Source: Patescibacteria group bacterium (GTDB taxonomy: Bacteria; Patescibacteriota; Patescibacteriia; UBA9934; GWF2-40-263). From it: DNA of 64,000 bases. Shown here piece by piece: positions 1 to 64,000 of the stretch. Numbering within the stretch: position 1 is the first letter of the stretch; every line of letters begins with the position of its first letter. Where the stretch lies: contig JBAZTR010000002.1 of the NCBI GenBank assembly GCA_041661745.1, positions 68,368 to 132,367 on the forward strand, read 5' to 3'. A program made the translations under genes and the position numbers. Under the pieces are notes generated by a model that was not told the origin of the DNA, ran no database searches, and saw only the letters and a program-made list of their open reading frames with translations.

Positions 1-1693
1 TAACCTTAACATCAATTAACGGGTAACCGGCCAAAACACCGCGATCAGAGGCTTCGTGAGCTCCTTTATCAATAGGCGAAATGTATTCGCGCGGGATTGA
101 ACCACCTTTGATTTCCTCAAAGAATTCATAACCCTTGCCTGGTTCGTTCTTTTCGATTCTGAGCCAGCAGTGACCATATTGACCACGACCGCCAGACTGA
201 CGAATATACTTACCTTCGGCTTCGGATGAACCGCGAATAGTTTCCTTATAAGCAACCTGTGGTTTACCAACAGTGGCTTCCACATTAAATTCGCGCTTCA
301 TGCGATCGACAATAATGTCGAGGTGGAGTTCGCCCATACCACCGATGATTGTCTGCAAAGTTTCTTCGTCAGTATGTACTTTGAAAGTCGGGTCTTCTTC
401 GGCCAATTTTTGAAGAGCAACGGCCATTTTTTCTTGGTCAACTTTGGTCTTAGGTTCAATAGCAATAAAGATAACCGGCTCAGGAAAGGTAATTGATTCA
501 AGAACAATTGGATGATCAGGGTCACACAAGGTATGACCGGTAAAAGTACTCTTTAAACCAACGGCCGCGGCGATTTCACCAGCATAAACTTCGTCTACAT
601 CCTCGCGGCTGTTGGCGTGCAAACGAACAATGCGACCCAAACGTTCGCGCTCGCCAGTAATGGAGTTTAAAACATACGAGCCGGCTTTGACTGTACCAGA
701 ATAAACGCGGAAAAAAGCCAGTTTCCCAACAAACGGATCAGCGGCGATTTTGAAAGCCAAAGCCGTGAATGGTTCGGAATCCTCTGGTTTTCGGGCAATA
801 ATAATTTCAGAATTATCAGGATCAGTTCCTGTCATTGGCGGAACATCGAGCGGCGATGGTAGATAGTCAACGACCGCATCAAGCATCATTTGGACACCTT
901 TGTTTTTTAAGGCACTACCACAAAGAATCGGAATAACCTGGGTGGCAATGCAAGCTTTACGCAAAACACGCTTTAAATCTTCCAAAGGGATTTCTTCACC
1001 GGCCAAATATTTGGTCATGAGGGCTTCGTCGTTTTCCACGATGGCCTCAATAAGTTGCGCTCGGTATTTTTTGGCCAAATCCAACATGTCGGCCGGAACC
1101 TCTGATTCTTCAATGTCTTTACCCATTTCGTCTTTATAAATCTCGGCTTTCATGCGCAACAAATCGACAATACCGACAAATTTATCTTCAGTTCCAATAG
1201 GCAACTGAATAGGATAGGCATTCTTGGTTAAACGATTATGAATCGATTCGACATCCTTAAAAAAATCAGCCCCGGTACGATCGAGTTTATTAATAAAGCA
1301 CAAACGCGGCACGTTGTAATCATCAGCGTAACGCCAGTTGGTTTCGGACTGTGGTTCCACGCCAGCCACGCCATCGAAAATAACGCAGGCGCCGTCGAGC
1401 ACACGAAGGGAACGCTTAACTTCAACCGTAAAATCAATGTGTCCTGGGGTATCAATTAGGTTAATGCGGTGACCTTTCCAAAAACAAGTGGTAGCCGCGG
1501 CAGTAATGGTGATACCGCGTTCCTGTTCCTGTTCCATCCAGTCCATAGTGGCCGCACCTTCATGAACCTCACCAATTTTATGCTTTTTACCAGTGTAATA
1601 AAGGACGCGCTCGGACACTGTCGTCTTACCAGCGTCAATGTGGGCAATAATCCCGATATTACGGGTTTTTTCTTGAGAATATTCTCGAGGCAT
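1..1693 (-). CDS. fusA: Elongation factor G, N-terminal ~564 aa; gene continues past the window edge
   Basis: Continuous minus-strand ORF starting at ATG 1691-1693. Translation [35 protein letters not shown]...DTPGHIDF is a canonical EF-G GTPase. The ORF is absent from the supplied track because it is edge-truncated. It lies 6 nt downstream of rpsG, the classic str operon order. Confidence 0.9.
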
Positions 1694-1699
1694 AAATTT

Positions 1700-2167
1700 T
1701 TATTTAGCAAAATGAGCAAACGCTTTGTTGGCTTCGGCCATACGCTGAACATCCTGTTTCTTTTTGACGGCGTCACCTTCACCTTTGGCCGCGGCCATAA
1801 GCTCATCGGCCAATTTTTGGGCCATTGGACGGCCTTTTTTGCCGCGGGTGGTATCCAAAATCCAGCGGAACGACAAAGCCAGTCGGCGTTCACCGCGGAC
1901 TGGCATTGGAATTTGATAGTTAGCACCACCGACGCGTTTGGATTTAACTTCCAAGGACGGCATGGTGTTTTTTAAAGCATTCTCAAAAACCTCGACCGGA
2001 TCGGACTTGGTTTTTTCGGAAATAATGTTGAACGCTGAATAAACAATGTCTTGGGCAATGGTTTTTTTACCGCTGACCATGACATAGTTTATTAATTTAG
2101 CGACTTGGACATTGCCATATTTGGCATCGGGGGCAATAACCCGAAGAGTTGCGGATTTACCACGCAT
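1700..2167 (-). CDS. rpsG: 30S ribosomal protein S7
   Basis: 155 aa ORF MRGKSATLRVIAPDAKYGN... with typical S7 sequence. Positioned between rpsL and fusA. Confidence 0.95.
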   Translation of the reverse strand: MRGKSATLRVIAPDAKYGNVQVAKLINYVMVSGKKTIAQDIVYSAFNIISEKTKSDPVEVFENALKNTMPSLEVKSKRVGGANYQIPMPVRGERRLALSFRWILDTTRGKKGRPMAQKLADELMAAAKGEGDAVKKKQDVQRMAEANKAFAHFAK

Positions 2168-2234
2168 AAATATTTACTTTCGGCCGGTTAGCTTCCCCGC
2201 GTGTGGGGTACTCCGCCGAAAAAATTAAGAATGA

Positions 2235-2660
2235 TTACTTTTTAGCTTTAGGTTTTTTGACGCCGTAAAGAGAACGGCTGCGATTGCGACCAGAAACACC
2301 TTGAGTGTCGTAAACACCACGAACGATGTGATAACGGACACCAGGCAAATCTTTAACACGACCGCCACGAATCATAACGATAGAGTGTTCCTGAAGGTTA
2401 TGACCTTCGCCCGGAATGTAGGCGGTAACTTCCATACCATTGGAAAGACGAACACGAGCAATTTTACGAATGGCTGAGTTCGGTTTCTTTGGGGTCATGG
2501 TGGTAACCTTAACACACACGCCGCGCTTAAAAGATGCGCCCATGGCAATTTCATTGCGCTTGCGATGCAAGGAATCCAAAGAAATCTGCATGGCTGGCGA
2601 TTTGCTCTTTGCCTTTTTAGAATGACGTCCTTTACGGATTAATTGATGAATTGTAGGCAT
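2235..2660 (-). CDS. rpsL: 30S ribosomal protein S12
   Basis: 141 aa [12 protein letters not shown]...PKKPNSA...GVKDL, canonical S12. Confidence 0.95.
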
Positions 2661-2687
2661 AATTAAACTTTTTTAGATGGCAAAAGA

Positions 2688-2716
2688 GTATCACGGAGTG
2701 TGGATGACGTCAAGAT
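2688..2716 (-). promoter_or_regulatory. Candidate sigma70-type promoter of the str operon (TTGACG-17-TACTCT on minus strand)
   Basis: Minus-strand reading ...cTTGACGtcatccacactccgtgaTACTCTtttgcc... lies about 30 nt upstream of the rpsL ATG. Confidence 0.35.
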
Positions 2717-2736
2717 TTAATGGGCCCTATCGGGCT

Positions 2737-3450
2737 TTAAGGCTTTATGGCCACCAAAATCTTTTCCACGTATTCCTTAACCTTTAATTGCTCGACTAGA
2801 GGATTCTCAAGTTCCAAAGCGATAAACGGAGGAACTTGCGATAAAGAAACATTTTTTAAATAATCAAAATCAGTAAGATTGTTAAACCAATGATAGGAAC
2901 AACGGAAACTCTGTTCGCGTTCGTCGAAATGAGGTTCTTCCCTTACTGCACTAATATGACCACAACCGATCGGAAAACGGGAATAAATTTCTTGCCACTG
3001 TTTAAAGGTGTCGGGAAAAAATCTACGGGCGTCCTCCACGTGTGAAAAATCCAGACATAAACCAGCAAAACCCTTGAGGTCTTCTTCGGTAATCGGGGCG
3101 AAAGTATTTTCGATATAAATCTGCTGGTAATATTTTGTCAGGTCGTGTTCCATGCCAAACTCAGACAAAAGATGAAAATTAAAAGCTTTTGTTTGCCAAC
3201 GCTTGATTAAATATTCCAACTCCTCTGGTCGCATATCCGAACGAATATGAACAAAAGGAATTTCTTCGAGTTTAGTATTTTCTAAAGCATGAAAAAGTTC
3301 TTGGCGTTCTTCAAAGCCTATAGTCGTGACGAAAACCGCAACTTGTTTTAAACCAAGTTGATCAATTTCCTTAACTTTTTCCCGCCAGCCACCCAAACCA
3401 TCCTTACTCAATAAAGTCGAGGTTACGGTGGGCAAAATCAAACTTTTCAT
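2737..3450 (-). CDS. Xylose isomerase-like TIM-barrel (AP endonuclease 2 family) sugar-phosphate isomerase/epimerase-like protein; function uncertain
   Basis: Start chosen at internal ATG (MKSLILPTV), 1 nt after the upstream M50 protease stop. Motifs GLCLDFSH and CGHISAV resemble the metal-binding His motifs of the xylose-isomerase-like fold. Confidence 0.35.
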   Translation of the reverse strand: MKSLILPTVTSTLLSKDGLGGWREKVKEIDQLGLKQVAVFVTTIGFEERQELFHALENTKLEEIPFVHIRSDMRPEELEYLIKRWQTKAFNFHLLSEFGMEHDLTKYYQQIYIENTFAPITEEDLKGFAGLCLDFSHVEDARRFFPDTFKQWQEIYSRFPIGCGHISAVREEPHFDEREQSFRCSYHWFNNLTDFDYLKNVSLSQVPPFIALELENPLVEQLKVKEYVEKILVAIKP

Positions 3451-3451
3451 A

Positions 3452-4114
3452 CTAGAAAAACATGGTCTGAATCGGCCCAAGCAGAAAACCGGCCGTGTGA
3501 TTTACCAAAAAATCCAAAAAGAAAAAAATGTTTACGCCAGCAAAAGAGAGAAAAATCAAAAGCATTAGTAAAAGTTGACCGCGTTGCTCAATCATTTGGC
3601 CAAGCTGTGGGTTATGAAGGAAAGTGTCAAAAATAGCATGCCAAATTTTTGAACCATCAAGTGGTGGCAAAGGAATTAGATTAAAAAATAACAAACCAAG
3701 GTTCAAAATAATAACCAGGTATAAAAAGAAAACCAAAAGATTATTAACGGCGATTAACTCGGCCCCAAGTAGTGCCTGTAAAATAAAGGCAGAAAATGCC
3801 GCCAGTAAAAAATTAGAAGCTGGACCGGCCAAAGCCACCCAAACACCGTCCCACCTAGTGTTCTTTAAATTATAAGGATTAAACGGCACAGGCTTGGCCC
3901 AACCATAACCAATTAAAAGAAAAGAAATAAAACCAAACAAATCAAGGTGTGACAAGGGATTCAAAGTCAGACGACCGGCCGCTTCAGCCGTGTGGTCGCC
4001 GCGAAGGTTGGCAACCATGGCATGTGAAAATTCATGGATAGTAAGGGCTGATAAGACCGCCACCACCCAAGCGACAGCAAGAAAAGGGTCAGAAAAAAGG
4101 AGTTGGAAGAACAT
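3452..4114 (-). CDS. M50 family (site-2 protease-like) zinc metalloprotease, multi-TM
   Basis: HEFSHAM (HExxH) motif inside a hydrophobic protein. Several predicted TM helices. Confidence 0.7.
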   Translation of the reverse strand: MFFQLLFSDPFLAVAWVVAVLSALTIHEFSHAMVANLRGDHTAEAAGRLTLNPLSHLDLFGFISFLLIGYGWAKPVPFNPYNLKNTRWDGVWVALAGPASNFLLAAFSAFILQALLGAELIAVNNLLVFFLYLVIILNLGLLFFNLIPLPPLDGSKIWHAIFDTFLHNPQLGQMIEQRGQLLLMLLIFLSFAGVNIFFFLDFLVNHTAGFLLGPIQTMFF

Positions 4115-4117
4115 ATT

Positions 4118-4232
4118 TGAGAAAGTAGGAAGTAGTGAGTAGTGAGTAGTTTGGCCGGCATTATAATAGCATTACTTGCCTTTTTTAGTCGAATAAGTTA
4201 TCATAACGACGCTAAAAACTACTTACTACCTA
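4118..4232. repeat. Divergent-promoter region with mirrored CTAC-type leaders for the M50 protease gene (-) and rpmB (+)
   Basis: Plus strand has GTAG-rich gtaggaagtagtgagtagtgagtag (4118-4146), which is a CTAC-rich leader on the protease mRNA. CTAC-rich ctacttactacc (4214-4229) lies directly before the rpmB ATG. Confidence 0.55.
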
Positions 4233-4234
4233 AT

Positions 4235-4474
4235 ATGTCTAAATTCTGTGACGCTTGTGGCCGCGGCGCTTTAACCATTAACTTGCGCAGTAAAAGCGAA
4301 AACGCTGTTAAATCCAAGCAACAAGTAAATTTGCAAACCGCCAAAATTGACGGGAAACGCGTTAGTATCTGCACCCGTTGCATGAAGACCATGGCCAAAA
4401 AGCCGGGTTTGATTAAAATCACCCCACGCAAAGTTCGTTTGGCCGGACGAAAGACCAAGCAATCCGCAAAGTAA
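4235..4474 (+). CDS. rpmB: 50S ribosomal protein L28
   Basis: Internal ATG at 4235. MSKFCDACGRGALTINLRSKSENAVKSKQQVNLQ... matches the L28 pattern (C..C..N.RSH..N.TKR...NLQ). Confidence 0.7.
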   Translation: MSKFCDACGRGALTINLRSKSENAVKSKQQVNLQTAKIDGKRVSICTRCMKTMAKKPGLIKITPRKVRLAGRKTKQSAK

Positions 4475-4486
4475 TTAAAGTTAAAA

Positions 4487-4522
4487 AATCCGATCGTGGA
4501 AAACGATCGGATTTTTGTTTTA
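4487..4522. terminator. Bidirectional intrinsic terminator between rpmB (+) and murA (-)
   Basis: aaaaaTCCGATCGTggaaaACGATCGGAtttttgtttt: perfect 10-bp stem flanked by A and T runs. Confidence 0.7.
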
Positions 4523-5830
4523 CTATTCTTCAACTCTTTTAATATTCGCTCCCAGCCCTTTCAGCTTTTCTTCCAAACGTTCGTAACCGCGATCAAGATG
4601 TTCGATACCAGTTAAGACCGACTCACCTTCGGCCACTAAGGCGGCTAAGACCAAAGCCAAGCCAGCGCGAATGTCGGGCACAACAATTGGCGCGGCTTTT
4701 AACGGTGTTGGTCCGTTAATAACCGCAGCGTGTTTGTAGTTCATGCCTTTGAAGCGGCAATTTATTTCGCCGAGACAATTTGGGAACAAGGTGATGTCAG
4801 CTCCCATAATATTCAGAGTCTCGGTATATCCGAAACGTTCTTCATAAACTGTTTCATGAACAACACTGGTTCCTTGAGCTTGTGTTAAAACGACAGTGAA
4901 CGGCTGTTGCCAATCGGTCATAAAACCGGGATGAGTATCGGTTTCAAGTTCAATGCCGTGTAAACCATTATCGCGTTTAAACAAAATGCCATCTTCCCTG
5001 ACTTCGTAAGTGCCACCAATTTTTCTGACAGCGTTTAAAAAAGTTATCAAGTGATCGTGTACCGCGCCTTTGATAAAAATTTCACCATTGGTGGCCATGG
5101 CCATACAAGCGTAACTGACGGCTTCGTTTCGATCGGGCATAACCCGAGCCTGACAACCATTTAGTTTCTCAACACCGATAATTTCAAATTGACGACCGAC
5201 CCCGACCTCAATTATGGCCCCCATTTTTTGGAGCATCTTAACCAGTTCCATAATCTCTGGTTCGATAGCGGCGTTTCTAATAACCGTGCGCCCCTTGGCC
5301 AGAACACCGGCCAAAATAACTGTCTCGGTCGCGCCAACCGAAGGAAACGGCAGTTCAATTAATGTGCCTTTCAGACGACCTTCGACCGAGGCACGATAAC
5401 CATCAGGAAGCTCCTCGATTTTCGCGCCCATTTTCTTTAAGGCATCAAGGTGAAAGTTAACCGGCCGCGGCCCAATTTTATCGCCACCGGCCACCGGCAC
5501 AAAAGCTTCGCCAACGCGATGAAGCAACGGAGCGATAGATAAAACAGAGATACGATTTTGGCGTGACAAACCGGTCACGGACGGCGAGGAAATTTTAGCC
5601 GCGTTAACCTCGACTGTATGTTCGGCCACCCATGTGGTGGTGGCACCAATGGCGTGAAGAATTTCTTCAGTAATCTGGACCTCGGCATGACGCGGCAGAT
5701 TTTCCAAAATCACCGGCTCATCGGTTAAAAGAGCGGCGATCATCATTTTAGACGAAGCGTTTTTTGCTCCAGAAAGTTCCACGGTTCCCTTTAAAGGTTT
5801 ACCGCCAATAATATGATAAGTTGATGTCAT
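4523..5830 (-). CDS. murA: UDP-N-acetylglucosamine 1-carboxyvinyltransferase
   Basis: MTSTYHIIGGKPLKGTVELSGAKNA... has full-length similarity to MurA. Start at internal Met, 13 codons into the track ORF. Confidence 0.9.
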   Translation of the reverse strand: MTSTYHIIGGKPLKGTVELSGAKNASSKMMIAALLTDEPVILENLPRHAEVQITEEILHAIGATTTWVAEHTVEVNAAKISSPSVTGLSRQNRISVLSIAPLLHRVGEAFVPVAGGDKIGPRPVNFHLDALKKMGAKIEELPDGYRASVEGRLKGTLIELPFPSVGATETVILAGVLAKGRTVIRNAAIEPEIMELVKMLQKMGAIIEVGVGRQFEIIGVEKLNGCQARVMPDRNEAVSYACMAMATNGEIFIKGAVHDHLITFLNAVRKIGGTYEVREDGILFKRDNGLHGIELETDTHPGFMTDWQQPFTVVLTQAQGTSVVHETVYEERFGYTETLNIMGADITLFPNCLGEINCRFKGMNYKHAAVINGPTPLKAAPIVVPDIRAGLALVLAALVAEGESVLTGIEHLDRGYERLEEKLKGLGANIKRVEE

Positions 5831-5868
5831 AGGAAGTAGCTTGTAGGAGGTAGCTTGTAGATTAGACA
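5826..5868. repeat. CTAC-type leader repeat upstream of murA (single arm)
   Basis: Plus strand ggaagtagcttgtaggaggtagcttgtagattagacac. Reverse complement ctacaagctacctcctacaagctacttcc directly precedes the murA ATG. Confidence 0.5.
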
Positions 5869-6452
5869 CTAATATTTTTTAGAAAATCTTTTAATTTGGA
5901 GAAAGCACGACCACGATGACTTAAGGTGTGTTTTTCTTCACGCGGCATTTCGGCAAAAGTTTGTTCGTGGTCAGCCGGAATAAAAATTTGATCGTAAGGT
6001 AATTTGGGGTTGGCGATACCGCGACGTTCTTTAATGACTCGGCCGGGCGAGAGTCCTTCAAAAACATATTCACGACCATCCGGCATAACCAAGGCCACCG
6101 CACAATGAAAAGCCGCGCCAAGATTTTCTTCCGGGATATCTTTTATTTTATTCAAAGTAAAATCAACGAGGTCGTTCCCTTCACCGGCCCAACGCGCCGT
6201 GTAAATACCAGGAGCACCATTAAGAGCCTCGAGACAAATTCCAGAGTCGTCGGCCACCGCACAGGTGCCACTTTTGGAACAAACGAACCGGGCTTTCTTT
6301 AAAGCATTCTCTTTAAAAGTTAAACCGTCCTCGATTGGGTCTTCGGTAACTCCAGCTTCGTCGGCACTTGAGACTTCGATGTTTAATTCATCCAGAAGTT
6401 CTTGCATCTCTTTTATTTTTCCGGGGTTATGGGTGGCGAAAATCAATTTCAT
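5862..6452 (-). CDS. rdgB: Non-canonical purine NTP pyrophosphatase (RdgB/HAM1 family)
   Basis: MKLIFATHNPGKIKEM...SHRGRA is typical of Ham1/RdgB. Confidence 0.85.
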   Translation of the reverse strand: MKLIFATHNPGKIKEMQELLDELNIEVSSADEAGVTEDPIEDGLTFKENALKKARFVCSKSGTCAVADDSGICLEALNGAPGIYTARWAGEGNDLVDFTLNKIKDIPEENLGAAFHCAVALVMPDGREYVFEGLSPGRVIKERRGIANPKLPYDQIFIPADHEQTFAEMPREEKHTLSHRGRAFSKLKDFLKNISV

Positions 6453-6475
6453 AATTGCTAATCCACCTTAGCAGA

Positions 6476-6507
6476 AAAAAGGGCGTCTTGGCAACCACGC
6501 CCCTTTT
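6476..6507. terminator. Hairpin with flanking A/T runs upstream of rdgB
   Basis: aaaaaAGGGCGtcttggcaaccaCGCCCCtttt. May insulate rdgB from read-through coming from the island to its right. Confidence 0.4.
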
Positions 6508-6547
6508 CATAAAACCCACTTTGGTTTAAAGTAATGGACGCGAAGCT

Positions 6548-6623
6548 CGGGCTATAGCGCAGTTGGTAGCGCGCTTGCATGGGGTGCAAGAGGCCGTGGG
6601 TTCAAGTCCCGCTAGCCCGACCA
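6548..6623 (+). tRNA. tRNA-Pro (anticodon GGG)
   Basis: Cloverleaf parsed by hand: acceptor CGGGCTA/TAGCCCG, D arm GCGC-AGTTGGTA-GCGC, anticodon stem CTTGC/GCAAG with loop ATGGGGT, T arm GTGGG-TTCAAGT-CCCGC, encoded CCA. Confidence 0.85.
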
Positions 6624-6624
6624 A

Positions 6625-6660
6625 AAACACACGAATAAATTTCGCGTGTTTTTATTTTAA
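6625..6660. terminator. Bidirectional intrinsic terminator after tRNA-Pro and after the convergent RelA/SpoT-like gene
   Basis: aaaaACACACGaataaatttCGCGTGTttttatttt. Confidence 0.65.
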
Positions 6661-6701
6661 TAAAAAAACACGACCAGCGAATGGCCGTGAAGAGATCTCT
6701 T

Positions 6702-7799
6702 TTAGTAACGCCGACTGGCCGCGCGAGCTAGAGCAAATTCACGCAGCACCTCGAGGCCATCCTCCCACCGAATGCCGAAGAGCTTCTGTGGATATCGAAC
6801 CTTTAAAAACTCCCCAAGTCGACTGGCTTCATAGACCAGGTGGTGAGTCGGACCCGGCCTAACATTCATAGCGAGATAAACCTCCCACGAAGCCAACTGG
6901 AACTCGAAAGCCTTGGAATGCCAGCGTACTCTTAACCGACGAAGCCCTTTGACACCTGGACCAGAAGAATAATTACTAATACTGGTCCGTTCGTATACAA
7001 CAGCGTTCAGTTGACGCAAGGCTACTTCAAGTCGAGCGATCGTTTCGGAAAAATCACCGGAGACCACGGTGATTCTGATTGCCCGACGATCATCAAGATT
7101 AACACGAAAAACTTCACCCTCTTCAAGACAGTCACGAAACAGTTTCAGGATTATGGCGAAGCGCTCCTTAGGACGATCTTCGAAGTAAATCCTAGCTGCA
7201 CCAAAGTCGCGGCAAGCCAGCGTCAGTTGGTTGGTTTCGTAGACAGCCCTGTCAAAACAGTAACTGAGCTTCTGCTCAGTGGCCGAACTTGAGAAGACCT
7301 CGCTAAACAGGACCTCAACAAGGCTTTGCAAGTCTCGATTGACCCGACGGAACGGATCAAACTTTTCCACCATGGCCAAGGCGATGGATACATCAAGCAA
7401 AACCAACGCTTCGAACGATCGCCGCGGATCCGGCGGGTGGCCACCGAAGTGATTAACGGCTAGATCAATAAGATCGCCGGCGGTATTGGCCAAGCTGACC
7501 CGAGAGTCCAGACCGAGTCGAGAACTAAAGGGGTAAAGAACGCCGTTTTCGATCCCCCTAAAGCCGCTGACGGCAACCGGAATAGCGGCATCGATTTGCT
7601 TTTTGTCTCTTGGTAAGGAACTGAGGATCCAGTCTCGTCTTCTCCCAATGACTTCATCCATTCTAGCGGTTCCTTCTACGACCTTTTGCCAATCGTTAAC
7701 CGAATCAGCAATAAGTTTTCGAAGCCTTTCCACAACACCCTCCTGGGACGAAATAAAAGGAACGCCCACCCATCTTACATGGCGAGCGTTCCTGGTCAA
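6702..7799 (-). CDS. RelA/SpoT-domain (alarmone-synthetase fold) nucleotidyltransferase with an N-terminal extension of about 200 aa; possible toxSAS-like protein
   Basis: C-terminal half carries the synthetase motifs in order: RPKERFAIILK (RxKxxxSxxxK-like), DDRRAIRITVV (DxxGxR), GVKGLRRLRVRW (GYRSLH-like), EFQLAS (EIQIRT-like) and HHLVYE (HxxxYK-like). The gene is visibly GC-richer than neighbours. Alternative TTG start lies 10 nt after the ndk stop. Confidence 0.5.
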   Translation of the reverse strand: MTRNARHVRWVGVPFISSQEGVVERLRKLIADSVNDWQKVVEGTARMDEVIGRRRDWILSSLPRDKKQIDAAIPVAVSGFRGIENGVLYPFSSRLGLDSRVSLANTAGDLIDLAVNHFGGHPPDPRRSFEALVLLDVSIALAMVEKFDPFRRVNRDLQSLVEVLFSEVFSSSATEQKLSYCFDRAVYETNQLTLACRDFGAARIYFEDRPKERFAIILKLFRDCLEEGEVFRVNLDDRRAIRITVVSGDFSETIARLEVALRQLNAVVYERTSISNYSSGPGVKGLRRLRVRWHSKAFEFQLASWEVYLAMNVRPGPTHHLVYEASRLGEFLKVRYPQKLFGIRWEDGLEVLREFALARAASRRY

Positions 7800-7808
7800 G
7801 ATTCCAAA

Positions 7809-8306
7809 TTACTTTTTAATTGTAAACTGCGTGTATAAAGGATTAAAGTCAACCAACTCCTCTGGTTTAAACCAAACAGCAATCTCCGTCTCAGCTTCCT
7901 CCGGACTACCGGAAGCGTGAACCATGTTGAAAACACCAATACCTCGTTCGTCGGCATGAGCAAAAGAAACGTGAGCGTAATCGCCACGGATGGTTCCAGG
8001 CGCGGCTGACTTTGGTTCAGTTGTGCCAACCATTTTACGGGTGACCTCAACCATTTCAACGCCTTCAACAACAATGGCAACAATTGGACCAGAGGTGAGC
8101 ATGTTAATCATGAGCTCGCGAACTTTTTCGCCACGGCGACGGGCCAAATCTTCAGTGTAATGTTTGCTGGCCGTATCTTTCTCTGACACCAAAAGTTTCA
8201 TACCAACAATTTTGGCGCCGACGCGCTCGAAACGTGTGATAATTTCACCGATAATACCGCGCTCTAAAGCGTCGGGTTTCAGAAGGACTAGGGAACGTTG
8301 AATCAT
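7809..8306 (-). CDS. ndk: Nucleoside diphosphate kinase
   Basis: MIQRSLVLLKPDALERGIIGEIITRFE...NMVHASGSPEEA is canonical NDK. Confidence 0.9.
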   Translation of the reverse strand: MIQRSLVLLKPDALERGIIGEIITRFERVGAKIVGMKLLVSEKDTASKHYTEDLARRRGEKVRELMINMLTSGPIVAIVVEGVEMVEVTRKMVGTTEPKSAAPGTIRGDYAHVSFAHADERGIGVFNMVHASGSPEEAETEIAVWFKPEELVDFNPLYTQFTIKK

Positions 8307-8458
8307 ATTTTAGCTTGTAGCTTGTAGCTTGTAGGAGGTAGGTTTTTCCGGCTCCAACAGACAACAAGCCGATTAATTTTCTGCAAAAAGATTAACATTT
8401 TATTTTTAAAAAAGCAATGATTCCTGCCTACAAGCTACTTCCTACAAACTACAAGCTA
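8307..8458. repeat. Long imperfect inverted repeat: GTAG-type arm (8310-8342) and CTAC-type arm (8421-8458) around a ~90 nt spacer, forming the ndk leader
   Basis: Left arm tagcttgtagcttgtagcttgtaggaggtagg. Reverse complement of right arm is tagcttgtagtttgtaggaagtagcttgtaggcagg. On the mRNA strand the CTAC-rich arm ends immediately before the ndk ATG. Confidence 0.6.
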
Positions 8459-9388
8459 AAACGGCAATGGCCGACTCTCCACTATCGGTTCCCCACCGGT
8501 CGAGGTAATTAAAACATCGCCATCGAGATCAGTGCGGAAAATTTTGATGCCACGCGTCTGCAAACGTTCAAGAGTGGCCGGATGTGGATGGCCGTAATCG
8601 TTATCAGTGCCAACCGAAATAATGGCGTAGCGCGGCTTAGCAACTTCAAGGAAACTCCCCGAAGTGGAAGTGACACTGCCATGGTGCGCGACCTTCAAAA
8701 CATCAACCGGTTCGGCCAGGTCGTCAAAAATTTCGTCTTCCTCATCAATCGGAGCATCGCCGGTTAAAAGAATCGAGGTCTCACCATAAGTTAAAAGAAG
8801 AACAACCGAGGCTTCGTTTAAGTTGTCGAGTTTTTTGTTTTGTAAATTGGTGTCTGGGGCGATAATTTCTAACCTCACCCCTGCGCCCCTCTCCTTCGCA
8901 AGGAGAGGGGGAGTTCCCTCTGACACCAAGTCCATCACTGCTCCTTGTCCCTCGGTCAACTCGCGAACACTGTCTTGTAGGTCGTCATAACCAAGCACAC
9001 CCGTCTCATAAATTGTCCCGACATTGTAACGAGACAAAACCTCGGGCAAACCACCTTCGTGATCGGCGTGAGGATGAGTGATAATAACAGCATCAATGGA
9101 ACGGTCCCACGGCAACATGACCTGACCAAGTTTGGTTAAAACCGAACTGTCGGCTCCGGCATCCACCAGAATTTGTTCGCCCTCGGGTGTTTCGATGAAA
9201 ATTGCATCGGCTTGCCCCACGTCAAAAATCCAAACCTTCAATTCTTTATCAAGTTGCATTGTATAAAACATCTGCCAGGTTAAAGCTAAAACCATAGCCA
9301 AGGTCATAAGACCAAGGCCAACCAACTTTTTCCGTTGCGCGGAAAATTTTATTGGTCGAGCGCGAGTTTGGATCGGCGAGCGAGCCAT
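8456..9388 (-). CDS. comEC: ComEC C-terminal part: single TM helix plus metallo-beta-lactamase domain (separate ORF or frameshifted continuation of comEC)
   Basis: MARSPIQTRARPIKF...TM...VWIFDVGQADAIFIE...HPHADHEGG...VAHHGS is the ComEC/Rec2 MBL domain. It overlaps the upstream ComEC N-terminal ORF by about 37 nt in a different frame. It also contains in-frame palindromic element copy A. Confidence 0.7.
   Translation of the reverse strand: MARSPIQTRARPIKFSAQRKKLVGLGLMTLAMVLALTWQMFYTMQLDKELKVWIFDVGQADAIFIETPEGEQILVDAGADSSVLTKLGQVMLPWDRSIDAVIITHPHADHEGGLPEVLSRYNVGTIYETGVLGYDDLQDSVRELTEGQGAVMDLVSEGTPPLLAKERGAGVRLEIIAPDTNLQNKKLDNLNEASVVLLLTYGETSILLTGDAPIDEEDEIFDDLAEPVDVLKVAHHGSVTSTSGSFLEVAKPRYAIISVGTDNDYGHPHPATLERLQTRGIKIFRTDLDGDVLITSTGGEPIVESRPLPF
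8870..8911. repeat. GC-rich palindromic element copy A, in-frame inside the comEC beta-lactamase domain (encodes ...TPPLLAKERGAGVRL...)
   Basis: TAACCTCACCCCtgcgCCCCTCTCCTTcgcAAGGAGAGGGGg. Same core as copies B and C. Antisense to the host gene and read in a different frame from copy B. Confidence 0.75.
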
Positions 9389-10686
9389 AATAAAAAGATA
9401 AAGACAACAAAAGCCAAAACTGCTGACAAAATTTTTGGTAAAACAATTGAAGCAAAAAAAACTGAACCAAACCAAGTCACTAAAAGCAAAACAAACGAAC
9501 TCAAAGCCGAAGCCGGAACAGCGACAATCGCCCCGAGCGTAACGGAAAGCCAACCAACACCGAGAGCTACCCCACCAAGAAGCATGAGATATGGAATCCA
9601 CGGCAAAATAAGGAGGTTAACTAAAGGCGCGATAAGTGAAGTTGAACCAAAGTGCCAGAGCATTATCGGCAGGGTGGCCGAAATGGCGGCAAGCGAAGCA
9701 GCACACGATTCACGCAAACCAAAAACTTCAGGAATAAAATTTACTCGCTCGCCAAACCAGTTACCTAGTAGCATCAAACCGGCTGTCGCCCCAAAAGAAA
9801 GTTGAAAACCAACATCGGTAATCAAATGCGGATTAAAAATCATCATGAGGAAAGCCGAAAGAAGAAGGAGATTGCCGGCATGCGGGGTGCGACCAAGCCA
9901 GGTGCCGAGCATAACCGTCGAGGCCATAATGCCAGCGCGAATAACCGGCGGCGTCGCCCCGGCCAAAAAGATATAGAGAATAACCAGTAAGCCGGAAACA
10001 ATAATCGCTCGTCGTCGACCAAGGGTACTCCGCATGAGAAGAACTAAAAGAAGCTGAGAAAAAATAGAAACGTTATAACCCGAAGCGGCCATGACATGTG
10101 AAAGTCCGGTGTGTGAAAAATCACCCTTCATGTCTTGGCTTAACCCCTGACTGCCGCCAAAAAGAATTCCGCTCATAAACGCGGCATGTGGCTCGGGGAA
10201 AATTTTTCCCAGCCGTTCAATCATAGCCAGACGAAGTGATAAAAGAGCATCGCTAATATTCCACGCAGCCTTCCCTTGCACCACTAACTCCTCTGGGCGA
10301 TAACACACGGCGTAAACTCCACGACTTTCAAGATAAGCGGCGTAGTCAAAATCATTAAACGGTTCGGGCACGACCAGTTCACAACGAAATTCCAAAATAT
10401 CGCCAGTAGAAAAGTTCTGCCACTTAGGTAAACGTGCCAAAATTTTTCCGTTCTGTTCTTCGCCGCCAACCTGAATATTTTTTAGGGTCACTTCTTGCGC
10501 CGAATCGCGCTGAACAATCTCCCCGGCAATTGTACCGGTCATGACCGTTTCTTTATTAACAAAATCACGAACCGTGGGGCTCGTGATTTCATCAAAAAAT
10601 AATGCTTTAGCCGACAAACCAACTATCAAAACCAGTAGGATGACAAAGAGGGATCGCGACGGTGACTTATCGAGTCCCCACACCAT
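9349..10686 (-). CDS. comEC: ComEC N-terminal part: DUF4131-like region plus polytopic competence channel domain
   Basis: About 10 predicted TM helices. Region ...GLSHVMAASGYNVSI... is typical of the ComEC competence domain. Its start overlaps the ugd stop by 20 nt. Confidence 0.75.
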   Translation of the reverse strand: MVWGLDKSPSRSLFVILLVLIVGLSAKALFFDEITSPTVRDFVNKETVMTGTIAGEIVQRDSAQEVTLKNIQVGGEEQNGKILARLPKWQNFSTGDILEFRCELVVPEPFNDFDYAAYLESRGVYAVCYRPEELVVQGKAAWNISDALLSLRLAMIERLGKIFPEPHAAFMSGILFGGSQGLSQDMKGDFSHTGLSHVMAASGYNVSIFSQLLLVLLMRSTLGRRRAIIVSGLLVILYIFLAGATPPVIRAGIMASTVMLGTWLGRTPHAGNLLLLSAFLMMIFNPHLITDVGFQLSFGATAGLMLLGNWFGERVNFIPEVFGLRESCAASLAAISATLPIMLWHFGSTSLIAPLVNLLILPWIPYLMLLGGVALGVGWLSVTLGAIVAVPASALSSFVLLLVTWFGSVFFASIVLPKILSAVLAFVVFIFLLWLARRSKLALDQ

Positions 10687-11980
10687 AATAGGTGAAGCCT
10701 AAATCTTTCAAATGTTGGTCGACAAGTAAATTGCGTCCATCAAAAATAACCGGATTCAGCATGCGCTCACGAACGGCGTCAAAAGAGACCTCGCGAAACT
10801 CCGGCCAGTCGGTTAGGACAAGCAAAGCTTCAGCTCCCTCAACCGCATCAACCGCTGTTGGAGCAAAAAGAACGCGATCGCTCAACACTTCTTTGGCTCG
10901 TTCCGCGGCCATGGGGTCATAAACAATAACTTCGGCCCCATTGGCAAACAATCGTTTAACAATATCAATGGCCGCTGACTCGCGGATATCATCAGTACCA
11001 CCTTTATAAGATAACCCCCACACAGCCAAAGTTCGCCCCTTCAAACCACCGAGCTTTTCTTCCACGCGACGAACAAAAATTTCTCGTTGGTGATTATTAA
11101 CTTCGATCACGGCTGACAAAAGTTTGAAGTCATAACCGTTGCGTCCGGCGATTTGGTGAAGAGCCGAAACGTCTTTAGGAAAACAAGAACCACCGTACCC
11201 TACTCCGGCTTTCAAAAAGTGCGGACCAATGCGCGGATCAAGACCAATGGAACGAACAATTTCTGTAACATCAGCTCCGACCAAATCAGCCAAATTAGCA
11301 ATTTCATTAATGAAAGAAATTTTAGTGGCCAGAAAAGCGTTGGCTGCGTATTTGGCCAACTCGGCGTTTTCAATAGTGGTCATTACGCGCGGCGCGACAA
11401 TTCCTTCGTGCAAACGCTCGAGCAAACTTGCGGCCAAAGCGTCATTGGTACCAATAACGATGCGCGACGGATTCATGAAATCACGCAAGGCCGTGCCTTC
11501 GGCCAAAAATTCCGGAACCGAGGCCGCCAACACCAAATCAGCCAACTCGCTGTGCTCGGCCGTGCGCATGCCTTCGCGCACGCGAGCCAAAACTTTTTTA
11601 TTAGTGCCAACCGGCACAGTACTTTTGGTAACAATTACCGCTTCGTGATCCAAACTTTTTCCAATCTCATCAGCCACGGAAAAAACCGCTGACAAATCCG
11701 CTTCACCACTTAAAAGCGGCGGCGTCCCAACGGCAATCATAATTATTTCAGCTCCGCTGATAACCGAAGCAAGATCAGAAGTAAAAATAATTCGACCGGC
11801 TTCCTGCATTTCCTGCAACAGCTCGTAAAGTCCCGGCTCAAAAAATGGCGGCTCGCCCAAATCAAGTCTGGCAACCTTGGCCGCGTCGCGATCAACACAA
11901 ACCACCCGGTGGCCGAGCTTGGCGTAACCTAAGCCGGAAACCAGGCCAACATATCCGGTACCGATAATAACAATATTCAT
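10667..11980 (-). CDS. ugd: UDP-glucose 6-dehydrogenase (nucleotide-sugar dehydrogenase family)
   Basis: MNIVIIGTGYVGLVSG... N-terminal Rossmann fold, GGSCFPKD catalytic-Cys region. Length 437 aa. Confidence 0.85.
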   Translation of the reverse strand: MNIVIIGTGYVGLVSGLGYAKLGHRVVCVDRDAAKVARLDLGEPPFFEPGLYELLQEMQEAGRIIFTSDLASVISGAEIIMIAVGTPPLLSGEADLSAVFSVADEIGKSLDHEAVIVTKSTVPVGTNKKVLARVREGMRTAEHSELADLVLAASVPEFLAEGTALRDFMNPSRIVIGTNDALAASLLERLHEGIVAPRVMTTIENAELAKYAANAFLATKISFINEIANLADLVGADVTEIVRSIGLDPRIGPHFLKAGVGYGGSCFPKDVSALHQIAGRNGYDFKLLSAVIEVNNHQREIFVRRVEEKLGGLKGRTLAVWGLSYKGGTDDIRESAAIDIVKRLFANGAEVIVYDPMAAERAKEVLSDRVLFAPTAVDAVEGAEALLVLTDWPEFREVSFDAVRERMLNPVIFDGRNLLVDQHLKDLGFTYYGVGTR

Positions 11981-12000
11981 ACGAGAGGAATCTTAACAAA

Positions 12001-12045
12001 GGGGCGAAAGGGGTACAAGGGGTGGAAGGGGTAAAACGGGAATAA
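12001..12045. repeat. Periodic G-rich repeat (AAGGGGT x4, about 10-nt period); equals a CCCCTT-repeat leader on the ugd mRNA strand
   Basis: ggggcgaaaggggtacaaggggtggaaggggtaaaacggg. Reverse complement lies 25-65 nt upstream of the ugd ATG. Confidence 0.6.
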
Positions 12046-12068
12046 AAAAAGGCCTCCTAGTGGAGGCG
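12041..12068 (-). terminator. Intrinsic terminator after the GC-rich hypothetical gene
   Basis: Minus-strand reading: hairpin GCCTCC-tagt-GGAGGC followed by a T7 run. Confidence 0.55.
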
Positions 12069-12090
12069 AGACAGGGTGTGGAAGTTGGGG

Positions 12091-12588
12091 CTAGCCCGTG
12101 ATGCCGAGCCGCCGGGCATCGGCGATGGCTTGTGCCCGCCGCTCCTCCTCGCTCTGGGCGAGGCGTGCCGCCTGCTCCCGTTGCTGCTTCACCTCGACCC
12201 AGGCCGCGGCGACGGCATTCTCGTTCTCCTGGACGTAGAGAAGGGCTCTCTGCCACTCCTCGGACCTGTCGAACCCCTTGACCATGTACTTGTTGTCGCC
12301 AGACCGGTAGACGGAAAGACAGATCTTGTTACCGAGATGGATGGTGACTTCTTGTCCACCCATGCCGGTCATGCCGTCCTCGAAGAAGAACGAGAGCCCG
12401 CCGAAGTCGAGAAGCTCGCTCTTCGTGTGGTAACGGTACGTGTATTCCTCACTGGAAACGACTCGTCCGCGTCTCTCGATGAGGTCAGGAACGAAGGTGA
12501 AGATGCCGTCGAGGAAATTCTGCCGCTTAGCGACCATTTCCTCGATGGCAGCCGTGGGAAGATCGGAAGCAGAGCGGGATGCGGGCAT
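12091..12588 (-). CDS. Hypothetical protein with C-terminal coiled-coil; GC-rich cassette
   Basis: Protein-like composition on the minus strand; the overlapping plus-strand ORF is L/G/R-rich antisense noise. Bracketed by terminators at 12041-12068 and 12653-12682. Very GC-rich by eye. Confidence 0.4.
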   Translation of the reverse strand: MPASRSASDLPTAAIEEMVAKRQNFLDGIFTFVPDLIERRGRVVSSEEYTYRYHTKSELLDFGGLSFFFEDGMTGMGGQEVTIHLGNKICLSVYRSGDNKYMVKGFDRSEEWQRALLYVQENENAVAAAWVEVKQQREQAARLAQSEEERRAQAIADARRLGITG

Positions 12589-12652
12589 AGTGTCTCCCAG
12601 AGGCTAGGGGTGAAAGGCCGGCTCGACTTTACCCAAAAAATAAAATTAAGTC

Positions 12653-12682
12653 AAAAAAACCGACCAAGCGGCCGGTTTTTTC
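12653..12682. terminator. Bidirectional intrinsic terminator downstream of the serine protease gene
   Basis: aaaaaaaCCGACCaagcGGCCGGtttttt. Confidence 0.55.
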
Positions 12683-12696
12683 AAACTCGTAATTTT

Positions 12697-13962
12697 CTAA
12701 AAAAGACTGGAAGGAATTTTTTCCAAATCAGTGTCGGCAATGCCCAGGCTTAAGAATCTCATTATGTCGTAGGCGGCATCGCCATCCTCTAAATAAACCC
12801 GATAACATTTATCCGGGTGAACATACCAAGCTTCGCCGTGTTGTTGAACCTGCAACAAAATTTTTCCTTTTAATTGATTGGCCAAAGAATTTGTCGCACA
12901 AACACTGTTAGCGGTCAAGACTTCGCTTGAACTTTCAATTAAGGGAATCTTGGCCAAGTCAGCATCGGTAATACCCAAACTAAAGTAGCGCATCATAGTG
13001 TAAGCAGCCGCGCCGTCTTCCATGTAATAACGCATGTTGTCTTTAGGGTTAACATACCAAGCTTCACCATTTTGTTCGACTTGAAGCAAAATACGTCCTT
13101 TCATTCTTTCCACCAACGCAGCGTCATATTTGGAGGGATCGTACTCACCGGAAGTGGACACTGTCACCTGCGCTGTTTCGTCTCCGTCGCCGGGCAAGGT
13201 GAAATATTCCGGGTAGTATTCCTCGTCTGTGGCAAAATAATAACAAACTCCGGCTGAGCAAGCCTTATTTCCCCATTCATAAAGGGTCGAATAATCCCGA
13301 GTAAAAGTATCAGCCCCGAAGGCGTCTTCAAAAATTGCGTTAAGATTTTCTATCCAAGTATAAGAATTCAGTTCACCCGAAGCCACCGCAGTGGGGATAC
13401 CAAAATAATTTCCCAAAGCGTCAAAGGCACCACCGCCAGAATTTCCATGTTCAGCCTGGGCGTCAGATTTAATCCAATCGGTACCGTCGAAGCCGGAAAT
13501 AGTTCCGCTAGTGGAGGTAATTGTTGAACCGGCCAAACCGGCATCAGGGTAACCAAGCAGGGTTATATCCTCACCCAAAATCATGGAGTCGGCGTTTCCC
13601 CATTCAGCACTCGAAGGAAAAATATATGGCTCGCCATATTCATCGGTAGCCTCAAGAAAGGCATAATCAAAATAATTATCGTATCTAACAATAGTTGGCG
13701 TTAACCAAAAAGCCACTTCCGGAATTTCATAGGGACTTATCGCGTAGCCGCCATAACAAGTTTCCTCTGTTTCGCCATAAGAATTTTGGACAACGTGAGC
13801 ATTAGTTAAAATCACGTTATCAAAAATCACTACTCCGGACCCGGTGTATTCGGGACACTCGATGTAGACCACGTTCTGGACATTGTCGGTAATCGAACCA
13901 GTGGCCGAGGCCATGGCCGGAAAAAGGAGAAATGCCCCAAGCAGAAAAAATATTCTTTTCAT
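12697..13962 (-). CDS. Secreted trypsin-like (S1) serine protease with two C-terminal tandem repeats of about 57 aa
   Basis: Signal peptide MKRIFFLLGAFLLFPAMASA. TNAHV (His) and GNSGG (Ser) motifs. Repeated KG(R/K)ILLQV(E/Q)Q(N/H)GEAWYV...MR(Y/F)(F/L)SLGI.D.DL.KIP modules. Confidence 0.7.
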   Translation of the reverse strand: MKRIFFLLGAFLLFPAMASATGSITDNVQNVVYIECPEYTGSGVVIFDNVILTNAHVVQNSYGETEETCYGGYAISPYEIPEVAFWLTPTIVRYDNYFDYAFLEATDEYGEPYIFPSSAEWGNADSMILGEDITLLGYPDAGLAGSTITSTSGTISGFDGTDWIKSDAQAEHGNSGGGAFDALGNYFGIPTAVASGELNSYTWIENLNAIFEDAFGADTFTRDYSTLYEWGNKACSAGVCYYFATDEEYYPEYFTLPGDGDETAQVTVSTSGEYDPSKYDAALVERMKGRILLQVEQNGEAWYVNPKDNMRYYMEDGAAAYTMMRYFSLGITDADLAKIPLIESSSEVLTANSVCATNSLANQLKGKILLQVQQHGEAWYVHPDKCYRVYLEDGDAAYDIMRFLSLGIADTDLEKIPSSLF

Positions 13963-14016
13963 ATTTATTTGGATTAAAAACCGCACTTATTATATCACGA
14001 CACTTAATTAAATTAA

Positions 14017-14041
14017 GAGACAGGGTGATTAACCCTGTCTC
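14017..14041 (-). terminator. Hairpin downstream of leuS
   Basis: GAGACAGGGTgattaACCCTGTCTC: perfect 10-bp stem. The flanking U-run is weak. Confidence 0.45.
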
Positions 14042-14050
14042 AACACTGTT

Positions 14051-16930
14051 TTACTTGATGACGATATTCATTAACTTGCCCGGGACAAAAATCGTTTTAA
14101 CGATTTCTTTTCCGTCTAAATATTTCTTTACGTTGTCTTCAGTTTCCGCCGCCGCTTTCACCTCAGCTTCGCCCGCTTCGGGCGAAACCACGATCGTCCC
14201 GCGAAGTTTTCCATTAACCTGGACGGCAATCGTCACCTCGTCCTCTTTCACAAGTTCGGGATCAAACTCCGGCCACGATCCTTCTTCGACAAAACCTTTA
14301 CCACCAAACGAAGAATAAATTTCGTTGGCCAAGTGCGGAGCAAAAGGACACAAGACACGAACGAATTTTAAAAGATTGTCTTTAGTGATTCCTTTCTCTT
14401 CGTAAACCACATTCACAAAAGTCATCATTTGCGCCACGGCTGTGTTGAAACGAAAACTGTCGATATCCTCGGAAACTTTTTTAATTGTTTGATGAAGGGC
14501 CCGGGTAACTTTCTTAGTTTCTTCTTTAATTATAATTTGTTCCAACCCGGAAACTCGTTCCAAAAAGCGTCTGGTCCCGACCAAACCATTGGTACTCCAC
14601 ACGGCCGGTTGATTAAACGGCCCCATAAACATTTCATAAACCCGCAGAGCATCGGCTCCGTAATCGTTTACCATGTCGTCGGGATTAATTACATTACCCC
14701 AGCGCTTCGACATTTTGCGACCATCTTCGGCCAGAATCAAACCAACGTTTTGTAAACGAGTAAAAGGTTCCTCAACGCTAACCGCGCCAATATCAAAAAG
14801 AAACTTGTGCCAAAACCGCGCATAGATAAGGTGACGGGTGGCATGCTCGGCTCCACCAACATACAAATCAACCGGCGACCAATATTTTTCTTTTTTAGCA
14901 TCAACCAAAGCTGTGTCATTTTTAGGATCCATGTACCGCAAATAATACCAACAACTGCCAGCCCATTGCGGCATGGTGTTGGTTTCACGTTTGGCCGGGC
15001 CGCCACAGTTAGGACAAGTTGTGTTAACCCACTCGTCAATGTTGGCCAGCGGCGATTCGCCAGTGCCTGTTGGTTCGTAGTGTTCAACTTGTGGAAGTTC
15101 AAGCGGTAGTTGATCTTCCGGAAGGGCGACGACTCCACACTTGGCACAATGCACAAGCGGAATTGGCTCGCCCCAATAACGCTGGCGAGAAAAAACCCAA
15201 TCACGAAGTTTATATTGCGTTTGGCATTGGCCCAAACCCTTTTCTTCCAACCAAGAAATCATGTCAGCTTTGGCTTTCCAGGTCGGCAGGCCATCCAAAA
15301 AGTCGGAATTAATGGCTACGCCTTCTTCAACAAAAACCGGTGCACCTTCCTTGTAGGCGTACCAAATCATCGGGCCATCGACAACGTTAACGGTTTTTTC
15401 TACTTCACTTTCATCAAACCAAACCGGCTCGTGATTTTTTAATTCTTCGGCCGGAATTTCATCATGATCATCGTTTACTAAATCCAAAACCGCCACACGA
15501 ATTTGCGCATATCGATTTTGACCTTTGTGCGCAGCAAAATATTCGGTGTGAACTTCGAAACCGACATCTTTAACAAATTTAAAATTTTTATAACCGGTTT
15601 CCTCGGTCGCTTCACGGATAGCCGCGGTAGATAAATCTTCGTCACCTTCAATACCACCGATAATAAAGGTGTGGAGGTGCGAACGGCTAGGTGTAATATT
15701 AGAAAACCAATTAAGCAGCAAAACTTTTCCGTCTTTCGGGTTACGAATAATGACATGAACGTTTTTGCGACGGCTTTCCGGAACCCCTTCGTGCGGCGGA
15801 TTGGCTGGATCAATGAAATGGGGAGCGACTACTTGTTTAATTGGCAAATTATATTTTGTGGCAAAGGCAAAATCGCGTTCATCGTGTGCTGGCACGGCCA
15901 TAATGGCGCCGGTGCCGTAGCCCATCAAAACATAATCAGCCACCCAAATCGGAATTTTTTCATTGTTGGCCGGATTGATGGCATAAGCGCCGGTGAAGAC
16001 GCCAGTTTTTTCTTTGGTATCATCGCCGCGTTCAATATCTGTTTTAGCTTTCGTGGCGGCAAGGTAATTTTCAACCTCAACTCGACATTCACTAGTGGTA
16101 ATTTCCGAAACAAGCGAATGTTCAGGAGCCAAAACCATGTAAGTCGCGCCAAATAAAGTGTCGGGACGGGTGGTGAAAACTCTAACCTCACCCCTTCCCT
16201 CTCCTTCGTAAGGAGAGGGGGAAACGATTTTGAAAGTAACTTCCGCCCCCTCGCTCTTACCAATCCACTCCCGCTGCATTTGCTTAATCGAGTCCGGCCA
16301 TTCGGTCAGCTTATCGAGATCGGCAAGCAGACGATCGGCATAATCGGTAATTTTCAAAACCCACTGGCGCATTGGTTTTTGTTCAACCACACTGCCGCAG
16401 CGTTCACATTTACCATCGTCCAAATCTTCATTGGCCAAACCGGTTTGGCAACTCGGGCACCAATTGATTGGTTCGAAAGATTCATAAGCCAAACCTTTTT
16501 TAAACATCTGAAGAAACGCCCATTGTGTCCATTTATAATATTTTGGATCAGTTGTGTTTACTTCCCTGTCCCAATCATAAGTAAAACCAAGAATGGAAAG
16601 CTGTTTTTTAAAAACTTCAATATTCTGCTTAGTAGCCACGGCCGGATGGACTTTATTTTTAATGGCAAAATTTTCCGCCGGCAAGCCAAAAGCATCCCAA
16701 CCCATGGGGTGAAGAACAGAAAAACCCTGCATCATTTTAGTGCGAGCTACAACATCGGTGGCAATGTAGCCTTTAGGGTGACCAACGTGAAGCCCGGCGC
16801 CGGAAGGATATGGAAACATGTCGAGGGCATAAAACTTTTTCTTGCCAGAATCTTCATTAGTTTTAAAAATGCCGGACTTGGCCCATTTTTCCTGCCACTT
16901 TTTCTCAATTTGTTTGTGATCGTAAGGCAT
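14051..16930 (-). CDS. leuS: Leucyl-tRNA synthetase carrying an inserted Nudix hydrolase domain (about residues 385-530) and an in-frame palindromic element (residues 237-251)
   Basis: HVGH motif (GAGLHVGHPKGY), KMSKR motif (GRKMSKRWGN) and CP1 editing region (TTRPDT). A Nudix box GGIEGDEDLSTAAIREATEETGY sits between AVPAHDERDFAFATKY and the leucyl-specific region YKLRDWVFSRQRYWGEPIP. Confidence 0.9.
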   Translation of the reverse strand: MPYDHKQIEKKWQEKWAKSGIFKTNEDSGKKKFYALDMFPYPSGAGLHVGHPKGYIATDVVARTKMMQGFSVLHPMGWDAFGLPAENFAIKNKVHPAVATKQNIEVFKKQLSILGFTYDWDREVNTTDPKYYKWTQWAFLQMFKKGLAYESFEPINWCPSCQTGLANEDLDDGKCERCGSVVEQKPMRQWVLKITDYADRLLADLDKLTEWPDSIKQMQREWIGKSEGAEVTFKIVSPSPYEGEGRGEVRVFTTRPDTLFGATYMVLAPEHSLVSEITTSECRVEVENYLAATKAKTDIERGDDTKEKTGVFTGAYAINPANNEKIPIWVADYVLMGYGTGAIMAVPAHDERDFAFATKYNLPIKQVVAPHFIDPANPPHEGVPESRRKNVHVIIRNPKDGKVLLLNWFSNITPSRSHLHTFIIGGIEGDEDLSTAAIREATEETGYKNFKFVKDVGFEVHTEYFAAHKGQNRYAQIRVAVLDLVNDDHDEIPAEELKNHEPVWFDESEVEKTVNVVDGPMIWYAYKEGAPVFVEEGVAINSDFLDGLPTWKAKADMISWLEEKGLGQCQTQYKLRDWVFSRQRYWGEPIPLVHCAKCGVVALPEDQLPLELPQVEHYEPTGTGESPLANIDEWVNTTCPNCGGPAKRETNTMPQWAGSCWYYLRYMDPKNDTALVDAKKEKYWSPVDLYVGGAEHATRHLIYARFWHKFLFDIGAVSVEEPFTRLQNVGLILAEDGRKMSKRWGNVINPDDMVNDYGADALRVYEMFMGPFNQPAVWSTNGLVGTRRFLERVSGLEQIIIKEETKKVTRALHQTIKKVSEDIDSFRFNTAVAQMMTFVNVVYEEKGITKDNLLKFVRVLCPFAPHLANEIYSSFGGKGFVEEGSWPEFDPELVKEDEVTIAVQVNGKLRGTIVVSPEAGEAEVKAAAETEDNVKKYLDGKEIVKTIFVPGKLMNIVIK
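15340..15780 (-). other. Nudix hydrolase domain inserted within the leuS coding sequence (approximate bounds)
   Basis: Nudix signature GX5EX7REUXEEXGU is satisfied by GGIEGDEDLSTAAIREATEETGY. About 150 aa are extra relative to E. coli LeuS at this position. Confidence 0.6.
16183..16221. repeat. GC-rich palindromic element copy B, in-frame inside leuS (encodes ...SPSPYEGEGRGEVRV...)
   Basis: TAACCTCACCCCttCCCTCTCCTTcgtAAGGAGAGGGGg. Base composition contrasts sharply with the surrounding leuS sequence. Confidence 0.8.
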
Positions 16931-16960
16931 ATTTACGCTTGGAAGTGTAGCAAATTACCT

Positions 16961-17075
16961 TGAGGTTTGGAAGGGTTATGAAGGGCTCCGAAGGGTTGTA
17001 AAGGGTTATTGAACTATATTCTTTAATATAAATCTTCCAAAGCCCTTCCCAGCCCTTCAAGACACTTCATAAAAA
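16961..17075. repeat. Inverted repeat built from periodic GAAGGG / CCCTTC units in the leuS leader
   Basis: Left arm ggaagggttatgaagggctccgaagggttgtaaagggtta, loop of about 30 nt, right arm tccaaagcccttcccagcccttcaagacac. On the mRNA strand the CCCTTC-rich arm precedes the leuS ATG by about 35 nt. Confidence 0.6.
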
Positions 17076-17138
17076 AATTCCCACCATATTTCAAACAGGT
17101 CACCACCTTAAACTAACAAACAAAATTAACAAGATTAT

Positions 17139-17168
17139 AAAAAACGACGGACAAGCCGTCGTTTTTTT
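17139..17168. terminator. Bidirectional intrinsic terminator after gdhA
   Basis: aaaaaACGACGGacaaGCCGTCGTttttttt. Confidence 0.7.
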
Positions 17169-17178
17169 CTAAAATAAA

Positions 17179-18405
17179 TTATTTCATGGCCGCTTCGATT
17201 CTTTCCATAGCCACGACAAAGGCCGCTTCGCGGACTGTACAGTTCAAAAAAGTTTTTTTATCCCATACCGCTGTAAGAGCAGCTTGCATGGTTTCACCTA
17301 ATTTAGCTTTCACTTGCTCTTCGGTCCATTTTTCATCCTTCATGTTTTGTGCCCACTCAAAATAACTAACAGTAACACCACCGGCGTTGGCCAGAATATC
17401 TGGAACAACCGGAATACCACGGGCCGCAAAAATTTCGTCAGCTTCTGGGGTAGTCGGACCGTTGGCAACTTCAAGAATCGCTTTAGCTTTAACGCGTGGG
17501 GCGTTGTCAGCCAAAAATTGATTCTCCAAAGCCGCTGGCACCAACACTTCGCACTCAAGCTCAAGCAATTCAGCATTAGAAATATTCTGAGCACCAGGAA
17601 AATTTTGAACCGAACCGGTTTCTTTCTTGTGAGCGTCAACGGCAGTTACATCCAAACCTTCTGGGTTATAAATTCCACCACGTGAATCGGACAAGCCCAC
17701 GACTTTATAACCGTTCTTAAAAAAGAGATTGGCCATTTGGTGTCCAGCATTGCCAAAACCTTGGACAACAATGCGACAAGCTTCCTTACTAATATTCAAA
17801 CGCTCGCGCAAACCTTCAAAAACAAAGTAACCGCCATCACCCGTGGCCGTGCCACGACCAAGCGAACCGCCGGCTTCAATGGTTTTCCCAGTAATAACAG
17901 CGAGCGGATGCGGATGATTGGTGGTTTTTTTAAATTCATCGACAATCCAATCCATTTCGCGCGGGGTGGTGTTAACATCCGGGGCTGGCACGTCTTTTTC
18001 CGGACCAATCACATCGGCTAAAGCCTTAGCCCAACCGCGCGTTAAACGTTCGAGTTCGCCAACCGAAAGAGTTTTTGGATCAACGGTAATTCCCCCCTTG
18101 CCGCCACCCATAGGAATTCCAACCACGGCACATTTCATGGACATCCAAAGAGCTAAAGCTCGCACCTCATCAATATTTGTTTCGTGATGATAACGGATAC
18201 CGCCTTTGTACGGCCCACGAGCGTTGTTGTGTTGAACGCGGTAGCCGGTAAAAATCTTTTGTGTACCATCATCCATTTTTATAGGAATCGCAATCTGAAT
18301 TTCCCGTTGTGGCTGACGCAGTTGGGCCAAAAAATCAGGGTTAAAAGACTGAAATTTGGCGGCCCGATCAAGCTGTTTCAAAGCGCTCTCGAATGGATTA
18401 GGCAT
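17179..18405 (-). CDS. gdhA: NAD(P)-dependent glutamate dehydrogenase
   Basis: KGGIRYH, GVPMGGGKGG and NAGGV motifs. Start at internal Met MPNPFESALKQ. Confidence 0.85.
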   Translation of the reverse strand: MPNPFESALKQLDRAAKFQSFNPDFLAQLRQPQREIQIAIPIKMDDGTQKIFTGYRVQHNNARGPYKGGIRYHHETNIDEVRALALWMSMKCAVVGIPMGGGKGGITVDPKTLSVGELERLTRGWAKALADVIGPEKDVPAPDVNTTPREMDWIVDEFKKTTNHPHPLAVITGKTIEAGGSLGRGTATGDGGYFVFEGLRERLNISKEACRIVVQGFGNAGHQMANLFFKNGYKVVGLSDSRGGIYNPEGLDVTAVDAHKKETGSVQNFPGAQNISNAELLELECEVLVPAALENQFLADNAPRVKAKAILEVANGPTTPEADEIFAARGIPVVPDILANAGGVTVSYFEWAQNMKDEKWTEEQVKAKLGETMQAALTAVWDKKTFLNCTVREAAFVVAMERIEAAMK

Positions 18406-18562
18406 AGTGCAAAAAATTATTTTTTTCCTAGGACGAATATAGATTAATACTTTGGTAAGTGGAGGGCAACAAAAAAAGTGTATAACCATTGACAACAAGG
18501 AAATTTTATGTTAAAAATAACCGCCTCTTTGAGTCCACCCCGCAAATTCTCCCGGAGGAGAA

Positions 18563-18811
18563 ATGCTAGGAAAGTTCCTTGGCAACGAATTCGCCACGCC
18601 GGTCACGGCAGTCACTCTCATGGTTGCGGCCATGCTCATCTACGCCGGAATGGCCTGCCGACTGCACGTTGGCACGCCGGCCTTCATCTGGTTGGCCCTG
18701 GTGTTGGCCTTCCTGGTGGAGGCCAACCTCGAGTGCCTCCCGGCCCGGTGGATGACGAAGGGTTTTGCCGTGGCCCTCGCCGGCGCCGCGGCCGTCTGCG
18801 TCATCTTCTGA
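18563..18811 (+). CDS. Small GC-rich membrane protein with 2 predicted TM helices; hypothetical
   Basis: GGAGGAG Shine-Dalgarno 6 nt upstream of the ATG. Two hydrophobic helices. Overlapping longer ORFs on both strands are R/G/P-rich noise. Immediately followed by palindromic element copy F plus a T-run. Confidence 0.35.
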   Translation: MLGKFLGNEFATPVTAVTLMVAAMLIYAGMACRLHVGTPAFIWLALVLAFLVEANLECLPARWMTKGFAVALAGAAAVCVIF

Positions 18812-18813
18812 GT

Positions 18814-18860
18814 CTTCCTCCCCAACCCGCCCCTCCTCAACTCTCGAGGAGCGGTTTTTT
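18814..18860 (+). repeat. GC-rich palindromic element copy F, acting as terminator stem after the small membrane ORF
   Basis: CTTCCTCCCCAACCCGCCCCTCCTCaactctcGAGGAGCGG + TTTTTTT. Aligns with copy C sense sequence CCTCACCCCCCAACCCCTCTCCTTacgAAGGAGAGGGG. Confidence 0.6.
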
Positions 18861-18870
18861 TAATCAAAAA

Positions 18871-18892
18871 AACAACGGTCGAAACCGTCGTT
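18871..18892 (-). terminator. trxB terminator hairpin
   Basis: Minus-strand reading AACGACGGtttcgaCCGTTGTT followed by a T-run. Confidence 0.5.
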
Positions 18893-18894
18893 TT

Positions 18895-18950
18895 CACCTC
18901 TCCCCTTCTCCCCTCTCCTTCGTAAGGAGAGGGGTTGGGGGGTGAGGTTA
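18895..18950 (-). repeat. GC-rich palindromic element copy C at the 3' end of trxB; its TAA terminus is the trxB stop codon
   Basis: Minus-strand reading TAACCTCACCCCccaaCCCCTCTCCTTacgAAGGAGAGGGGagaaggggagaggtga. Copies C and F are tail-to-tail around two convergent terminators. Confidence 0.75.
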
Positions 18951-19871
18951 TTTTTGTAACCAACGTTCAGCATCCATGGCTGCCATACAACCAGTACCAG
19001 CCGAAGTGATAGCCTGACGATAACGAGTATCGGCAACATCACCGCCGGCGAAAACACCAGGGACACTGGTTTCACTCCCACGCCCCTTACATATAATGTA
19101 ACCACGCTCATCCATTTCCACTTGTCCCTTAAACATTTCTGTATTCGGTTTGTGGCCAATGGCCGGAAAAATGCCATCGACCTTAATTTCTGTTTCCTCG
19201 TTGGTTTTAGAATTCAGAACTTTTGCGCCGGTTACCTTTGTCCCATCACCAAGAACTTCTTTAACCGAAACATTCCAAACAAAATTAATTTTTGCTTCGG
19301 CCTGGGCTTTCTCTTGCATGATTTTTGAGGCTTTTAGACTTTCACCGCGTACCAGAACTGTTACCTTATTGGCAAACTTAGCGAGGTCAAGAGCCTCCTC
19401 CATAGCGGCATCACCACCACCAACAACCGCGACTTCTTTACCTTTAAAGAAAAAGCCATCGCAAGTGGCGCAAACCGAAACCCCCTTACCTTTATACTGT
19501 TCCTCGCCCGGCACATTCATCCAAATGGCCGAGGCTCCGGTGGCAATAACCAAACTCTCGGTTTGGTATTCCGCCCCGCTGGTCGAAACAATCTTAAAAG
19601 GCTGCGCCGACAAATCAACCGAAGCAATATTTTCGGCGATAATTTTTGTTCCAAACTTTTCCGCCTGTTTTCGCATGCGCTCTTCCATTAACTCCGAACC
19701 ATAAACACCTTCAGGAAAGCCGGGAAAATTTTCGACGACTGTTGTCCACATTAATTGCCCGCCTGGTTGCGGCCCGGAAAACAAAACCGGAGCAAGTTCA
19801 GCTCGCGCGGCGTAAATGGCCGCCGTGTAACCGGCCGGACCAGCGCCGATGATGATTATTTTTTCTGACAT
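18948..19871 (-). CDS. trxB: Thioredoxin-disulfide reductase
   Basis: GAGPAGYTAA FAD motif, CATC redox site, GGGDAAMEEA NADPH motif. Confidence 0.9.
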   Translation of the reverse strand: MSEKIIIIGAGPAGYTAAIYAARAELAPVLFSGPQPGGQLMWTTVVENFPGFPEGVYGSELMEERMRKQAEKFGTKIIAENIASVDLSAQPFKIVSTSGAEYQTESLVIATGASAIWMNVPGEEQYKGKGVSVCATCDGFFFKGKEVAVVGGGDAAMEEALDLAKFANKVTVLVRGESLKASKIMQEKAQAEAKINFVWNVSVKEVLGDGTKVTGAKVLNSKTNEETEIKVDGIFPAIGHKPNTEMFKGQVEMDERGYIICKGRGSETSVPGVFAGGDVADTRYRQAITSAGTGCMAAMDAERWLQK

Positions 19872-19877
19872 AAATTA

Positions 19878-20426
19878 TCAATTAATTAAATATTCCCAAC
19901 CCGGTTGCCAGGCTTTGTTTTTCCGCCAATCCTCGGCAAAAGCTTGTTCCCAGGTTTTATTTTTTAGCAGGACGTCGAGAGCTAACTGCGGCGCTTTGTG
20001 AGCCACAATAGCCACGTGCTTACCGTCATAATTTTCTTTTAGGTGCTTAAGAAAATCAGCGATTCTTATTTTAACATCTTCATAACTTTCTCCGCCAGGG
20101 AAACGGTTGATAATATTTTGTTCCTGAAGCGGCTCGACAATGCTTGAGGGTTGGGCGTTAAAGTCCCCGTAGTCGCATTCACGAAGTCGCTTATCTTGAA
20201 TAATCTGCCAACCACTATCACCAAAAGTCAATTGTGCCGAAGCAACTGCTCGTTTCAAATCAGAACAAAAAACCACATCAAATTTCTTATCTTTGATATG
20301 GTTTTTTAATTCAATAGATTGTTTTATCCCAAGTTCGGATAATTCAGCATCATGACAGCCGGAAGAAATCTCTCTTTCATTATCAGTGGTGGTTCCGTGA
20401 ACAAAGTAAGTAATTTGAACTGACAT
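19878..20426 (-). CDS. Histidine phosphatase family protein (phosphoglycerate mutase-like)
   Basis: N-terminal VHGTTTDNE resembles the RHG catalytic motif of branch-1 histidine phosphatases. Length 182 aa. Confidence 0.55.
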   Translation of the reverse strand: MSVQITYFVHGTTTDNEREISSGCHDAELSELGIKQSIELKNHIKDKKFDVVFCSDLKRAVASAQLTFGDSGWQIIQDKRLRECDYGDFNAQPSSIVEPLQEQNIINRFPGGESYEDVKIRIADFLKHLKENYDGKHVAIVAHKAPQLALDVLLKNKTWEQAFAEDWRKNKAWQPGWEYLIN

Positions 20427-20430
20427 AAAA

Positions 20431-20482
20431 CAGGGGTTCTCCCTCTCTCGTCGCCACGACGGGGGAGGGTTGGGGTGGGGGC
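20431..20482 (-). repeat. Divergent copy E of the GC-rich palindromic element family, intergenic between trxA and the histidine phosphatase gene
   Basis: Minus-strand reading gcCCCCACCCCAACCCTCCCCCgtcgtggcgacgAGAGAGGGagaacccc. It has the same architecture, with compensatory changes that keep a stem (CCCTCCCCCGTCG / CGACGAGAGAGGG). Confidence 0.5.
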
Positions 20483-20800
20483 CTAGAGCGCTCGCTCAAT
20501 TCTTTCCTTCATCGCTTCCTTGGTTAAAGCTCCGGAAAACTGATCAACCGGCTGACCACCTTTAAAAACCATGAAGGTTGGAATAGAAAGGATATTAAAA
20601 CGTTGAGCCACCTCGGTTTCTTCGTCAACATTAACTTTGGCCACAATAACGGAATCCATCTCATTGGCCAGCTCTTCGACAATCGGCCCCATCATGCGAC
20701 ACGGACCGCACCACGGTGCCCAGAAATCGACAAACACCGGCTTATCAGATTGCAAAATGGTTTGATCAAAATTTTGTGAAGTTAAGTTGAGTTCAGACAT
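20483..20800 (-). CDS. trxA: Thioredoxin
   Basis: WAPWCGPCRM active site. Length 105 aa. Confidence 0.9.
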   Translation of the reverse strand: MSELNLTSQNFDQTILQSDKPVFVDFWAPWCGPCRMMGPIVEELANEMDSVIVAKVNVDEETEVAQRFNILSIPTFMVFKGGQPVDQFSGALTKEAMKERIERAL

Positions 20801-20811
20801 ATTTTTATTTT

Positions 20812-20900
20812 AGGTGTGTAGTAGGTAGGTCAGTAGTGGGTAGGCAAAAACCTCCGTCGAGACATCTTGCCTACATACTACCTACTACATACTATCAGCC
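20812..20900. repeat. Inverted repeat forming the trxA leader: GTAG-type arm plus CTAC-type arm
   Basis: Left arm gtgtagtaggtaggtcagtagtgggtaggca, 22 nt loop, right arm tgcctacatactacctactacatac. The CTAC-rich strand ends about 15 nt before the trxA ATG on the mRNA strand. Confidence 0.6.
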
Positions 20901-20907
20901 TTAATTA

Positions 20908-22929
20908 TTATCTAGCACGAATACCTTTAATTTCAAGAAGCCGTCCTTTAACTTCTTCAGTATAGAGTTCGAAAATATCACCAGCTTCGGCTTTGGTTTT
21001 ACTCTTATAACCAACACCGCATTCTTGTCCGGCTTTGGCATCCTTAACCTCGGCTCGACCAATTTGAACGGTAAGGATTTCACCTTCACCAACAATTTGT
21101 TCGGCTCGCCAGATACGAATTTTTGCCTTGGGTTTTATTTTACCATCTTTAACGCGCAAGCCAACAATCCAACCGTTATCAAGTTTTTTAAAGTTAGCTA
21201 AAACCTCGGCTTTACCAATTTCCGTCACCACGGTCTCTGATGGCAAAAGTTTTTGCAGGTCAGTTAAAAGATCTTCGAATAATTTATAAATAATGCTGTA
21301 CTCGCGAACCGTAACATTTTTGTCACGAGCCAATTCTTCAGCCGTTGTGGTTGGCTTGGCGTTGAAACCAATAACCACAGCACCGGTTGCTTCGGCATTT
21401 AGAATATCTGACTCGACAATATGCCCGAGTCCTTTGCCGACCACCTCAATACCAACCTCGGGATGTTGCACGGTGTCGAGCATACCAAGAATAGCCTCGA
21501 GCGAACCGAGCACATCGGCGCGCAACACCACCTTACGAGTTTGTTTGACTCCCTCGCCGTCAGTCGGCGCAGCGTGTTTAATGGAGGCGACTTCTTCAGT
21601 GGCGCGCATTGGTTTAACTTTAAGTTTTTTAAGAGCCGCGGCATCGGCCGGAACTTCAATTACATCGCCAACTGCCGGAGCGGCGCGAAGTCCAATAAGT
21701 TTTACCGGCATTGATGGCGGAGCGATTTTTACCAACTCGCCTTTCCAATCACGCATGGCCCGAACGCGGCCATAAAGTGCATCGGCCACACCAAGATCAT
21801 CACCAATCCGCAAAGTGCCGGCCTGCACCAAAATTGAAGCAACCGGTCCTTCACCCGGATCAACGTGTGACTCGATAACCGTACCAATGGCCGGACGGTC
21901 TGGGTTGGCACGAATAAATTTTTCGTTCATGTCGGCCGTCAAAATCAAAACATCTAGTAAATCATCAATACCAGTGCCGAGCTTAGCGGCCACAGGAATG
22001 ATCACGGTTTTTCCACCCCATTCTTCTGGAATCAAATTCAATTCTGCCAACTGGCCTTTAACCCGTTCTTGGTTAGCATCGGGTTTATCGATTTTATTCA
22101 AAGCCACGACAAACGGTAAGTGGCTAGACTGAATAATATTAACAGCCTCTTTGGTTTGTGGTTGCACACCATCATCAGCGGCTACAACTAGAATAGCAAT
22201 ATCAGCCACCTTAGCTCCGCGTGAACGCATGACTGTAAAAGCTTCGTGTCCAGGTGTATCAATAAAAGTTAAAAGACGGCCTTTGCGTTCAACTTGATAG
22301 GCACCAATGTGTTGGGTGATTCCACCAGCCTCAGACTCCATGACATTGGTTTTACGAATAGCGTCAAGAATTTTTGTTTTGCCGTGGTCAACGTGACCCA
22401 TGACAACAATAACCGGCGGACGATTTTTTAGGGTCTCTTCGGTTTCTTCGGCCGCGACTTCGGTCAAACGCTTGTCGGCCTCGGGATTAACTGCTTCCTC
22501 TTTTCCTTCTTCCTCAAGAGTTGCCTTGTAACCCAAATCCTCGGCAATGATTGAAGCTGTGTCAAAATCCAATCTCTCGTTAAGCGAAGCAAAAATTCCG
22601 CTACGCATTAATTCCTGCATAACCTTAGGTACTGGCAACTGCAAAAGCGAAGCAAAATCACGAACGGTTATAATGGCTGGCAAGACAATTGGTTTTTGTT
22701 CTTCGGCTGTCCGAGACTCACGGCGTTCTTGCTCGGCCTTTTGCGTTTCCATTCTTTCCTGTAATCTTTGACGGCGCTTTAATTCGGCCCAAGCATTCTG
22801 AATCTGACCAGCCACACGGTCATCAACCTTGATGGCGTGTGTACCAATACTAAAACCAAGCTCCGGCAGTTTGCTCCGTAACTCCTCTGGTAACACATTC
22901 AGGCGACGAGCCAGTTCGGATATATTCAT
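20908..22929 (-). CDS. infB: Translation initiation factor IF-2
   Basis: [16 protein letters not shown]-domain, DTPGHEAF motif, characteristic C-terminal domain. Confidence 0.9.
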
Positions 22930-22972
22930 AAGTGGTTAAATAATAATGCTTTTAGTAGAATAAGTAAAGATT

Positions 22973-23611
22973 ATGCCCTTCCTTCTTATCGACAAGCCGG
23001 TCGGTCCAACTTCACACGATATTGTTGACCAAGTCCGCCGAATAACCGGCGAACGTCGTGTCGGCCACGCCGGAACACTGGATCCCTTTGCCAGTGGTCT
23101 TTTAATTGTCGCTGTCGGCCGCGAATCAACCAAGGAATTGAGTAAATTCGTTGGCCTTGGCAAGGTTTACGAAGCGACCTTTATTTTGGGCGGATCAAGT
23201 GATACTGATGACCGTACTGGTAAAATAACGCCGGTACCCTTACCGCCTGGCTTAACTGAGGAGAAGATAAAAACAGCTATTGGCAAATTCATTGGTGAAA
23301 TCGAACAAATTCCACCAGCCTACGCAGCCATAAAAATTGGCGGCAAAAAAATGTACGAAGCGGCCCGCGAAGGCAAACCACTGGAGGCAAAAGCCAGGCC
23401 AGTGACGATTTTTGAGTACGATCTAACTTCCACACCGCTCGTGAAAACCGATACGGTAGAAATCCGTGTATACATAAAATGTTCGTCAGGCACCTACATC
23501 CGAGCCCTGGCTCGCGACCTTGGTCAAGCCTTGGGGACTGGCGGGTATGTCTCGGAACTAAGGCGAACAGCCATCGGACAATATAAGGTAGAGGACGCAA
23601 AAACCCTGTAA
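22973..23611 (+). CDS. truB: tRNA pseudouridine(55) synthase
   Basis: LLIDKPVGPTSHDIV...GHAGTLDPFASGLL catalytic Asp motif. Confidence 0.85.
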   Translation: MPFLLIDKPVGPTSHDIVDQVRRITGERRVGHAGTLDPFASGLLIVAVGRESTKELSKFVGLGKVYEATFILGGSSDTDDRTGKITPVPLPPGLTEEKIKTAIGKFIGEIEQIPPAYAAIKIGGKKMYEAAREGKPLEAKARPVTIFEYDLTSTPLVKTDTVEIRVYIKCSSGTYIRALARDLGQALGTGGYVSELRRTAIGQYKVEDAKTL

Positions 23612-23867
23612 AATCACCCCTTGCTCAAAGGATGATTTTATGAGATAATAAAAGCGTAAAAAATAATTTTCAGTATCCAGACAGAAGTTTTCGTCAATAC
23701 GCTTTTAACCATGCTTTCCAAACCTTGGAAATAAATATGATGCGCGCTAATCCGCTAATTAAAGCCGATTTACCCAGACCGCTAGCCGCGACATCTTTTT
23801 TGTTATAAACCCGAGTTAGGAAAAAATAAGCGTTTTTATGGAACTTCTTGGATACCAAGAGGTTTTT

Positions 23868-25406
23868 ATGTTAACAACTGACAATCTCCTTATCATCGCC
23901 GCGGCGATGGGGGTTGCCCTGGGATTCGTCATTGGTTATTTCCTCCGTCGTTTCATTGCCCACAAGGCCGTGCAAAACGCCGAAGTAAGAGCGGAAAAAA
24001 CCATTGCCGATGCCAAGGCCAAACAGCAAGAAATGATCCTTGAGGCCAAAGAAAAATCCCTCAAGATTATCGACGAAGCTAAACAAGAGGAAACAACTCG
24101 TCGTCACGAACTGCAAGAAACGCAAAAACGTTTGGAAAAACGCGAAGCGACCTTTGACCAAAAAATTCTTGATCTTGAAGACAAGAAAAACAAGCTGGAA
24201 GAAAAAACCAAACAGGTCGAGGAAATCAAAAAGAAAATTTTAGAGTTGCGTGATCAAGAAACCACTAAACTTCAAGAAGTCGCCGGCTTAACCAAAGAGC
24301 AAGCTCAAGAACGTTTATTGAAAGCCATCGAGGAAACCAATCAAGAAGCATTACTTAGTCGTTTGCGCAAAATGGAACAAGCCACCGAAGAAGAGTTAGA
24401 ACGCGAATCGCGCAAACTTATTTCTTTGGCTATTACCCGCTTTGCCGCGCCGCAGGCTGTGGAAACCACAACTGTGGCCGTGTCTTTGCCGTCGGATGAA
24501 ATGAAAGGCCGCATCATTGGTAAAGAAGGTCGCAACATTAAAGCCATCGAACTCTTAACTGGTACAGAAATCATTGTCGACGAAACACCAGAAATGATTA
24601 CCGTCAGCGGCTTCTCGCCTATTCGCCGTCAGGTGGCCAAATTAGCTTTGGAAATGCTTATCAAAGATGGCCGTATTCAACCGGCTCGTATTGAGGAAGC
24701 AATTACTGAAGCCAAAAAACAATTATCACAAGAAATCAAAAAAGCCGGCGAAGAAGCTTTGTACGCTTTGGGTATTCCGGTTTCCTCCATTGATCCTAAA
24801 CTGGTTTCCATTCTTGGCCGCTTAAAGTATCGCACGAGTTATGGCCAGAATGTTCTGCAACACTCCATTGAAGTGGCCCAACTCGCCGCGGCCATGGCCG
24901 AAGAGCTTGGCGCTGATGTCGCCATTTGTAAAAAAGGCGGTATCTTCCACGATATTGGCAAAGCTGTTGACCACGACATGCAAGGGGCTCACCCGGAGAT
25001 TGGCTACAACATCATGAAGAAGTTTGGCCTGCCGGAAGAAATTTGTTATCAATCGGTCGCCCACCACGAGGATCGCCCGCGCACCATTGAAGCCGCTTTG
25101 ATTAAAGCCGGTGACGCTATCAGTGGCGCCAGACCAGGGGCTCGTAAACAATCTTTGGAACAATTCATCCAGCGTATGGAAGAGCTGGAAAAAACCGCTT
25201 CGACTTTTGAAGGTGTTGAAAAGGCTTACGCTATTCAAGCTGGCCGCGAAGTCCGGGTCTTTATTCAACCGGAAAAAATTAACGACATGGAATCGTATCA
25301 ACTGGCCAAAGACATTGCCACTAAAATTGAAAGCGAACTGCAGTATCCCGGTGAAATTAAAGTGACGGTAATTAGGGAAACCCGCGTCATTGAATACGCT
25401 AGATAA
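23868..25406 (+). CDS. rny: Ribonuclease Y
   Basis: N-terminal TM helix, long coiled-coil, KH domain (GKEGRNIKAIE) and HD domain (HHED...). AAGAGG Shine-Dalgarno 7 nt upstream of the chosen ATG. Confidence 0.85.
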   Translation: MLTTDNLLIIAAAMGVALGFVIGYFLRRFIAHKAVQNAEVRAEKTIADAKAKQQEMILEAKEKSLKIIDEAKQEETTRRHELQETQKRLEKREATFDQKILDLEDKKNKLEEKTKQVEEIKKKILELRDQETTKLQEVAGLTKEQAQERLLKAIEETNQEALLSRLRKMEQATEEELERESRKLISLAITRFAAPQAVETTTVAVSLPSDEMKGRIIGKEGRNIKAIELLTGTEIIVDETPEMITVSGFSPIRRQVAKLALEMLIKDGRIQPARIEEAITEAKKQLSQEIKKAGEEALYALGIPVSSIDPKLVSILGRLKYRTSYGQNVLQHSIEVAQLAAAMAEELGADVAICKKGGIFHDIGKAVDHDMQGAHPEIGYNIMKKFGLPEEICYQSVAHHEDRPRTIEAALIKAGDAISGARPGARKQSLEQFIQRMEELEKTASTFEGVEKAYAIQAGREVRVFIQPEKINDMESYQLAKDIATKIESELQYPGEIKVTVIRETRVIEYAR

Positions 25407-25446
25407 AATGCAGGGGCGGACATTCGTTCGCCCCTCATTTAAAAAT

Positions 25447-26247
25447 ATGAAGATATTAATGTTTGGCGACACGATTGGAAAAATTGGTCGTGAAACCGTC
25501 AAAAAAATTCTCCCCGATCTGCGCGCCGAGTTTCAACCAGACTTCGTTATCATGAACGCGGAAAATTTGGCCCACGGTTTTGGTATTACTAAAAAAATTA
25601 TTTTAGAAATGATCGAGGCCGGCGTTGACGCCTTCACTTCCGGCAACCATGTCTTGGCCAACCCCAGTTGTGACGAGGTTTTTGCTGATCCGGAATTAAA
25701 AAAACTTGTTCTTAGACCGTATAATATTCCCCACCAAAGTGGAGCAGGTTATTCAGTCGTAGAAAAAAACGGTAAAAAAATTCTGCTTGCCAGTTTGTCC
25801 GGAAATGTTTTTATGGAAGATAAAGCTGCCAGTAACTTTATTGTGGCGGCTGATGAAATTTTAGAAAAGACTAGGGGCGAAAAAATTGCTGCCAAGCTTT
25901 TCGACTTCCACGCCGAAGCAACCTCAGAAAAAGCTGTCCTTGGTCTATACCTCGATGGCCGCATTTCGGCCTTTGTCGGCACACACACCCACGTTCCAAC
26001 AGCTGATGAAAGACTTTTACCTAAAGGTACAGCTTTTGTTTCTGACATTGGTATGGTTGGGGCGCACAATCAAGCAATCGGTGGAGCATACGAACCGATC
26101 TTGGTCGGTATGAGGGTTGGTGAGCTCGGTAAGTTCGAGGTCCCAGAATCGGGCCCGGTCGAAGTGAATGCCATCCTTATTGAAATTGACGAAGAAACCG
26201 GATTGGCCAAGGGTATAAAAAGGGTACGGAAGACCTTGACACTTTGA
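25447..26247 (+). CDS. ymdB: YmdB-like 2',3'-cyclic-nucleotide phosphodiesterase (calcineurin-like metallophosphoesterase)
   Basis: MKILMFGDTIGKIGRE...NAENLAHGFG...GNH... matches B. subtilis YmdB. The rny-ymdB arrangement is conserved in Firmicutes. Confidence 0.7.
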   Translation: MKILMFGDTIGKIGRETVKKILPDLRAEFQPDFVIMNAENLAHGFGITKKIILEMIEAGVDAFTSGNHVLANPSCDEVFADPELKKLVLRPYNIPHQSGAGYSVVEKNGKKILLASLSGNVFMEDKAASNFIVAADEILEKTRGEKIAAKLFDFHAEATSEKAVLGLYLDGRISAFVGTHTHVPTADERLLPKGTAFVSDIGMVGAHNQAIGGAYEPILVGMRVGELGKFEVPESGPVEVNAILIEIDEETGLAKGIKRVRKTLTL

Positions 26248-26293
26248 AGACTTTTTGGCTATACTATCAATAGAAATAAACATTCTCCTCAAT

Positions 26294-26629
26294 ATGAACA
26301 AAGCAGAATTGGCCCTTAAAATTTCCGAAAAATTGAACATTGCCAAAAAGCAGGCCGAAGATTTTGTCGAGGCTTTTGACGACATCGTTACCAACACCTT
26401 GGTGAATGATGGCGAAGTCACTATTGCTGGATTTGGCACCTTCTCGGCTCGCGTCCGTCGCGGTCGTGCTGGGGTTAATCCACAAAACCCAACAGAGAAA
26501 ATCCAAATTCCTTCAGTTAAGGTTCCAAAATTCAAAGCTGGTAAATCATTAAAAGATGCTTTAAAGGGCAAAACCGCCAAACCGGCCACTGCCCCGGCCC
26601 CGGAAACTCCAGTTGCACCGGCCATTTAA
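26294..26629 (+). CDS. hup: HU family DNA-binding protein with Ala/Pro-rich C-terminal tail
   Basis: MNKAELALKISEKLNIAKKQAEDFVEAF...GFGTFSARVRRGRAGVNPQNPTEKIQIP is the HU/IHF fold signature. Confidence 0.85.
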   Translation: MNKAELALKISEKLNIAKKQAEDFVEAFDDIVTNTLVNDGEVTIAGFGTFSARVRRGRAGVNPQNPTEKIQIPSVKVPKFKAGKSLKDALKGKTAKPATAPAPETPVAPAI

Positions 26630-26640
26630 ATAGAATAGAA

Positions 26641-26676
26641 AAAAGAGAGTCTGAGAAGGCTCTCTTTTAGTTTTCA
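26641..26676. terminator. Bidirectional terminator between hup (+) and the MFS transporter gene (-)
   Basis: aaaAGAGAGtctgagaaggCTCTCTtttagtttt. Confidence 0.6.
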
Positions 26677-27861
26677 GACACGCGGCCTGAAGAGATACAG
26701 AACCAAAGCTCCGGCCACCATGAGGCTGCCACAAATCATCCAGACCGTGGCAATAGTCGTGTTGTCACTCGGTGCTTGACGCAGACTAAACCACACCACG
26801 AAGGGAGTAACAGCAAAACCCAAACGGCCGAGGAGCGACTGAAGCGAGCTAAAGGTCGCCCGATACGAACTTTCCACGCGATGATGAATGAAGACGTCGG
26901 AAAGTGGCTCGAAGATACCGCGGCCAAGTTCATGGATGATCACCATAGGCAGAACGAAACCCCAACCTCCGAAGACTGGAATCAGTGCCATGCCGATGCC
27001 GCTCATGGCCAAGGCGATGAGAATGCCTGACTCTTCCCGTCCGTTCAAAACACGGCGGCTTCTCACGACAAAACCAGCAATCGGCACGGCCGGATACATA
27101 ACCAGCCAAGCAATGGAACCGCCTGATGGCCCGAAGAGCTCGTTGAAGTAAACGGCCCAGTAGTGATTGAAGGAAACCACCAAACCGAAAACAATCATAC
27201 TCGCGGCCACCCACACCAGGGCGCGACTCTGGCAAAGAAGAGTGAAGCTTTGCTTCAACGCTTCGAGCTCGGAAATCTTTTCCTCGGGCTCGCCGTGACC
27301 ATTCATACGATACTTGGCCAGCCACCAGACGAAAATTCCACTAACTACCAGCGGCAACCAAACGAAGTGCAACCCGATTGACTGGGCCAGAGTGTTGGCA
27401 AGAAGAGCGACAACGAACAAGACCGAACCATGAATAACTTTATCCATGGCAAAAGCTTTTTTGGTCGCGTGCTTCAACTCGTCATCGATCAAGCCGGAAC
27501 ACTTCAGCGAATCAACCATCCAGGCCTGCTTGGCTCCGGACATGAAAGCGCCGCCCACACCGACCAAGGCCTCGGCCAACATGGCGCTCCACAAACCTTC
27601 GGCAAAAAAGTAGGTGAGCGCACCAACGGCGTAGAAAAGACCGGACATGCCAATCGACCATGAACGACTGCGGCCATCGGCCAAGGCGCCGGTTGGAAGT
27701 TCAGCACAAATAACCGTGACCCAAAAAATCGTGTTGATCAAACTAAACTCGGCGTAAGACAAACCGAGCGAAGCCATGAATGGGCCATAAGCAACACAGG
27801 TGGCGCCCATGCCAACAGCCAGTGCGGCCGACAGAAGGTAGTACATTGATTGGGGACGCAT
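26674..27861 (-). CDS. Major facilitator superfamily transporter
   Basis: About 12 predicted TM helices. Conserved MFS loop-like motif GALADGRSRSW. Moderately GC-rich relative to flanks. Confidence 0.7.
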   Translation of the reverse strand: MRPQSMYYLLSAALAVGMGATCVAYGPFMASLGLSYAEFSLINTIFWVTVICAELPTGALADGRSRSWSIGMSGLFYAVGALTYFFAEGLWSAMLAEALVGVGGAFMSGAKQAWMVDSLKCSGLIDDELKHATKKAFAMDKVIHGSVLFVVALLANTLAQSIGLHFVWLPLVVSGIFVWWLAKYRMNGHGEPEEKISELEALKQSFTLLCQSRALVWVAASMIVFGLVVSFNHYWAVYFNELFGPSGGSIAWLVMYPAVPIAGFVVRSRRVLNGREESGILIALAMSGIGMALIPVFGGWGFVLPMVIIHELGRGIFEPLSDVFIHHRVESSYRATFSSLQSLLGRLGFAVTPFVVWFSLRQAPSDNTTIATVWMICGSLMVAGALVLYLFRPRV

Positions 27862-27888
27862 AATCGACTCCTTGGGGCGAATTAAAAC

Positions 27889-27909
27889 AACCCGGGGATT
27901 TCCCGGGTT
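27889..27909. promoter_or_regulatory. Perfect palindrome AACCCGGGGAtttCCCGGGTT in the 5' region of the MFS transporter gene; candidate operator
   Basis: 9-bp arms with a 3-bp spacer. Located between a TTGACA-like -35 element (complement of 27938-27943) and the AAGGAG Shine-Dalgarno of the transporter. Confidence 0.5.
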
Positions 27910-28143
27910 GCTTAGAAATTGATTTAATTTAACTACGTGTCAAAAAAATCAGTGGCCGACAACCCGAGAAACGCAAAACTTCGCCAATACCGATAACAGT
28001 ATTGAAGTGGTAAGACATTTTCGGATTGTGCCAACAATTATTCATAATTCTAGTCCGCTTTGGACTACATCTATATAGTCGTTCGGACCAGGCAAAGTAT
28101 CACATTTGGTTAAAAATAGCAATGATACAATCAAAAAACCGCC

Positions 28144-28166
28144 ATCCCTAGGCGGTTTTGATTTTA
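28144..28166. terminator. Bidirectional intrinsic terminator after the lipoprotein gene
   Basis: aaaaaaCCGCCatccctagGCGGttttgatttt. Confidence 0.6.
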
Positions 28167-28170
28167 ATCT

Positions 28171-28725
28171 CTATTCGGAAACTTTTGTTATCGTTTCAAA
28201 AATCGGTTTAAATACTTCTTCCTCGCCCAAAATAACAGAAACAACAATTAAATCTTCTCCGTTCTGAAACAGATAATGAGTTTTATCCATTCCAATAGCC
28301 GTGGTGCTGATCATTTTTTTCATGGCAATTCCGCCCTGGGTTACATCGGTTATTTCCCCAATGGCAATATTCCCTTGATCAGAAGCCTGAAGCGCTTCGG
28401 AAAACTGTTCGACACTGACATTTTTAAAAGCGTAAAAAAGAGCAAGTGTTGCTGGACCCTCTCCTTCACGACTAATGTCGCGAATGGACACAAAAAATTT
28501 TCCATTCAAACCAGCATAAGTCGAATCTTGGTCTTCGCTTGGACGCTCACGCAGCTCCATGGTGTCTGGATATGAAACAGCAAAATTGTAAGCAGTGTCA
28601 GAATAAGTTGTCCAACCGCTTGGAACATGAACCTTGGGGCTGCCACCACCAAATTTTTGACAACCAAAAGCCGTTAGAGTTAAGGCGATTAAAACTAGAG
28701 GTAAAAAATAAAGGATCTTTTTCAT
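28171..28725 (-). CDS. Lipoprotein, hypothetical
   Basis: Start at internal Met MKKILYFLPLVLIALTLTAFGC, giving a signal peptide plus lipobox. The N-terminal extension in the ORF track overlaps tRNA-Arg and is not coding. Confidence 0.5.
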   Translation of the reverse strand: MKKILYFLPLVLIALTLTAFGCQKFGGGSPKVHVPSGWTTYSDTAYNFAVSYPDTMELRERPSEDQDSTYAGLNGKFFVSIRDISREGEGPATLALFYAFKNVSVEQFSEALQASDQGNIAIGEITDVTQGGIAMKKMISTTAIGMDKTHYLFQNGEDLIVVSVILGEEEVFKPIFETITKVSE

Positions 28726-28763
28726 AAAACCGATTTTGGATATAAATAATTTTATTTTATCGC

Positions 28764-28838
28764 TGGTGCGCCTGGAGGGAATTGAACCCCCATTGCTAGT
28801 TCCGAAGACTAGCGCTCTATCCATTGAGCTACAGGCGC
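28764..28838 (-). tRNA. tRNA-Arg (anticodon TCG)
   Basis: Reverse complement GCGCCTGtaGCTCaatggatAGAGCgCTAGTcttcggaACTAGcaatGGGGGttcaattCCTCCCAGGCGCaCCA: clean cloverleaf, anticodon loop CTTCGGA. Confidence 0.85.
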
Positions 28839-28891
28839 GAAATGAGGAACATAAACACGTCACTTTTCCCCCACTAAGAATACGTGAAATC

Positions 28892-28920
28892 TTGACTCGC
28901 GTCAATGATTATGACATAAT
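28892..28920 (+). promoter_or_regulatory. Candidate promoter of tRNA-Lys (TTGACT-17-CATAAT)
   Basis: cTTGACTcgcgtcaatgattatgaCATAATttttcc; the tRNA starts about 18 nt downstream. Confidence 0.5.
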
Positions 28921-28938
28921 TTTTCCGTTGGAAAAAAT

Positions 28939-29015
28939 GCGCGCATAGCTCAGCCCGGTAGAGCAGGTGGCTCTTAACCACTTGGTCGAGGGTTCAAATC
29001 CCCCTGCGCGCACCA
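28939..29015 (+). tRNA. tRNA-Lys (anticodon CTT)
   Basis: GCGCGCAtaGCTCagcccggtaGAGCaGGTGGctcttaaCCACTtggtcGAGGGttcaaatCCCCCTGCGCGCaCCA. Confidence 0.85.
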
Positions 29016-29040
29016 AAAAAATCTCTGTGAAATCAGGGAT

Positions 29041-29100
29041 TTTTTTAAAAACTTTTCCTTCACTTCTCCTCCCTTTAACTCCCTTTCCTCCCCTTCGAAT
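29041..29100. repeat. Pyrimidine-rich periodic tract (CCTTC / CCCTTT units) downstream of tRNA-Lys, overlapping the queH 3' end
   Basis: ccttcacttctcctccctttaactccctttcctccccttcg. Its complement is GAAGGG / AAGGGAG periodic, the same unit family as the leuS and ugd leader repeats. Confidence 0.4.
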
Positions 29101-29659
29101 AAACACACCCACAATAATGTTGATGATAAATTCCCAGTTCCTTGCCGCGTTTTTGCGATTCCATTTCCCCGCCCTGTTTTTTAAAGTCGCCAGCTAAAAA
29201 TTTTATTCCAATCTCGGCGGCGATTTTTTCGCCAATCGGATTAATAATCGCGGCTGGTTTAAAACGACCGACGGTTAAGGTGGTGGCGAAATAATCGAAA
29301 CCTAGTTTTTTGGCTTCTTCAGCCGTGCGTCTCAAACGAAGTTCAAAACAAAGAGGACAGCGCGCTCCGCCCTCGCGCTCGTTCGCAAACCCGCGAACTC
29401 TTTCGAACCAAACCTTGGGGTCGTACTCACCTTCGATCATCGGAAGTTTCAAAAATTCCGACATTTGTTTTACAGCCTCACGACGGTGTTCATATTCCTC
29501 GCATGGATGAATGTTGGGATTGAAATAAAAAATTGTCACAGTAAAATCCTGCGACAATTTTTCAGGAAGCCAAGCGCCGCAAATTCCGCAGCAAGTATGA
29601 AGCAGCAACTTTGGTTTTTCCACATTTAAAAATTTTAAGCGGCTTTTCTTTTTTCCCAA
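29075..29659 (-). CDS. queH: Epoxyqueuosine reductase QueH (DUF208 family)
   Basis: LLLHTCCGICG, FYFNPNIHPCEEYEHR, RCPLCFELRL and FATTLTVGRFK motifs. Overlaps the upstream small ORF by 25 nt. Confidence 0.65.
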   Translation of the reverse strand: MGKKKSRLKFLNVEKPKLLLHTCCGICGAWLPEKLSQDFTVTIFYFNPNIHPCEEYEHRREAVKQMSEFLKLPMIEGEYDPKVWFERVRGFANEREGGARCPLCFELRLRRTAEEAKKLGFDYFATTLTVGRFKPAAIINPIGEKIAAEIGIKFLAGDFKKQGGEMESQKRGKELGIYHQHYCGCVYSKGRKGS

Positions 29660-29910
29660 TTCACCTCTTTACCTAGTAGTTCGGTTGAGACACCGGAAGT
29701 ATAGGCATCCAAAACTCTCCCAACCTCGCCGGCCGGCAAATCAACAAATTTTTCTTTAAGTATTCCAGCGATCAAACCCTTCGCGTCGGCTCGGGTTATT
29801 CCTTTTTTTCTCATTGCGTCATAAAGTTGAGCAATCGCTTCCGCCGGGTTATCAGTTTCCGGAACTCGTAGACTCGATCCCCGCTCTGGTGAATATCCTT
29901 CTCTAAACAT
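29635..29910 (-). CDS. Hypothetical small protein (91 aa) in the rnc-queH operon
   Basis: Only ORF in the gap between rnc and queH, codirectional. No recognisable motif. Confidence 0.3.
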   Translation of the reverse strand: MFREGYSPERGSSLRVPETDNPAEAIAQLYDAMRKKGITRADAKGLIAGILKEKFVDLPAGEVGRVLDAYTSGVSTELLGKEVNWEKRKAA

Positions 29911-29947
29911 ATGGTTAAAAAAAATTACTAATAATTATTAATATTTT

Positions 29948-30637
29948 TTACCAATCTTTTGTTTTTAAAGCTTCCGCGGCCGCCGCTACCTGAGCTTCAT
30001 GTTTCGAGGTTCCGTAACCTTTGGCCACAAGCTCTTTGTTAATGTAAACACCAATTTCAAACTTTTTATTATGGTCCGGGCCCTCTTCGGATAGTACCTT
30101 ATAATTTGGCGTTACGCCAACCCGTTCCTGAGCCGCTTCCTGGAAACGACTCTTGGGATCAATGTGTAATTGGTCACGCAGAATCTCCGGTAACTTTATC
30201 AAAACCGTACGATGAATAAAGTCCTTTGCTTCGTCCCATCCAAGATCCAGATAAATTGAACCGATTACCGCCTCGATAGCATTGGCCAAAATATATCGTC
30301 TGGCTTTGGAGGCTTTGTCTTTTGCTTCACCTTTAGAAAGGTAAAGAAATTCTTCTACATTAAGGCCGTCACAAATAACTGCCATCATGTCGGCATTGAC
30401 CAAGGCCGCCCGCCAGTTGGTGAGTTCACCTTCGGGGTTCTCGTAATTCTTATATAAGAATTCCGTTACCACCAATTCAAGAACAGCATCGCCGAGAAAT
30501 TCCAATCGTTCGTTGTGACCCAGACGAAAGTCGGGGTGCTCGTTTAGGTAAGAGCGGTGAACAAGCGCTTGACGTAACGTGTCCTTATCTTTGAACGTGA
30601 CGCCAAGAGTCTGCTCAAGCTTCTTCAAATCGTTCAT
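29948..30637 (-). CDS. rnc: Ribonuclease III
   Basis: [15 protein letters not shown] RNase III signature plus C-terminal dsRBD. Confidence 0.9.
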
Positions 30638-31125
30638 AATTGTTCTTTTTTATCTTCGTTATCGTTTTCTTTTTTTGGTGGATTAATATCAACCTCTTTT
30701 ATTTCGCCTTTGGCTACAACATCTTTATAAATTGCGCCAAGGACGCCGTTGACGAACTTTCCCGAAGCATCGCCGCCGAAACTTTTGGCCAATTCAATGG
30801 CTTCGTTGATAGCCACTTTGGAGGGCACGCCCGGTGAAAATTTTAATTCGTAAGTGCCGAGCCGTAAAATATTGCGATCCATGCAGGTCATGGATTGGAG
30901 TGGCCACTCCGGAGCGAACTGAACAATAATTTCATCGATTGTCGCCATGTTTTTAATGACCCCGTCAATCGTTTCCTTAACATAACCGGCGTCGTCAAAA
31001 TTCGGAGCAAATTCGGCGCGGTCATACGAAATAATATCATCGAGTTTGTCGGTTGGCTGACCGTTAAAATCCCATTGATAGAGCGATTGCATGACTAAGG
31101 TACGCGCAAGGTGACGGTTGGACAT
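30634..31125 (-). CDS. nusB: Transcription antitermination factor NusB with acidic C-terminal tail
   Basis: [20 protein letters not shown] is the NusB N-terminus. 4-nt overlap with rnc. Confidence 0.8.
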
Positions 31126-31165
31126 AAAGAACAAAAAAAGAGGCAAAAATTGCCTCTGTTATAAA

Positions 31166-31381
31166 TTATTTTTTGGTTGTCTTCTTAACCAAACGCTTGG
31201 CGGCGCGGGTGGTGTCGACAACTTTTTTGCCTTTGTAAGAACCGCAAGCCTTGCAAGCGCGGTGTGGCAAGACAGCAACGCCGCAAGCTTCGCATTTGTT
31301 GATGGAGAGTTTTTTAAGAGCAAAATGCGCGGCTCGACGACGCTTGTCCGAACTAGTTCGGCGATGACCAGGAAGTCCCAT
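31166..31381 (-). CDS. rpmF: 50S ribosomal protein L32
   Basis: RRTSSDKRRRAAHFALK...CEACG...HRACKACGSYKG is the L32 pattern. Confidence 0.75.
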   Translation of the reverse strand: MGLPGHRRTSSDKRRRAAHFALKKLSINKCEACGVAVLPHRACKACGSYKGKKVVDTTRAAKRLVKKTTKK

Positions 31382-31421
31382 AGTGATTTTTAATGAAGAT
31401 TAGTTAATACTGCTGGTTATC

Positions 31422-31450
31422 ATTGTAGCAAAAATAAGAAGATAAGTCAA
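31422..31450 (-). promoter_or_regulatory. Strong sigma70-type promoter of the rpmF-nusB-rnc-queH operon (TTGACT-17-TACAAT)
   Basis: Minus-strand reading gTTGACTtatcttcttatttttgcTACAATgataacc, about 40 nt upstream of the rpmF ATG. Confidence 0.55.
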
Positions 31451-31489
31451 CAAAACCCCGCCGTTCGCGAACGGCGGGGTTCTAAAAAC
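31451..31489 (-). terminator. Intrinsic terminator after gyrA
   Basis: CCCCGCCGTTCGCGAACGGCGGGG: perfect 10-bp stem followed by TTTTGTT on the minus strand. Confidence 0.7.
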
Positions 31490-31492
31490 CAT

Positions 31493-34015
31493 TTAAACCA
31501 CGGCCACACTGGCCACTTTGTCCTTTTCCTCTTTAAAGCGCATAACCCGCACCCCTTGAGTATCGCGGCCAAGAACAGAAACCGAGGTAATGCTGATACG
31601 AATAACCTGTCCGCCGGTGGAAATGACCATAAGGTCACGTTTGTCATCGGCATCAACAATGCGCGCACTGATGACCTTACCGGTTTTGGCCGAAACATGG
31701 GCTGTCCTGATACCAGAACCGCCACGCCCCTGTGTTTTGTATTCATCAATCGGAGTACGTTTGCCCAATCCATTTTCCATAATAACCAAAAGCTGGGCTT
31801 GATCCTTACGTTTGGCCATTTCGGTATTAATTACATCCATGCCAATCACCACATCAGAACCCTTAAGACGAATACCGCGCACCCCAGCCGCTGAACGGCC
31901 CATGGAACGAACACTGTCCTCGTTAAAACGAATTGATTGCCCGGCAGCCGTGACCAATGAAATATCATCTTTGCCGGAAGTTGGTTTAACCCATTCCAAA
32001 TTATCACCGTCGTTTAATTTAATGGCAATCAAACCGTTTTGACGAATGTTTTCAAATTCTTCAATGGCTGTCTTTTTAACAGTTCCTTTACTAGTTATAA
32101 AGAATAAGAATTTGTAAGCATCGTCTTCAGAGAAAGACAGGTACGAAGTGACCGATTCACCCGGCGCCAAGTTAAGGAAGTTAACCAAGGCCTGACCCTT
32201 AGCTGTGCGCGCCGCTTCGGGAATGTCGTAAGCTTTAGTTTTAAAGACACGACCACGATTGGTGAAGAACAAAATATCGCGGTGTGTGGTGGTGGAGAAC
32301 ATTTGTTCAACTTCATCTTCTTCTTTAGTGGTAAGGCCCATGACTCCCTTACCGCCACGAACCTGAGTGCGGAAAGCATCAGGCGAAACCCGTTTGATAT
32401 ATCCGCCACGCGTGATCATGACGACAGTCGCGACATCAGGAATTAAGTCTTCCATGGCAAAGGCCTTAATGCCCTGCTTAACCACCTCAGTGCGACGTTC
32501 GTCGCCATATTTTTCCTTAATTTCTTCGACCTCGTTTTTAACCAGGGTACGGACTTTCTTTTCTGATTTCAAAATCGCTTCCAGTTCGGCAATCAGTTTT
32601 TGTTTTTCTTCCCATTCCTGTTCGATTCTTAAGCGTTCCAAATTGGCCAGCTGTTGCAAGCGCATTTCCAAGATGGCGACCGCTTGCAGTTCGGACAACT
32701 TGAATTTCTTCATCAAGTTAACCCGCGCTTCGTCCTTATCTTTTGATTTTTTAATTGTCTCGATGACTTTGTCGATGTTGAGTAAGGCAATACGTAAGCC
32801 TTCAAGAATATGAGCGCGATCTTTGGCTTTATCAAGCTCGAACTGTGTGCGTCGACGAATAACAACAAAGCGATGTTTTAAAAATTCTTCAATGATTGAT
32901 TTTAAGTTCAAGACCCGCGGCTGAATTCCATCAATCAAGGCCAACATGTTGACGTGAAAAGTTTCTTGCAGCTGCGTTAATTGATACAAGCGGTTCAAAA
33001 CTTTTTTGGGATAAGCATCTTTTTTAAGTTCAATAATAATGCGCACGCCATCATTGGTTGATTCATCCCAAAGATCGCGAATGCCTTCAATTTTTTTATC
33101 GCGCACCAATTCGGCAATTTTTTCCAGAAGCGTCGCTTTATTAACCTGGAAAGGAATTTCTTGAACAATAATCCGCATGTTGCCTTTTTTGTCTTCGGAA
33201 ATCTCGGTCTTGGCGCGAGTCATGATTCCGCCCTTACCTGTGGCATAGGCTTGTTTGATTTCGTTCCAATCGTAAATAATACCACCGGTTGGAAAATCGG
33301 GGCCTTTTACAAATTCTAACAAATCTTCGATGGTGGCTTCGGGGTTATCCAGCAAATGAATTGTGGCATCACAGACCTCGGTTAAGTTATGCGGCGGAAT
33401 GTTGGTAGCCATACCAACGGCAATACCAAGCGTACCGTTGATAAGAAGGTTAGGTGCTTTGGCTGGCAAGACCGACGGTTCCTCGTGGGTACCATCAAAG
33501 TTGGGGTGAAAATCAACGGTATTTTTTTCAATATCAACCAACATTTCTTCAGCCAATGGACGCAGCTTTGATTCAGTGTAACGATAGGCCGCGGCTGAGT
33601 CGCCATCAAGCGAACCAAAGTTACCTTGGCCGTTAATAAGCGGGTAGCGCAACTTAAAATCCTGAGCCATGTGAACCAAGGAATCATAAACCGCCAAGTC
33701 GCCGTGCGGATGATATTTACCAAGTACTTCACCAACCACAGTGGCGCATTTCTTAAAACGCGAATTGGCTCTAAGACCCACTTGCCACATGGAATAAAGA
33801 ATGCGGCGATGCACCGGCTTTAAACCATCACGAACATCGGGCAAAGCGCGACTGACAATAACCGACATGGCGTAATCCAAATACGCGTCGCTCATTTCGT
33901 GACTAATTTCTCGGGCTTCAAGCCGACCGACTAAAGCCGTGTCGCTTAACGGAACCACTTCCTGGTCTTCACCCTTATTCGGCTGATGCTTGATTGTTTT
34001 CTTGAGTTTCGCCAT
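31493..34015 (-). CDS. gyrA: DNA gyrase subunit A
   Basis: [27 protein letters not shown] active-site Tyr region, C-terminal beta-pinwheel repeats. Length 840 aa. Confidence 0.95.
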
Positions 34016-34367
34016 ATTGATTTTCTAAATTTTCTTTCATGATTTCGCCCACTATATTGGAGGCTTCTTTTCTTTGTTCAGTGGCCTCGCCCAAGACCTC
34101 GACAGCATCGCCAATAACTGGGGTGACTTCACTGACCGGTTCTTGCAAACCACTTTTTAAATCAGAACCAATGTCTTGCATACCGTTTTTTATTTCAGAC
34201 ATCTGGGTCAGAGTATTCTTTGACGAAAGGTTAAGATTAGCCCAACTCTTTTTAAAAGAAAAAAACCATCCAACCAACGCCAAACAGATAGTCAGTCCAA
34301 CACTGACGTAAAAAACAGTTTGGCGATTGGCAGGTAGTTTATTGATTCGCATATCACGCCCGCTCAA
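33975..34367 (-). CDS. Small membrane protein, hypothetical (1 TM helix)
   Basis: TM helix VFYVSVGLTICLALVGWFF. Overlaps the gyrA start by about 40 nt, operonic. Confidence 0.35.
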   Translation of the reverse strand: MSGRDMRINKLPANRQTVFYVSVGLTICLALVGWFFSFKKSWANLNLSSKNTLTQMSEIKNGMQDIGSDLKSGLQEPVSEVTPVIGDAVEVLGEATEQRKEASNIVGEIMKENLENQYGETQENNQASAE

Positions 34368-34998
34368 GAGTCATAATCAACATATCTTCTTCTGGCAAAT
34401 CGCGTTTGGTGACCTTGTATTTATTTGTAGTCTCTCGCTGGCAGACTCCCAAGGCTTTACAGAAAGCATCGGCTGTTCCCAAATTTTCTTTTAACCCTTC
34501 AACTGAATGTGTCATGGGAATAACCACGCGCGGCTCAAGCTGTTCAATAACTTCCGAGGCAAGCTTGGGTGAAAGAACCCGCCCACCGCCAGCCGGAATC
34601 ATCAAAATATCGATATTTTTAAGTTCAGCCAACTCGTCGTCAGTCAAAACGCGATTTAAGGCCCCAAGATGCGCTAAATGAACGCCTTCAATTTCAAAAC
34701 GAAAGATGCGATGATCTTCCATTCCCTTTTCGGCCAAAGGCGCCGAAATGGAATAAACGAAAACACCTTTAACCTCGTATTCACCGGGGGTATTAACAAC
34801 AAACGGTTTGCCCTGAATAGCCTCGGTGTTGTTAGCGTCAGCTTCGTCATGACTGACAGCAACCAAATCAGCAGTCAAAGTCCGGGGGAAACGTAAACCG
34901 GTTTCGTTAACATACGGATCAGTGACCAAAGTCACTTCCCCGGCCGGGGTTTTGGTGGTGATTTCAAAGCTCGAAAGTCCGTGCCAAGAGATGTTCAT
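34354..34998 (-). CDS. Metallo-beta-lactamase-fold hydrolase (UPF0173-like)
   Basis: Start at internal ATG MNISWHGLSSFEI; SHDEADAN and HLAHLG motifs. The upstream part of the track ORF is K/R-rich and non-coding-like. Confidence 0.5.
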   Translation of the reverse strand: MNISWHGLSSFEITTKTPAGEVTLVTDPYVNETGLRFPRTLTADLVAVSHDEADANNTEAIQGKPFVVNTPGEYEVKGVFVYSISAPLAEKGMEDHRIFRFEIEGVHLAHLGALNRVLTDDELAELKNIDILMIPAGGGRVLSPKLASEVIEQLEPRVVIPMTHSVEGLKENLGTADAFCKALGVCQRETTNKYKVTKRDLPEEDMLIMTLERA

Positions 34999-35104
34999 AA
35001 AGTAAAAAGTTACGCGTCCAGTATAGCACGTGGGGGCAGTTTGGACAAGCGGAAAATGGGTAAAAAAACAGGCCACGAGAGTGGCCTGTTTTGATCTTTT
35101 TTCC

Positions 35105-35779
35105 TTATTCCTCCCCAAATACCCCTTGCCAATATTCGATTTCTTTTTTAACTGTTTCCAATTTTGGATCAGGCATAGTAACGAGCCATCCTTCCTCAAA
35201 GTTTTTAACCTTATCCAAAATTTCCGCCTCCCATTTTTTATCATGACTGGCCAAAGCTCGCAGAATATCAATTTGTTTCTGAATCTCATCACGTTGTCCC
35301 TCGTACTTCTTTACCAACTTGTCGTACTTGGGCAGATCTTTTTCGCTTAATTCTTTCATTTCTTCCTTAACATGCTCTTCAGCATCCATGAAACCATCTT
35401 CAATCTGATATTTTTCATCAGCATTAAACTGCTCTTCAAACATTTTACTGCGAGTAATTTCTTCGATATTGGCACCCGAGGCTAGAATATCCTCCAACTT
35501 CTTTTTCACGGCATCATCAACGTGTTCCAAAACATGTTCTTTGAGTTTCTCGAGCTTGGTCAGGCCGGTCAGTTCGTTATAGGCGTAGCGATACGGATAT
35601 TCAGCTTTACCGGTGGTAGCCATGGCCTCAGAAATTCTTTTTTCATCAGTATTCGGATCAGTCAAAAGAGCCTCGCATGTTTTTTGCGCTTCGGCCTTAA
35701 TTTCGGCTGGCACGGTTGGTGCCAAATGGTTAATGGCGTATTGGTACTCTTTTAAGATGTATTCATGGGGGTGAGACAT
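35105..35779 (-). CDS. Hypothetical acidic coiled-coil protein
   Basis: Start at internal ATG MSHPHEYILKEY. Pyrimidine-rich leader aacacccacccctct immediately upstream. Confidence 0.4.
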   Translation of the reverse strand: MSHPHEYILKEYQYAINHLAPTVPAEIKAEAQKTCEALLTDPNTDEKRISEAMATTGKAEYPYRYAYNELTGLTKLEKLKEHVLEHVDDAVKKKLEDILASGANIEEITRSKMFEEQFNADEKYQIEDGFMDAEEHVKEEMKELSEKDLPKYDKLVKKYEGQRDEIQKQIDILRALASHDKKWEAEILDKVKNFEEGWLVTMPDPKLETVKKEIEYWQGVFGEE

Positions 35780-35828
35780 AGAGGGGTGGGTGTTAAATCT
35801 AAGGATAGAGTACCAATAAATCGGAATC

Positions 35829-35857
35829 TTGCCAAAAATCCGCCCTTCGGCTATACT
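35829..35857 (+). promoter_or_regulatory. Candidate rpsA promoter (TTGCCA-17-TATACT) followed by a structured leader of about 110 nt
   Basis: cTTGCCAaaaatccgcccttcggcTATACTttcc. The leader contains CTAC motifs and the hairpin GGCCAAACCTGGGGCC. Confidence 0.5.
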
Positions 35858-35968
35858 TTCCACACCCTTCCTACGCTCGAGGCGAGCTACGGAGGGCACG
35901 CCTTTTAATTATTAGTCCCGTTGGGCCAAACCTGGGGCCACCCAGACTCACGCCTACCGGAAAATCAT

Positions 35969-37129
35969 ATGGCTTTAAAGAAGCCCGAAAACGTAAATAG
36001 TGAATTGGGAAAACTGCTCGCTGATGGCGGGTATTTAAAGATCCCAAAAGTTGCCGATGTGGTGCGTGGCAAGGTCTTGTCGACCAACCGCCGCGAAGTC
36101 CGTTTGGACATTGAAGGCATGACCTCAGGCGTTATTCGCGGTCGCGAATTGTTCGCCGAATCAGCTTTCTACGATAATTTAAAAATTGGTGATGAAGTCG
36201 ACGCGACCGTTCTTGAGCTTGAGAACGAAAACGGCGACATGGAACTTTCCTTTCGTTCGGCCGGCCAACAAAAGGCCTGGGACGAATTGCGTCGTTTGTT
36301 CACCACTAGTGAAATCGTTCCAGCTAAAGTTGTTGAAGCTAACAAAGGTGGTCTCCTCATGCGCATCGGTCATGTCACTGGTTTCTTGCCAGTGTCGCAG
36401 CTCTCGCCCGAACACTATCCGCGAGTTTCCGGTGGCGACAAAAATAAAATTTTAGAAAAACTTCGTTCGTATGTCGGCACCGACATGGACGTTCGAGTAA
36501 TCGATGTCAACGAAAACGAAGAAAAATTAATTGTCTCGGAAAAATCAGTTTGGGAAGAACGTCAAAAAGATTTGATCTCGCGTTATCGCGTTGGCGATAA
36601 GGTTATGGGTGAAATCACCGCCTTGGCCGACTTCGGCGCCTTTGTTCGCTTTGATACTTTGGAAGGCTTGGTCCATATCAGCGAAATTGCTTGGCAGCGT
36701 ATCGATCATCCTCGTGATTTATTGAAGGTTGGCCAACAAGTCGAAGCCGAAATCATCGGCATCGAAGGCAGCAAAATTTTCCTCTCCATGAAAAAGTTAG
36801 TTGATGACCCATGGAAGCGCATTCAAGAGGAATACAAAATTGGCGATACCGTTAAAGGAAAGGTTTTGAAGATTAATCCGTTCGGCTTCTTTGTTGAGCT
36901 GACTCCGGAAATCCATGGCTTGGCCCATGTCTCTGAACTTTCCAACCAGCCGAATATTGATCCCACCACCTTGGGTAAAATCGGCGATGAAATGGAATTC
37001 AAAGTCGTCTCGATTGAACCAAAAGAACATCGTCTTGGACTCTCCCTCAAAGCTATGACCGAACCGGAAGTTAAAACAGAAGAAGTTAAAGCTCCTGAAG
37101 AAACCAAGGAAGAAGTCAAAGCCGAATAA
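35969..37129 (+). CDS. rpsA: 30S ribosomal protein S1 (4 S1 domains)
   Basis: Repeated S1 OB-fold modules (GDEVDATVLELE, GDKVMGEITALADFGAFV, GDTVKGKVLKINPFGFFVEL). Start at internal Met MALKKPENV. Confidence 0.8.
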   Translation: MALKKPENVNSELGKLLADGGYLKIPKVADVVRGKVLSTNRREVRLDIEGMTSGVIRGRELFAESAFYDNLKIGDEVDATVLELENENGDMELSFRSAGQQKAWDELRRLFTTSEIVPAKVVEANKGGLLMRIGHVTGFLPVSQLSPEHYPRVSGGDKNKILEKLRSYVGTDMDVRVIDVNENEEKLIVSEKSVWEERQKDLISRYRVGDKVMGEITALADFGAFVRFDTLEGLVHISEIAWQRIDHPRDLLKVGQQVEAEIIGIEGSKIFLSMKKLVDDPWKRIQEEYKIGDTVKGKVLKINPFGFFVELTPEIHGLAHVSELSNQPNIDPTTLGKIGDEMEFKVVSIEPKEHRLGLSLKAMTEPEVKTEEVKAPEETKEEVKAE

Positions 37130-37134
37130 TCAAA

Positions 37135-37167
37135 CAAAAAAGCAGGGCTAACGGCCCTGCTTTTTGG
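37135..37167 (+). terminator. Intrinsic terminator after rpsA
   Basis: aaaaaaGCAGGGCtaacGGCCCTGCtttttgg. Confidence 0.75.
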
Positions 37168-37169
37168 TC

Positions 37170-37197
37170 TTGAAAAATCCAGCCGGTCGTGTATAAT
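37170..37197 (+). promoter_or_regulatory. Near-consensus promoter of ftsH (TTGAAA-16-TATAAT); predicts an essentially leaderless transcript
   Basis: cTTGAAAaatccagccggtcgtgTATAATttcttcgttATG. The -10 ends 9 nt before the ATG at 37207. Confidence 0.55.
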
Positions 37198-37206
37198 TTC
37201 TTCGTT

Positions 37207-39015
37207 ATGAAACCATTATCAAAAAACTTCATTCTCTTTATTTTAGTCCTATTGGTCATTGGGGCCATTTTCTCGACCTATAGTCTAAAAACCGATAAGC
37301 CAACCGAAGTCGGACTCAACACTTTGGTTGAGCAGGTGGCTAGTGGCCAAGTTCAATCGTTGGCCATATCCGGCAACGAAGTTGAAATTACTTTAAAAGA
37401 CGGCACCTTAGAAAAAACTACTAAGGAAGCCGACTTGTCGTTGACCGAACTTTTCGCTACCTACAATCTTGATCCGGCTGTGGTCGCGGCCGTGGACATG
37501 CAAATCGAAAACGAAAGCGGTAGTGGAATTTTTTGGGGGGTCATTATTCCTACTCTCTTACCAATTCTTCTTATCACTCTGCTCTTTTGGTTCATGATTC
37601 GCCAAATGCAAGGGGCCAACAACAAAGCCATGATGTTTGGTCAGGCCGGGGCGCGCGAATTTTCTAAGGATGCTAAAAATAAAGTTTCTTTCAAAGATGT
37701 TGCCGGAGCGCGTGAAGCTAAGGAAGAGTTAATGGAAGAAGTCGATTTCTTAAAAAATCCAAAAAAGTTTATTGACCTCGGAGCGAAAATTCCGAAAGGG
37801 GTTTTGCTCATGGGTCCGCCGGGCACTGGTAAAACTTTAATGGCTCGCGCGGTGGCCGGTGAAGCCGGTGTTCCCTTCTACCACATCAGCGGTTCGGAAT
37901 TTGTGGAAATGTTCGTTGGTGTTGGTGCCGCTCGGGTGCGTGATTTGTTTGCCAAAGCAAAAAAGAACGCTCCGTGCATTATCTTTATTGATGAAATTGA
38001 TGCTGTCGGTCGACAACGTGGAGCTGGCCTTGGTGGCAGTCACGATGAACGCGAACAAACTTTAAACCAAATCTTAGTGGAAATGGATGGCTTCGAACCA
38101 AACCTTGGGGTCATTATTATTGCCGCCACCAACCGCCCCGATGTTCTTGATCCGGCCTTACTACGCCCAGGTCGTTTCGATCGTCGCGTTATTTTGGATA
38201 TGCCGGACATTGGCGAACGCGAGGAAATATTAAAAATTCACGCTAACGGCAAGCCGCTTGAAGCCGATATCAATGTTCGCCGCGTGGCCGAGCGCACCCC
38301 GGGCTTTTCCGGAGCTGATTTGTCCAACGTTTTAAACGAGGCAGCCATTCGCGCGGCTCGTAACAACCAGACGATTATTACTTTGATCGATGTTTTAGAG
38401 TCAATTGAAAAGGTTTTGCTGGGACCAGAACGCAAAAGCTTTATTCTACTTCCCAAGGAACGGGAAATCACTGCTTATCACGAAGCTGGCCATGCCTTGG
38501 TAGCCCATATTTTGCCGCACGCTGATCCGGTTCATAAAGTTTCCATCATTAGCCGTGGTCGCGCCGCTGGTTACACTATTAAACTCCCGAGCGAAGACAA
38601 AAAAATGCACAGCAAGTCTGAATTTCTCGACGACATTGCCGTCTTCTTGGCCGGCCACTTGGTGGAACAAGAAATTTTTGGTGATGTTACCACCGGTGCT
38701 TCCGATGATTTACGCAAAGCCACCGGCTTGGCTCGCGAACTCGTCACCTCTTACGGCATGAGTGATCTTGGCACACGTACCTTTGGTGACAAGGATGAAA
38801 TGATTTTCCTTGGCCGTGAAATTCACGAGGCCCGAGATTATTCCGAAAAAACCGCCGAGGCTATTGATAACGAAGTAAACAACATCATTACTCGCGCTCA
38901 CGGCGTGGCTTGTGATATCATTAGTAAAGAACGCGCCAAACTTGATTTGATTGCTAAGACGCTTTTGGAAAAAGAAACAATTGAAAAAGACGAGTTTGAA
39001 GCGTTAATGAAATAA
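37207..39015 (+). CDS. ftsH: ATP-dependent zinc metalloprotease FtsH
   Basis: Two N-terminal TM helices, AAA+ Walker [17 protein letters not shown] zinc motif. Confidence 0.9.
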
Positions 39016-39031
39016 AAGACCAAAGGAGGAT

Positions 39032-39994
39032 ATGTCAAAACCAATTTATCGCCCGCTATTTTTAGAGGCCTGGAAAAAATCCTGGCACCACAAACGTTTG
39101 TGGGTCTTGGGAATTTTTGCCACGATTATGGCTTCCGGCGGGCTTTTTGAATCCATTTTTGGCAATTGGCAAACTGCTTTAAAAGGCCGAGAAATGTTGG
39201 AGCAATGTATTAATGGCACTCTCCCGGGTTATCAATGGTTGGTTTCTTATAGTCGTTACTTATCAATGCTTGAACCAAGGCAACAGTACACAATATCAGC
39301 CGTTGTTATTTTGCTTCTGCTTGGTCTAATCTCTTTAGGTGCTTTGGCTCAAGGAGCGATTTTGGTTGGTGGGCTAGAAAAACATTCCCTTAGTTTCCGC
39401 GAACTCCTCAAAAAAAGCTATCATTTTTTCTGGCGCATTCTTGGAATTGATATTATCGGCAAAATCGGCCTGGCCCTACTTTTTATTATTACCGTGGCCC
39501 CGGTCGCTTTCCTAAATCCTCTACCGTACGGTTGGCATCAATATCCGCCAATCATTTCCTTAGCTGTTTTCTTAGTTGGAATGATTGCTGTCACGACATT
39601 ACAAATGCTTTCCCTGGTCGGAGTCGTTAGAAAACATCTGAATATTTCCGGGGCTATCCACGAGGCTTGGGATATCTTCCGTTTTCATGTCGTCGTAACA
39701 CTTGAACTGGGGATTCTGCTTTTTATCACTTCCTTCCTCGCAACTTTGGTTACCATGGCTTTGCTGTTTATCTTATCCATACCGCTCATACTGTTATTTG
39801 TTATAGCAACCATCCTCGGCTCAGCCGGTTTCTATCTGCTTTCCATCTTTGCTTCCATTGTCATCGTTGTCGCCATTATCCTTCTTGCCTCGGGACTTCT
39901 TACAACCTTTCAATACACGGTTTGGTCTTTATATTTTGAAGAAGCCGGCCGTTTCGGAATTATTCCAAAAATTAAAAGATGGTTTAAAAAATAA
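39032..39994 (+). CDS. Polytopic membrane protein, hypothetical
   Basis: GGAGG Shine-Dalgarno upstream. At least 6 predicted TM helices. No recognisable family. Confidence 0.45.
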   Translation: MSKPIYRPLFLEAWKKSWHHKRLWVLGIFATIMASGGLFESIFGNWQTALKGREMLEQCINGTLPGYQWLVSYSRYLSMLEPRQQYTISAVVILLLLGLISLGALAQGAILVGGLEKHSLSFRELLKKSYHFFWRILGIDIIGKIGLALLFIITVAPVAFLNPLPYGWHQYPPIISLAVFLVGMIAVTTLQMLSLVGVVRKHLNISGAIHEAWDIFRFHVVVTLELGILLFITSFLATLVTMALLFILSIPLILLFVIATILGSAGFYLLSIFASIVIVVAIILLASGLLTTFQYTVWSLYFEEAGRFGIIPKIKRWFKK

Positions 39995-40007
39995 TCAACT
40001 GTTTGAA

Positions 40008-40036
40008 AACACCGGATAAAAAGCCGGTGTTTTTAT
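40008..40036 (+). terminator. Intrinsic terminator
   Basis: aaAACACCGGataaaaaGCCGGTGTTttt. Confidence 0.7.
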
Positions 40037-40121
40037 TTCTATCCTCTTAACCGCCTTTAACCTCCCGTGCTATACTAGAACCACGCTCGCTCTCGTCTTT
40101 CAGACTTCGGCGAGATAAAAT

Positions 40122-41885
40122 ATGTCGGACTTACCATCAATTGAAGACTTATTAAAAAAGAAACCCTCGCCTGCTTCCTTGCCCGTGGCCAGTGCCACCT
40201 TCGCCCCAGCCGCCTCAACGGCGCCCGCAGCCGCGGCCCCGGCCTCAGATTTAGAAGAAAAAATGAAGGAAGTTCGTTTAAAGGAAAAGGAAGATGAAGC
40301 GCAAGGAAAAGCGCGCGACCTTGGCGTATCTTTCGTTAACCTAAAAGGCTTCCCGATCAGCCCGGAAGCTTTGTCTTTGATTCCTCGCGAGCAAGCGGAA
40401 AAATTAAAAGTTGTCTGTTTTTTACACACTGGTCCGGAAATTCGTTTGGCTGCTCTGGAACCAAAAAGCGAAGGGGTCCAAGAGTTGGCCTTTCAGTTAG
40501 CTGAACGTTATAAAGCCAACAGTGTGGTCTATCAGGTCTCCGAGGAAAGCATGCGCTTGGCCATGAAGGCTTACGATTCCCTGCCGAAATTTAAACCGAT
40601 TGTTAAAGGGGTAAAAATAACTGATACCGAATTAGCCAAGTTTCAAGCGGCCATGACCACCTTTGCTGATATTCAAAAAACTATTCAGAACGCTTCGGTT
40701 ACCGATATTTTAACCATCGTTGTGGCCGCTGCCCTTAAATTTGATTCCAGCGACATTCATATTGAGGCTGAGGAAAATAAAATCGTTGTGCGTTATCGCC
40801 TGGACGGCGTTTTACAGGATGTCGCCGATCTGCCACACGAAGAATGGAAAAAAATTATCTCGCGTATTAAATTGATCTCTGGTTTAAAAATTAATATTGT
40901 CGAACGTCCGCAGGATGGCCGTTTCACAATTTTTATCAAAGATGGCGACACCGACGTTCGTGTTTCCACCATTCCCACCAACTGGGGCGAATCAGTGGTT
41001 ATGCGTCTCTTGAAACCGGAATCGATTGATGTTTCTTTCTCACAACTCGGCTGGCGACCAATCTTGGAAAAAAAGATTTTGCGTGAAATCGAAAAGCCGC
41101 ATGGCATGATTGTCACCACCGGTCCGACCGGCTCTGGTAAAACCACGACTCTTTACGCTATTCTTAAAAAATTAAATAAGTCCGATGTAAAAATCATCAC
41201 TTTGGAAGATCCGATCGAATACAAAATCGAAGGTCTAAACCAATCACAAATTGATGCCTCAAAAAATTACACTTTTGCCGCCGGTCTCCGTTCTATTCTT
41301 CGCCAAGATCCGGACATTATCATGGTCGGCGAAATTCGCGACCTGGAAACAGCCGACACAGCCATCAACGCCGCCCTTACCGGGCACCTTCTTCTTTCCA
41401 CTATCCATACCAACTCCGCTTCCGGGGCTTTGCCGCGTTTTATTTCCATGGGAGTCAAACCATTTTTACTTGCCCCGGCCCTAAACGCAATTGTCGGCCA
41501 ACGCTTGGTACGCAAGGTTTGCGAAAAATGTAAAACCAATGACGCTTTGACACCAGAACGATTGGAAGAAGTTAAAAAAATACTTGGCGTTATTTCTCCG
41601 ACTTCGGGTGAAGCTATTCCCGACCTAAATAATCTAAAATTTTATAAAGGAACCGGTTGTGAAGAATGTAACAACACTGGTTACAAAGGTCGCATCGGTA
41701 TTTATGAAGTTATTTTAATGGATGATACGGTTCGTGCTTCCCTTTCAGAAAATATCTCCGAATATGAAGCGCAAAAACTAGCCTTGGCTCAAGGTATGGT
41801 CACCATGTCGCAAGACGGTTTACTTAAAGCCCTTGATGGCATTACTGATGTGGCCGAGGTGTTCCGGGTAACTGGCGGCACATAA
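40122..41885 (+). CDS. pilB: Type IV pilus assembly / type II secretion ATPase (PilB/GspE family)
   Basis: N1 domain, Walker A GPTGSGKTTT, Asp box, Walker B and His box, tetracysteine motif CEKC...CEEC. The Ala/Pro-rich low-complexity N-terminus is GC-rich. Confidence 0.85.
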   Translation: MSDLPSIEDLLKKKPSPASLPVASATFAPAASTAPAAAAPASDLEEKMKEVRLKEKEDEAQGKARDLGVSFVNLKGFPISPEALSLIPREQAEKLKVVCFLHTGPEIRLAALEPKSEGVQELAFQLAERYKANSVVYQVSEESMRLAMKAYDSLPKFKPIVKGVKITDTELAKFQAAMTTFADIQKTIQNASVTDILTIVVAAALKFDSSDIHIEAEENKIVVRYRLDGVLQDVADLPHEEWKKIISRIKLISGLKINIVERPQDGRFTIFIKDGDTDVRVSTIPTNWGESVVMRLLKPESIDVSFSQLGWRPILEKKILREIEKPHGMIVTTGPTGSGKTTTLYAILKKLNKSDVKIITLEDPIEYKIEGLNQSQIDASKNYTFAAGLRSILRQDPDIIMVGEIRDLETADTAINAALTGHLLLSTIHTNSASGALPRFISMGVKPFLLAPALNAIVGQRLVRKVCEKCKTNDALTPERLEEVKKILGVISPTSGEAIPDLNNLKFYKGTGCEECNNTGYKGRIGIYEVILMDDTVRASLSENISEYEAQKLALAQGMVTMSQDGLLKALDGITDVAEVFRVTGGT

Positions 41886-41895
41886 TTTTACAACC

Positions 41896-41932
41896 AAAAA
41901 ATACCTGCCGCATGGCAGGTATTTTATTTTTT
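41896..41932. terminator. Bidirectional terminator between pilB (+) and tsaE (-)
   Basis: aaaaaATACCTGCCgcatGGCAGGTATtttatttttt. Confidence 0.7.
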
Positions 41933-41933
41933 A

Positions 41934-42360
41934 TTATTCGATAGTGATGATACGCTCGGTTTCTGTGCTACCAGTTTCAAATCTTACTACTCGATCGGTT
42001 TTAATTTCCGCTTCTTCGACCATTCCCGGCCACTCGATTAACACAATTGAGTCCGGCCGACCGACCCACTCCTCCAAACCAAGATTTAATAAATCGTCCG
42101 GCGTGCGCAAACGATAGGCGTCGACGTGAACGATTTTTTTTATATGGTCATGAGTGGCTGGATAAACATTCATTACCGTAAAGGTCGGGCTGCGCGCCAA
42201 CCCCTCGGCTCCAAAGGCCACGGCCAGACCTTGAACAAAGGTTGTTTTGCCAGCCCCTATTTCGCCCTCAAGAGCAACAACTTCACCACCCTTAAGAGTG
42301 GCCGCAAATTCCGCGGCAATAATCTTGGTCTGTTCAAGTGATTCGGACTTGTATTCCATA
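41934..42360 (-). CDS. tsaE: tRNA threonylcarbamoyladenosine biosynthesis protein TsaE (P-loop ATPase)
   Basis: GEIGAGKTTF Walker A. ATG immediately abuts the tsaD TAG stop. My reading of the printed sequence and the ORF-track frame disagree by 1 nt near 42300-42360, so coordinates carry about 1 nt uncertainty. Confidence 0.7.
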
Positions 42361-43395
42361 CTAAGCGAGACGGAGATTAGGATCAGCCTCAAACTTAAGA
42401 GGATCGATAAATTCTTTTCGCTCGGCACGCCACGCTCCAGCCGCGGCAATCATGGCCGCGTTGTCGCCAGTAAATTCAAGTGATGGAAAAAATACCGGCA
42501 AGGGCGACAATTTATTTTTCATTTCTTCGCGAAGTAACAAATTAGCCGAAACACCGCCAGAAACGATAACTGATTTAGCATTGGTCTTTGCAACAGCTTT
42601 AATTGTTTTTTCAACCAAAACATCGACCACAGCTTGCTCAAAGGAGGCACAGACGTCTTCGATTCCCCCTCCCACATTGGGGGAGGGGTTAGGGGAGAGG
42701 GATTCGGGATGAGTCTTAAGATAAACCGCTACCGCTGTTTTTAATCCGGAAAAACTAAAATCAAAATCTTTGCTGTCTAACATTGGCCGGGGAAAATCTA
42801 TTGCCCCTCTTTTCCCTTCTAACGCATGTTTAGAAATTTGCGGCCCGCCCGGATATGGCAAATCAAGAAGTTTAGCTACTTTGTCGAAAGCTTCACCGGC
42901 TGCATCATCACGTGTGCGCCCCAAAAGTTCATACTCACAAAAATTTTTCATGAGTAAAAGTTCGGTGTGTCCGCCGGAAACCAATAAACAGACGGCGGGA
43001 AATTCCGGCGGGGTCTCGACCGCAGCAATAAAAGCGCTGGCAATGTGTCCCTCCATATGGTTCACGGCCACCAATGGTTTTTTCCAAGCAAAGGCTAAAG
43101 TTTTAGCTGCTTCAACCCCAATCCTGAGGGCTGGAACCAAGCCCGGGCCAGCCGTAACAGCAATCGCGTCGATATCGGCTCCGTCGTGTGACACACCAGC
43201 CGCTTCAAGCAAGGGAAAAACCACATTAACGTGACAGCGAGCCGCCACCTCGGGTACCACTCCGCCATACTCGGCATGTTTGGCCGCCTGTGAAGCAATC
43301 AAACTTTTCTCAACAACAAAACTCCGGAGGCCATCGCTCGAAACGATGGCGACCGAAGTTTCATCACAACTTGTTTCAAGTCCTAATAAACGCAC
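42361..43395 (-). CDS. tsaD: tRNA N6-adenosine threonylcarbamoyltransferase TsaD (Kae1/Gcp family) carrying in-frame palindromic element copy D
   Basis: MRLLGLETSCDETSVAIV...HMEGH metal-binding motif. Inserted peptide ...SLSPNPSPNVGGGIED... at residues about 232-247. Confidence 0.9.
   Translation of the reverse strand: MRLLGLETSCDETSVAIVSSDGLRSFVVEKSLIASQAAKHAEYGGVVPEVAARCHVNVVFPLLEAAGVSHDGADIDAIAVTAGPGLVPALRIGVEAAKTLAFAWKKPLVAVNHMEGHIASAFIAAVETPPEFPAVCLLVSGGHTELLLMKNFCEYELLGRTRDDAAGEAFDKVAKLLDLPYPGGPQISKHALEGKRGAIDFPRPMLDSKDFDFSFSGLKTAVAVYLKTHPESLSPNPSPNVGGGIEDVCASFEQAVVDVLVEKTIKAVAKTNAKSVIVSGGVSANLLLREEMKNKLSPLPVFFPSLEFTGDNAAMIAAAGAWRAERKEFIDPLKFEADPNLRLA
42662..42706. repeat. GC-rich palindromic element copy D (divergent), in-frame inside tsaD
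   Basis: attCCCCCTCCCacattGGGGGAGGGGttaggggagaggg. Sense to tsaD it reads TCCCTCTCCCCTAACCCCTCCCCCaatgtGGGAGGGGG. It encodes a P/S-rich then G-rich peptide, like copy B. Confidence 0.6.
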
Positions 43396-43400
43396 ATTAA

Positions 43401-44147
43401 CTATTTTTTGGAAAAACCTTCAAAAGCTTTTAGAACTTCCAACGGGACGGCAAAGACAACAGTGTTCGAGGCATCAGAAGAAATGTCGTTAATCGAATTC
43501 AAAGTACGAAGATGTAAGGCACCTGGAGAATCGGAAAGCATTCGAGCGGCTTTGGCCAAATTTTCAGCTGCGGCGACTTCGCCCTCGGCGCTAATAATGA
43601 CAGCGCGACGTTCACGCTCGGCTTCGGCTTGTTTGGCAATGGTACGAATCATTTCTTGTGGCAAATTAATATCTTTCAGTTCGGTCACAGTAACTTCCAC
43701 ACCCCAACCCATAGTGGCTTCGTCCACAAGTTTTTCGATCTTATCAGAAATGACGCCGCGCTGACTCAAAAGTTCGTCGAGAGTCACTTCACCGACAATG
43801 TTACGCATGGTTGTCTGCGCCAACTGAAGAACGGCGTAGTCGACATGTTCAACCTCAAGAATAGCTTTACCGGCATCAACAACTTTATAATAAATAACCG
43901 CGTTGATTTTAGCTGAAACGTTGTCTTTGGTAATCGCGTCCTGTGAAGGAACATCAATCGCTTTTAAACGCATATCGACTTTGCGGATGGATTGAAAAAC
44001 CGGAATGATTGGATACCAGCCCGGGTTAACGATGCCGGAAAACTTACCCATGGTAAATTTAACGCCGCGTTCGTATTGGTTGACCTGTTTTAAACAGGAG
44101 AGGAAAAAGATAACCACGAGGATTATCAGAGGAATGTAGGCTTCCAT
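43401..44147 (-). CDS. SPFH/band-7 (stomatin/prohibitin-like) membrane protein
   Basis: N-terminal TM helix, band-7 domain (YERGVKFTMGKF...), C-terminal coiled-coil AEAERER. Confidence 0.8.
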   Translation of the reverse strand: MEAYIPLIILVVIFFLSCLKQVNQYERGVKFTMGKFSGIVNPGWYPIIPVFQSIRKVDMRLKAIDVPSQDAITKDNVSAKINAVIYYKVVDAGKAILEVEHVDYAVLQLAQTTMRNIVGEVTLDELLSQRGVISDKIEKLVDEATMGWGVEVTVTELKDINLPQEMIRTIAKQAEAERERRAVIISAEGEVAAAENLAKAARMLSDSPGALHLRTLNSINDISSDASNTVVFAVPLEVLKAFEGFSKK

Positions 44148-44166
44148 AAATAATTTCTTTTAATTA

Positions 44167-44631
44167 TTAATCTTCGATTAAAACTTTTTTACTTCGATCT
44201 TTTTTAACTTTTCCGCGCCGTGTTTTTTCATCAAGTTGTCGCCGCCGCACGGCCCGCGGTTTTCTGGTCGGAATACGCGGCACAATTGGCCTTAAAGCAT
44301 CCTCAAGATCGGCCAGAAAATTATCCAATACCATTTCCCGATTTTGCCTTTGTGACCGGGTAACCTGACATGCCATAACCAGTTCGCCTTTTTTATTAAT
44401 CATGCCGGCTAAGGCGCTTTTTATTCTGGTCTTTTCTTCAGGTGAAAAAACTAACGAGGTTTCAACATTCCAACGAAGATGCACCTTGGTATCGCTAGTA
44501 TTAACCCCTTGGCCGCCAGGTCCCCCGGAACGAGCGAAATCGAATTGTAATTCGGCCCTAAGAGCTGTTTCGTCAAAAAATCTCGCCTCACCATCAATTA
44601 CGGCCGGATTATGCCCAAATTCCTTTGGCAT
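44167..44631 (-). CDS. arfB: Alternative ribosome-rescue factor ArfB-like (peptidyl-tRNA hydrolase; class I release-factor GGQ domain) with basic C-terminal tail
   Basis: SGGPGGQGVNTSDTKV GGQ motif. K/R-rich tail KPRAVRRRQLDEKTRRGKVKKDRSKK. Confidence 0.65.
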   Translation of the reverse strand: MPKEFGHNPAVIDGEARFFDETALRAELQFDFARSGGPGGQGVNTSDTKVHLRWNVETSLVFSPEEKTRIKSALAGMINKKGELVMACQVTRSQRQNREMVLDNFLADLEDALRPIVPRIPTRKPRAVRRRQLDEKTRRGKVKKDRSKKVLIED

Positions 44632-44716
44632 AAAAATATTAATTATTTCTTTAAAATAATAGCATAACGGCGTGGAACAGCAACCCTTGACCAAAGGGCA
44701 AAAAAAGCGTTAAATA

Positions 44717-45253
44717 ATGGCGGGGACACAGACCGGAGGAAGAACCATGGTACACCATGCCGTGGCTCTGCCTGTTAGCGAGGATGGCCGTGAGGTCCTC
44801 CTCGCGTGTCACACTGAGGGAACCAATTATGGGGCCCTCCTTCCTCCCAGTGGTAAGGTGAAGCCAACGGATCGAAACGCCCAAGCTGCTGCGGTCAGGG
44901 AAACCCGCGAAGAGCTGGGTATCGATCTCGACGATCCACGATGCGTAGGTGTCGTGGAGGTCCTCAAGGAAGACGGCGACTGGCTGAGACTGTTCGTCTT
45001 TGTCTCGCGCTACCGTGGGAAGCCCCGGAAAAGCAACGAGATGAGAGACGCGCGTCTCTTCCCGATCGACGACCTGCCTCTCGAGGACATGTGGCCCGAT
45101 GCTAGTAGCTGGGTGCCTCACGTGATCAACCATGGTCACGACGCCCCGCCACTCGGGTTCAGGCTTCGCCACGTGCGTGGACCAAATGGCCGTCCCGGGT
45201 TCCTTGTCAAAAGGTTCAACCCGGCCGCGTTGGTCAGGAGGTACTGCGCATGA
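44717..45253 (+). CDS. Nudix hydrolase; GC-rich island gene
   Basis: Nudix box GKVKPTDRNAQAAAVRETREELGI. Markedly GC-rich by eye. The overlapping antisense ORF 44651-45319 is judged spurious. Confidence 0.55.
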   Translation: MAGTQTGGRTMVHHAVALPVSEDGREVLLACHTEGTNYGALLPPSGKVKPTDRNAQAAAVRETREELGIDLDDPRCVGVVEVLKEDGDWLRLFVFVSRYRGKPRKSNEMRDARLFPIDDLPLEDMWPDASSWVPHVINHGHDAPPLGFRLRHVRGPNGRPGFLVKRFNPAALVRRYCA

Positions 45254-45413
45254 CCACCTCACCCAACAACCCCTCGGCCGCCAGGCCAAGGACTCACGTC
45301 GATCGTTCGAGCACCCCACTTGCTCATGGTCGGCGTTTTATTTCTCCACGAGAGTGTCTGGCTTATTCCTTGACTCCTTTTCAAAAATCATTTATCATAA
45401 CCGCGCAATTTAT

Positions 45414-45488
45414 GGCCCCATCGTCTAACGGTTAGGACGCGAGCTTTTCAAGCTTGTAATCCGGGTTCGATTCCCGGTGGGGTCACCA
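45414..45488 (+). tRNA. tRNA-Glu (anticodon TTC)
   Basis: GGCCCCAtcGTCtaacggttaGGACgCGAGCttttcaaGCTTGtaatCCGGGttcgattCCCGGTGGGGTCaCCA. Confidence 0.85.
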
Positions 45489-45492
45489 CAAA

Positions 45493-45526
45493 GGTCATCT
45501 GTAAAAACAGGTGATTTTTGTTTTTA
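45493..45526 (+). terminator. Intrinsic terminator after tRNA-Glu
   Basis: TCATCTGtaaaaaCAGGTGAtttttgttttt. Confidence 0.6.
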
Positions 45527-45571
45527 AAAAACCGCCCGCCAAGCGAACCTTGGGGACGGGACGAACGAAGA

Positions 45572-46444
45572 CTACTCCTCCAAGAAACGTCGGTGTTGTT
45601 CGACCATCGCGAGCAACTCGGGGCCGGTGAAGACTGGGCGTTGAATTGTCTGCCAGTCGTTGGTCGAACGTGCAGGGTCCCACGGGCAAATCGAACGCAT
45701 CCAGTCAAGGCGAGTCCGCACATCAGTCGCACCTTCGGGATTGATCCGAGTATAGTGGAGGATATGGCCGTTGTGAATGCGGTCCAGGTTGCGTCGCGAC
45801 CTATCCAAATCGCGGAAGCGCTGCGGCGTCATGCGCTCAATAAGCACACGAACGGCCCACATAACCTCACCATGACAGACGATGATGACCGAGCCGTTGG
45901 ACTGCTCGCGGTGAAGTGAGTCAAAGAAAGCATGCAGACGATCAAGGACATCGGCCAGTGATTCACCGCCACCCGGCCGCCACCACACACCATCACGTTC
46001 CCTACGAGCCAAATTTTCGGCCATCTCGCCAGTGGCCCGCTGTTCAGCCGTGGCCGAACTAAGCCGACCCCAGTCGCGCTCGGACAGCATGGGGTGCAAA
46101 AGCCACTCAGCCCCCGGCATTTCTAGCAACCCGGCCGTTTCGATGGCCCGAGCGTACCAGCTAGTCAGGTAACGAGTGAAGCCTGCGGGAAACTCACGCC
46201 GCAGCCACTCACCGGCGGCCGCAGCTTGATTGCAGCCGCGCGGACTAAGACGCCATTCCTGGGTGTGAACCGCGTCGAGCTTGGCCATGAGTGAGCTATC
46301 GCCTTTTTTTACCAGAGCCTGGGCAACATTCCCCTCGCTCTCTCCGTGACGAACGAGGACAAGATTAAGCGGCATAGTCATGGACACATCCCCTTTCATT
46401 GAGCCTTGGAAATCGACCTTAACACCTAATTTTTTAAGCGTCAA
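45572..46444 (-). CDS. Histidine phosphatase family protein (phosphoglycerate mutase-like); GC-rich island gene
   Basis: LVLVRHGESEGN RHG catalytic motif. Start may be the internal Met MPLNLVLV at about 46375. GC-rich like the adjacent Nudix gene. Confidence 0.55.
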   Translation of the reverse strand: MTLKKLGVKVDFQGSMKGDVSMTMPLNLVLVRHGESEGNVAQALVKKGDSSLMAKLDAVHTQEWRLSPRGCNQAAAAGEWLRREFPAGFTRYLTSWYARAIETAGLLEMPGAEWLLHPMLSERDWGRLSSATAEQRATGEMAENLARRERDGVWWRPGGGESLADVLDRLHAFFDSLHREQSNGSVIIVCHGEVMWAVRVLIERMTPQRFRDLDRSRRNLDRIHNGHILHYTRINPEGATDVRTRLDWMRSICPWDPARSTNDWQTIQRPVFTGPELLAMVEQHRRFLEE

Positions 46445-46496
46445 TTATAAAAAACCGCTTTAATTTTCAAAAAAAATAAGCTATAATTGTTCCGTT

Positions 46497-46907
46497 ATGG
46501 AAAAAGTTGTGCTCTATTTTATCTTTTACGGTTTTGTTGGTTGGCTCATGGACACGGGCTTTCGCACTATTCGTGATAAAAAATTCAGTCAAGGTAGTTT
46601 TCTAAAAATTCCCTTTTGTTCAACCTACGGTTTGGGGGCGTTATTACTTTTGCTTATCCAATCATGGATCATTGAACAAAATATTTTAGTCCAATTTGTT
46701 CTTTTGGCTGTTGTTTTATCGGCTTTTGAATTTATTATCGGTTTTTTGTCATCACACGTCTGGGGGAAACGTTACTGGGATTATTCTAAACAGCCATTTA
46801 ATCTTTTTGGCCACACCGATCTTGAACATGCCATTTATTGGGGCGGCCTGGGGGTACTCTTTATTCATGTTGTTCACCCCATGGTAACCGCCATTTTTAC
46901 TTTTTAA
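46497..46907 (+). CDS. Small polytopic membrane protein, hypothetical
   Basis: 4 predicted TM helices. Confidence 0.45.
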   Translation: MEKVVLYFIFYGFVGWLMDTGFRTIRDKKFSQGSFLKIPFCSTYGLGALLLLLIQSWIIEQNILVQFVLLAVVLSAFEFIIGFLSSHVWGKRYWDYSKQPFNLFGHTDLEHAIYWGGLGVLFIHVVHPMVTAIFTF

Positions 46908-46953
46908 TGGCTTCTCAGGGTTTCAAAAAAGATATACAATATAAACAACTTAT

Positions 46954-47649
46954 ATGTTTAATCTTCCTTTTCTTTTTATCGCGCTGATACTATTTTTTAT
47001 CTGGGCCCTTTTATTTTTCTTTGGCAAAAACACACGGCGTGAACAAATTATCATGAGTTTGGCCGGCCTGGTTCTGACTCCAGCCGTTCTAATGGTGGCC
47101 TCTAATGATTATCGCGTAACCGGAACCTTGTCCTACGGCCTTATCGGTGTTGAAGATTTAATTTTTGCTTTTTCTTTTACTGGTGTCGCGGCCGTGGTTT
47201 ATGAAATTCTAATTGGCCGACGTTTAGTGCCGGCTCGCCACAAACATTTGTGGGGCAAACATCCCATTAATTGGTTTGCTTCGCTAGTCATTATTCTTGG
47301 CAGCTGGGCCTTGGTATCAATGGCCGCCTTGTGGCTATTTCCGGTTAATTCAGTCTACGCTTTAATGGTCGGTGGTTTGTTGGTTTTAACCTACATCATT
47401 ACCGATCGTCACGATTTAATTTTTGACGCCTTATTCTCTGGGTTATTCATGGCCATCTTAGTCTTTGGTTTGGAACAGTTATTTTTTGTTCAACTTTTTC
47501 CAACCGAAGCGGCCGCTATTTGGCAAGTCGATCGCCTTTCCGGTTTTCTCCCCGGTGGCGTTCCGGTTGAAGAAATAATTTGGGTTTTAATCGTTGGTAT
47601 GGCCATTGGCCCGGTTTATGAATTTGTCCGACACTATCGCGTTAAATAA
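46954..47649 (+). CDS. Polytopic membrane protein, hypothetical
   Basis: 6-7 predicted TM helices. Confidence 0.45.
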   Translation: MFNLPFLFIALILFFIWALLFFFGKNTRREQIIMSLAGLVLTPAVLMVASNDYRVTGTLSYGLIGVEDLIFAFSFTGVAAVVYEILIGRRLVPARHKHLWGKHPINWFASLVIILGSWALVSMAALWLFPVNSVYALMVGGLLVLTYIITDRHDLIFDALFSGLFMAILVFGLEQLFFVQLFPTEAAAIWQVDRLSGFLPGGVPVEEIIWVLIVGMAIGPVYEFVRHYRVK

Positions 47650-47650
47650 T

Positions 47651-48028
47651 ATGTCTGAATTTCAGACCATGGCAAAAGAGGAAACCTGGCTCCCCGAACA
47701 CGAGGGCCAACTTTCAATTGATGTCTTGGAAGATGATCAAAATATTTATATTCGCTCAGCCGTGGCCGGTGTTAATGCTGATGATTTGGATGTCACTATT
47801 ACTCATGATACTGTAACCATCCGTGGCCAGCGTCACCACAACTGCGAACATTGGGTTGAAGCCACAACTCATTTAGAGGAATGTTTTTGGGGCAGTTTTT
47901 CCCGTTCGATTGTTTTGCCAAGTCATGTCCGACCAGAGGCCGCCGACGCGGTTATGAAAAACGGCATTCTAACCATTACAATTCCTAAAACCGAATCAGC
48001 TAAAAACCTCGATGTTGTAGAGTGGTAA
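47651..48028 (+). CDS. Hsp20/alpha-crystallin small heat-shock protein
   Basis: Alpha-crystallin domain ending ...GILTITIPK. Confidence 0.8.
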   Translation: MSEFQTMAKEETWLPEHEGQLSIDVLEDDQNIYIRSAVAGVNADDLDVTITHDTVTIRGQRHHNCEHWVEATTHLEECFWGSFSRSIVLPSHVRPEAADAVMKNGILTITIPKTESAKNLDVVEW

Positions 48029-48034
48029 AATCAT

Positions 48035-49975
48035 ATGCACCTGCCATTATTCCTAAACGACGAATCAGCGCCTTCCGAAGAAAATAAGAAGGCGTTTTCT
48101 AAACCGCTTAAAATCGGTTTGATTATCGGTGTGGCCGTTATCCTTATCGGCTATGCCGGAACTTTTGCCTGGGCCAAATCTTATGAAAACCGCCTGGCCC
48201 CACGCACAAGCATTGATTCAATAAAGCTTAGTGGTGACAATCCTGACCAAGCCAAACAAAAAATCAACACCCGGGTTGATGAAATACTTTTAAACGGTCT
48301 TCAATTATCCGTCGACGGACAATTGCGAACAGTCCCGCTCTCCCCAACAGCCGCCGAAACCGGCGAATATATTATTTTTGATGTAAACCAGGCAATTGAA
48401 GACGCTCTTTCCAAGCAACGTGGAAACATCTCAGTATTTCAACCTTTTGTTTTCTTATATACCATTATTCGCGGAAACGAAATTAAACTTCCGGTATCAA
48501 TAAACGAAGAGGGTTTGCGCGCGGCAATCCTTAATACTTTTCCCGACAGTATCCAGGAACCGCTCAACGCTGGTTTTTCTTTCAAACAAAATGGTGAGGA
48601 ATGGACCGTTGAAGTTACACCATCAGCCAAAGGTTTTACCATTCCGACAGCTGAATTGTTTTACAAACTCAGAGTTCTTCTTGCCGAACTCGATCCACAA
48701 CCGATTGTTTTGACTCGTGCTTACGAAGAACCGACGATTATTGAAACTGACGTGGCTAAACTTTCAGATGCGGCCATGGCCGCGGTTGTCGTCGCTCCCT
48801 ACACCATTACTTATGAAGATCAAACCTGGAAAGTTGATGCCGCAACCTTAACCCCAGCCCTTCAGCCACTACTTAATAAAGACAAGGAATTAATTCTTTC
48901 TGTTTCAGCCGACGGGCTCAAACCATTGTTTGACGAAATTGCCATCAAGGTAGAAAAACCGGCCGTTGACGCGCGGATAGCTATGGAAAACGAACGGATC
49001 ACCGATTTTCAAGGCAGCTCTAACGGTGTAGCCATTGATCGTGAGGCCACAGCCGCCGCCTTATCAGACATTATTCAAACCCTTCCAAAAATTACCGAGG
49101 TCACAGAAATAAATAAAAACGCCGAACTGGTGGTTGTAATAACTGAACCGACAGTAAAGATGGAAAGCATTAATAACTTTGGAATTAAAGAAGTTTTGGG
49201 CGTCGGCACTTCCAACTACAAAGGTAGCCCGACCAATCGTATCAAAAACATCCGCAATGGGGTGCGACTTCTTAATGGGATTCTGATTAAACCAGGCGAA
49301 GAATTTTCCCTACTTAAAGCCTTGAGTCCTTTTAATACCACCAATGGATATTTGGCCGAGTTGGTAATTAAAGGTGACAAAATCGAACCAGAAGTCGGCG
49401 GTGGCTTATGCCAAATTGGCACCACTACTTTCCGTGCTGCCATGAACTCAGGTTTGCCTGTTACCGAACGTCGTAACCATTCTTTGGTAGTCAGTTATTA
49501 CAATGATCCAACCAACAATAAACCAGGCACTGATGCCACCATTTACGAGCCGGCCCCTGATTTAAAGTTTATAAACGACACCGGTAACTACATTATCTTC
49601 CAAGCGGAAATGGACGAAGTTAATTACGATTTATATTTCAGTTTTTGGGGAACTTCTGATGGCCGAAAAGGCTCGTACACTCCCCCAACGCTAATTCGCT
49701 GGATCGGTGTTGGTGAAGATCAAAGAACAGAGACCTTAGATCTTGCCCCAGGGGTTGAACAATGCCAACACGCCTATGTTGGAGCTGACACCACCTTTAC
49801 TTACACTATAGAACGGGCCGATGGAACGAAAGAGGAAACGGTTTTCGATTCCCATTATCGTCCTTTACCAAAAATCTGTTTAGTCGGCGTTGAAGAACTA
49901 ACACCAACCCCCGAGGAAACAACTGATGAAACCACGATTCCGACCGAAGAACCGGTTGTGCCTCTCGCCGAATAA
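48035..49975 (+). CDS. VanW family protein with N-terminal TM anchor
   Basis: C-terminal VanW-domain motif EVGGGLCQIGTTTFRAAMNSGLPVTERRNHS. Confidence 0.65.
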   Translation: MHLPLFLNDESAPSEENKKAFSKPLKIGLIIGVAVILIGYAGTFAWAKSYENRLAPRTSIDSIKLSGDNPDQAKQKINTRVDEILLNGLQLSVDGQLRTVPLSPTAAETGEYIIFDVNQAIEDALSKQRGNISVFQPFVFLYTIIRGNEIKLPVSINEEGLRAAILNTFPDSIQEPLNAGFSFKQNGEEWTVEVTPSAKGFTIPTAELFYKLRVLLAELDPQPIVLTRAYEEPTIIETDVAKLSDAAMAAVVVAPYTITYEDQTWKVDAATLTPALQPLLNKDKELILSVSADGLKPLFDEIAIKVEKPAVDARIAMENERITDFQGSSNGVAIDREATAAALSDIIQTLPKITEVTEINKNAELVVVITEPTVKMESINNFGIKEVLGVGTSNYKGSPTNRIKNIRNGVRLLNGILIKPGEEFSLLKALSPFNTTNGYLAELVIKGDKIEPEVGGGLCQIGTTTFRAAMNSGLPVTERRNHSLVVSYYNDPTNNKPGTDATIYEPAPDLKFINDTGNYIIFQAEMDEVNYDLYFSFWGTSDGRKGSYTPPTLIRWIGVGEDQRTETLDLAPGVEQCQHAYVGADTTFTYTIERADGTKEETVFDSHYRPLPKICLVGVEELTPTPEETTDETTIPTEEPVVPLAE

Positions 49976-49994
49976 TTTTATCCACAAATTTGTA

Positions 49995-50022
49995 TTGTAA
50001 AAAACCACCAACAAGGTAATAT
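49995..50022 (+). promoter_or_regulatory. Candidate promoter (TTGTAA-16-TAATAT) of the non-coding locus
   Basis: atTTGTAAaaaaccaccaacaaggTAATATcaaatc. Confidence 0.4.
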
Positions 50023-50029
50023 CAAATCA

Positions 50030-50322
50030 ACCCATTGGTGGATGCCCGTGCATTCGTCTCCGGGTCTCAAACCAAAAGAAAAAAAAGAATCCTCCTTCGC
50101 TCTTCGAGCTTCGGGGGACAAGAAAACCGTTGCCGTGAAGAAACTGCAGGCAAGAAATTTCGAACGAGGATTGAACGAGTCGAAACCCGGTCATCCGAGA
50201 CCGAAATCCCATGCTTGTCGTGCCTGCAGGTTCCTTACGACAACGGCTTTTCTATTTGGAACGTGACCGGACATGATAACCTATTCCAAGGAGACTGTCA
50301 ATACTTAAAACTCAGAAAATAA
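50030..50322 (+). ncRNA. Candidate structured non-coding RNA of about 300 nt; class unresolved
   Basis: No convincing CDS: the only ORFs are R/K-rich and overlap each other. Promoter upstream and intrinsic terminator downstream. Complementary long-range segments GUCUC-CGGG (about 50050) and CCCGG...GAGAC (about 50197-50212), plus internal hairpin GTCGTgcctgcaggttccttACGAC. Confidence 0.3.
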
Positions 50323-50352
50323 AAAATAAGGCTAAAACCCCTTATTTTTTAT
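50323..50352. terminator. Bidirectional intrinsic terminator shared by the ncRNA candidate (+) and clpP (-)
   Basis: aaaAATAAGGctaaaaccCCTTATTtttt. Confidence 0.65.
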
Positions 50353-50358
50353 ATTTTT

Positions 50359-50943
50359 TTACTCTTTATTAAAAACCTTGTCGACCAGACCGTATTTTTT
50401 GGCTTCATCGGCACTCATAAAATTATCACGTTCGGTGTCTGCTTCGATTGTTTTAAGCAACTGCCCGGTATGAGTAGCCAAAATCTGATTTAAACGATCT
50501 TTGGTCTTTAAAATTCGCTCGGCATGAATCTTAATATCCGTAGCTTGACCCTGAAATCCACCCAAAACTTGGTGAATCATAACTTCAGAATTAGGTAAAA
50601 CAAAACGTTTACCCTTGGCTCCGGCCGCAAGCAAAACCGCGGCCATGGAAGCGGCCATACCAATGCAGGTCGTGGAAACGTCGGGCTTTACGTATTGCAT
50701 GGCATCGTAAATTGCTAAACCGGCGGAAACCGAACCGCCTGGAGAATTGATATACAACTTAATATCCTTGGTTTTATCCTGACTCTCAAGAAACAAAAGT
50801 TGCGCAATAATTGTGTTAGCCGAAACATCATCAATCTCGGAACCGAGAAAAATAATACGATCCTTAAGCAGGCGTGAATAAATGTCGTAAGCGCGTTCAC
50901 CGTTGCTGGTTTTTTCGATAACCGTAGGGATTAGGAAAGACAT
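50359..50943 (-). CDS. clpP: ATP-dependent Clp protease proteolytic subunit
   Basis: Ser-His-Asp triad context (GMAASMAA...MIHQ), canonical ClpP length. Confidence 0.9.
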
Positions 50944-50965
50944 AAAAAAGTAATGTTTAATAATC

Positions 50966-51939
50966 TTATTTTAGCACTTCTTCGATCCTCCAGCAACCAT
51001 CGGGACCACAGACAAGATGAGAATTTTTAATAGTAAAACCGGCCGCTTTGGTGTGTCCACCACCGCCATGAGCCCGAGCGATTGCCGCCACATCCCCGCT
51101 TCTGGTGCGCATACTGGCTTTGACCCCGTTATCTTTAGTTTCGCGGAAAACGCAAATCGTGTCAGCCGCCAAGGCCCAATTCAAATAGTTTGATAAGCCG
51201 TCAATATCCTCTTCGCTTGCCCCGAAAGTCTCCAAATCTTGTCTGGTGATGGCTGTGGCCACGGCCTGAAATTCTTCGTGGTTAAACAGGCGTTCCAAGG
51301 CAATGCCCCACATTCGTAAAGCTGGAATTGAACGATTTTTTAAAAGCAGACGAATTGCCTCACTGCCCCGAGCGCCCAACATAAGCATTTCCGAAGCTCG
51401 CTCCAAAACCAAAGCGCTGGTGGCGTTATTAGAAAAGGCTGTGGTGTCAAAAATCAAACCGGAAAAAAGGCAAGTGGCCATTTCTTTATTTATAGAAATT
51501 TTATTCTCCTTGAAAAAACGAATAATGATTTCACAAGTGGCTGGTGCGGTCGCGTCGACAAAATGTAGGTGGCCAAATTTAGGGTTCGAAGAGTGGTGAT
51601 CAATATTTATGACAAACGGTTTGGGGCCGGACAATTTAGCTACCGTGTCCTCAATAAACTGAGCGTCAGAACAATCGAAAGAAACAACCAAGTCTGGAGA
51701 AAGTTTAGCCAGCTCGGCTGGATCAAAAAAACAAATATTCTGATGCGGTAGAATGCGATATTTTTCCGGTACGGCCTCGGAAATAAAAACCTTAACCGGC
51801 TTTCCTAACTGTAATAAATAATCAGCCATGGCCAAAGATGAACCAAGGGAGTCGCCATCCAACCTTTCGTCCGCGACAAGCAACGGTTGTTTGGCTTGGA
51901 TGAGCTTTTCGTGGATTTGTTCCAAGGTGGAATAGCTCA
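50966..51939 (-). CDS. nrnA: DHH-family phosphoesterase (NrnA-like oligoribonuclease / pAp phosphatase)
   Basis: DHH motif (INIDHHSSN) and DHHA1 GGGH motif. Start at internal [11 protein letters not shown]; the upstream part of the track ORF is antisense noise across the GC-rich island. Confidence 0.7.
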
Positions 51940-51984
51940 TAAGCAAGGAATGAGTATAAAGGAATTTCGGAAAACGGTCAAGAT

Positions 51985-52010
51985 TAAAAAAGCCCGCACG
52001 GATGTGCGAG
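51985..52010 (-). terminator. Intrinsic terminator after the caspase-like gene
   Basis: Minus-strand reading: hairpin CGCACatccGTGCG followed by GGCTTTTTT. Confidence 0.5.
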
Positions 52011-52020
52011 CGAGGCGGCT

Positions 52021-53070
52021 TCAGAAGCGGAAGACGAGGATGCCAGTGCCGGTGGCCAGCAGAACACCGCCGACAGCCAAGGTGCTGATCTGCGAGGCGC
52101 GAACCGCCTCGTAGGCCTTCTGGTCGCGCGGCTCCAGGGGCTCCATGAGGTAGGCGTCGCCGATCCCGTAGAGGGAGGCGCTGGCGACCCCAAAGAACAG
52201 TCCGGAGCCGATGACCGCCCAGCCGGCGTTCGGGTGCCCCTTCTTCTTGCCGGGGACGACCGGGGCCGGCGGCAGTACCGCGACTGCCCGAACGGGCGGC
52301 ATCGCGATGACATCGGTCGGATCGTAGTTGCCGGTCACGTCGACGTGTGCCTTGTCTTCGGTGGCCTCGCCGACCCTCTTGTCGACGAAACGCTGGAACT
52401 CGGCCACGGTGATTTCGCCGTTGCCGGAGGCGTCGGCCAGACCGTCCAGGCCTTCGGCTACCACTTGACCGAAACCTGCCCACTCCGAACCAGTGTTGGC
52501 CGGAAGGTAGGACACGGCCAGGATGTTCGGAGCCTGGTCGGACCAGTGGCGCGACTGCGGACCAACCAAGGCCACGTTGCCGAGCGAACCCTGACGCATG
52601 GTCTGGGTCACGACGATGACCTGAACCCCGGGCTTGATGGACCCCATGAGCCCATCGACCCTGACGCCGCTGGCCATGACATCACTTGGGTTGACGTCCC
52701 AGGGCAACAGGTAGGGGTCATCGAAGTCGCCCCCGACGGCCAGCATGGAGATGTAGAGGAAGAGCGAGTCGCCGGCCTCCAGGTTGATGGCGAAGTCGTT
52801 CGAGAAGAGACTCTCGATGTCGACCTTGTTGGCCTTGCTGCTCACCACGAGGTTGACCTCGTAGCCGGAAGCCTTCAGGGCCAGACCCAGCTGGCGAGTC
52901 TGCTCCAGCCCAGCGTCGAGCGACCGCGGCAAGGTGGTGTCCTGGTAGTTGTCGACAGCCAGGACGACCGCGATCTTCTTCGGATCCCCATCCTCGGCCC
53001 CCGCCACTGCAGGGCAAAGGAGGGAGAACAGGAAAGCCATGGCAACGGCGAAGGCCAGACGATTGAACAT
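52021..53070 (-). CDS. Secreted/membrane-anchored caspase-like (peptidase C14-like) domain protein with EF-hand calcium-binding loop and C-terminal TM helices; GC-rich island gene
   Basis: Signal peptide MFNRLAFAVAMAFLFSLLCPAVAGA. Caspase-like block KIAVVLAVDNYQD...ASGYEV...GDSLFLYIS...VQVIVVTQTMRQG. EF-hand DASGNGEITVAEF. Two C-terminal hydrophobic helices. Very GC-rich by eye. Confidence 0.4.
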   Translation of the reverse strand: MFNRLAFAVAMAFLFSLLCPAVAGAEDGDPKKIAVVLAVDNYQDTTLPRSLDAGLEQTRQLGLALKASGYEVNLVVSSKANKVDIESLFSNDFAINLEAGDSLFLYISMLAVGGDFDDPYLLPWDVNPSDVMASGVRVDGLMGSIKPGVQVIVVTQTMRQGSLGNVALVGPQSRHWSDQAPNILAVSYLPANTGSEWAGFGQVVAEGLDGLADASGNGEITVAEFQRFVDKRVGEATEDKAHVDVTGNYDPTDVIAMPPVRAVAVLPPAPVVPGKKKGHPNAGWAVIGSGLFFGVASASLYGIGDAYLMEPLEPRDQKAYEAVRASQISTLAVGGVLLATGTGILVFRF

Positions 53071-53166
53071 TTCTGAACTCCCACAGGTGGAAAATTGGGT
53101 GAAACCGACGCCTAATTCTTATCATAAAATCGAAAAAAGTCAAGGATGTGTTATAATATTTCCGAT

Positions 53167-55455
53167 ATGTATCTCGCCAAACTGGAACTTCAGGGTTTCA
53201 AAACCTTTGCCGGCAAAACCACCTTACTTTTCCCCGGACAAAAAGATGGTGGCTATTCCGTAACCACTATTGTTGGCCCCAACGGCTCGGGTAAATCAAA
53301 CCTGGCCGATGCTATTCGTTGGGCCCTTGGTGAACAAAGTCTCAAACTCCTCCGCGGAAAAAATTCCGAGGATGTTATTTTTTCCGGCTCGGCTAATAAG
53401 TCTCGCTCGGGTTTTGCCGAGGTTAACCTGACTTTTGACAACAGCGACCATGTCGTACCAGTTGATTTTTCCGAAGTGGTAATTACTCGCAAACTTTATC
53501 GCGACGGTGAATCGGAATATTTGGTCAATGGCAGCACCGCCCGCCTCTCCGACATTCGACTTATGCTGGCCGAGGCTAATGTTGGTCAACAATCGTACTC
53601 GGTTATTGGCCAAGGCATGGTTGATCACATTTTGGTGGCCACGCCCGAAGAGCGCAAAGCTTTTTTTGACGACGCCATGGGGGTTAAACCATTACAATTA
53701 AAACGACATGACGCGATTTTAAAATTAAAACGCACGGCGGAAAATCTTTCTGAAGTAAAAATGCTTTTAATGGAAATCGAGCCACGTTTGAAGAGCTTAA
53801 AACGCCAAGCTAATCGTTTAGAAAAACGGGCCATTATCGAAACCGAGCTAAAAGATCTGCGGCAGCGTTATTACAGCTCGCTCTGGTGGTCATTACACGA
53901 TCAATCGGTCTCGGTTCGTGACAAACACGACAAAATGGAAGGCGCTGTTGGACGTGTGATCGAACGGGTAAAAGATTTGGAAACAAAAGTTTCGACCAAA
54001 GAGGCCGAGGAACGCGGTAAAGAAAAAACTAATGCCGGACTTTTGGCTCTGCAAAAAGAATATCAGGAAACGCAACGCGAGCGGGCCCGTCTTCGCGATG
54101 AGGAGTTCGTGGTTGAACGTCAAATCGAATTAACCAAAGTAAAAGCCGAGACCACTTGGGCCCCACTGCCCCTTTCTAAAATTATCGAGGAAGTGGAAAA
54201 CATCAAGGTCTCGCAAAAAGGTTTGGTAGCGGCGTTACGCGCGGCCAAATCAATGGATGATGTTAAAAAAATCGCCGATGAAGCGGAAACAGTTTTTGAT
54301 CGCTCCAGTCTATTAGTTAGTCGCTTACAAAAACCAACGCCGATTGAAGCTAAACCAGATCCGGCTTTGGTGGCCAAACGAGAAAAAATTAAAATCGAAC
54401 GTTTAGGTATCGAAAACAAACTGGTTGAGCTGGAAAAATCCATTAACACTTCGGCCAGCCAAGAAAAAACCGATCGCACGGAATTGTTTGCCATGCACCG
54501 CGAGCTTCGACAAGCCGAGGAAGAACGTCATCACCTCGAGGCCGACTGGCATGAAACCCAAATTGAATTGGCTCGGTTGGAAGAACGCGAAAAAAATCTT
54601 GATCGCGAAATCCAAGAGGAAATGGGGGCTGAGGCCATGACTTCAAAAAGTAATCGCCCGACCGGACAAATAAATACCGATGAATTATACCCGGAGATTC
54701 AACGTTTACGTTATCAACTGGAACTCATTGGCGGGATTGATCCGGAAACTTTAAAAGAATATGAAAGTACCAATGAGCGCTTCACCTTTCTTTCCGCTCA
54801 AACCGAAGATTTGGAAAAAGCCATTAGGGACACTGAAAAAGTTATTGATGAATTGGACGAAAAAATTAAAGAACAGTCCGAAGAAGCCTTTAAAAAAATA
54901 AACAAGGAGTTTTCTAAATTCTTTAAAATGCTTTTTGGTGGCGGATCGTGCGAATTGGTTAAACTGACGGTCGAGGATTTGGCCCCGGAAGAAAGCGAAG
55001 TAAGTTTGGAACGTGCTCTAAATGACACAGCCGAAACCGAACAGATTAAAGAAGAACGACCAATTTTTGTCGAAAAGAAAGATCGGGTCATCGGGGTTGA
55101 TATTTACGCCACCCCGCCAGGCAAAAAATTAAAATCACTAAACCTCCTTTCCGGCGGCGAACGGGCCCTGACCTCGATTGCCTTGGTCTCGGCCATCATG
55201 GCCACCAACCCGGCCCCGTTCGTAGTTCTTGATGAAGTCGATGCCGCGCTTGATGAAGCCAACACTGTCCGCTTTGCTTCTATTCTCGATGAGCTGGCTA
55301 AACTAACACAATTTATTGTCATCACCCACAACCGTGCCACTATGGAAAAAGCCGATGTTCTTTACGGCGTTACTATGGGTGAGGAAGGTACCAGTAAAGT
55401 TCTCTCGGTCCGTTTGGAAAATGTGGCTGGCGGAAATGGAACGGCAAGACGATAA
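53167..55455 (+). CDS. smc: SMC-family chromosome segregation ATPase, unusually short (about 760 aa)
   Basis: N-terminal Walker A GPNGSGKSN and RGKNSEDVIFSG, long coiled coils, C-terminal signature LSGGERALTSIAL and Walker B VLDEVDAALD. Confidence 0.7.
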   Translation: MYLAKLELQGFKTFAGKTTLLFPGQKDGGYSVTTIVGPNGSGKSNLADAIRWALGEQSLKLLRGKNSEDVIFSGSANKSRSGFAEVNLTFDNSDHVVPVDFSEVVITRKLYRDGESEYLVNGSTARLSDIRLMLAEANVGQQSYSVIGQGMVDHILVATPEERKAFFDDAMGVKPLQLKRHDAILKLKRTAENLSEVKMLLMEIEPRLKSLKRQANRLEKRAIIETELKDLRQRYYSSLWWSLHDQSVSVRDKHDKMEGAVGRVIERVKDLETKVSTKEAEERGKEKTNAGLLALQKEYQETQRERARLRDEEFVVERQIELTKVKAETTWAPLPLSKIIEEVENIKVSQKGLVAALRAAKSMDDVKKIADEAETVFDRSSLLVSRLQKPTPIEAKPDPALVAKREKIKIERLGIENKLVELEKSINTSASQEKTDRTELFAMHRELRQAEEERHHLEADWHETQIELARLEEREKNLDREIQEEMGAEAMTSKSNRPTGQINTDELYPEIQRLRYQLELIGGIDPETLKEYESTNERFTFLSAQTEDLEKAIRDTEKVIDELDEKIKEQSEEAFKKINKEFSKFFKMLFGGGSCELVKLTVEDLAPEESEVSLERALNDTAETEQIKEERPIFVEKKDRVIGVDIYATPPGKKLKSLNLLSGGERALTSIALVSAIMATNPAPFVVLDEVDAALDEANTVRFASILDELAKLTQFIVITHNRATMEKADVLYGVTMGEEGTSKVLSVRLENVAGGNGTARR

Positions 55456-55690
55456 TAAAACTCCCCAGGCTGAAGTCCGAGTGCATTCGGTGAAAATAGA
55501 CAAAAAACTAGTCGAGTAATCGTCTAGTTTTTAAAAACATGGGGCTAGTTTAGTGTTGGTTTTTTATAAAGAATTCCCGTCCTGTCCGTATGTACACAAT
55601 ATTAAACTCTCTTGTAAAAATCAAAGAAAAAATGTACTCTAAAAATAGGCTTAGGTACAAAATTTTCATAAAATTATTACACCATAAGAT

Positions 55691-56788
55691 ATGAGTAAAT
55701 CAATAAAATGGGTTATCGGAATAGTTGCAGTCGTTGTTGTCGTGGCCATCGGATACTTTGTATCAAGAGGTCCGAAAGAGGTTTCGGAAGTCCCGATTAA
55801 AATTGGGATGGTTGCACCAATGACCGGTGATCTCGCCTTCATGGGCGAGGGGATAAGAGACGCTATTTTATTGGCCAAAGAAAACATGAGTAGCACGAAA
55901 TATACCTACGAAGTAATTTTTGAGGACGACCAACTGGATCCTAAAATGACCGCAAGCGCCGTCAATAAACTAATAAGTGTAGACAAAGCTGATGTAATTA
56001 TATCTTTTAGTTCCGTGACAGGAAATGTGATCACACCAATTGCAGAACAAAACGAAGTTGTGCATTTTGGCATAGCCTCAGATCCTAACGTGGCAATAGG
56101 TAAATTTAACTTCATCCATTGGACGCCTCCCTCTGAGGAAAATAAGGTTTTCATTGAAGAATTGCAACGAAGAGGGATTAAAAAACTGGGAGTGTTCGAG
56201 TCGAACGCACAAGGTGCTGCCGCTGTAATGGCCGACTTGCAAGAAAGATTAAAAGGGACGGATATTGAAATAGTAACTGACCAGGTATTTAACTTTGGCG
56301 AAAAAGACTTTAGAAGTATTATCGCTAAAGCAAAAAACAGCGAAGCAGAAATTTACTTATTAATGGCTTTCTCGCCAGAGTTAGAAATATTAGCCAAGCA
56401 AATGAAAGAAGCCGGAATAAACACGCCACTTACCTCTATTGAATCTTTTGAACTTAGCGAGCAGGTAGCTCTTTTCGAGGGAGATTGGTACGTCAACGCC
56501 GCTGACCCGACGGGAGATTTTGCTGATAAGTTCAAAACGAAAACTGGCAAAAACCCAACATTGGGAGCGGCTAACGGATATGATATTTTTAACTTAGTGG
56601 TTGCAGCCACCGAAAAAATTATAAGTTCAACAAAACCTACGCCCGACCAAATTGTAAGTGAACTAATGAATATTAAAGACTTCAGCGGCGCGCTTGGTAA
56701 CTTAAGTATTGACGAAGATGGACTTGTTGTATCAAAGGCAGCCATCCGTATGATAAAAGACGGGCAACCTGTTAGTGTCAGTGAGTAG
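55691..56788 (+). CDS. ABC transporter substrate-binding protein (branched-chain amino acid / LivJ-like, Peripla_BP_6)
   Basis: N-terminal anchor/signal, IKIGMVAPMTGDLAFMGEG typical of LivJ/K-type binders. First gene of a 5-gene liv operon. Confidence 0.8.
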   Translation: MSKSIKWVIGIVAVVVVVAIGYFVSRGPKEVSEVPIKIGMVAPMTGDLAFMGEGIRDAILLAKENMSSTKYTYEVIFEDDQLDPKMTASAVNKLISVDKADVIISFSSVTGNVITPIAEQNEVVHFGIASDPNVAIGKFNFIHWTPPSEENKVFIEELQRRGIKKLGVFESNAQGAAAVMADLQERLKGTDIEIVTDQVFNFGEKDFRSIIAKAKNSEAEIYLLMAFSPELEILAKQMKEAGINTPLTSIESFELSEQVALFEGDWYVNAADPTGDFADKFKTKTGKNPTLGAANGYDIFNLVVAATEKIISSTKPTPDQIVSELMNIKDFSGALGNLSIDEDGLVVSKAAIRMIKDGQPVSVSE

Positions 56789-56878
56789 AAACCCGACCTT
56801 ATGTGCAGAATAAAATTGCCTCGTTTTGCGAGGCAATTTTTTTGAAAAAACACGATGAACCAGGTAAAATAAAACTAA

Positions 56879-57745
56879 ATGAATATACTTCCACAACTCA
56901 TCTTGAACGGCATTATCGCTGGAGCGATATATACTTTGGTCACACTGGGTTTTAATCTCATTTACGGCGCGACAAAATTCTTCAATTTAGCGCACGGCGT
57001 AATGGCGGCAATCGGCGGCTACGCGATGTTTTATTTTGCCAAAACCTTAGGACTAAATGTTTATATTGCGGTTATTCTCGGTGTCGTTTTAGTCGGTCTT
57101 GTCGGTTTTGGCCTAGATAAACTCATTTATCGCCCGCTTCGCAAGCGTAAAGCGTCAAATATGGTTTTATTTGTTGCTTCACTTGGAGCAATGACTACCT
57201 TACAAGCCGTTATTGCAATCCTCTTTTCCAGTCAATTCAAAACGCTTTCACAAAACTTTGGTACCCAAAAATTTTTCATAATTTTTGGTGGCACCGTAAC
57301 ACAAACACAGCTTGTTATTTTATTATCTGCTGTTTTAGTTATGGCAGGGCTCGTTGTCCTTCTTTACAAAACGCAATTTGGCCGGGCCGTACGAGCCATC
57401 AGCGATGACGAGGAAGCAGCGCAGATTATCGGTATAGATACCAACAAAATAATTGGCTATGTTTTTTTCATCGGCTCGGCAATTGCTGGACTTACTGGAA
57501 TTTTGGTCGGTTTTGATGTAGGTATTGAACCGGAAATGGGATCGAACTTACTGCTCAAAGGTGTCATTGCTTCCGTTGTCGGTGGGGTCGGCAATATCTA
57601 CGGTGGAGTTTTGGGCGCGTTTCTTTTGGGATTTGCGGAAAATTTCGGCATTTGGAAAATATCTGGCGAATGGAAAGACGCCATTGCCTTTGCCCTCTTG
57701 ATTACATTTTTAATTTTCCGTCCCCGCGGAATTATGAATAAGTAG
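56879..57745 (+). CDS. livH: Branched-chain amino acid ABC transporter permease
   Basis: 8 TM helices, LivH-type permease. Followed immediately by livM (2 nt gap). Confidence 0.85.
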   Translation: MNILPQLILNGIIAGAIYTLVTLGFNLIYGATKFFNLAHGVMAAIGGYAMFYFAKTLGLNVYIAVILGVVLVGLVGFGLDKLIYRPLRKRKASNMVLFVASLGAMTTLQAVIAILFSSQFKTLSQNFGTQKFFIIFGGTVTQTQLVILLSAVLVMAGLVVLLYKTQFGRAVRAISDDEEAAQIIGIDTNKIIGYVFFIGSAIAGLTGILVGFDVGIEPEMGSNLLLKGVIASVVGGVGNIYGGVLGAFLLGFAENFGIWKISGEWKDAIAFALLITFLIFRPRGIMNK

Positions 57746-57746
57746 T

Positions 57747-58613
57747 ATGGTATATTTGGAACATTTAGCCATTTTATTTGCCATCTACGCTATCTTAGGT
57801 ATGAGTTTGAACTTGGTTGTTGGCTACACTGGACTTTTGTCCGTAACCCATGCCGCTTTTTACGGCATTGGTGCCTATACTACGGCAATACTTCTGACAA
57901 AAAGCGATGTTGGTTTTTTCAGTTCTTTGATTTTAGGAATTATCATTGCAGCCGCTGTAAGTTTCCTCATCGGCATAGTTTTGTCTAAGCTCAAAGGTGA
58001 TTATTATGCCCTTGGTACATTTGGATTTAACACGATTATCTTTGCTGTCTTTTTGAACTGGCAAAAATTGACGAGGGGCCCTCTGGGTATTCCCGGAGTT
58101 CCCAAGCCGGAGTTATTCGGCATAAACTTTGCGAATAATTTTAATTTCCTAGTTCTTGTTTTGATATTTCTGATCTTGACATATTTTGCCTCACGTTTTG
58201 TCGTCAACTCCTCTTTCGGCCGAGTATTGAAAGCAATTCGCGAAGACGAAACGGCCATTGCTGTTTTCGGATACAACGCTTTGTATTTCAAACTTACGAT
58301 TTTCGTTATTTCCGCCGCCATGGCAGCGATTGCCGGATCTTTCTTTGCTTCCTATGTTACTTTCATTGACTCCTCCAGTTTTCAGTTGGCGGAGTCGATG
58401 TTCATTCTTGCGATTATTATTTTGGGTGGACTCGCCAACCTACGCGGTTCGATTTTAGGCGCATTATTTTTGATACTGCTTCCTGAAATTTTACGTTTCG
58501 TCGGCTTTCCGTCCGGCATCGAGGCTCAAATGCGACAGGCCGTGTATGGCATAATTTTGATTTTACTCATGCTCTATCGGCCGCAGGGGTTAATAGGTGA
58601 ATACAAGTTATGA
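57747..58613 (+). CDS. livM: Branched-chain amino acid ABC transporter permease
   Basis: LivM-type permease. 4-nt overlap with livG. Confidence 0.85.
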   Translation: MVYLEHLAILFAIYAILGMSLNLVVGYTGLLSVTHAAFYGIGAYTTAILLTKSDVGFFSSLILGIIIAAAVSFLIGIVLSKLKGDYYALGTFGFNTIIFAVFLNWQKLTRGPLGIPGVPKPELFGINFANNFNFLVLVLIFLILTYFASRFVVNSSFGRVLKAIREDETAIAVFGYNALYFKLTIFVISAAMAAIAGSFFASYVTFIDSSSFQLAESMFILAIIILGGLANLRGSILGALFLILLPEILRFVGFPSGIEAQMRQAVYGIILILLMLYRPQGLIGEYKL

Positions 58614-59344
58614 AAATTCTTAAAACAAAAAATTTAGAAAAACGATTTAACGGCGTTCGTGCCGTTGATCGACTTTCAATAAGAATTGAAAAAGGAAAGA
58701 TCACCGGCATTATCGGACCGAACGGCTCCGGCAAAACAACACTTATTAATCTTTTGAGCGGGATTCTGGAAATGGATAGCGGAGAAATTATTGTCGATGG
58801 TATAAAAAAAAATACAAGGATACTGCCACACCAAATTTTTTTCTACGGTATTACCCGTACTTTTCAAAATGTTCGGCTGTTTGAACAAATGACGGTGATG
58901 GACAACATTTTAGTTGTCGTAACCGAGAGAAATGTTTTTAGTTCGCTTTTTGAGAGGCACACTGAATACCACAAAAAAATCGCCGAGGAAGTTTTGCAGA
59001 AAGTCGGTCTTTGGGAGAAAAAAGATCAGTTGGCCTTCAATCTTTCCTACGGCCAACGAAAACTTTTGGAGATTGCCCGGACATTAGCAACGAAGGTGGA
59101 AATTTATCTTTTTGATGAACCTTTTGCCGGACTTTTTCCAGAGATGAGAAAAATCGTTTCCATCATTCTTCAAGAGTTAAGGCAAGAAAATAAAACCATT
59201 GTCTTGATTGAGCACGATATCGGTTTAATCCGAGAACTTTGCGACCATGTTTTTGTGATGAATGAGGGCAAACTATTGGTCGAAGGCAAGCCCGACTCTG
59301 TTTTAAAAAAAAGAGAGGTTGTTGAGGCGTATCTTGGTGGATAA
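58610..59344 (+). CDS. livG: ABC transporter ATP-binding protein (LivG-like)
   Basis: Walker A GPNGSGKTT, signature SYGQRK, Walker B IYLFDEP. Confidence 0.85.
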   Translation: MKILKTKNLEKRFNGVRAVDRLSIRIEKGKITGIIGPNGSGKTTLINLLSGILEMDSGEIIVDGIKKNTRILPHQIFFYGITRTFQNVRLFEQMTVMDNILVVVTERNVFSSLFERHTEYHKKIAEEVLQKVGLWEKKDQLAFNLSYGQRKLLEIARTLATKVEIYLFDEPFAGLFPEMRKIVSIILQELRQENKTIVLIEHDIGLIRELCDHVFVMNEGKLLVEGKPDSVLKKREVVEAYLGG

Positions 59345-59353
59345 ATAATAAAT

Positions 59354-60073
59354 ATGGAAAAAGAAACTTTACTACAACTTCACAACGTTTCGGTTAACTA
59401 CGGCGGAGTAAAGGCTCTCAATGGTGTCGATATTTCGCTTGATGAGGGTGAAATCGTGGCTTTGATGGGTCCAAACGGCGCGGGTAAATCAACAATACTC
59501 AAGACGATTTTCGGCTTGGCGCCAATTCATTCCGGAAAAATTTTATGGCACGAAAAAGAGATAAAACCGGTTTCCTATGAGGTCGTGAAAAGAGGTATTT
59601 CTTTTGTTCCACAAGGCCGAAGAGTATTTAGTCATTTAACGATTGAAGAAAATTTGGAAATCGGCGGTTTTATCGTTGACGATAAAAAGGAATTGAAAAG
59701 ACGAATCGCCGAGGCAATGGAGACTTTTCCAATACTGAAACAACGGTGTAAAGCTAAAGCCGGAACGCTTTCCGGCGGTCAACAGCAGATGCTTGCCTTG
59801 GCGCGAGGGCTGATGACCGAACCGAAAGTTTTACTTCTCGACGAACCATCTCTTGGTCTTGCGCCAAAAATCGTTAAAGAGGTTTTTGCAAAGATTAAAG
59901 AAATAAACGAAAAACACAAAACGGCAATTTTGGTAGTCGAGCACAACATTAAATCGTTGCTTGATATCGCCAATCGTGGTTATGTTCTAGATAAAGGAAG
60001 TGTCGTAGCAAAAGACACCGCACAAAAGCTTCTTGAGAGCGATATTTTAGAAAAGGTATTTATGGGTAAATAA
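59354..60073 (+). CDS. livF: ABC transporter ATP-binding protein (LivF-like)
   Basis: Walker A GPNGAGKST, signature LSGGQQQ, Walker B LLLDEPS. Confidence 0.85.
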   Translation: MEKETLLQLHNVSVNYGGVKALNGVDISLDEGEIVALMGPNGAGKSTILKTIFGLAPIHSGKILWHEKEIKPVSYEVVKRGISFVPQGRRVFSHLTIEENLEIGGFIVDDKKELKRRIAEAMETFPILKQRCKAKAGTLSGGQQQMLALARGLMTEPKVLLLDEPSLGLAPKIVKEVFAKIKEINEKHKTAILVVEHNIKSLLDIANRGYVLDKGSVVAKDTAQKLLESDILEKVFMGK

Positions 60074-60126
60074 AAAACTCTAACCATATTAATAGTTATG
60101 AGTTTTTTATATTCCTCGAATCCTTC

Positions 60127-62997
60127 TTATTTCCTAGTTTCAAAAATTTCCTTCAAAAACTGTCCGGTATAACTAGTCTTAACTTTGGCCACCTCACGAG
60201 GCGTACCTTCGGCCACCACCATACCGCCCTTGTTCCCGCCATCCGGACCCATGTCGATAATCCAATCAGCGCCTTTGATGACATCAGGGTTATGCTCGAT
60301 GATCAAAACCGTATTGCCCTTATCCGCCAAACGATGAAGAACATCCAAAAGTTTTTTAATATCTTCAAAGTGAAGGCCGGTGGTCGGTTCATCAAGAATA
60401 TACAAAGTCTTACCAGTGGCCCGACGAGAAAGTTCTGTGGCCAACTTAACACGTTGGGCTTCACCACCAGACAAAGTCGTAGCTGATTGGCCGAGGTGCA
60501 TATAGCCAAGTCCGACCTCGCGCAAAATTCCCAGCTTGTCGGCAATGGCCGGTTGGTCGGAAAAGAAACGGAACGATTCTTCCACGGTCATATCCAAAAC
60601 ATCGGCAATATTTTTACCTTTGTAATGAATTTCCAAAACCTCGGCGTTGTAGCGACGACCATGACACTCGTGACATTCAGCGTAAACGTCGGGCATGAAC
60701 TGCATTTCAATGCGCTGCAAGCCATCACCACCGCAAGCCTCACAACGACCGCCACCTTTGACGTTGAAGCTAAACTTACCGGCATCAAAACGACGAAGTT
60801 TGGCTTCCGGCACCTCAGTAAACAAATCGCGCACGGCCGTGAACAGGCCGGTGTAGGTGGCCGGGTTGGAACGCGGGGTGCGACCAATAGGTGATTGATC
60901 AATGGCCACGATTTTATCAAGATTTTCTAGCCCCAAAATTTTATCATGCTCGGCCGGCAGTTCTTTGGCCCGATAAAAATGGCGCTCCAGTGCCTTCGCT
61001 AAAATCTCCAAAATCAAAGTTGATTTACCGGAACCGGAAACACCGGTAACACAAGTTAAAGTGCCGAGCGGTAAATTGACCGTGACGTTTTTCAGGTTAA
61101 AAGCACGCGCCCCGACAATGGTTAATTTTTTACCACTGCCCTTGCGAACGCGGGCTGGCACAGGAATTTCTTTTTTACCAGATAAATATTGTCCGGTTAG
61201 CGATTCTTTATTTTTAGTTAAATCTTTAATGGTACCCTCGGCAATAATTTCACCACCATAAGTGCCGGCGCCGGGCCCGACATCAATTATCCAATCAGCC
61301 TCATTCATCATGGCGGCATCGTGTTCAACAACAATAACACTGTTACCCTGGTCACGGAGTTTTTTAAGGGTTTCAATTAATTTTTCGTTATCGCGTGGAT
61401 GCAGACCAATAGACGGTTCGTCCAAAATATAAATCACACCGGTTAAACCATTGCCAAGTTGCGTAGCCAAACGAACGCGTTGCGATTCACCACCAGACAA
61501 AGTCATGGCACTGCGATCAAGGGTTAAATAACCTAACCCAACATCAAGCAAGTTGCGTAGACGACCACTAACTTCTTTGGCCACCCGTTCCATGACTTCT
61601 AGGTCAGAACCGGCCAAGCCACAGCAACACCGTTCCTGTTTACTTTTGACGGTGTGCTTACCCGGCACATAAGCTTTAAAAAATTCGGCCAGTTCATCCA
61701 ACGGCTTATTTACGAAATCGGAAATGGAAAAATTCAAAACCTTAACCGCCAAAGCCTCCGGTTTCAAACGTTGACCACGACAAGCTGTACAGAGCAAGGT
61801 GCGCATGTAGCACTCCAACTCGTGACGAACATAATCAGAATCGGTTTCTTTATATTTTCTTTCAAGCATGGCCAAAATGCCCGGGAAAGTTACGGTCTGA
61901 CCATCGATGTCGTAAGTTTCCTCACCGGTACCGTCAAATAAAACTTTCATTTTAACCGCGGGAATTTTTTCCACCGGAGTCCCCATGGGAATTTTATGGC
62001 GATGTCCGACGGCTTCAAGCAAACGCATTTGCGCCGCCGAATTACCGGCCGCCCTGGACCACGGCCGAATCGCCCCTTCGTCTAAAGTTAAACGCTTATT
62101 AGGAATAACCAACTCTGGTTCAAAAACAAGTTTAACCCCAAGGCCGGTACAATCCGGGCAGGCTCCGTGTGGCGAGTTAAAAGAAAAAGAACGCGGTTCA
62201 GGCTTGGACACCGACAACTGACAATCAGCACAATAGTAAGCCTGGGAAAACAAACGATCTTCGCCATCAGATTCGGACACCGCATTAACCACACCGTTAC
62301 CATACTCTAAGGCCTTACCAACCAATTCTTTAATTCGAGCTAACGGAAGGTTGCTGTCGGGTTCAAAAGTCGCAATCAATAAATCAATTGTGTGTGGCTT
62401 GGCCTTATCCTTCCGCATTTCAAGTGCTTCCTCGGTATCCATAATGACACCATCAAAACGTATTGACTTGAAACCAGAATCAAGTGCTGTTAACAGAACT
62501 TGTTTATGTTCACCTTTTTGTTCGCGGACAATCGGAGCAAACAAATAAAGCGTTCCGACCTCGCGGAGTTTATTTATAGTTGAAGAGATTTGTTCCAAAG
62601 TTTGCTCTTTCAATTCGCGCTGACATTTTGGGCAATGCGGTTTACCAATGCGGGCGAAAAGAATACGCAAAGCGTCGTAAACCTCAGTTACGGTGCCGAC
62701 GGTCGAACGCGGATTGTGCGAAGAAGATTTTTGATCAATGGCCACGGTTGGCGACAACCCGGTAATTTCATCAACATCGGGCTTGTCTTGCATTTCCAAA
62801 AATTGGCGAGCATAGCTAGACAGCGATTCCATAAAGCGACGCTGACCCTCGGCATAAATGGTGTCAAAGGCCAGAGAGGATTTTCCCGAACCGGATAAAC
62901 CGGTAATCACCACGAAACTATTTTTAGGGATATCGACGTCAACATTTTTCAAATTATGAACGCGCGCCCCGCGCACGGAAATGCAATTTTTTGTCAT
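60127..62997 (-). CDS. uvrA: Excinuclease ABC subunit A
   Basis: Two ABC ATPase modules ([20 protein letters not shown]), zinc-finger Cys clusters. About 955 aa. Confidence 0.9.
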
Positions 62998-63061
62998 AGA
63001 TAAAAGCGTGGGACATGGTACCACGCTTTTGTTTTTGCTGCAAGGATTCGATTATTCGATT

Positions 63062-64000
63062 TTATTTAGGTGTGGAAGCACAATTAGCTGTACCTAAAAT
63101 ATTTAAAGAATATGTGCACTTAGTATTCGTTTTTGCCCCAATTCCACAGGAATCTTCCTCGCAAACGGTTTTTAAACTTATATCTGAAGAATCGGGAGCG
63201 TAATAACCTAAAGGCGGTTGAACTCTGCCTGTCTTTGTCTTTTGATCTTTATAATCTTCACATTTTGCAACACTGGAACTGGAACAATCGAGTGTTAAAA
63301 GAACACACTTATTTAGTGATGCATCCGAGCCAAAAAGTGCTCCGTGATCGTAAAAACATTCATACGAAATTTTAGGAATTCCATTACCGCCAGTGGTATC
63401 TGTCCGCAAATCATATTGAGAACACGCAGAAGAGTCAACGGCTAGACCGGCGATGGTTTGGTTCATCTCTTCACAAGCAAGACAGCGATCGGCCGGATCT
63501 AGACGGGTACATTTTTGGTAGGTTTCAGGACAGGTGTTCCAGTGACAAGTTTTTTGTTCGGCCTCTGGAACATCTTTTCCGTTTTCTTTTACAAGTTTAG
63601 AAACCGTGCTGCCACATTTACCAGTAGTTGGTTCTAAAGTATATATTCCTTTGGCCTGAATGGATTCGCAACTGGTCGAATCAGAAATAAACATGACTCC
63701 TTGCATTTTTGGAATTTGCGGCATTTCTAATTTAATCAACTGGGGGTTAACGGTAAAAAGAATAAGAGCCGCACACATAAGCAAAACTAATCCGGTCAAT
63801 GCTTTGGTGATTCGCTCTTTAGCTTTAGAAATTTCCCCACCGCCCGGCGAACTAACATACTGCAAGCCACCGACCATTAACATAAGAACAGCAAAAATCG
63901 TGGCAATACTTAAAAGAAATTTATAGGTCTTATCAACATAATCCCCTAAACCGGTAACACTGGCCGTAATTCTACCGGCAATCGGCAAACTTACCCCAAG
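63062..64000 (-). CDS. Cys-rich secreted/membrane-anchored protein, hypothetical; N-terminus beyond window edge
   Basis: Hydrophobic N-terminal segments followed by a Cys-rich region of about 200 aa (C..C motifs). ORF remains open at position 64000. Confidence 0.3.
   Translation of the reverse strand, partial: LGVSLPIAGRITASVTGLGDYVDKTYKFLLSIATIFAVLMLMVGGLQYVSSPGGGEISKAKERITKALTGLVLLMCAALILFTVNPQLIKLEMPQIPKMQGVMFISDSTSCESIQAKGIYTLEPTTGKCGSTVSKLVKENGKDVPEAEQKTCHWNTCPETYQKCTRLDPADRCLACEEMNQTIAGLAVDSSACSQYDLRTDTTGGNGIPKISYECFYDHGALFGSDASLNKCVLLTLDCSSSSVAKCEDYKDQKTKTGRVQPPLGYYAPDSSDISLKTVCEEDSCGIGAKTNTKCTYSLNILGTANCASTPK

Follow-up and report, generated by a model that had tools for sequence, protein, structure and literature searches.

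A divergent two-domain RSH-like protein family linked to ndk in Patescibacteria

Bacterial stress signalling centres on RSH enzymes, which are classified by means of HMMs. The catalytic aspartate is located in the motif DxxGxR in most RSH and in DVRAVR in RelA, and the tyrosine of the GYxSxH motif in the RSH G-loop stacks on the acceptor base. The donor motif RxK...K is typical of the pyrophosphate-transferring RSH and not of the nucleotidyl-transferring Pol-beta enzymes. A precedent for the linkage of kinase and RSH genes is the spoT operon of E. coli, gmk-rpoZ-spoT. A literature search of incomplete coverage returned nothing linking ppGpp, the stringent response or SAS with Patescibacteria/CPR. 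The protein family described here lies below the Pfam RelA_SpoT threshold.

The window, the whole stretch of 64,000 nucleotides analysed here, belongs to a Patescibacteria group bacterium (GCA_041661745.1, JBAZTR010000002.1:68368-132367) and contains, between ndk and tRNA-Pro(GGG), a minus-strand ORF of 365 codons with a TTG start (7799 to 6702; Table 1). With about even confidence, its product is regarded as a lineage-specific, ndk-linked RSH-like enzyme of two domains that would make a nucleotide of the (p)ppGpp or (p)ppApp type, and not as a mobile toxin or defence protein. Residues are numbered according to the 343-aa protein (+22 for the 365-aa ORF).

Table 1. Features of the window gene, its product and its immediate surroundings.
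Feature	Position	Strand	Evidence or remark
CDS, 343-aa window protein	6702..7733	-	GTG start 7733, stop codon 6702-6704; NCBI call, family N-termini
Upstream extension, 22 codons (TTG start)	7734..7799	-	Outside NCBI call; not conserved
Shine-Dalgarno AGGAGG	7739..7744	-	5 nt upstream of GTG; direct sequence reading
Promoter-like site, sigma70-like TTGACC-16 nt-TAAGAT	7772..7799	-	Consensus scan, 9/12 matches; pattern only
ndk (nucleoside diphosphate kinase)	7809..8306	-	PF00334, E 1.5e-39; conserved upstream neighbour
All-helical N-terminal domain of eight helices, residues 1-146	7296..7733	-	AF2, pLDDT mostly >95
Beta-hairpin linker and RSH synthetase-like nucleotidyltransferase-fold domain, residues 147-343	6705..7295	-	
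R187-P-K189-...-K197, RxK...K helix, ATP (pyrophosphate donor) phosphate-binding motif	7143..7175	-	RelA R252/K254/K262
D215-R-R-A-I-R220, catalytic Mg2+-binding Asp motif	7074..7091	-	RelA D275
Predicted G-loop (beta3-beta4 acceptor loop), N254-Y-S-S-G-P-G-V-K262	6948..6974	-	RelA N317-G-Y-Q-S
E277-F-Q279, equivalent of the ExQxRT catalytic motif	6897..6905	-	RelA E335/Q337
H298-L-V-Y301, equivalent of the HxxYK motif	6831..6842	-	RelA H354/Y357
Intrinsic terminator hairpin of the window gene, then U7 run	6669..6689	-	Sequence/fold
Symmetric A-tract/14-bp hairpin/U-tract, abuts tRNA 3' end	6622..6654	.	RNA fold
tRNA-Pro(GGG), convergent with the window gene	6548..6623	+	ARAGORN; Rfam 66 bits

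The true start of the window protein is almost certainly the GTG codon at 7733, since it is preceded by the sequence AGGAGG, the NCBI record of the identical sequence comprises 343 aa (100% match to P0001), a close orthologue has an ATG codon at the same MERL sequence with stop codons upstream of that ATG, and the N-termini of all family members align at this position. The 22-codon extension, which coincides in part with the ribosome-binding site and with the promoter-like site, is probably untranslated. Accordingly, the gap between ndk and the gene is 75 nt, and not the 10 nt after the ndk stop codon given in the initial annotation; the promoter-like site falls within this gap. No terminator was found between ndk and the window gene, so read-through from ndk is also possible. 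Between the stop codon of the gene and the tRNA lie two hairpins (z-score of the 95-nt fold -4.4), of which the symmetric one could end transcription arriving from either direction; the earlier description of the gene as converging on a tRNA gene across a bidirectional terminator agrees with this. The Rfam search across the window yielded tRNAs only, and no riboswitch was found near the gene.

The single window protein had no match in Pfam (E<=1), NCBIfam, PADLOC, PHROGs or PDB sequences (phmmer). A word-indexed search of 5.8 billion clusters returned the window protein itself and one 60%-identical protein, and the same type of search with the family profile added one further member. When all 1.84 billion representatives were scanned by HMMER with a profile of these two sequences, 54 clusters were retrieved, 21 of them at E<=1e-10. 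Nearly all members are 324-429 aa long (about 340-430 aa), with the exception of two shorter fragments, and most align end-to-end. Wherever the members are named, they are annotated as 'hypothetical protein' or 'uncharacterized protein'. Members with a named source organism come from Candidatus Uhrbacteria, Candidatus Magasanikbacteria and "Patescibacteria group"; in addition, a single short contig bears the label Actinobacteria, and two MAGs bear the label "uncultured Gammaproteobacteria". The two latter labels are doubtful, because the sequences either carry the same block of CPR type or are too short to judge. The family is separate, two-domain and restricted to Patescibacteria, and the window gene is its local member. 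In the alignment of 53 sequences, residues K189, D215, E277, Y301 and W323 are invariant, and R175, R187, K197, N254, N297/H298 and P315 are nearly invariant.

The C-terminal half of the protein is, with high confidence, a very divergent domain of the RSH synthetase fold with an intact donor and Mg2+ site. Its assignment to the RSH type is based on fold searches, profile comparison and weak full-length matches to PF04607 in relatives. The model PF04607 (RelA_SpoT), the search proposed in the initial annotation, did not match the window protein even at E<=1; weak matches were found in 14 of 53 relatives (best E 5.4e-4), and three of these, examined in detail, reached 14.8-17.5 bits against the cutoff of 27 and covered model positions from about 1 to 110 of 113. 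Among PDB sequences, the family profile matched the RxK..D region of E. coli RelA (E 0.05). Alignment of the C-terminal domain with a RelA and SpoT profile by hhalign gave E 8.4e-6 and a probability of 83% over 120 columns, with all motifs covered. The AlphaFold2 model obtained with the 53-sequence family alignment had pLDDT 93.7 and pTM 0.91, compared with pLDDT 40 for the two-sequence alignment. It contains the fold of the synthetase domain, a five-stranded mixed sheet with the RxK helix, closest to the solved RSH structures. In the Foldseek search of this model against PDB, the first 36 matches were all RSH; the top matches of the BFVD fold search, all weak, include RelA/SpoT, Tas1 and YjbM proteins. 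The RelA/SpoT-type domain recognised initially in the C-terminal half is supported by these searches.

The donor and catalytic set, R187, K189, K197, D215, E277, Q279, H298 and Y301, is kept in 43-53 of the 53 members. In the donor motif, R187 is present in 51 and K197 in 52 of 53 sequences; the aspartate D215 occurs in all of them, Q279 in 43 and H298 in 51. The complete motif set reported earlier for this protein was correct as regards RxK..K, D215, EFQ and HLVY, while two of its five motifs had been misread. The Asp motif is present, but in the form DxxAxR (DRRAIR), with alanine as in RelA, and not DxxGxR. The sequence GLRRLR, which had been taken for a synthetase motif, is not the equivalent of GYxSxH: hhalign pairs NGYQSIH of RelA with N254-Y-S-S-G-P-G, and GLRRLR is not conserved, reading NVLKLK in the 60%-identical orthologue.

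In the G-loop, N254 is conserved in 52 of 53 and S257 in 47 of 53 sequences, and the sequence [ST]-S-x-x-[FY]-[RK]-x-x-K is found in most members. At the family [FY] position, valine (V261) is present in the window protein and in its orthologue, both of which contain an aromatic residue earlier in the loop (Y255/F255) as a putative alternative. No conserved aromatic residue is in register with Y319 of RelA; the family [FY] is located four residues further on. In the model, the G-loop is predicted with low confidence (pLDDT about 60), which fits the flexible G-loop described for RSH enzymes (PMC11782079). The aromatic residue of the loop is flanked by conserved basic residues ([FY]-[RK]-x-x-K), which fits the positively charged acceptor patch of alarmone synthetases (PMC11782079).

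An ATP-dependent pyrophosphokinase is the best-supported mechanism, and such activity is inferred from the donor site and the catalytic residues. [quoted passage not shown] It is improbable, to a degree that still deserves consideration, that the RSH fold serves another acceptor or another chemistry, i.e., that the enzyme pyrophosphorylates or nucleotidylates some other metabolite or macromolecule and that the ndk link reflects nothing but a need for NTP. Against this speak the top structural matches, all of which are RSH, and the conservation of the donor motif across the family, with K189 invariant, since RxK...K is a mark of pyrophosphate-transferring RSH enzymes (PMC11782079).

Many conserved positions differ from the family consensus in the window protein (G218A, S258G, N297H, Q305R and P311K, and the YHDP hairpin is lost), and its score against the family HMM is one of the three lowest. 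These features speak for a catalytically dead pseudo-enzyme or scaffold, in which the fold is kept without activity; this is a quite improbable reading, as none of the five invariant residues is missing, the set of donor and Mg2+ residues is complete and the gene is under purifying selection (pN 0.257, pS saturated, dN/dS well below 1).

The N-terminal domain listed as unassigned in the initial annotation is present, and in the AlphaFold2 model it is followed by the beta-hairpin 152-177, which extends the sheet of the synthetase domain. Conserved positions are W15, R32, L88, F107-E108-A109, D114, E123, D134 and F147. No Pfam family recurs on this domain across the 53 members; HD_4, TGS and ACT were not found. 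Comparison by hhalign with the HD hydrolase region of RelA/SpoT was not significant (probability <5%), and the HD motif is absent. The best Foldseek matches were HD and SYNTH fragments of long RSH over 250-380 columns, with TM-scores of only about 0.27. A degenerate HD hydrolase, which these long alignments had suggested, is regarded as unproven in view of the profile comparison, the TM-scores and the missing motif, and the domain is treated, on the basis of its sequence and predicted fold, as a putative new domain without a detectable homologue. A pseudo-zinc-finger of the CapRel type, which had been suggested for verification, does not correspond to the all-helical model. Throughout the family, an acidic N-terminal domain (median pI 5.4, net charge -6) is combined with a basic C-terminal domain (median pI 9.2, net charge +6). 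It is plausible that the acidic domain is a regulatory or autoinhibitory module; packed on the basic catalytic domain, it may act in regulation or oligomerisation. The C-terminal tail of about 40 aa after the synthetase core is helical and lacks YxxY.

Gene contexts were obtained by looking up contigs and by scanning GTDB genomes and JGI metagenomes for a pattern derived from a 16-sequence subset of the family alignment. Among the 16 distinct loci that were informative, 14 contain ndk no farther than 3.5 kb from the family gene (X), so the coupling with ndk noted for the window is conserved in Uhrbacteria, Magasanikbacteria and related Patescibacteria. In 11 loci ndk is located upstream and is co-directional, within the block comEC-MBL-ndk-X. 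The spacing of ndk and X is closest in L011 (3 nt), followed by L006 (66 nt), and elsewhere it reaches a few hundred nt at most, except in L001, where a pair of genes encoding a 78-aa protein and an M20 peptidase intervenes. Loci L003, L010 and L018 have another arrangement, pgk← X→ ←ndk ←uvrD, in which X and ndk are nearby and both outer flanks are different. The two remaining loci have no ndk at this distance: L020, where the near neighbours are genes of guanylate kinase (PF00625, 2e-19) and of the inositol-monophosphatase/CysQ family, and L026, with an ORF without assigned function upstream and a tyrosine recombinase gene downstream. Downstream genes differ at each locus and include tRNA/Ham1, GATase, racemase, UppS, ATP-grasp and unrelated hypothetical proteins. 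The adjacency to ndk could in part be inherited synteny within one clade.

The closest comparison is provided by the locus of the orthologue P0002 (L001), in which the order is UDP-glucose dehydrogenase, comEC, MBL, ndk, the two intervening genes, X, ..., tRNA-Pro, ..., Ham1, murA, ..., rpsL-rpsG-fusA. It shares with the window a housekeeping block comprising UDP-glucose dehydrogenase, comEC, MBL, ndk, X, ..., murA, M50 and rpsL. The same tRNA also follows the orthologue, with its relative orientation reversed. Between the two loci, the neighbours share 70-93% identity, with 93% for ndk, and X shares 60%; between L003 and L010 the identity is 46% for X and 94% for ndk, and between L006 and L012 it is 34% for X and 79% for the neighbours. 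In every pair X evolves faster than its neighbours, and its dN is the highest in the block. Such rapid evolution is unusual for a core metabolic enzyme. One family member was found per locus examined, and no paralogue was found in the window. The gene is chromosomal, vertically inherited and conserved in one group of ultra-small Patescibacteria; its vertical descent is supported by the syntenic 60%-identical orthologue of native GC, the single copy per locus and dN/dS below 1.

The GC content of the gene is 0.510 compared with the window mean of 0.459 (SD 0.037), and its GC3 is 0.51 compared with 0.39-0.48 in the neighbours; the stretch 11751-12500 is far richer in GC (0.58-0.60). The orthologue P0002 has a GC content of 0.402 in a locus (L001) of 0.406, i.e., its composition is native. 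The gene had been described as visibly GC-richer than its flanks, which holds insofar as it lies about 5 points above the mean, but among segments of equal size this corresponds to the 91.5th percentile. The excess in GC is modest, visible yet unremarkable, and with this percentile and the native composition of the orthologue the argument for a GC island was rejected.

Together with its position abutting a tRNA gene and the variable surroundings of this tRNA in the related genome (extra small ORFs, the M20 peptidase gene and the inverted tRNA), the elevated GC and GC3 are what could be adduced for the initial reading of the locus as a toxSAS toxin or defence island, rich in GC and acquired horizontally, beside tRNA-Pro. 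This reading is very improbable. Orthologues occupy the same housekeeping block with native GC, and the synteny with ndk is family-wide. No conserved small partner (antitoxin) ORF was detected across the examined loci, the downstream genes of which vary, and there were no mobile-element genes in the window locus. PADLOC gave no defence-system match to the gene in the window, tblastn searches of 50,697 phage records and 72,556 plasmid records detected no homologue, and scans of IMG/VR revealed none either. The lack of an antitoxin candidate, of a defence match and of signs of mobility, as well as the fixed housekeeping position, thus argue against a toxin island, and neither the horizontal acquisition nor the phage-defence module proposed initially is borne out. 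Two opposite outcomes had been named initially, the lack of a significant RelA_SpoT match, or orthologues of native GC throughout related genomes, as for a housekeeping RelQ/RelP-type enzyme; both were observed in part, namely no PF04607 match for the protein itself and a syntenic orthologue of native GC, but the family is not of the RelQ/RelP type. The structural intuition of the initial annotation was right, and its account of an island, toxin or defence module is wrong.

The main rival to the ndk-linked nucleotide-producing enzyme is an autoinhibited single-chain, toxSAS-like pyrophosphokinase of the tRNA 3'-CCA end, similar to CapRel. Its acidic N-terminal domain would be a fused antitoxin or sensor masking the basic domain until a phage or stress trigger, after which translation would be shut down. 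The opposite charges of the two domains, a G-loop that departs from the canonical form and the rapid evolution would suit such a protein, which is nevertheless unlikely: the gene keeps a fixed housekeeping position, with one copy per locus, across members to which the window protein is only 21-30% identical (those with known contexts); the results from PADLOC and from the phage, plasmid and IMG/VR collections apply here as well; the extra domain is N-terminal and helical, and not a C-terminal pseudo-Zn-finger with YxxY; and RelQ, RelP and Rel outscore CapRel and FaRel2 in both fold searches.

For the preferred pyrophosphokinase making a (p)ppGpp- or (p)ppApp-type product, the likeliest acceptor would be a purine nucleotide, GDP/GTP or ADP/ATP. 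The basic flanks of the G-loop, the persistent presence of Ndk (GDP to GTP) or, in one locus, of Gmk (GMP to GDP), and the arrangement gmk-rpoZ-spoT suggest this choice. Ndk, often encoded co-directionally just upstream, would set the NDP/NTP pool that the enzyme draws on or regulates. No canonical RelA/SpoT or HD-type hydrolase was found among the ORFs of the approximately 64-kb window and the fetched loci, which represent a small fraction of each genome. A more specific prediction, put forward tentatively, is that of a new alarmone synthetase of one branch of CPR, a two-domain RSH invisible to Pfam that operates with Ndk, or with Gmk if ndk is located elsewhere, and in which the N-terminal domain is the sensor. 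If true, a (p)ppGpp- or (p)ppApp-like signal would control GTP homeostasis in ultra-small symbionts that scavenge nucleotides.

If the enzyme is active, a CPR clade possesses an enzyme of its own, for a nucleotide second messenger or for pyrophosphorylation, that is coupled to NTP synthesis, and the RSH superfamily acquires a new regulatory domain architecture. It would also offer an experimental entry to growth control in organisms without independent growth, via a single protein of 343-380 aa expressible in E. coli. The locus is also a caution, as the combination of a motif match, a tRNA neighbour and a slightly high GC content resembled a defence island, while the gene proved to be core.

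In comparison with known systems, the fold and the chemistry are known; what appears to be new is an RSH family missed by the standard RSH HMM, with an uncharacterised N-terminal domain, restriction to a CPR clade and conserved linkage to ndk. RelQ/SAS1 and RelP/SAS2 (PDB 5dec, 6fgk, 6ewz) are single-domain proteins of about 200-230 aa detectable by PF04607, whereas the members of the family have 343-430 aa and two domains, are only 14-15% identical to them and remain below the Pfam cutoff; for its length, its two domains and the sub-threshold PF04607 score, an orthologue of RelQ/RelP was rejected. Relative to these enzymes, the family adds about 146 aa of helices and a beta-hairpin at the N-terminus, has N-x-x-[ST]-S-x-x-[FY]-[RK] in place of GYxSxH, bears an invariant Trp in its C-terminal helices, and is Patescibacteria-restricted and ndk-linked. 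Unlike the long RSH Rel/RelA/SpoT (PDB 8acu, 6s2u, 7qpr, 5xnx), it has an N-terminal domain without the HD motif or a significant profile match, does not superpose with both domains together (TM about 0.27), and lacks the regulatory TGS, helical, ZFD and ACT domains, ending about 40 aa past the synthetase core. It differs from the fused toxSAS tRNA pyrophosphokinase CapRel(SJ46) (PDB 7ztb) and from FaRel2 (8pu4) in that its extra domain is N-terminal and helical, the prophage or defence context and the antitoxin gene are absent, and the chromosomal position is fixed. Compared with the modules FaRel, FaRel2, PhRel and PhRel2, it has no conserved adjacent antitoxin gene, and its upstream neighbour is ndk. 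Finally, in contrast to the (p)ppApp toxins Tas1 (6ox6) and the exported SaSAS of Streptomyces (8vx3), the family is encoded outside any secretion or polymorphic-toxin context and is not accompanied by an immunity gene.

The orientation of tRNA-Pro(GGG) relative to gene X, the RSH-like gene, differs between two related loci, being convergent in the window and co-directional in L001, a related-genome locus with a gene X orthologue. L001 additionally has several small ORFs around the tRNA, together with one ORF of 78 aa and an M20 peptidase. Accordingly, the inversion of tRNA-Pro and the extra ORFs identify the interval between ndk and Ham1 as a hot spot of rearrangement and indels, in which gene X itself is nonetheless conserved.

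The divergence of gene X and ndk was compared in the locus pairs L003/L010, L006/L012 and window/L001. Genes ndk and other neighbours diverge far more slowly than gene X (for example, 94% identity for ndk versus 46% for gene X in one genome pair), while the catalytic residues of gene X are invariant despite its rapid divergence. The rapid divergence could reflect relaxed constraint on surfaces or, alternatively, an arms race.

The maximum of GC content in the first 16 kb of the window falls at 11751-12500 (0.58-0.60 versus 0.46), and this stretch is a better compositional outlier than gene X. It contains a 165-aa ORF without assigned function, whose neighbours are a trypsin-like protease ORF on one side and UDP-glucose dehydrogenase on the other. 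An unannotated gene, also of 165 aa, lies upstream of UDP-glucose dehydrogenase in L001.

Features of the window and of related loci
Feature	Location	Strand	Remark
Split ComEC, one gene	window 8456-9601	-	overlaps the other gene
Split ComEC, other gene	window 9349-10686	-	overlaps its partner gene
165-aa ORF	window 12091-12588	-	within GC peak
tRNA-Pro(GGG)	window 6548-6623		
tRNA-Pro(GGG)	L001:10160-10235		
Additional ORFs	L001:6357-7909, 9482-11098		
Neighbourhood of gene X in L020	L020:2175-2708 and L020:1119-2060	- and +	ndk not nearby

In the window and every related locus, ComEC is encoded by two overlapping genes, with the Competence/DUF4131 membrane part separate from the metallo-beta-lactamase part. 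Judged by its homologues of 299-321 aa, the longest ORF of the latter (381 aa) is about 60 codons too long.

Two MAGs titled 'uncultured Gammaproteobacteria bacterium' (L015, CAZPPQ010000015.1, and L018, CAZWRL010000007.1) contain typical Patescibacteria blocks, comEC-MBL-ndk-X-murA or pgk-X-ndk, and their pgk and ndk are at least 90% identical to those of CPR loci. The Gammaproteobacteria labels are probably wrong.

Gene ndk is absent near gene X in L020, one of two such informative family loci. A guanylate kinase gene (PF00625, 2e-19) lies there about 730 nt from gene X in divergent orientation, separated from it by a small mannose-6-phosphate-isomerase-like ORF. An APH-like kinase is likewise encoded nearby, as is a protein of the inositol-monophosphatase/CysQ family (PF00459, 6e-20). 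Since a second guanine-nucleotide kinase is thus a neighbour of gene X, this single locus is compatible with a role of gene X linked to purine nucleotides.

Follow-up and report, generated by a model that had tools for sequence, protein, structure and literature searches.

Intergenic arrays of 7-10-nt tandem repeats, often in inverted pairs, in a Parcubacteria-like genome

What are the repeated tracts that lie between genes, often right against a start codon, in a genome of the Patescibacteria? The question arises at ndk, where the space between two genes is bounded by two complementary repeat arrays. According to the earlier note on this DNA, a periodic, pyrimidine-rich tract takes the place of a Shine-Dalgarno (SD) sequence before seven genes and, at four loci, serves as the 3' arm of a long inverted repeat; a lineage-specific initiation signal, an RNase III site or a family of regulatory hairpins was suggested. 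The 64,000-nt stretch of DNA analyzed here (the window) comes from a metagenome-assembled genome (MAG) of an uncultured, Parcubacteria-like CPR/Patescibacteria organism with a tiny genome and corresponds, except for one base, to ENA contig ERZ27249449 k141_528855 (151.7 kb). Homologues of its ndk sharing 64-88% identity all belong to Parcubacteria, Yanofskybacteria, Uhrbacteria or similar MAGs, and no relative with an ndk more than 88% identical was found in genome and metagenome scans. Genes near the ndk arrays lie mostly on the minus strand, and those relevant here are as follows.

3452-4114, minus strand: M50 protease gene, ATG 4114
4235-4474, plus strand: rpmB, ATG 4235
4523-5830, minus strand: murA, ATG 5830
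5862-6452, minus strand: Ham1, stop codon 5862-5864
7809-8306, minus strand: ndk, ATG 8306
8456-9325, minus strand: ComEC lactamase-B part, stop codon TAG 8456-8458
10667-11980, minus strand: ugd
14051-16930, minus strand: leuS, ATG 16930
20483-20800, minus strand: trxA, ATG 20800
20908-22929, minus strand: infB
29948-30637, minus strand: RNase III gene (Ribonuclease_3 and dsrm domains), a candidate trans-factor for long hairpins
35969-37129, plus strand: gene for a bS1 protein of four S1 domains, a candidate for assisting initiation on G-poor leaders without an SD sequence

Repeat arrays of the window

The ndk intergenic region (8307-8455) holds two arms (8308-8342 and 8427-8461) of 35 nt each that are 80% complementary and 84 nt apart, both being tandem heptads with a constant GTAG core.

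8308-8342, minus strand: ndk-proximal array, which read as mRNA is the 3' arm of CUAC heptads and stops 1 nt short of ATG 8306
8343-8426, minus strand: ndk spacer or loop, 84 nt, AT-rich, between the arms
8427-8461, minus strand: ndk distal array, which read along the minus strand is the 5' arm of GUAG heptads

On the plus strand, the proximal array reads TTTTAG CTTGTAG CTTGTAG CTTGTAG GAGGTAGG, and was detected by TRF as 3.4 copies of TAGCTTG with 100% identity and a period of 7 (8311-8334). In the mRNA sense, the 3' arm reads CCUACCUC CUACAAG CUACAAG CUACAAG CUAAAAU and the 5' arm UUUUAG CUUGUAG UUUGUAG GAAGUAG CUUGUAGG. The stop codon of the ComEC lactamase-B part (8456-8458) is the first TAG of the distal array, in which the return of TAG every 7 nt closes all three reading frames. 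Mismatches between the arms are exchanges of whole 3-nt spacers (CTT versus GAA or GAG) that keep GTAG and are uncompensated, such that the two arms correspond to different permutations of one set of unit variants. The loop contains a small inner stem (CGGCT..AGCCG) and weak hexamers that may be promoter-like. Leaderless mRNAs were considered and rejected, since the TAAAAT right against the ATG is too near to serve as a -10 box.

Further arrays were found across the window.

4124-4150, minus strand: M50-side array, (GTAGNNN)4 on the plus strand, the G-free CUAC leader of the M50 gene
4212-4229, plus strand: rpmB-side CTAC array, the short rpmB leader and inverted partner of 4139-4152
5829-5861, minus strand: murA array, a one-armed CUAC array making up the whole 31-nt spacer between the Ham1 stop codon and the murA ATG
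11998-12040, minus strand: ugd array, one-armed, (AAAGGGGNN)x4.8 on the plus strand, the CCCCUU leader of ugd
16970-17013, minus strand: leuS-proximal arm, (GAAGGGNNNN)x4 on the plus strand, CCCUUC in the mRNA sense
17035-17072, minus strand: leuS-distal arm, complementary to the leuS-proximal arm
20427-20482, minus strand: trxA-HisPhos spacer, a C-run tract and GC hairpin, with a G-quadruplex (G4) motif on the plus strand
20811-20847, minus strand: trxA-proximal arm, of the CCUAC type when read as mRNA; it stops 11 nt short of ATG 20800
20867-20895, minus strand: trxA-distal arm, (CTACATA)x3.4 on the plus strand, beginning 12 nt after the infB stop codon
29054-29095, minus strand: queH 3'-end array, one-armed, purine- and G-rich in the queH sense, TTTCCTCCCC x4.2 on the plus strand

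TRF also returned arrays at 4131-4150, 5830-5860 and 20871-20894. The leuS-proximal arm ends about 40 nt before the ATG (16930), the queH array spans the queH stop codon (29075) and lies upstream of no start, and the trxA-HisPhos spacer, which includes an SD-like GAGGGAG, is kin to a GC-palindrome family. Across 40 nt, the murA array and the ndk distal arm are 78% identical, a level of similarity like that between the two ndk arms.

A search for (GTAGNNN)3 with at most one mismatch yielded 14 matches, corresponding to seven arrays in five intergenic regions, where 0.05 were expected. Every GTAG array of the window is intergenic, and another 14 kb of the same contig contained no further ones. 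A second type of repeat, (AAGGG-N4-5)n, occurs at three to four further sites, with AAGGG-N5 in three copies matching seven times versus 0.19 expected. The array elements belong to genome-specific families of intergenic short tandem repeats with units of 7-10 nt. The first family repeats a heptad in which GTAG/CTAC is constant and a 3-nt spacer varies; the second has a 9-10-nt unit with an AAGGG/CCCTT core. The arrays comprise three to five units each, occupy non-coding DNA in at least nine intergenic regions and often form inverted pairs.

The pairing, too, is beyond chance. The ndk region has an inverted-repeat score of 40, and none of 3,708 dinucleotide-shuffled intergenic regions reached 36; its RNA has a minimum free energy of -51.7 kcal/mol in the sense (z -4.3) and -48.5 kcal/mol in the antisense direction (z -4.9). 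The trxA hairpin, with nested arms at 20814-20847 and 20867-20892, gave a z of -4.6, and the leuS hairpin (arms 16970-17013 and 17035-17072) one of -3.2. The divergent M50/rpmB region (4115-4234) forms a weaker hairpin (z -2.8): the inverted repeat described there earlier (4118-4232) does exist, having 14-nt arms with 93% complementarity, yet these arms belong to two different leaders. The murA and ugd arrays are without a partner, and their folding z is about 0. Thus, motif counts, z values and shuffles together bear out the earlier observation that the leader arrays and three or four of the hairpins are real and far exceed chance.

In the window, the arrays follow a strand rule, with eight of about nine having more C than G on the sense strand before starts or more G than C after stops; the trxA-HisPhos tract is the exception. 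This orientation may have come about through common descent of a few arrays instead of through selection. Stop codons are frequent in the units (TAG/CTA in 36% versus 18% expected; TAA/TTA in 52% versus 30%), a comparison in which the arrays are non-independent and which is biased by the ORF-based definition of intergenic DNA.

SD-independent initiation and the array leaders

The absence of an SD sequence before the seven genes named earlier (ndk, trxA, leuS, ugd, murA, rpmB and the M50 gene) was confirmed, the energy of the anti-SD duplex being -0.4 to +1.9 kcal/mol, compared with -12.1 and -7.8 kcal/mol at two control genes. This absence is, however, genome-wide, is seen in relatives as well, and is not particular to these seven genes. 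The mean anti-SD duplex energy in the window was -2.1 kcal/mol upstream of starts versus -2.9 at internal control sites, and in close relatives (850 genes) -2.55 versus -3.48, whereas Saccharibacteria-like loci in the same data set are SD-enriched (-4.16 versus -2.92). Accordingly, other genes have no such signal for the tracts to replace. In agreement, just 48% of the 16S genes of Parcubacteria were reported to show an anti-SD motif, and CPR bS1 proteins to have three to four domains (Tsurumaki et al., 2022, PMC9297842).

The description of the tracts as pyrimidine-rich fails for ndk (47% pyrimidine) and rpmB (49%); the trait common to all seven leaders is instead an excess of C over G, with G at 4-11%. 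For rpmB, the start is ATG 4235 and not GTG 4142. The base at position -1 is T in 83% of the window's starts. SD-independent initiation on unstructured leaders has been reported for Bacteroidetes (PMC3155529). The present genome is like the SD-independent systems described in Bacteroidetes and Parcubacteria in its lack of SD enrichment and its AT-rich or G-poor, open leaders; SD independence is a genome-wide trait, to which the arrays add something further in a minority of leaders.

Start accessibility was expressed as the mean unpaired probability of positions -18 to +6, which for window genes was 0.51 +/- 0.15. The claim that the hairpin hides the initiation region holds at ndk, where the value falls from 0.65 for the 3' arm by itself to 0.20 once both arms are present, but not at trxA (0.66) or leuS (0.52), whose starts stay open with both arms. 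With one arm only, unusually high values (0.83-0.93) mark the M50, rpmB and trxA leaders, and those of ndk, leuS (0.52), murA (0.55) and ugd (0.58) are near the genome mean, within about one standard deviation. What characterizes an S1 enhancer, namely an unstructured pyrimidine/A-rich tract before an SD-less start, is thus present, with the openness being clear at M50, rpmB and trxA.

Do the arrays then constitute a dedicated signal that replaces the SD sequence, with CUAC or CCCUU being bound sequence-specifically by bS1 or another oligomeric protein that recruits the 30S subunit? The arrays adjoin start codons, to the point that the Ham1-murA spacer is entirely array, their core is conserved as the spacers vary, their orientation in the window is consistent and bS1 is encoded in the window. 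Moreover, CTAC is the most enriched 4-mer at positions -40 to -1 (21 versus 3.3, p 5e-11). There is also a proposed analogue, as TAACTGA heptamers adjoin SD-less starts in marine Beggiatoaceae and binding by S1, Csp or CsrA was put forward (MacGregor, 2015, PMC4679880). Like the arrays considered here, the Beggiatoaceae repeats consist of two to six heptamers that end a few nt before starts, essential genes included, and have at most one G per unit, stop codons in the unit and no accompanying SD sequence. Throughout the genome, however, they use the same unit in the 'forward' orientation, with one inverted pair only, unlike the several unit types and frequent inverted pairs found here.

Against an SD-replacing signal stands the fact that only 5-9 of about 59 genes have an array, and that array-free genes likewise lack an SD sequence. 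The enrichment of CTAC upstream of starts is concentrated in 5-8 of 59 genes. The 29054-29095 array is found at a gene 3' end, orthologous leaders carry different units, and in relatives arrays are as common between convergent as between co-directional genes, with no bias in orientation (see below). Together with the genome-wide absence of SD sequences, these findings speak against the suggested lineage-specific initiation signal, and a dedicated replacement of the SD sequence is considered unlikely. A more elaborate version, in which the CUAC-heptad and CCCUU arrays are cis-elements of lineage-specific initiation, an oligomeric factor (bS1 or other) reads the core and the upstream arm acts as an anti-leader, is thought quite improbable. 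Were it so, a candidate RNA-binding factor could read the 4-nt core at 7-nt spacing, and translation of the downstream cistron would be limited to three routes: from its own promoter, following RNase III cleavage, or once a ribosome terminating at the stop codon in the 5' arm had melted the base of the stem, the last amounting to stop-start coupling across a hairpin. The constancy of the GTAG core across seven arrays with variable spacers is unlike pure slippage and so hints at sequence-specific recognition. Pairing of CUCCUAC with 16S rRNA was rejected as a mechanism: the matching GUAGGAG was found in helix 45 of a relative's 16S, where it forms the stem of a conserved hairpin, and the match results from the SD-like GGAG.

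Hairpins, promoter-like sites and the arrays of relatives

Could the hairpins be a selected RNA family, serving as RNase III sites, mRNA stabilisers or translational occluders in polycistronic transcripts? Their stability (z -3.2 to -4.9), the position of the arms, spanning from stop codon to start codon, the occlusion of the ndk start and the presence of an RNase III gene in the window would favor this reading. So would a precedent, given that in the 5'UTR of Haemophilus influenzae hmw1A, (ATCTTTC)n makes up one side of a long hairpin that RNase III cuts (Rapun-Araiz et al., 2025, PMC12721329). The predicted helices at ndk, trxA and leuS would resemble that of hmw1A in that a simple sequence repeat (SSR) is an arm pairing with a complementary arm, which in hmw1A is purine-rich. 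On the other hand, hmw1A is a phase-variable adhesin locus with at least 11 repeats, its pyrimidine arm is the 5' one, opposite to the polarity seen here, and its cleavage was shown experimentally.

In close relatives, about 113 kb of intergenic DNA was compared with shuffled sequence.

Period 7: 30 arrays observed versus 2.6 in shuffles
Period 8: 33 observed versus 5.4
Periods 14 and 16: 16 observed versus 0.8
Period 9: 8 observed versus 6.0, not enriched
Period 11: 4 observed versus 3.2, not enriched

Arrays with periods of 7 and 8 are thus 6-12 times enriched in the intergenic DNA of relatives. The density of period-7 arrays there is about 7.6 times that in coding sequences, where arrays are mostly multiples of 3. 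Individual genomes employ units of their own, which return at several loci (AATTACG and AATTCGT in relative L146, AAATTTG and ATTTCAA in L033, GATAGCC in L043). In 31 of 130 array-bearing regions (24%), an array makes up one arm of an inverted repeat with a score of 24 or more, as compared with about 0.5% in shuffles, a further point in favor of selected hairpins, and the arms often reach from a stop codon to 2-10 nt before the next start. The two-array architecture recurs, with other units and fast turnover, in related Parcubacteria-like genomes.

At the same time, arrays in the relatives are equally common whether the intergenic region is co-directional (14.4% have one), convergent (13.9%) or divergent (12.5%). 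Orientation relative to starts showed no significant bias in the relatives (32 pyrimidine-rich versus 25 purine-rich), and neither did the polarity of periodic pairs (purine...pyrimidine versus the reverse, about 11 versus 4). In co-directional regions of the window and relatives, array-armed hairpins (n = 24) were more stable in the sense strand in 10 cases and in the antisense strand in 12, whereas other hairpins, mostly terminators (n = 119), favored the sense strand (69 versus 46, p 0.03). Both strands of the array hairpins fold equally well, which speaks for repeat dynamics and against a refined RNA structure. Inverted pairs in divergent intergenic regions, the uncompensated spacer mismatches and the open trxA and leuS starts point in the same direction.

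Conservation of the leaders at orthologous positions, upon which the earlier interpretation had been made to depend, was not found. In the closest relatives, L001 and L083 (88% amino acid identity in Ndk), a CCCCTT-type tract rather than CTACAAG precedes ndk, and in others the units include CCTTTAG, ATTTGAA and AATAAGC. L001 and L083 are themselves about 96% identical, and downstream of ndk both have a canonical terminator as well as a (GTAAAAN)n array. In L083, however, this irregular array is followed at a distance of 109 nt by its perfect reverse complement of 29 nt, where L001 has an unrelated CCCTTA-type array; an 18-nt tandem duplication and unit indels also distinguish the two. The loss or gain of a whole arm implies recent local inverted duplication and block replacement, and a hairpin that is dispensable on short time scales. 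By contrast, same-strain sequences from three samples of the window's organism are identical at the arrays, hence no copy-number polymorphism is seen among this strain's assemblies.

Promoter-like sites also bear on what the transcripts contain. At leuS, TTGGAA-16-TATAGT (17040->17013) lies in the loop, and a transcript from this putative start would carry the C-rich arm only; in the divergent region, promoter-like hexamers for M50 and rpmB lie between the arrays (4163-4204). With sigma-70-like hexamers placed in this manner at both loci, the genes' own transcripts would start at the C-rich arm, and if promoter-like sites lie in loops, many transcripts would be without a 5' arm, which counts against hairpins selected as RNA. 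At trxA, TTGAAA-18-GATAAT (20936->20907) precedes the whole hairpin. These promoter calls are weak, a scan having returned 29 sites versus 23.5 in shuffles, with no enrichment. All in all, a selected family of RNA hairpins is regarded as an unlikely explanation.

The arrays were also compared with known RNA elements. An intrinsic terminator, with its GC-rich stem, 3-8-nt loop and 3' U-tract, was rejected for the array hairpins, which have loops of 19-84 nt and no U-tract. Canonical terminators were detected at 12052-12067, upstream of the ugd array, at 17143-17160 and at other sites, none being an array hairpin, and real terminators are found elsewhere in array-bearing intergenic regions. Searches with Rfam 15 covariance models (including T-box, ribosomal protein leaders and riboswitches) returned only tRNAs at the gathering score and, with E values up to 1 between 3400 and 21400, one sub-threshold sroD match away from the arrays.

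Finally, the arrays might act as DNA, either as promoter-flanking iterons or as non-B DNA (G-quadruplex, cruciform) that modulates transcription. Their symmetric occurrence, independent of gene orientation, and the promoter-like hexamers between arms at leuS and M50/rpmB are in line with this idea. Likewise, three of the window's four G4 motifs (at least four tracts of three or more G, loops of at most 7 nt) fall in AAGGG-type arrays, all on the template strand, as in Xanthomonas and Nostoc; sequences matching the motif lie at 12001-12031 (ugd), 16973-17005 (leuS-proximal arm) and 20461-20481. GTAG arrays, however, are incapable of forming a G4 and contain no such motif, a promoter would not fit into the trxA loop, the murA array sits within an operon with no room for one, and no binding protein was identified. 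A DNA-level role is deemed very improbable.

Related repeats and a proposed origin

Arrays of this kind are already known from Xanthomonas, cyanobacteria and Beggiatoa; here they appear in a CPR genome with its own units. Heptamer SSRs with the units GGGAATC in Xanthomonas and GGGGA(C/T)T in Nostoc are over-represented in intergenic DNA; in the 50 bp before ORFs their G-rich strand is the non-coding one, at stop codons or past them it is the coding one, and Xanthomonas genomes contain 70-75 convergent (inverted) pairs each (Rehm et al., 2015, PMC4692102). The heptameric STRRs of cyanobacteria (Calothrix) are related to these, as cited in that paper. In addition, heptamer repeats are reported in a Nostoc preprint to affect the expression of recF and recO. 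The present arrays share the defining properties of such SSRs, namely 6-9-nt units placed head-to-tail in at least three copies, over-representation in non-coding DNA and several dispersed loci. They are also alike in having tandem 7-nt units in about four copies at many non-coding loci, in the matching placement of G4 motifs, in convergent arrays that form inverted repeats at many loci, and in neighbors that are housekeeping rather than contingency genes. They differ in that the main unit here is a 4-nt core with a degenerate spacer and no G4, only the 9-10-nt AAGGG class carrying such motifs, in that units vary between close relatives, and in that the host is a CPR bacterium without SD usage. 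The strand rule of those SSRs is followed by about eight of nine arrays in the window but is not seen across relatives.

As with REP/BIME elements, the arrays are genome-specific intergenic repeats that form hairpins between co-transcribed genes. REPs, however, are a single conserved palindrome of 20-40 nt, mobilised by RAYT and conserved within species, and assignment to this class was rejected, as the arms here consist of variable units in tandem. Decayed miniature mobile elements (MITE or foldback) with terminal inverted repeats made of subrepeats would account for a family dispersed within one genome, for TIR-like arms around an AT-rich core and for the abrupt block replacement between L001 and L083. 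Yet no target-site duplication is visible at 8307/8462, no transposase is encoded nearby among the window's annotated genes, the loops share no sequence between copies, one-armed arrays are common, and the arms differ by unit shuffling, making a mobile origin extremely unlikely.

The account judged somewhat more probable than its rivals taken together is that the arrays are STRR-like intergenic repeats born of slippage and inverted duplication, tolerated as G-poor leaders and, when paired in read-through RNA, probably acting as insulators sensitive to RNase III. The identity of the elements is well supported, while their function is deduced from sequence features. Slipped-strand mispairing would enlarge and shuffle the arrays, leaving arms that are mosaics of unit variants, and a second arm would arise by local inverted duplication or template switching, as the perfect arm of L083 illustrates. 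Arrays would be kept where the mRNA strand immediately before a start is the C-rich, G-poor one, the G-poor leader offering an unstructured landing pad for SD-independent, possibly bS1-assisted, initiation; the G- or purine-rich strand would follow stop codons, where a TAG every 7 nt would close the frames. Where a promoter lies between the arms (leuS, M50/rpmB), the gene's own transcript would contain the open C-rich arm only. In read-through or polycistronic RNA, the arms would instead pair as an imperfect helix of 30-35 bp that insulates neighboring cistrons. Such a helix is a plausible RNase III substrate and would at ndk also occlude the start.

CPR/Patescibacteria are uncultured, have minimal genomes and have in part of the Parcubacteria lost the SD/anti-SD interaction. 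With 12-14% of intergenic regions holding fast-evolving arrays of 7-8-nt units, a quarter of them as inverted pairs, the arrays offer a concrete class of candidate cis-elements for metatranscriptome searches and a natural system in which to follow the birth of repeats through slippage and inverted duplication. If neutral, they would still be useful as strain-level markers. They also serve as a warning for gene calling, since starts were over-extended through arrays at sites like those of murA and rpmB.

One resemblance in spacing may be added. No HutP or MtrB domain was detected among the window's annotated genes. Binding sites of the HutP/TRAP type are NAG repeats with UAG triplets at a fixed spacing (4-nt spacers for HutP), and a UAG-N4 spacing is present in the 5' arms.

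Start-codon context and gene starts at arrays

Examination of the sequence preceding start codons revealed a T at position -1 in 83% of starts in the window, considering all start codons, as compared to 44% in close relatives, while the level of G fell to about 10% over positions -1 to -5. Together, the -1 T and low G content constitute a strong start context that is independent of a Shine-Dalgarno sequence.

The intergenic arrays of short tandem repeats also affect where genes are deemed to begin, in that longest-ORF gene calls pass straight through them in two places, namely:

4142-4234, upstream extension of the rpmB call
5831-5869, upstream extension of the murA call

The public rpmB call begins at GTG 4142 and predicts a product of 110 residues, yet the L28 domain is only encountered from residue 36, with an ATG being found at 4235. 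The murA call is likewise prolonged, in this case to GTG 5869. N-termini are inflated by arrays that lack in-frame stop codons.

Arrays in close relatives

The stop codon content of repeat units was considered in 108 arrays with a period of 7, 8, 14 or 16 from loci of close relatives, relative to random intergenic windows. TAG/CTA was present in 36% of units (18% expected) and TAA/TTA in 52% (30% expected), values to be read bearing in mind that the arrays are not mutually independent and that the ORF-based definition of intergenic sequence may bias the comparison. No excess of TGA/TCA over random intergenic windows was seen in the units of these 108 arrays. Where the period is 7 or 8 nt, stops within the units fall in all three frames.

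Two closely related strains (L001 7079-7270 and L083 753-942; 96% identical) are separated by an 18-nt tandem duplication, as well as by replacement of a block of about 55 nt, which in one of them is a TTTAC array and in the other a CCCTTA array. The TTTAC array perfectly complements the array lying upstream.

A GC-rich palindrome family

A second repeat family in the window comprises a GC-rich palindrome, CCCCTCTCCTTCG(C/T)AAGGAGAGGGG, with a C-rich flank, for which six matches were obtained and none expected. Copies are found at:

8867-8910, palindrome copy
16177-16220, palindrome copy
18891-18950, palindrome copy
20427-20482, diverged copy (trxA-HisPhos spacer, minus strand)

Two copies lie in frame within ORFs, namely, the lactamase-B part of ComEC and leuS, where the palindrome immediately precedes the conserved VFTTRPDT. 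These in-ORF copies resemble the in-frame palindromic insertions of Rickettsia.

Other features of the window and its contig

The leucyl-tRNA synthetase (14051-16930, minus strand) has a NUDIX domain (PF00293, residues 387-516, E 2.5e-11) inserted behind its editing domain, an unusual architecture among class I aminoacyl-tRNA synthetases. ComEC is encoded by two separate ORFs (8456-9325 and 9349-10686, minus strand), the first corresponding to the metallo-beta-lactamase and the second to Competence/DUF4131. A 32-codon ORF (8417-8512, plus strand) begins in the ndk loop (the spacer at 8343-8426), crosses the distal arm and runs antisense to the ComEC 3' end. A promoter-like TTAACA-18-AATGAT lies upstream. 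This ORF is probably spurious.

Both strands of a GC-rich block (50966-53143; 0.558 vs. about 0.45) carry long overlapping ORFs. This block lies beside the point, at about 53.1 kb, where gene strand and GC skew both change over, and may be of foreign origin or reflect a switch related to replication. Finally, about 3.2 kb past the right end of the window on the same contig (L167 17887-18197), the tRNA 3' end GAGTCTCTCCTCGCCCACCA appears twice, some 100 nt apart, a pattern resembling the scar left when an element integrates at a tRNA gene.

Follow-up and report, generated by a model that had tools for sequence, protein, structure and literature searches.

A palindromic element read in frame within a stand-alone ComEC MBL gene of Ca. 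Uhrbacteria and its putative link to DUF559 nucleases

Genes and palindromic copies in the window

The window, i.e., the whole 64-kb stretch of DNA that was analyzed, harbors a 25-nt hairpin at three places (copies A, B, and C), with 0 matches in 100 shuffles. A 12-nt arm was found at exactly these three places (0.25 expected). Copy A matches copies B and C over 41 nt with 86–88% identity (88% to copy B), the stems and the 12-nt arm being identical, and its hairpin forms an 11-bp stem with no mismatch. Copies A and B consist of a hairpin and a single arm, and copy C of an arm-hairpin-arm with terminal inverted repeats (CACCTCTCCCC ... GGGGGGTGAGG), while in relatives an arm-hairpin-DUF559 ORF-hairpin-arm form also occurs. 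Copy C folds into a single long hairpin (−36.6 and −40.9 kcal/mol on the two strands, z ∼ −6), and the hairpins of A and B alone are of ordinary stability for their composition (z = −1.5 and −1.8, respectively). The sequence TAACCTCACC at 45862, considered as a further copy, was a chance match without a hairpin. An Rfam scan of the whole window revealed four tRNAs only, and copy C gave only sub-threshold matches to generic long hairpins (miRNA precursors).

Table 1. Features of the locus and of the three element copies (window coordinates)
Feature	Position	Strand	Description
Stand-alone MBL-fold ComEC C-terminal module, host of copy A	8456..9388	(-)	310 aa
Copy A, whole	8870-8911		TAACCTCACCCC-TGCG-CCCCTCTCCTT-CGC-AAGGAGAGGGG-G, 42 nt
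Copy A arm	8870..8881	(-)	12 nt; gene sense GGGGTGAGGTTA, translated G-V-R-L
Copy A spacer	8882..8885	(-)	gene sense CGCA
Copy A hairpin	8886..8910	(-)	25 nt; gene sense CCCCTCTCCTT-gcg-AAGGAGAGGGG, translated P-L-L-A-K-E-R-G
ComEC DUF4131 + Competence (channel) gene	9349..10686	(-)	40-nt overlap with MBL gene
leuS, host of copy B	14051..16930	(-)	959 aa
Copy B	16183..16220	(-)	arm TAACCTCACCCC + hairpin (16196-16220), in frame in leuS, translated SPSPYEGEGRGEV
Copy C, complete short form	18895..18950	.	arm-hairpin-arm, intergenic, after trxB
Copy C left arm	18895-18905		CACCTCTCCCC
Copy C hairpin	18910-18934
Copy C right arm	18937-18950		GGGGGGTGAGGTTA
trxB	18948..19871	(-)	stop codon abuts and overlaps copy C

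The host protein and the position of copy A

The protein encoded by the host gene of copy A matches Pfam Lactamase_B (1.9e-18) and the solved ComEC chains 30bt and 9ic4 (1e-28 to 3e-29). It contains the MBL-fold signatures HxHxDH (residues 105–110), the downstream Asp (D211), and the HHG motif; H105, D109, H110, D211, and H235/H236 were invariant in 42 MBL homologs. An earlier note on this DNA, prepared from the sequence alone, had placed copy A in the beta-lactamase domain of ComEC. The domain is indeed a ComEC-type MBL, but it is a separate gene overlapping that of the Competence domain, and MBL and DUF4131 + Competence are not fused in one polypeptide here. This two-gene layout is also present in the relatives L001, L002, L259, and L260. 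The MBL homologs are stand-alone proteins of ∼300 aa.

Copy A lies in frame, as had been claimed: the minus-strand ORF (8456-9388/9601) is unbroken, the Pfam Lactamase_B match runs across the element, and translation yields the expected peptide ...DLVSEGTPPLLAKERGAGVRLEIIAPD... within the MBL protein. In an AlphaFold (AF2) model of the protein (overall pLDDT 88.8), the segment forms a low-confidence loop (pLDDT ∼63) between the strands 151–154 and 172–177, as the proposed structural check had envisaged. The loop lies between the HxHxDH motif and D211, and the arm-coded G-V-R-L is the start of β-strand 172–177. The insert looks harmless for ComEC itself, with the catalytic residues intact and the insert placed in a loop.

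Origin and age of the insert

In 95 MBL homologs (≤55% identity), the corresponding region is a native segment of constant length (17–18 residues, xVxxGDxFxFGDVTLDV). Inserts of the Pro/Leu…Gly/Glu type (PLP..GEG signatures), 16–49 residues long, were found only in the close Uhrbacteria clade (≥62% identity). The copy A segment was absent from ∼70 distant ComEC genes and from the best-matching solved ComEC structures (30bt and 9ic4). The genome contig scan for this comparison yielded just three close Uhrbacteria genomes and was mainly useful as an outgroup set. The alignment thus answers the earlier proposal that conservation in distant taxa would mark the segment as native ComEC sequence, as the 95 homologs have the fixed 17–18 residues instead. 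The size given earlier for the insert, about 14 aa, is correct for the element-coded stretch (∼14–15 residues) but not for the net gain, which is only five residues (22 vs. 17–18 in insert-free homologs); the element takes the place of a native strand. At the leuS site, the net gain from copy B is seven. The small gains at both sites indicate that native sequence was replaced by the element, which is contrary to a simple cut-and-paste insertion and counts against the explanation preferred below.

The MBL site of copy A also holds related hairpins in L001, L002, L009, and L010, and the version in L260 is partly deleted. A hairpin-free type, P0003/P0014, also exists and may represent either the ancestral empty site or a decayed element. 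The ortholog of copy B in L260 is identical at 36 of 42 nt. Judging from these sequence comparisons, the copy A insertion is not a fresh hit but an old one that has been passed on vertically within the clade and has decayed in part in some relatives. The leuS site exists in several states: with DUF559 (L001, L002, L007, and P0163), with a solo module (the window and L260), or empty with a modal 19-residue spacing. Plain vertical descent of copy B from the right-hand module of the DUF559 cassette was rejected, as copy B shows 67% identity to the leuS module of L001 and 88% to copy A, and its stem is of another type.

Reading frames and orientation

Copies A and B are read one base out of register (GTG AGG TTA GAA in A vs. 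GGT GAG GTT AGA in B), giving GVRL and GEV, respectively, so the proposed difference in frame between the MBL and leuS copies holds. The accompanying statement that the two copies lie on opposite strands of their hosts does not: both are on the plus strand in the same orientation, and both hosts are on the minus strand. Copy C alone is met from the other strand, TAA being the reverse complement of TTA. The terminal triplet TTA is, as proposed, read as Leu173 in copy A, and the trxB stop codon (18948–18950, minus strand) coincides with the terminal TAA of copy C. In the syntenic relative L260, trxB has no element after it and still ends in ...AAA TAA; hence, the element need not be the source of the stop codon.

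The element had also been said to tolerate translation in several frames. Different frames are used in different hosts, but the range is limited to the two open frames of that strand, of which copies A and B take up one each, the third being closed by a TGA in the arm. On the G-rich strand of 126 modules, TGA is always present in one frame. The idea that the modules are stop-free in all six frames by design was rejected: three of the 126 were open in six frames, and openness per frame was that of random windows. To call the modules built to be translated is therefore too strong, as their overall freedom from stop codons is no better than that of random windows. In every intragenic copy examined, the host frame is open and orthologs differ in length by multiples of three, a pattern predicted only under translation of the element. 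The core of the earlier interpretation, a repeated palindromic element in frame in the MBL gene and translated in different frames in different hosts, is thus upheld.

Distribution of the module

Beyond the genes of the window, at least 12 conserved genes were found to carry an in-frame module. These include uvrA and uvrB (UvrA and UvrB) of L004, the uvrA copy having terminal inverted repeats (TAACCCACCCC ... GAGGGGAGAGTTA), and genes for TsaD, UvrD, CCA/poly(A) polymerase, RsmA, a C39-ABC exporter, PurD, MnmA, ValS, a DEAD helicase, and PPDK. In nine of the latter ten, the module lies within the Pfam match; that of the C39 protein stops just upstream of it. An in-frame module is also present in cas10d of Stanieria cyanosphaera PCC 7437. 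The module occurs in at least 120 metagenome contigs of 22–70% GC, mostly at intergenic positions, in 49 viral contigs (up to five copies per 7.3 kb), and in cyanobacterial plasmids; the contigs include CPR, cyanobacterial, Chloroflexi, Armatimonadota, and viral ones. The search pattern specified the 3′ stem only, and 134 of 171 modules had a complementary 5′ stem; the left arm was present in 19 of the 171. Comparison of flanks gave no consistent target-site duplication, although TTA/TAA often abuts the arm and the dinucleotides after the arm are mildly T-rich. No description of such an element was found in the literature on DUF559 palindromes, repeats, or homing, on CPR insertions, or under the literal sequences (openly accessible journals).

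Association with DUF559 genes

At the leuS site of copy B, the relatives L001, L002, and L007 carry an in-frame DUF559 domain between arm + hairpin and hairpin + arm, with the arms inverted. The same cassette is found inside TGT (L004) and stand-alone (L005 and L007), and its terminal inverted-repeat arms are equivalent to the arm of copy A. The DUF559 domain of the relatives (Pfam DUF559, 3e-34; PDB 3hrl, E = 3e-22) contains VEVDGDIHD and keeps E-x-D-G-x-x-H. An E-D-x-H-D type nuclease is encoded in the relatives only, no DUF559 gene being present in the 64-kb window. DUF559-bearing LeuS and TGT are encoded by continuous ORFs with no Hint/intein domain, and the Rfam scan of the window revealed no intron there.

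All ORFs lying ≤300 nt from 126 modules were clustered. DUF559 was the sole recurrent protein family beside the modules, adjoining seven of 120 loci and lying nearby at an eighth; no transposase, RAYT-like cluster, or other recurrent family was found among these ORFs. In the converse direction, hairpin modules lay on both sides of all eight DUF559 genes found beside module loci and upstream of all three further DUF559 genes chosen irrespective of modules. Altogether, each of the 17 DUF559 genes examined has an adjacent module. To our knowledge, DUF559 is a small nuclease and not a known transposase, and we know of no biochemical work that ties it to hairpins.

Proposed explanation

It appears reasonably probable that copy A represents a solo end-module (“hairpin + arm”) of a palindromic DNA element, selfish and horizontally widespread, for which mobilization by DUF559 is inferred. 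The copy would have entered, and partly replaced, a β-hairpin turn of the MBL in an ancestor of this Uhrbacteria clade, as the alignment suggests, and the intact frame is consistent with its transcription and translation within the MBL protein. Insertions may survive only in an open frame (two of three are open on this strand). Copy A would be tolerated because a pyrimidine-rich and then purine-rich palindrome encodes a Pro/Leu/Ser-x-Gly/Glu/Arg peptide, predicted to form a flexible loop on the protein surface, at a distance from the catalytic motifs; it is probably without function for the cell. The DUF559 protein (a Vsr-like PD-(D/E)XK nuclease, E-x-D-x3-H) is the candidate enzyme of the element. 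It may mobilize the modules or home into them, with an arm and stem of ∼25–30 nt on each side as homology. Recombination between two flanking hairpins could then delete the DUF559 ORF and leave a solo module behind.

Several observations count against this explanation, besides the replacement of native sequence, the ordinary stop-codon content of the modules, and the nature of DUF559 as a small nuclease and not a known transposase. The perfect stems in old copies could reflect selection on the hairpin itself, i.e., a role for the host or at the level of RNA. Intergenic positions predominate among the metagenome copies, as in REP-like elements with host roles. The window has no DUF559, and no target-site duplication is definable, the flanks being loosely T-rich.

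Some of these observations fit other explanations. It is possible, though unlikely, that the modules are REP/REPIN- or MITE-like and are moved by a conventional transposase encoded elsewhere (RAYT/IS200-type or IS630-type), with DUF559 genes attracting modules or serving as preferred landing sites; copy A would still be a translated selfish insert. The arm-hairpin-arm shape of copy C is that of a REPIN or MITE, the window copies and several relatives end in TTA/TAA beside the arm, recalling a TA target, and the intergenic majority and the lack of DUF559 in the window also agree with it. However, DUF559 alone was recurrent among the ORFs ≤300 nt from the 126 modules, the association at 17/17 DUF559 genes is evidence of the kind that tied RAYTs to REPs, and a target-site duplication was not found. 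We consider it distinctly unlikely that the hairpin persists because it serves the host as DNA or RNA (in mRNA stabilization, in ribosome or polymerase pausing, or as a protein-binding site), as proposed for REP/BIME, with the peptide as a by-product. In favor of such a role, copies older than the split from relatives keep perfect 10–11-bp stems, the stems at the same MBL site differ between genomes yet remain complementary (CCCCTCTCCTT/AAGGAGAGGGG, CCCCCTCCTT/AAGGAGGGGG, and CCCTCCCTCGTATG/CATACGGGGGAGGG), and copy C directly follows a stop codon. Yet the hairpin is lost or half-deleted at the MBL site in L259 and L260 in an otherwise conserved gene, the MBL inserts range from 16 to 49 residues, the copies lie in unrelated genes in both orientations with no shared position, Rfam gave no match, and the hairpins of A and B alone are not unusually stable.

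Removal of the segment before the protein functions, in an intron- or intein-like manner that would make the frame irrelevant, is very improbable. The element ends are able to pair with each other, and introns are known in rRNA and tRNA genes of CPR bacteria (PMC13011429), which counts in its favor. But 42 nt is below the size of a self-splicing intron, neither a ribozyme nor an Rfam match was detected, and the open host frames with ortholog lengths differing by multiples of three also speak against removal; the intein or intron reading was rejected on the absence of a Hint domain and the continuous ORFs of DUF559-bearing LeuS and TGT. As for a native, lineage-specific ComEC loop that resembles the other copies by chance or low complexity, the MBL alignment is at its most variable in this region, but this reading is already refuted and has next to no probability left: the 41-nt match to B and C with its identical stems and arm had no counterpart in shuffles, and the 95 more distant homologs have a site of constant length without such sequence.

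Implications

Beyond the preferred reading of copy A as a solo end-module, a broader one can be put forward tentatively, as a possibility that we hold with some doubt. The hairpin + arm may form the ends of a so far undescribed class of selfish elements that crosses phyla and has DUF559 (Vsr-like) as its enzyme. These elements would reside in the frames of essential genes (LeuS, TGT, and others) as neither intron nor intein, with solo modules such as copy A as translated footprints or landing pads. Their survival would be due to the flexible Pro/Gly linkers encoded by the palindromic ends. If true, this would give a role to DUF559, a very large family so far without known function, and would define, next to introns and inteins, a third mode in which a homing-type nuclease gene can reside in coding sequence. 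The bracketing of DUF559 genes by modules already provides a concrete hypothesis for this large domain family and suggests a route by which nuclease domains enter CPR housekeeping proteins. The module may also be a general and overlooked origin of loop insertions in conserved proteins, and it gives rise to spurious “hypothetical” PSP...GEG peptides in annotations.

Comparison with known systems

PARCELs are likewise palindromic coding DNA distributed horizontally among unrelated microbes; however, they are 25-residue tandem repeat domains of surface proteins and not single short inserts in housekeeping enzymes. The REP/REPIN-RAYT systems share with the module short hairpins, either single or paired as inverted doublets that form a longer hairpin, and a coding gene with repeats on either side (Bertels and Rainey, 2011, PMC3116915), the RAYT enzyme having been identified through its flanking REP repeats (PMC3116915). 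Here, the flanked gene is a PD-(D/E)XK DUF559 nuclease (17/17) and not a Y1 HUH RAYT. By definition, REPs lie outside genes, whereas many module copies are translated, and the distribution of the module crosses phyla.

Similar to MITEs (ERIC, Correia, and Nezha; PMC10969869), the module is small and multi-copy, has terminal inverted repeats in copy C and in the L004 uvrA copy, looks like an internal-deletion derivative of a longer coding element, and is occasionally fused in frame to host genes (PMC10969869). It differs in the lack of a definable target-site duplication and of a transposase-coding autonomous parent, the longer form encoding the DUF559 nuclease and no transposase; its commonest form, a hairpin with one arm, corresponds to only one half of a MITE. 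EDxHD (Vsr-like) homing endonucleases such as I-Bth0305I (Taylor et al., 2011, PMC3239194) are also selfish nuclease genes inside essential genes, and Vsr/DUF559 belongs to the same nuclease superfamily clade as the EDxHD enzymes (PMC3424549). The leuS site with nuclease, with remnant, or empty may resemble a homing cycle. However, the I-Bth0305I-type enzymes reside in group I introns or inteins and have NUMOD DNA-binding modules. Here, no self-splicing intron or intein carrier was found, and the nuclease domain becomes part of the translated host protein, set between hairpin-coded Pro/Gly-rich linkers, homing by DUF559 being putative.

The RPEs of Rickettsia (Ogata et al., 2000, Science, via PMC10969869), as described in the latter source, measure ∼100–150 bp, occur only in Rickettsia, and are not known to be associated with any enzyme. 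According to the same account, RPEs are short palindromes in frame in unrelated housekeeping genes, translated, at sites predicted to spare the fold, and also intergenic, in likeness to the module, which is in frame in the MBL gene, leuS, uvrA, uvrB, and the ten Pfam-identified genes. The module is shorter (∼40–60 bp), is hosted by Ca. Uhrbacteria, has no sequence relation to the Rickettsia family, is spread over contigs of 22–70% GC, and adjoins each DUF559 gene examined. On this analysis, the best reading of copy A would be a translated, RPE-like solo end-module, extending an RPE-like phenomenon to a CPR bacterium through a module shared by genomes of very different kinds.

Copy A Is an In-Frame Member of a Repeated Palindromic Family

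Copy A belongs to a repeated palindromic family and is carried by a stand-alone gene for the metallo-beta-lactamase (MBL) C-terminal module of ComEC. A window search located its 25-nt hairpin also at 16196–16220 and 18910–18934, within copies B and C, with no match in 100 dinucleotide-preserving shuffles. The 12-nt arm TAACCTCACCCC (0.25 expected in the window) was confined to these three loci; a chance match at 45862, the fourth TAACCTCACC, lacked the hairpin. Identity among the three copies was 83–88%. The short form of the element is complete in copy C, which runs from left arm CACCTCTCCCC through the hairpin to right arm GGGGGGTGAGGTTA and folds into a single long hairpin (−36.6 kcal/mol on one strand and −40.9 kcal/mol on the other; z about −6). 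Taken alone, the copy A and copy B hairpins were of unexceptional stability for their composition.

Positions of the element copies and associated features (window positions unless a locus of another genome, L number, is given)
Feature	Position	Strand	Description
Copy A	8870–8911	+	TAACCTCACCCC TGCG CCCCTCTCCTT CGC AAGGAGAGGGG G
Copy B	16183–16220	+	in leuS
Copy C	18895–18950		after trxB
Host ORF of copy A (MBL)	8456–9601	−	Pfam Lactamase_B, 1.9e-18; conserved start ATG at 9388
DUF4131 + Competence ORF	9349–10686		just upstream of MBL ORF
LeuS	14051–16930	−	host of copy B
TAGCTTGTAGCTTGTAGGAGGTAGG inverted repeats	8308–8342, 8427–8461		35 nt each, 84 nt apart
TAGCTTGTAGCTTGTAGGAGGTAGG further copy	5821–5863		near 5836
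Copy C–gdh stretch	18500–18890		about 430 nt, 58% GC (window, 46%)
Hydrophobic ORF	18563–18811	+	82 aa
MBL site, L001			CCCCCTCCTT-acg-AAGGAGGGGG + GGGGGAGGTTA
MBL site, L002			CCCTCCCTCGTATG-cca-CATACGGGGGAGGG + GGGGTGGGG
MBL site, L009			related copy CCCCCTCCC ... GGGGGAGGGG + GGGGTGGGG
MBL site, L010			hairpin CCCTCTCCC-tgg-GGGAGAGGG + GGGGTGAGGGG, plus additional sequence
MBL site, L260			5' stem alone retained (VLPLSYGALEI)
MBL site, L259			without hairpin
LeuS, L001	3046–7269		1407 aa
LeuS, L260	4898–7321		807 aa
AbiEii/AbiEi, L002	6370–7262		toxin-antitoxin genes
AbiEii/AbiEi, L261	1926–3369		toxin-antitoxin genes
Element in cas10d, L258	41662–41711		pSTA7437.01, NC_019765.1

Read from the opposite strand, the TAA at the end of copy C serves as the trxB stop codon. 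In the syntenic relative (L260), where the element is lacking, trxB still terminates in AAA TAA, with gdh four bases further on; the stop codon was thus probably not supplied by copy C. The stretch between copy C and gdh, high in GC and holding a hydrophobic ORF, is wholly missing from this relative (gdh there starts 4 nt after trxB), and may have arrived along with copy C.

The Pfam Lactamase_B match of the MBL gene runs across copy A. Homologues of the protein are stand-alone and about 300 aa long, and their source names assign the organism to Candidatus Uhrbacteria (Patescibacteria/CPR). Since the DUF4131/Competence domains lie in a separate upstream ORF, ComEC is here split into two genes overlapping by 40 nt at 9349–9388; the same was observed in L001, L002, L259, and L260, and the split looks like a conserved trait of the Uhrbacteria clade, not a frameshift error. 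A second, unrelated repeat, TAGCTTGTAGCTTGTAGGAGGTAGG, occurs as an inverted pair spanning the ndk–MBL intergenic region, its second arm overlapping the MBL stop codon.

In an alignment of 120 MBL homologues, all 95 at ≤55% identity had a constant segment of 17–18 residues (xVxxGDxFxFGDVTLDV) between the flanking strands. A variable segment of 16–49 residues, mostly with Pro/Leu...Gly/Glu signatures, was confined to the clade at 62–100% identity, and measured 22 residues in the window protein. Neither some 70 ComEC genes from groups including Clostridia and Chloroflexi nor the best-matching solved ComEC structures contained the copy A segment. Thus, the segment has no counterpart in conserved native ComEC sequence, and its reading as an insert in the earlier note holds. 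The length of about 14 aa proposed there agrees with the 14–15 residues coded by the element, but they take the place of a native strand some 7 residues long, for a net gain of only 5; the arm of copy A encodes the V-R-L beginning the next strand. An AlphaFold2 model (pLDDT 88.8) showed residues 155–171 as a loop (pLDDT about 63) between strands 151–154 and 172–177, with the invariant motifs HxHxDH (105–110) and D211/H235-H236 on either side. The host gene is intact, and copy A occupies a loop of its product in frame.

In the sense of the MBL gene, copy A reads ACT CCC CCT CTC CTT GCG AAG GAG AGG GGC GCA GGG GTG AGG TTA GAA, giving TPPLLAKERGAGVRLE, and copy B in leuS reads TCC CCC TCT CCT TAC GAA GGA GAG GGA AGG GGT GAG GTT AGA, giving SPSPYEGEGRGEVR. 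These codon readings are one base out of register, as had been stated, and the finding on copy A was judged correct as written; the two copies are, however, not on opposite strands as claimed, both being on the plus strand and both genes on the minus strand. Translation in several frames was borne out insofar as A and B are read differently; the arm GGGGTGAGG has TGA in the third frame, so that the copies occupy only the two open frames of that strand.

History of the MBL and leuS Sites

Related hairpins at the MBL site of relatives indicate that the insertion is old within the clade, while missing from distant homologues. Passed down within the clade, it has since undergone expansion, decay, or homogenisation. 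At the leuS site, the WIGxS–TTRPDT spacing is 26 residues in the window against a modal 19 in other bacteria, and leuS of L260 has an orthologous solo copy (36/42 nt identical to copy B). The module at this site in L001 shares only 67% identity with copy B and has a different stem type; set against the closer identity among the window copies, this favors replacement or conversion over simple descent, a reading that is only suggestive as the sequences are very short.

LeuS of the window contains an in-frame NUDIX domain (residues 387–516) after the editing-domain region; that of L001 contains DUF559 (a Vsr-like endonuclease domain), NUDIX, and two inserted segments of unassigned kind, and that of L260 is without these inserted domains. 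By this comparison, LeuS domain insertions are highly dynamic in the Uhrbacteria clade. In other bacteria, the same LeuS site holds different inserts of low complexity, e.g., ISNFQFPNKSQNPISN and KSPKSKVKSQKP (P0260, P0262, P0266, P0318, and P0344 among homologous proteins P0241–P0360), which look like translations of other repeat families. Such variety points to the beta-turn as a general insertion hotspot.

Distribution and Translation of the Module

A search pattern for the module (hairpin and arm), comprising the 3' stem and arm with the 5' stem left unspecified, matched at least 120 metagenome contigs (GC 0.22–0.70 among the matches listed) and 49 viral contigs, one with five same-orientation copies in 7.3 kb. 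Among the matches listed, 134 of 171 distinct modules had a complementary 5' stem (≤1 mismatch) and 19 of 171 also the left arm. By BLAST, Calothrix, Leptolyngbya, and Stanieria plasmids also carry the element; the copy of Stanieria cyanosphaera PCC 7437, a cultured cyanobacterium convenient for testing element translation, lies inside an annotated, intact type I-D cas10d.

The copies listed were mostly intergenic, with 17 in long ORFs (contigs below 52% GC). Ten hosts were scanned (TsaD, UvrD, CCA/poly(A) polymerase, RsmA, C39-ABC exporter, PurD, MnmA, ValS, DEAD helicase, and PPDK), and the Pfam match ran across the module in nine. UvrA and UvrB of L004 also have in-frame copies. Copies coding on the G-rich strand used the GVR (n = 4) or GEV (n = 7) frame, and those on the C-rich strand gave TSPQPSP- or LTPSPSP-type peptides. 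In contigs of 66–70% GC (L101, L103, L121, L128, L135, and L203), the module belongs to a longer composite repeat, which has a second hairpin at a distance of about 60 nt and whose translation is ...GNPSPVRRGAGVRCRPLDQ...TADPSPCPLPTGEGSPR....

Modules Flank DUF559 Genes

Exactly at the copy B site, LeuS of L001, L002, and L007 contains a DUF559 domain (Pfam, 3e-34) in frame, about 160 residues long. On its left are arm and hairpin, e.g., TCACCTCTCCCC-caa-CCCCTCCCC-gaaa-GGGAGGGG (SPNPSPKGRG), and on its right hairpin and arm, CCCTCCC-tttt-GGGGAGGG-ccc-GGGAGAGGTAA (LPFGEGPGEV), the two arms being mutual inverted repeats. A module-bracketed DUF559 also occurs within tRNA-guanine transglycosylase (L004); stand-alone cassettes (a DUF559 ORF between two modules) occur in L007 and in L005, the latter with the ends TAACCCCACCCC ... 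GGGGTGGGGTAA, its terminal TAA being the ORF stop codon. The closest DUF559 proteins in the database bear the flanking peptides, one with a module inside the domain itself.

Among the 120 metagenome loci listed, chosen solely for module presence, DUF559 was the only recurrent neighboring family: eight had the gene, immediately adjoining the searched module in seven and with hairpin modules on both sides in all eight. Another three DUF559 genes, picked regardless of modules, came from non-CPR contigs, of which one is named Chloroflexi; all had hairpin and G-arm 15–35 nt upstream. The module family is widespread, often translated, and adjacent to every DUF559 gene examined (17/17). The domain matches PDB 3hrl (3e-22), retains E-x-D-G-x-x-H, and has been grouped with Vsr and the EDxHD homing endonuclease I-Bth0305I (PMC3424549, PMC3239194, PMC9403480). 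No Hint/intein domain was found in the DUF559-bearing proteins scanned.

Stand-alone DUF559 genes of the unrelated contigs L261, L262, and L264 share a conserved leader about 130 nt upstream of the start at 1501. Its hairpin 1, CCCTCTCCC-aa-GGGAGAGGG, is absent or diverged in L264; hairpin 2 is TCTCCCCC-tt-GGGGGAGA followed by GGGAGAGRGGT. The leader points to a regulatory region or to an extended, conserved left end. AbiEii/AbiEi genes directly adjoin the DUF559 gene in L261; in L002 they follow the DUF559-bearing leuS at a distance of about 2.7 kb downstream. The DUF559 genes of L262 and L261 are flanked by TIR-domain and Eco57I-like genes. A preference of DUF559 genes for defence or mobile regions is possible.

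Proposed Mechanism and Comparison With Known Systems

From these sequence patterns, we infer that the module family is selfish and mobile and that copy A has no cellular function. DUF559 would be the enzyme of the family, either mobilising modules or homing into them with arm and stem serving as homology, and solo modules would result from deletion between two flanking hairpins. Against the mobility and DUF559 steps count the failure to find a target duplication, the lack of a DUF559 gene within the 64-kb window, and the net replacement of native residues, which fits poorly with simple insertion. A further counterpoint is that old copies retain perfect stems, for which selection on the hairpin could be responsible.

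No description of the module element was found in the searchable literature, outside which most subscription journals lie. The closest analogue in behavior is the Rickettsia palindromic element (RPE), to which the module has no sequence relation and from which it differs in size and taxonomic range. RPEs have no known associated enzyme. For the module, the DUF559 association would carry the most weight, if confirmed. REP/RAYT systems are similar in having a repeat-flanked gene and differ in enzyme class, and the DUF559 nuclease resembles EDxHD homing endonucleases, with neither intron nor intein involved here.
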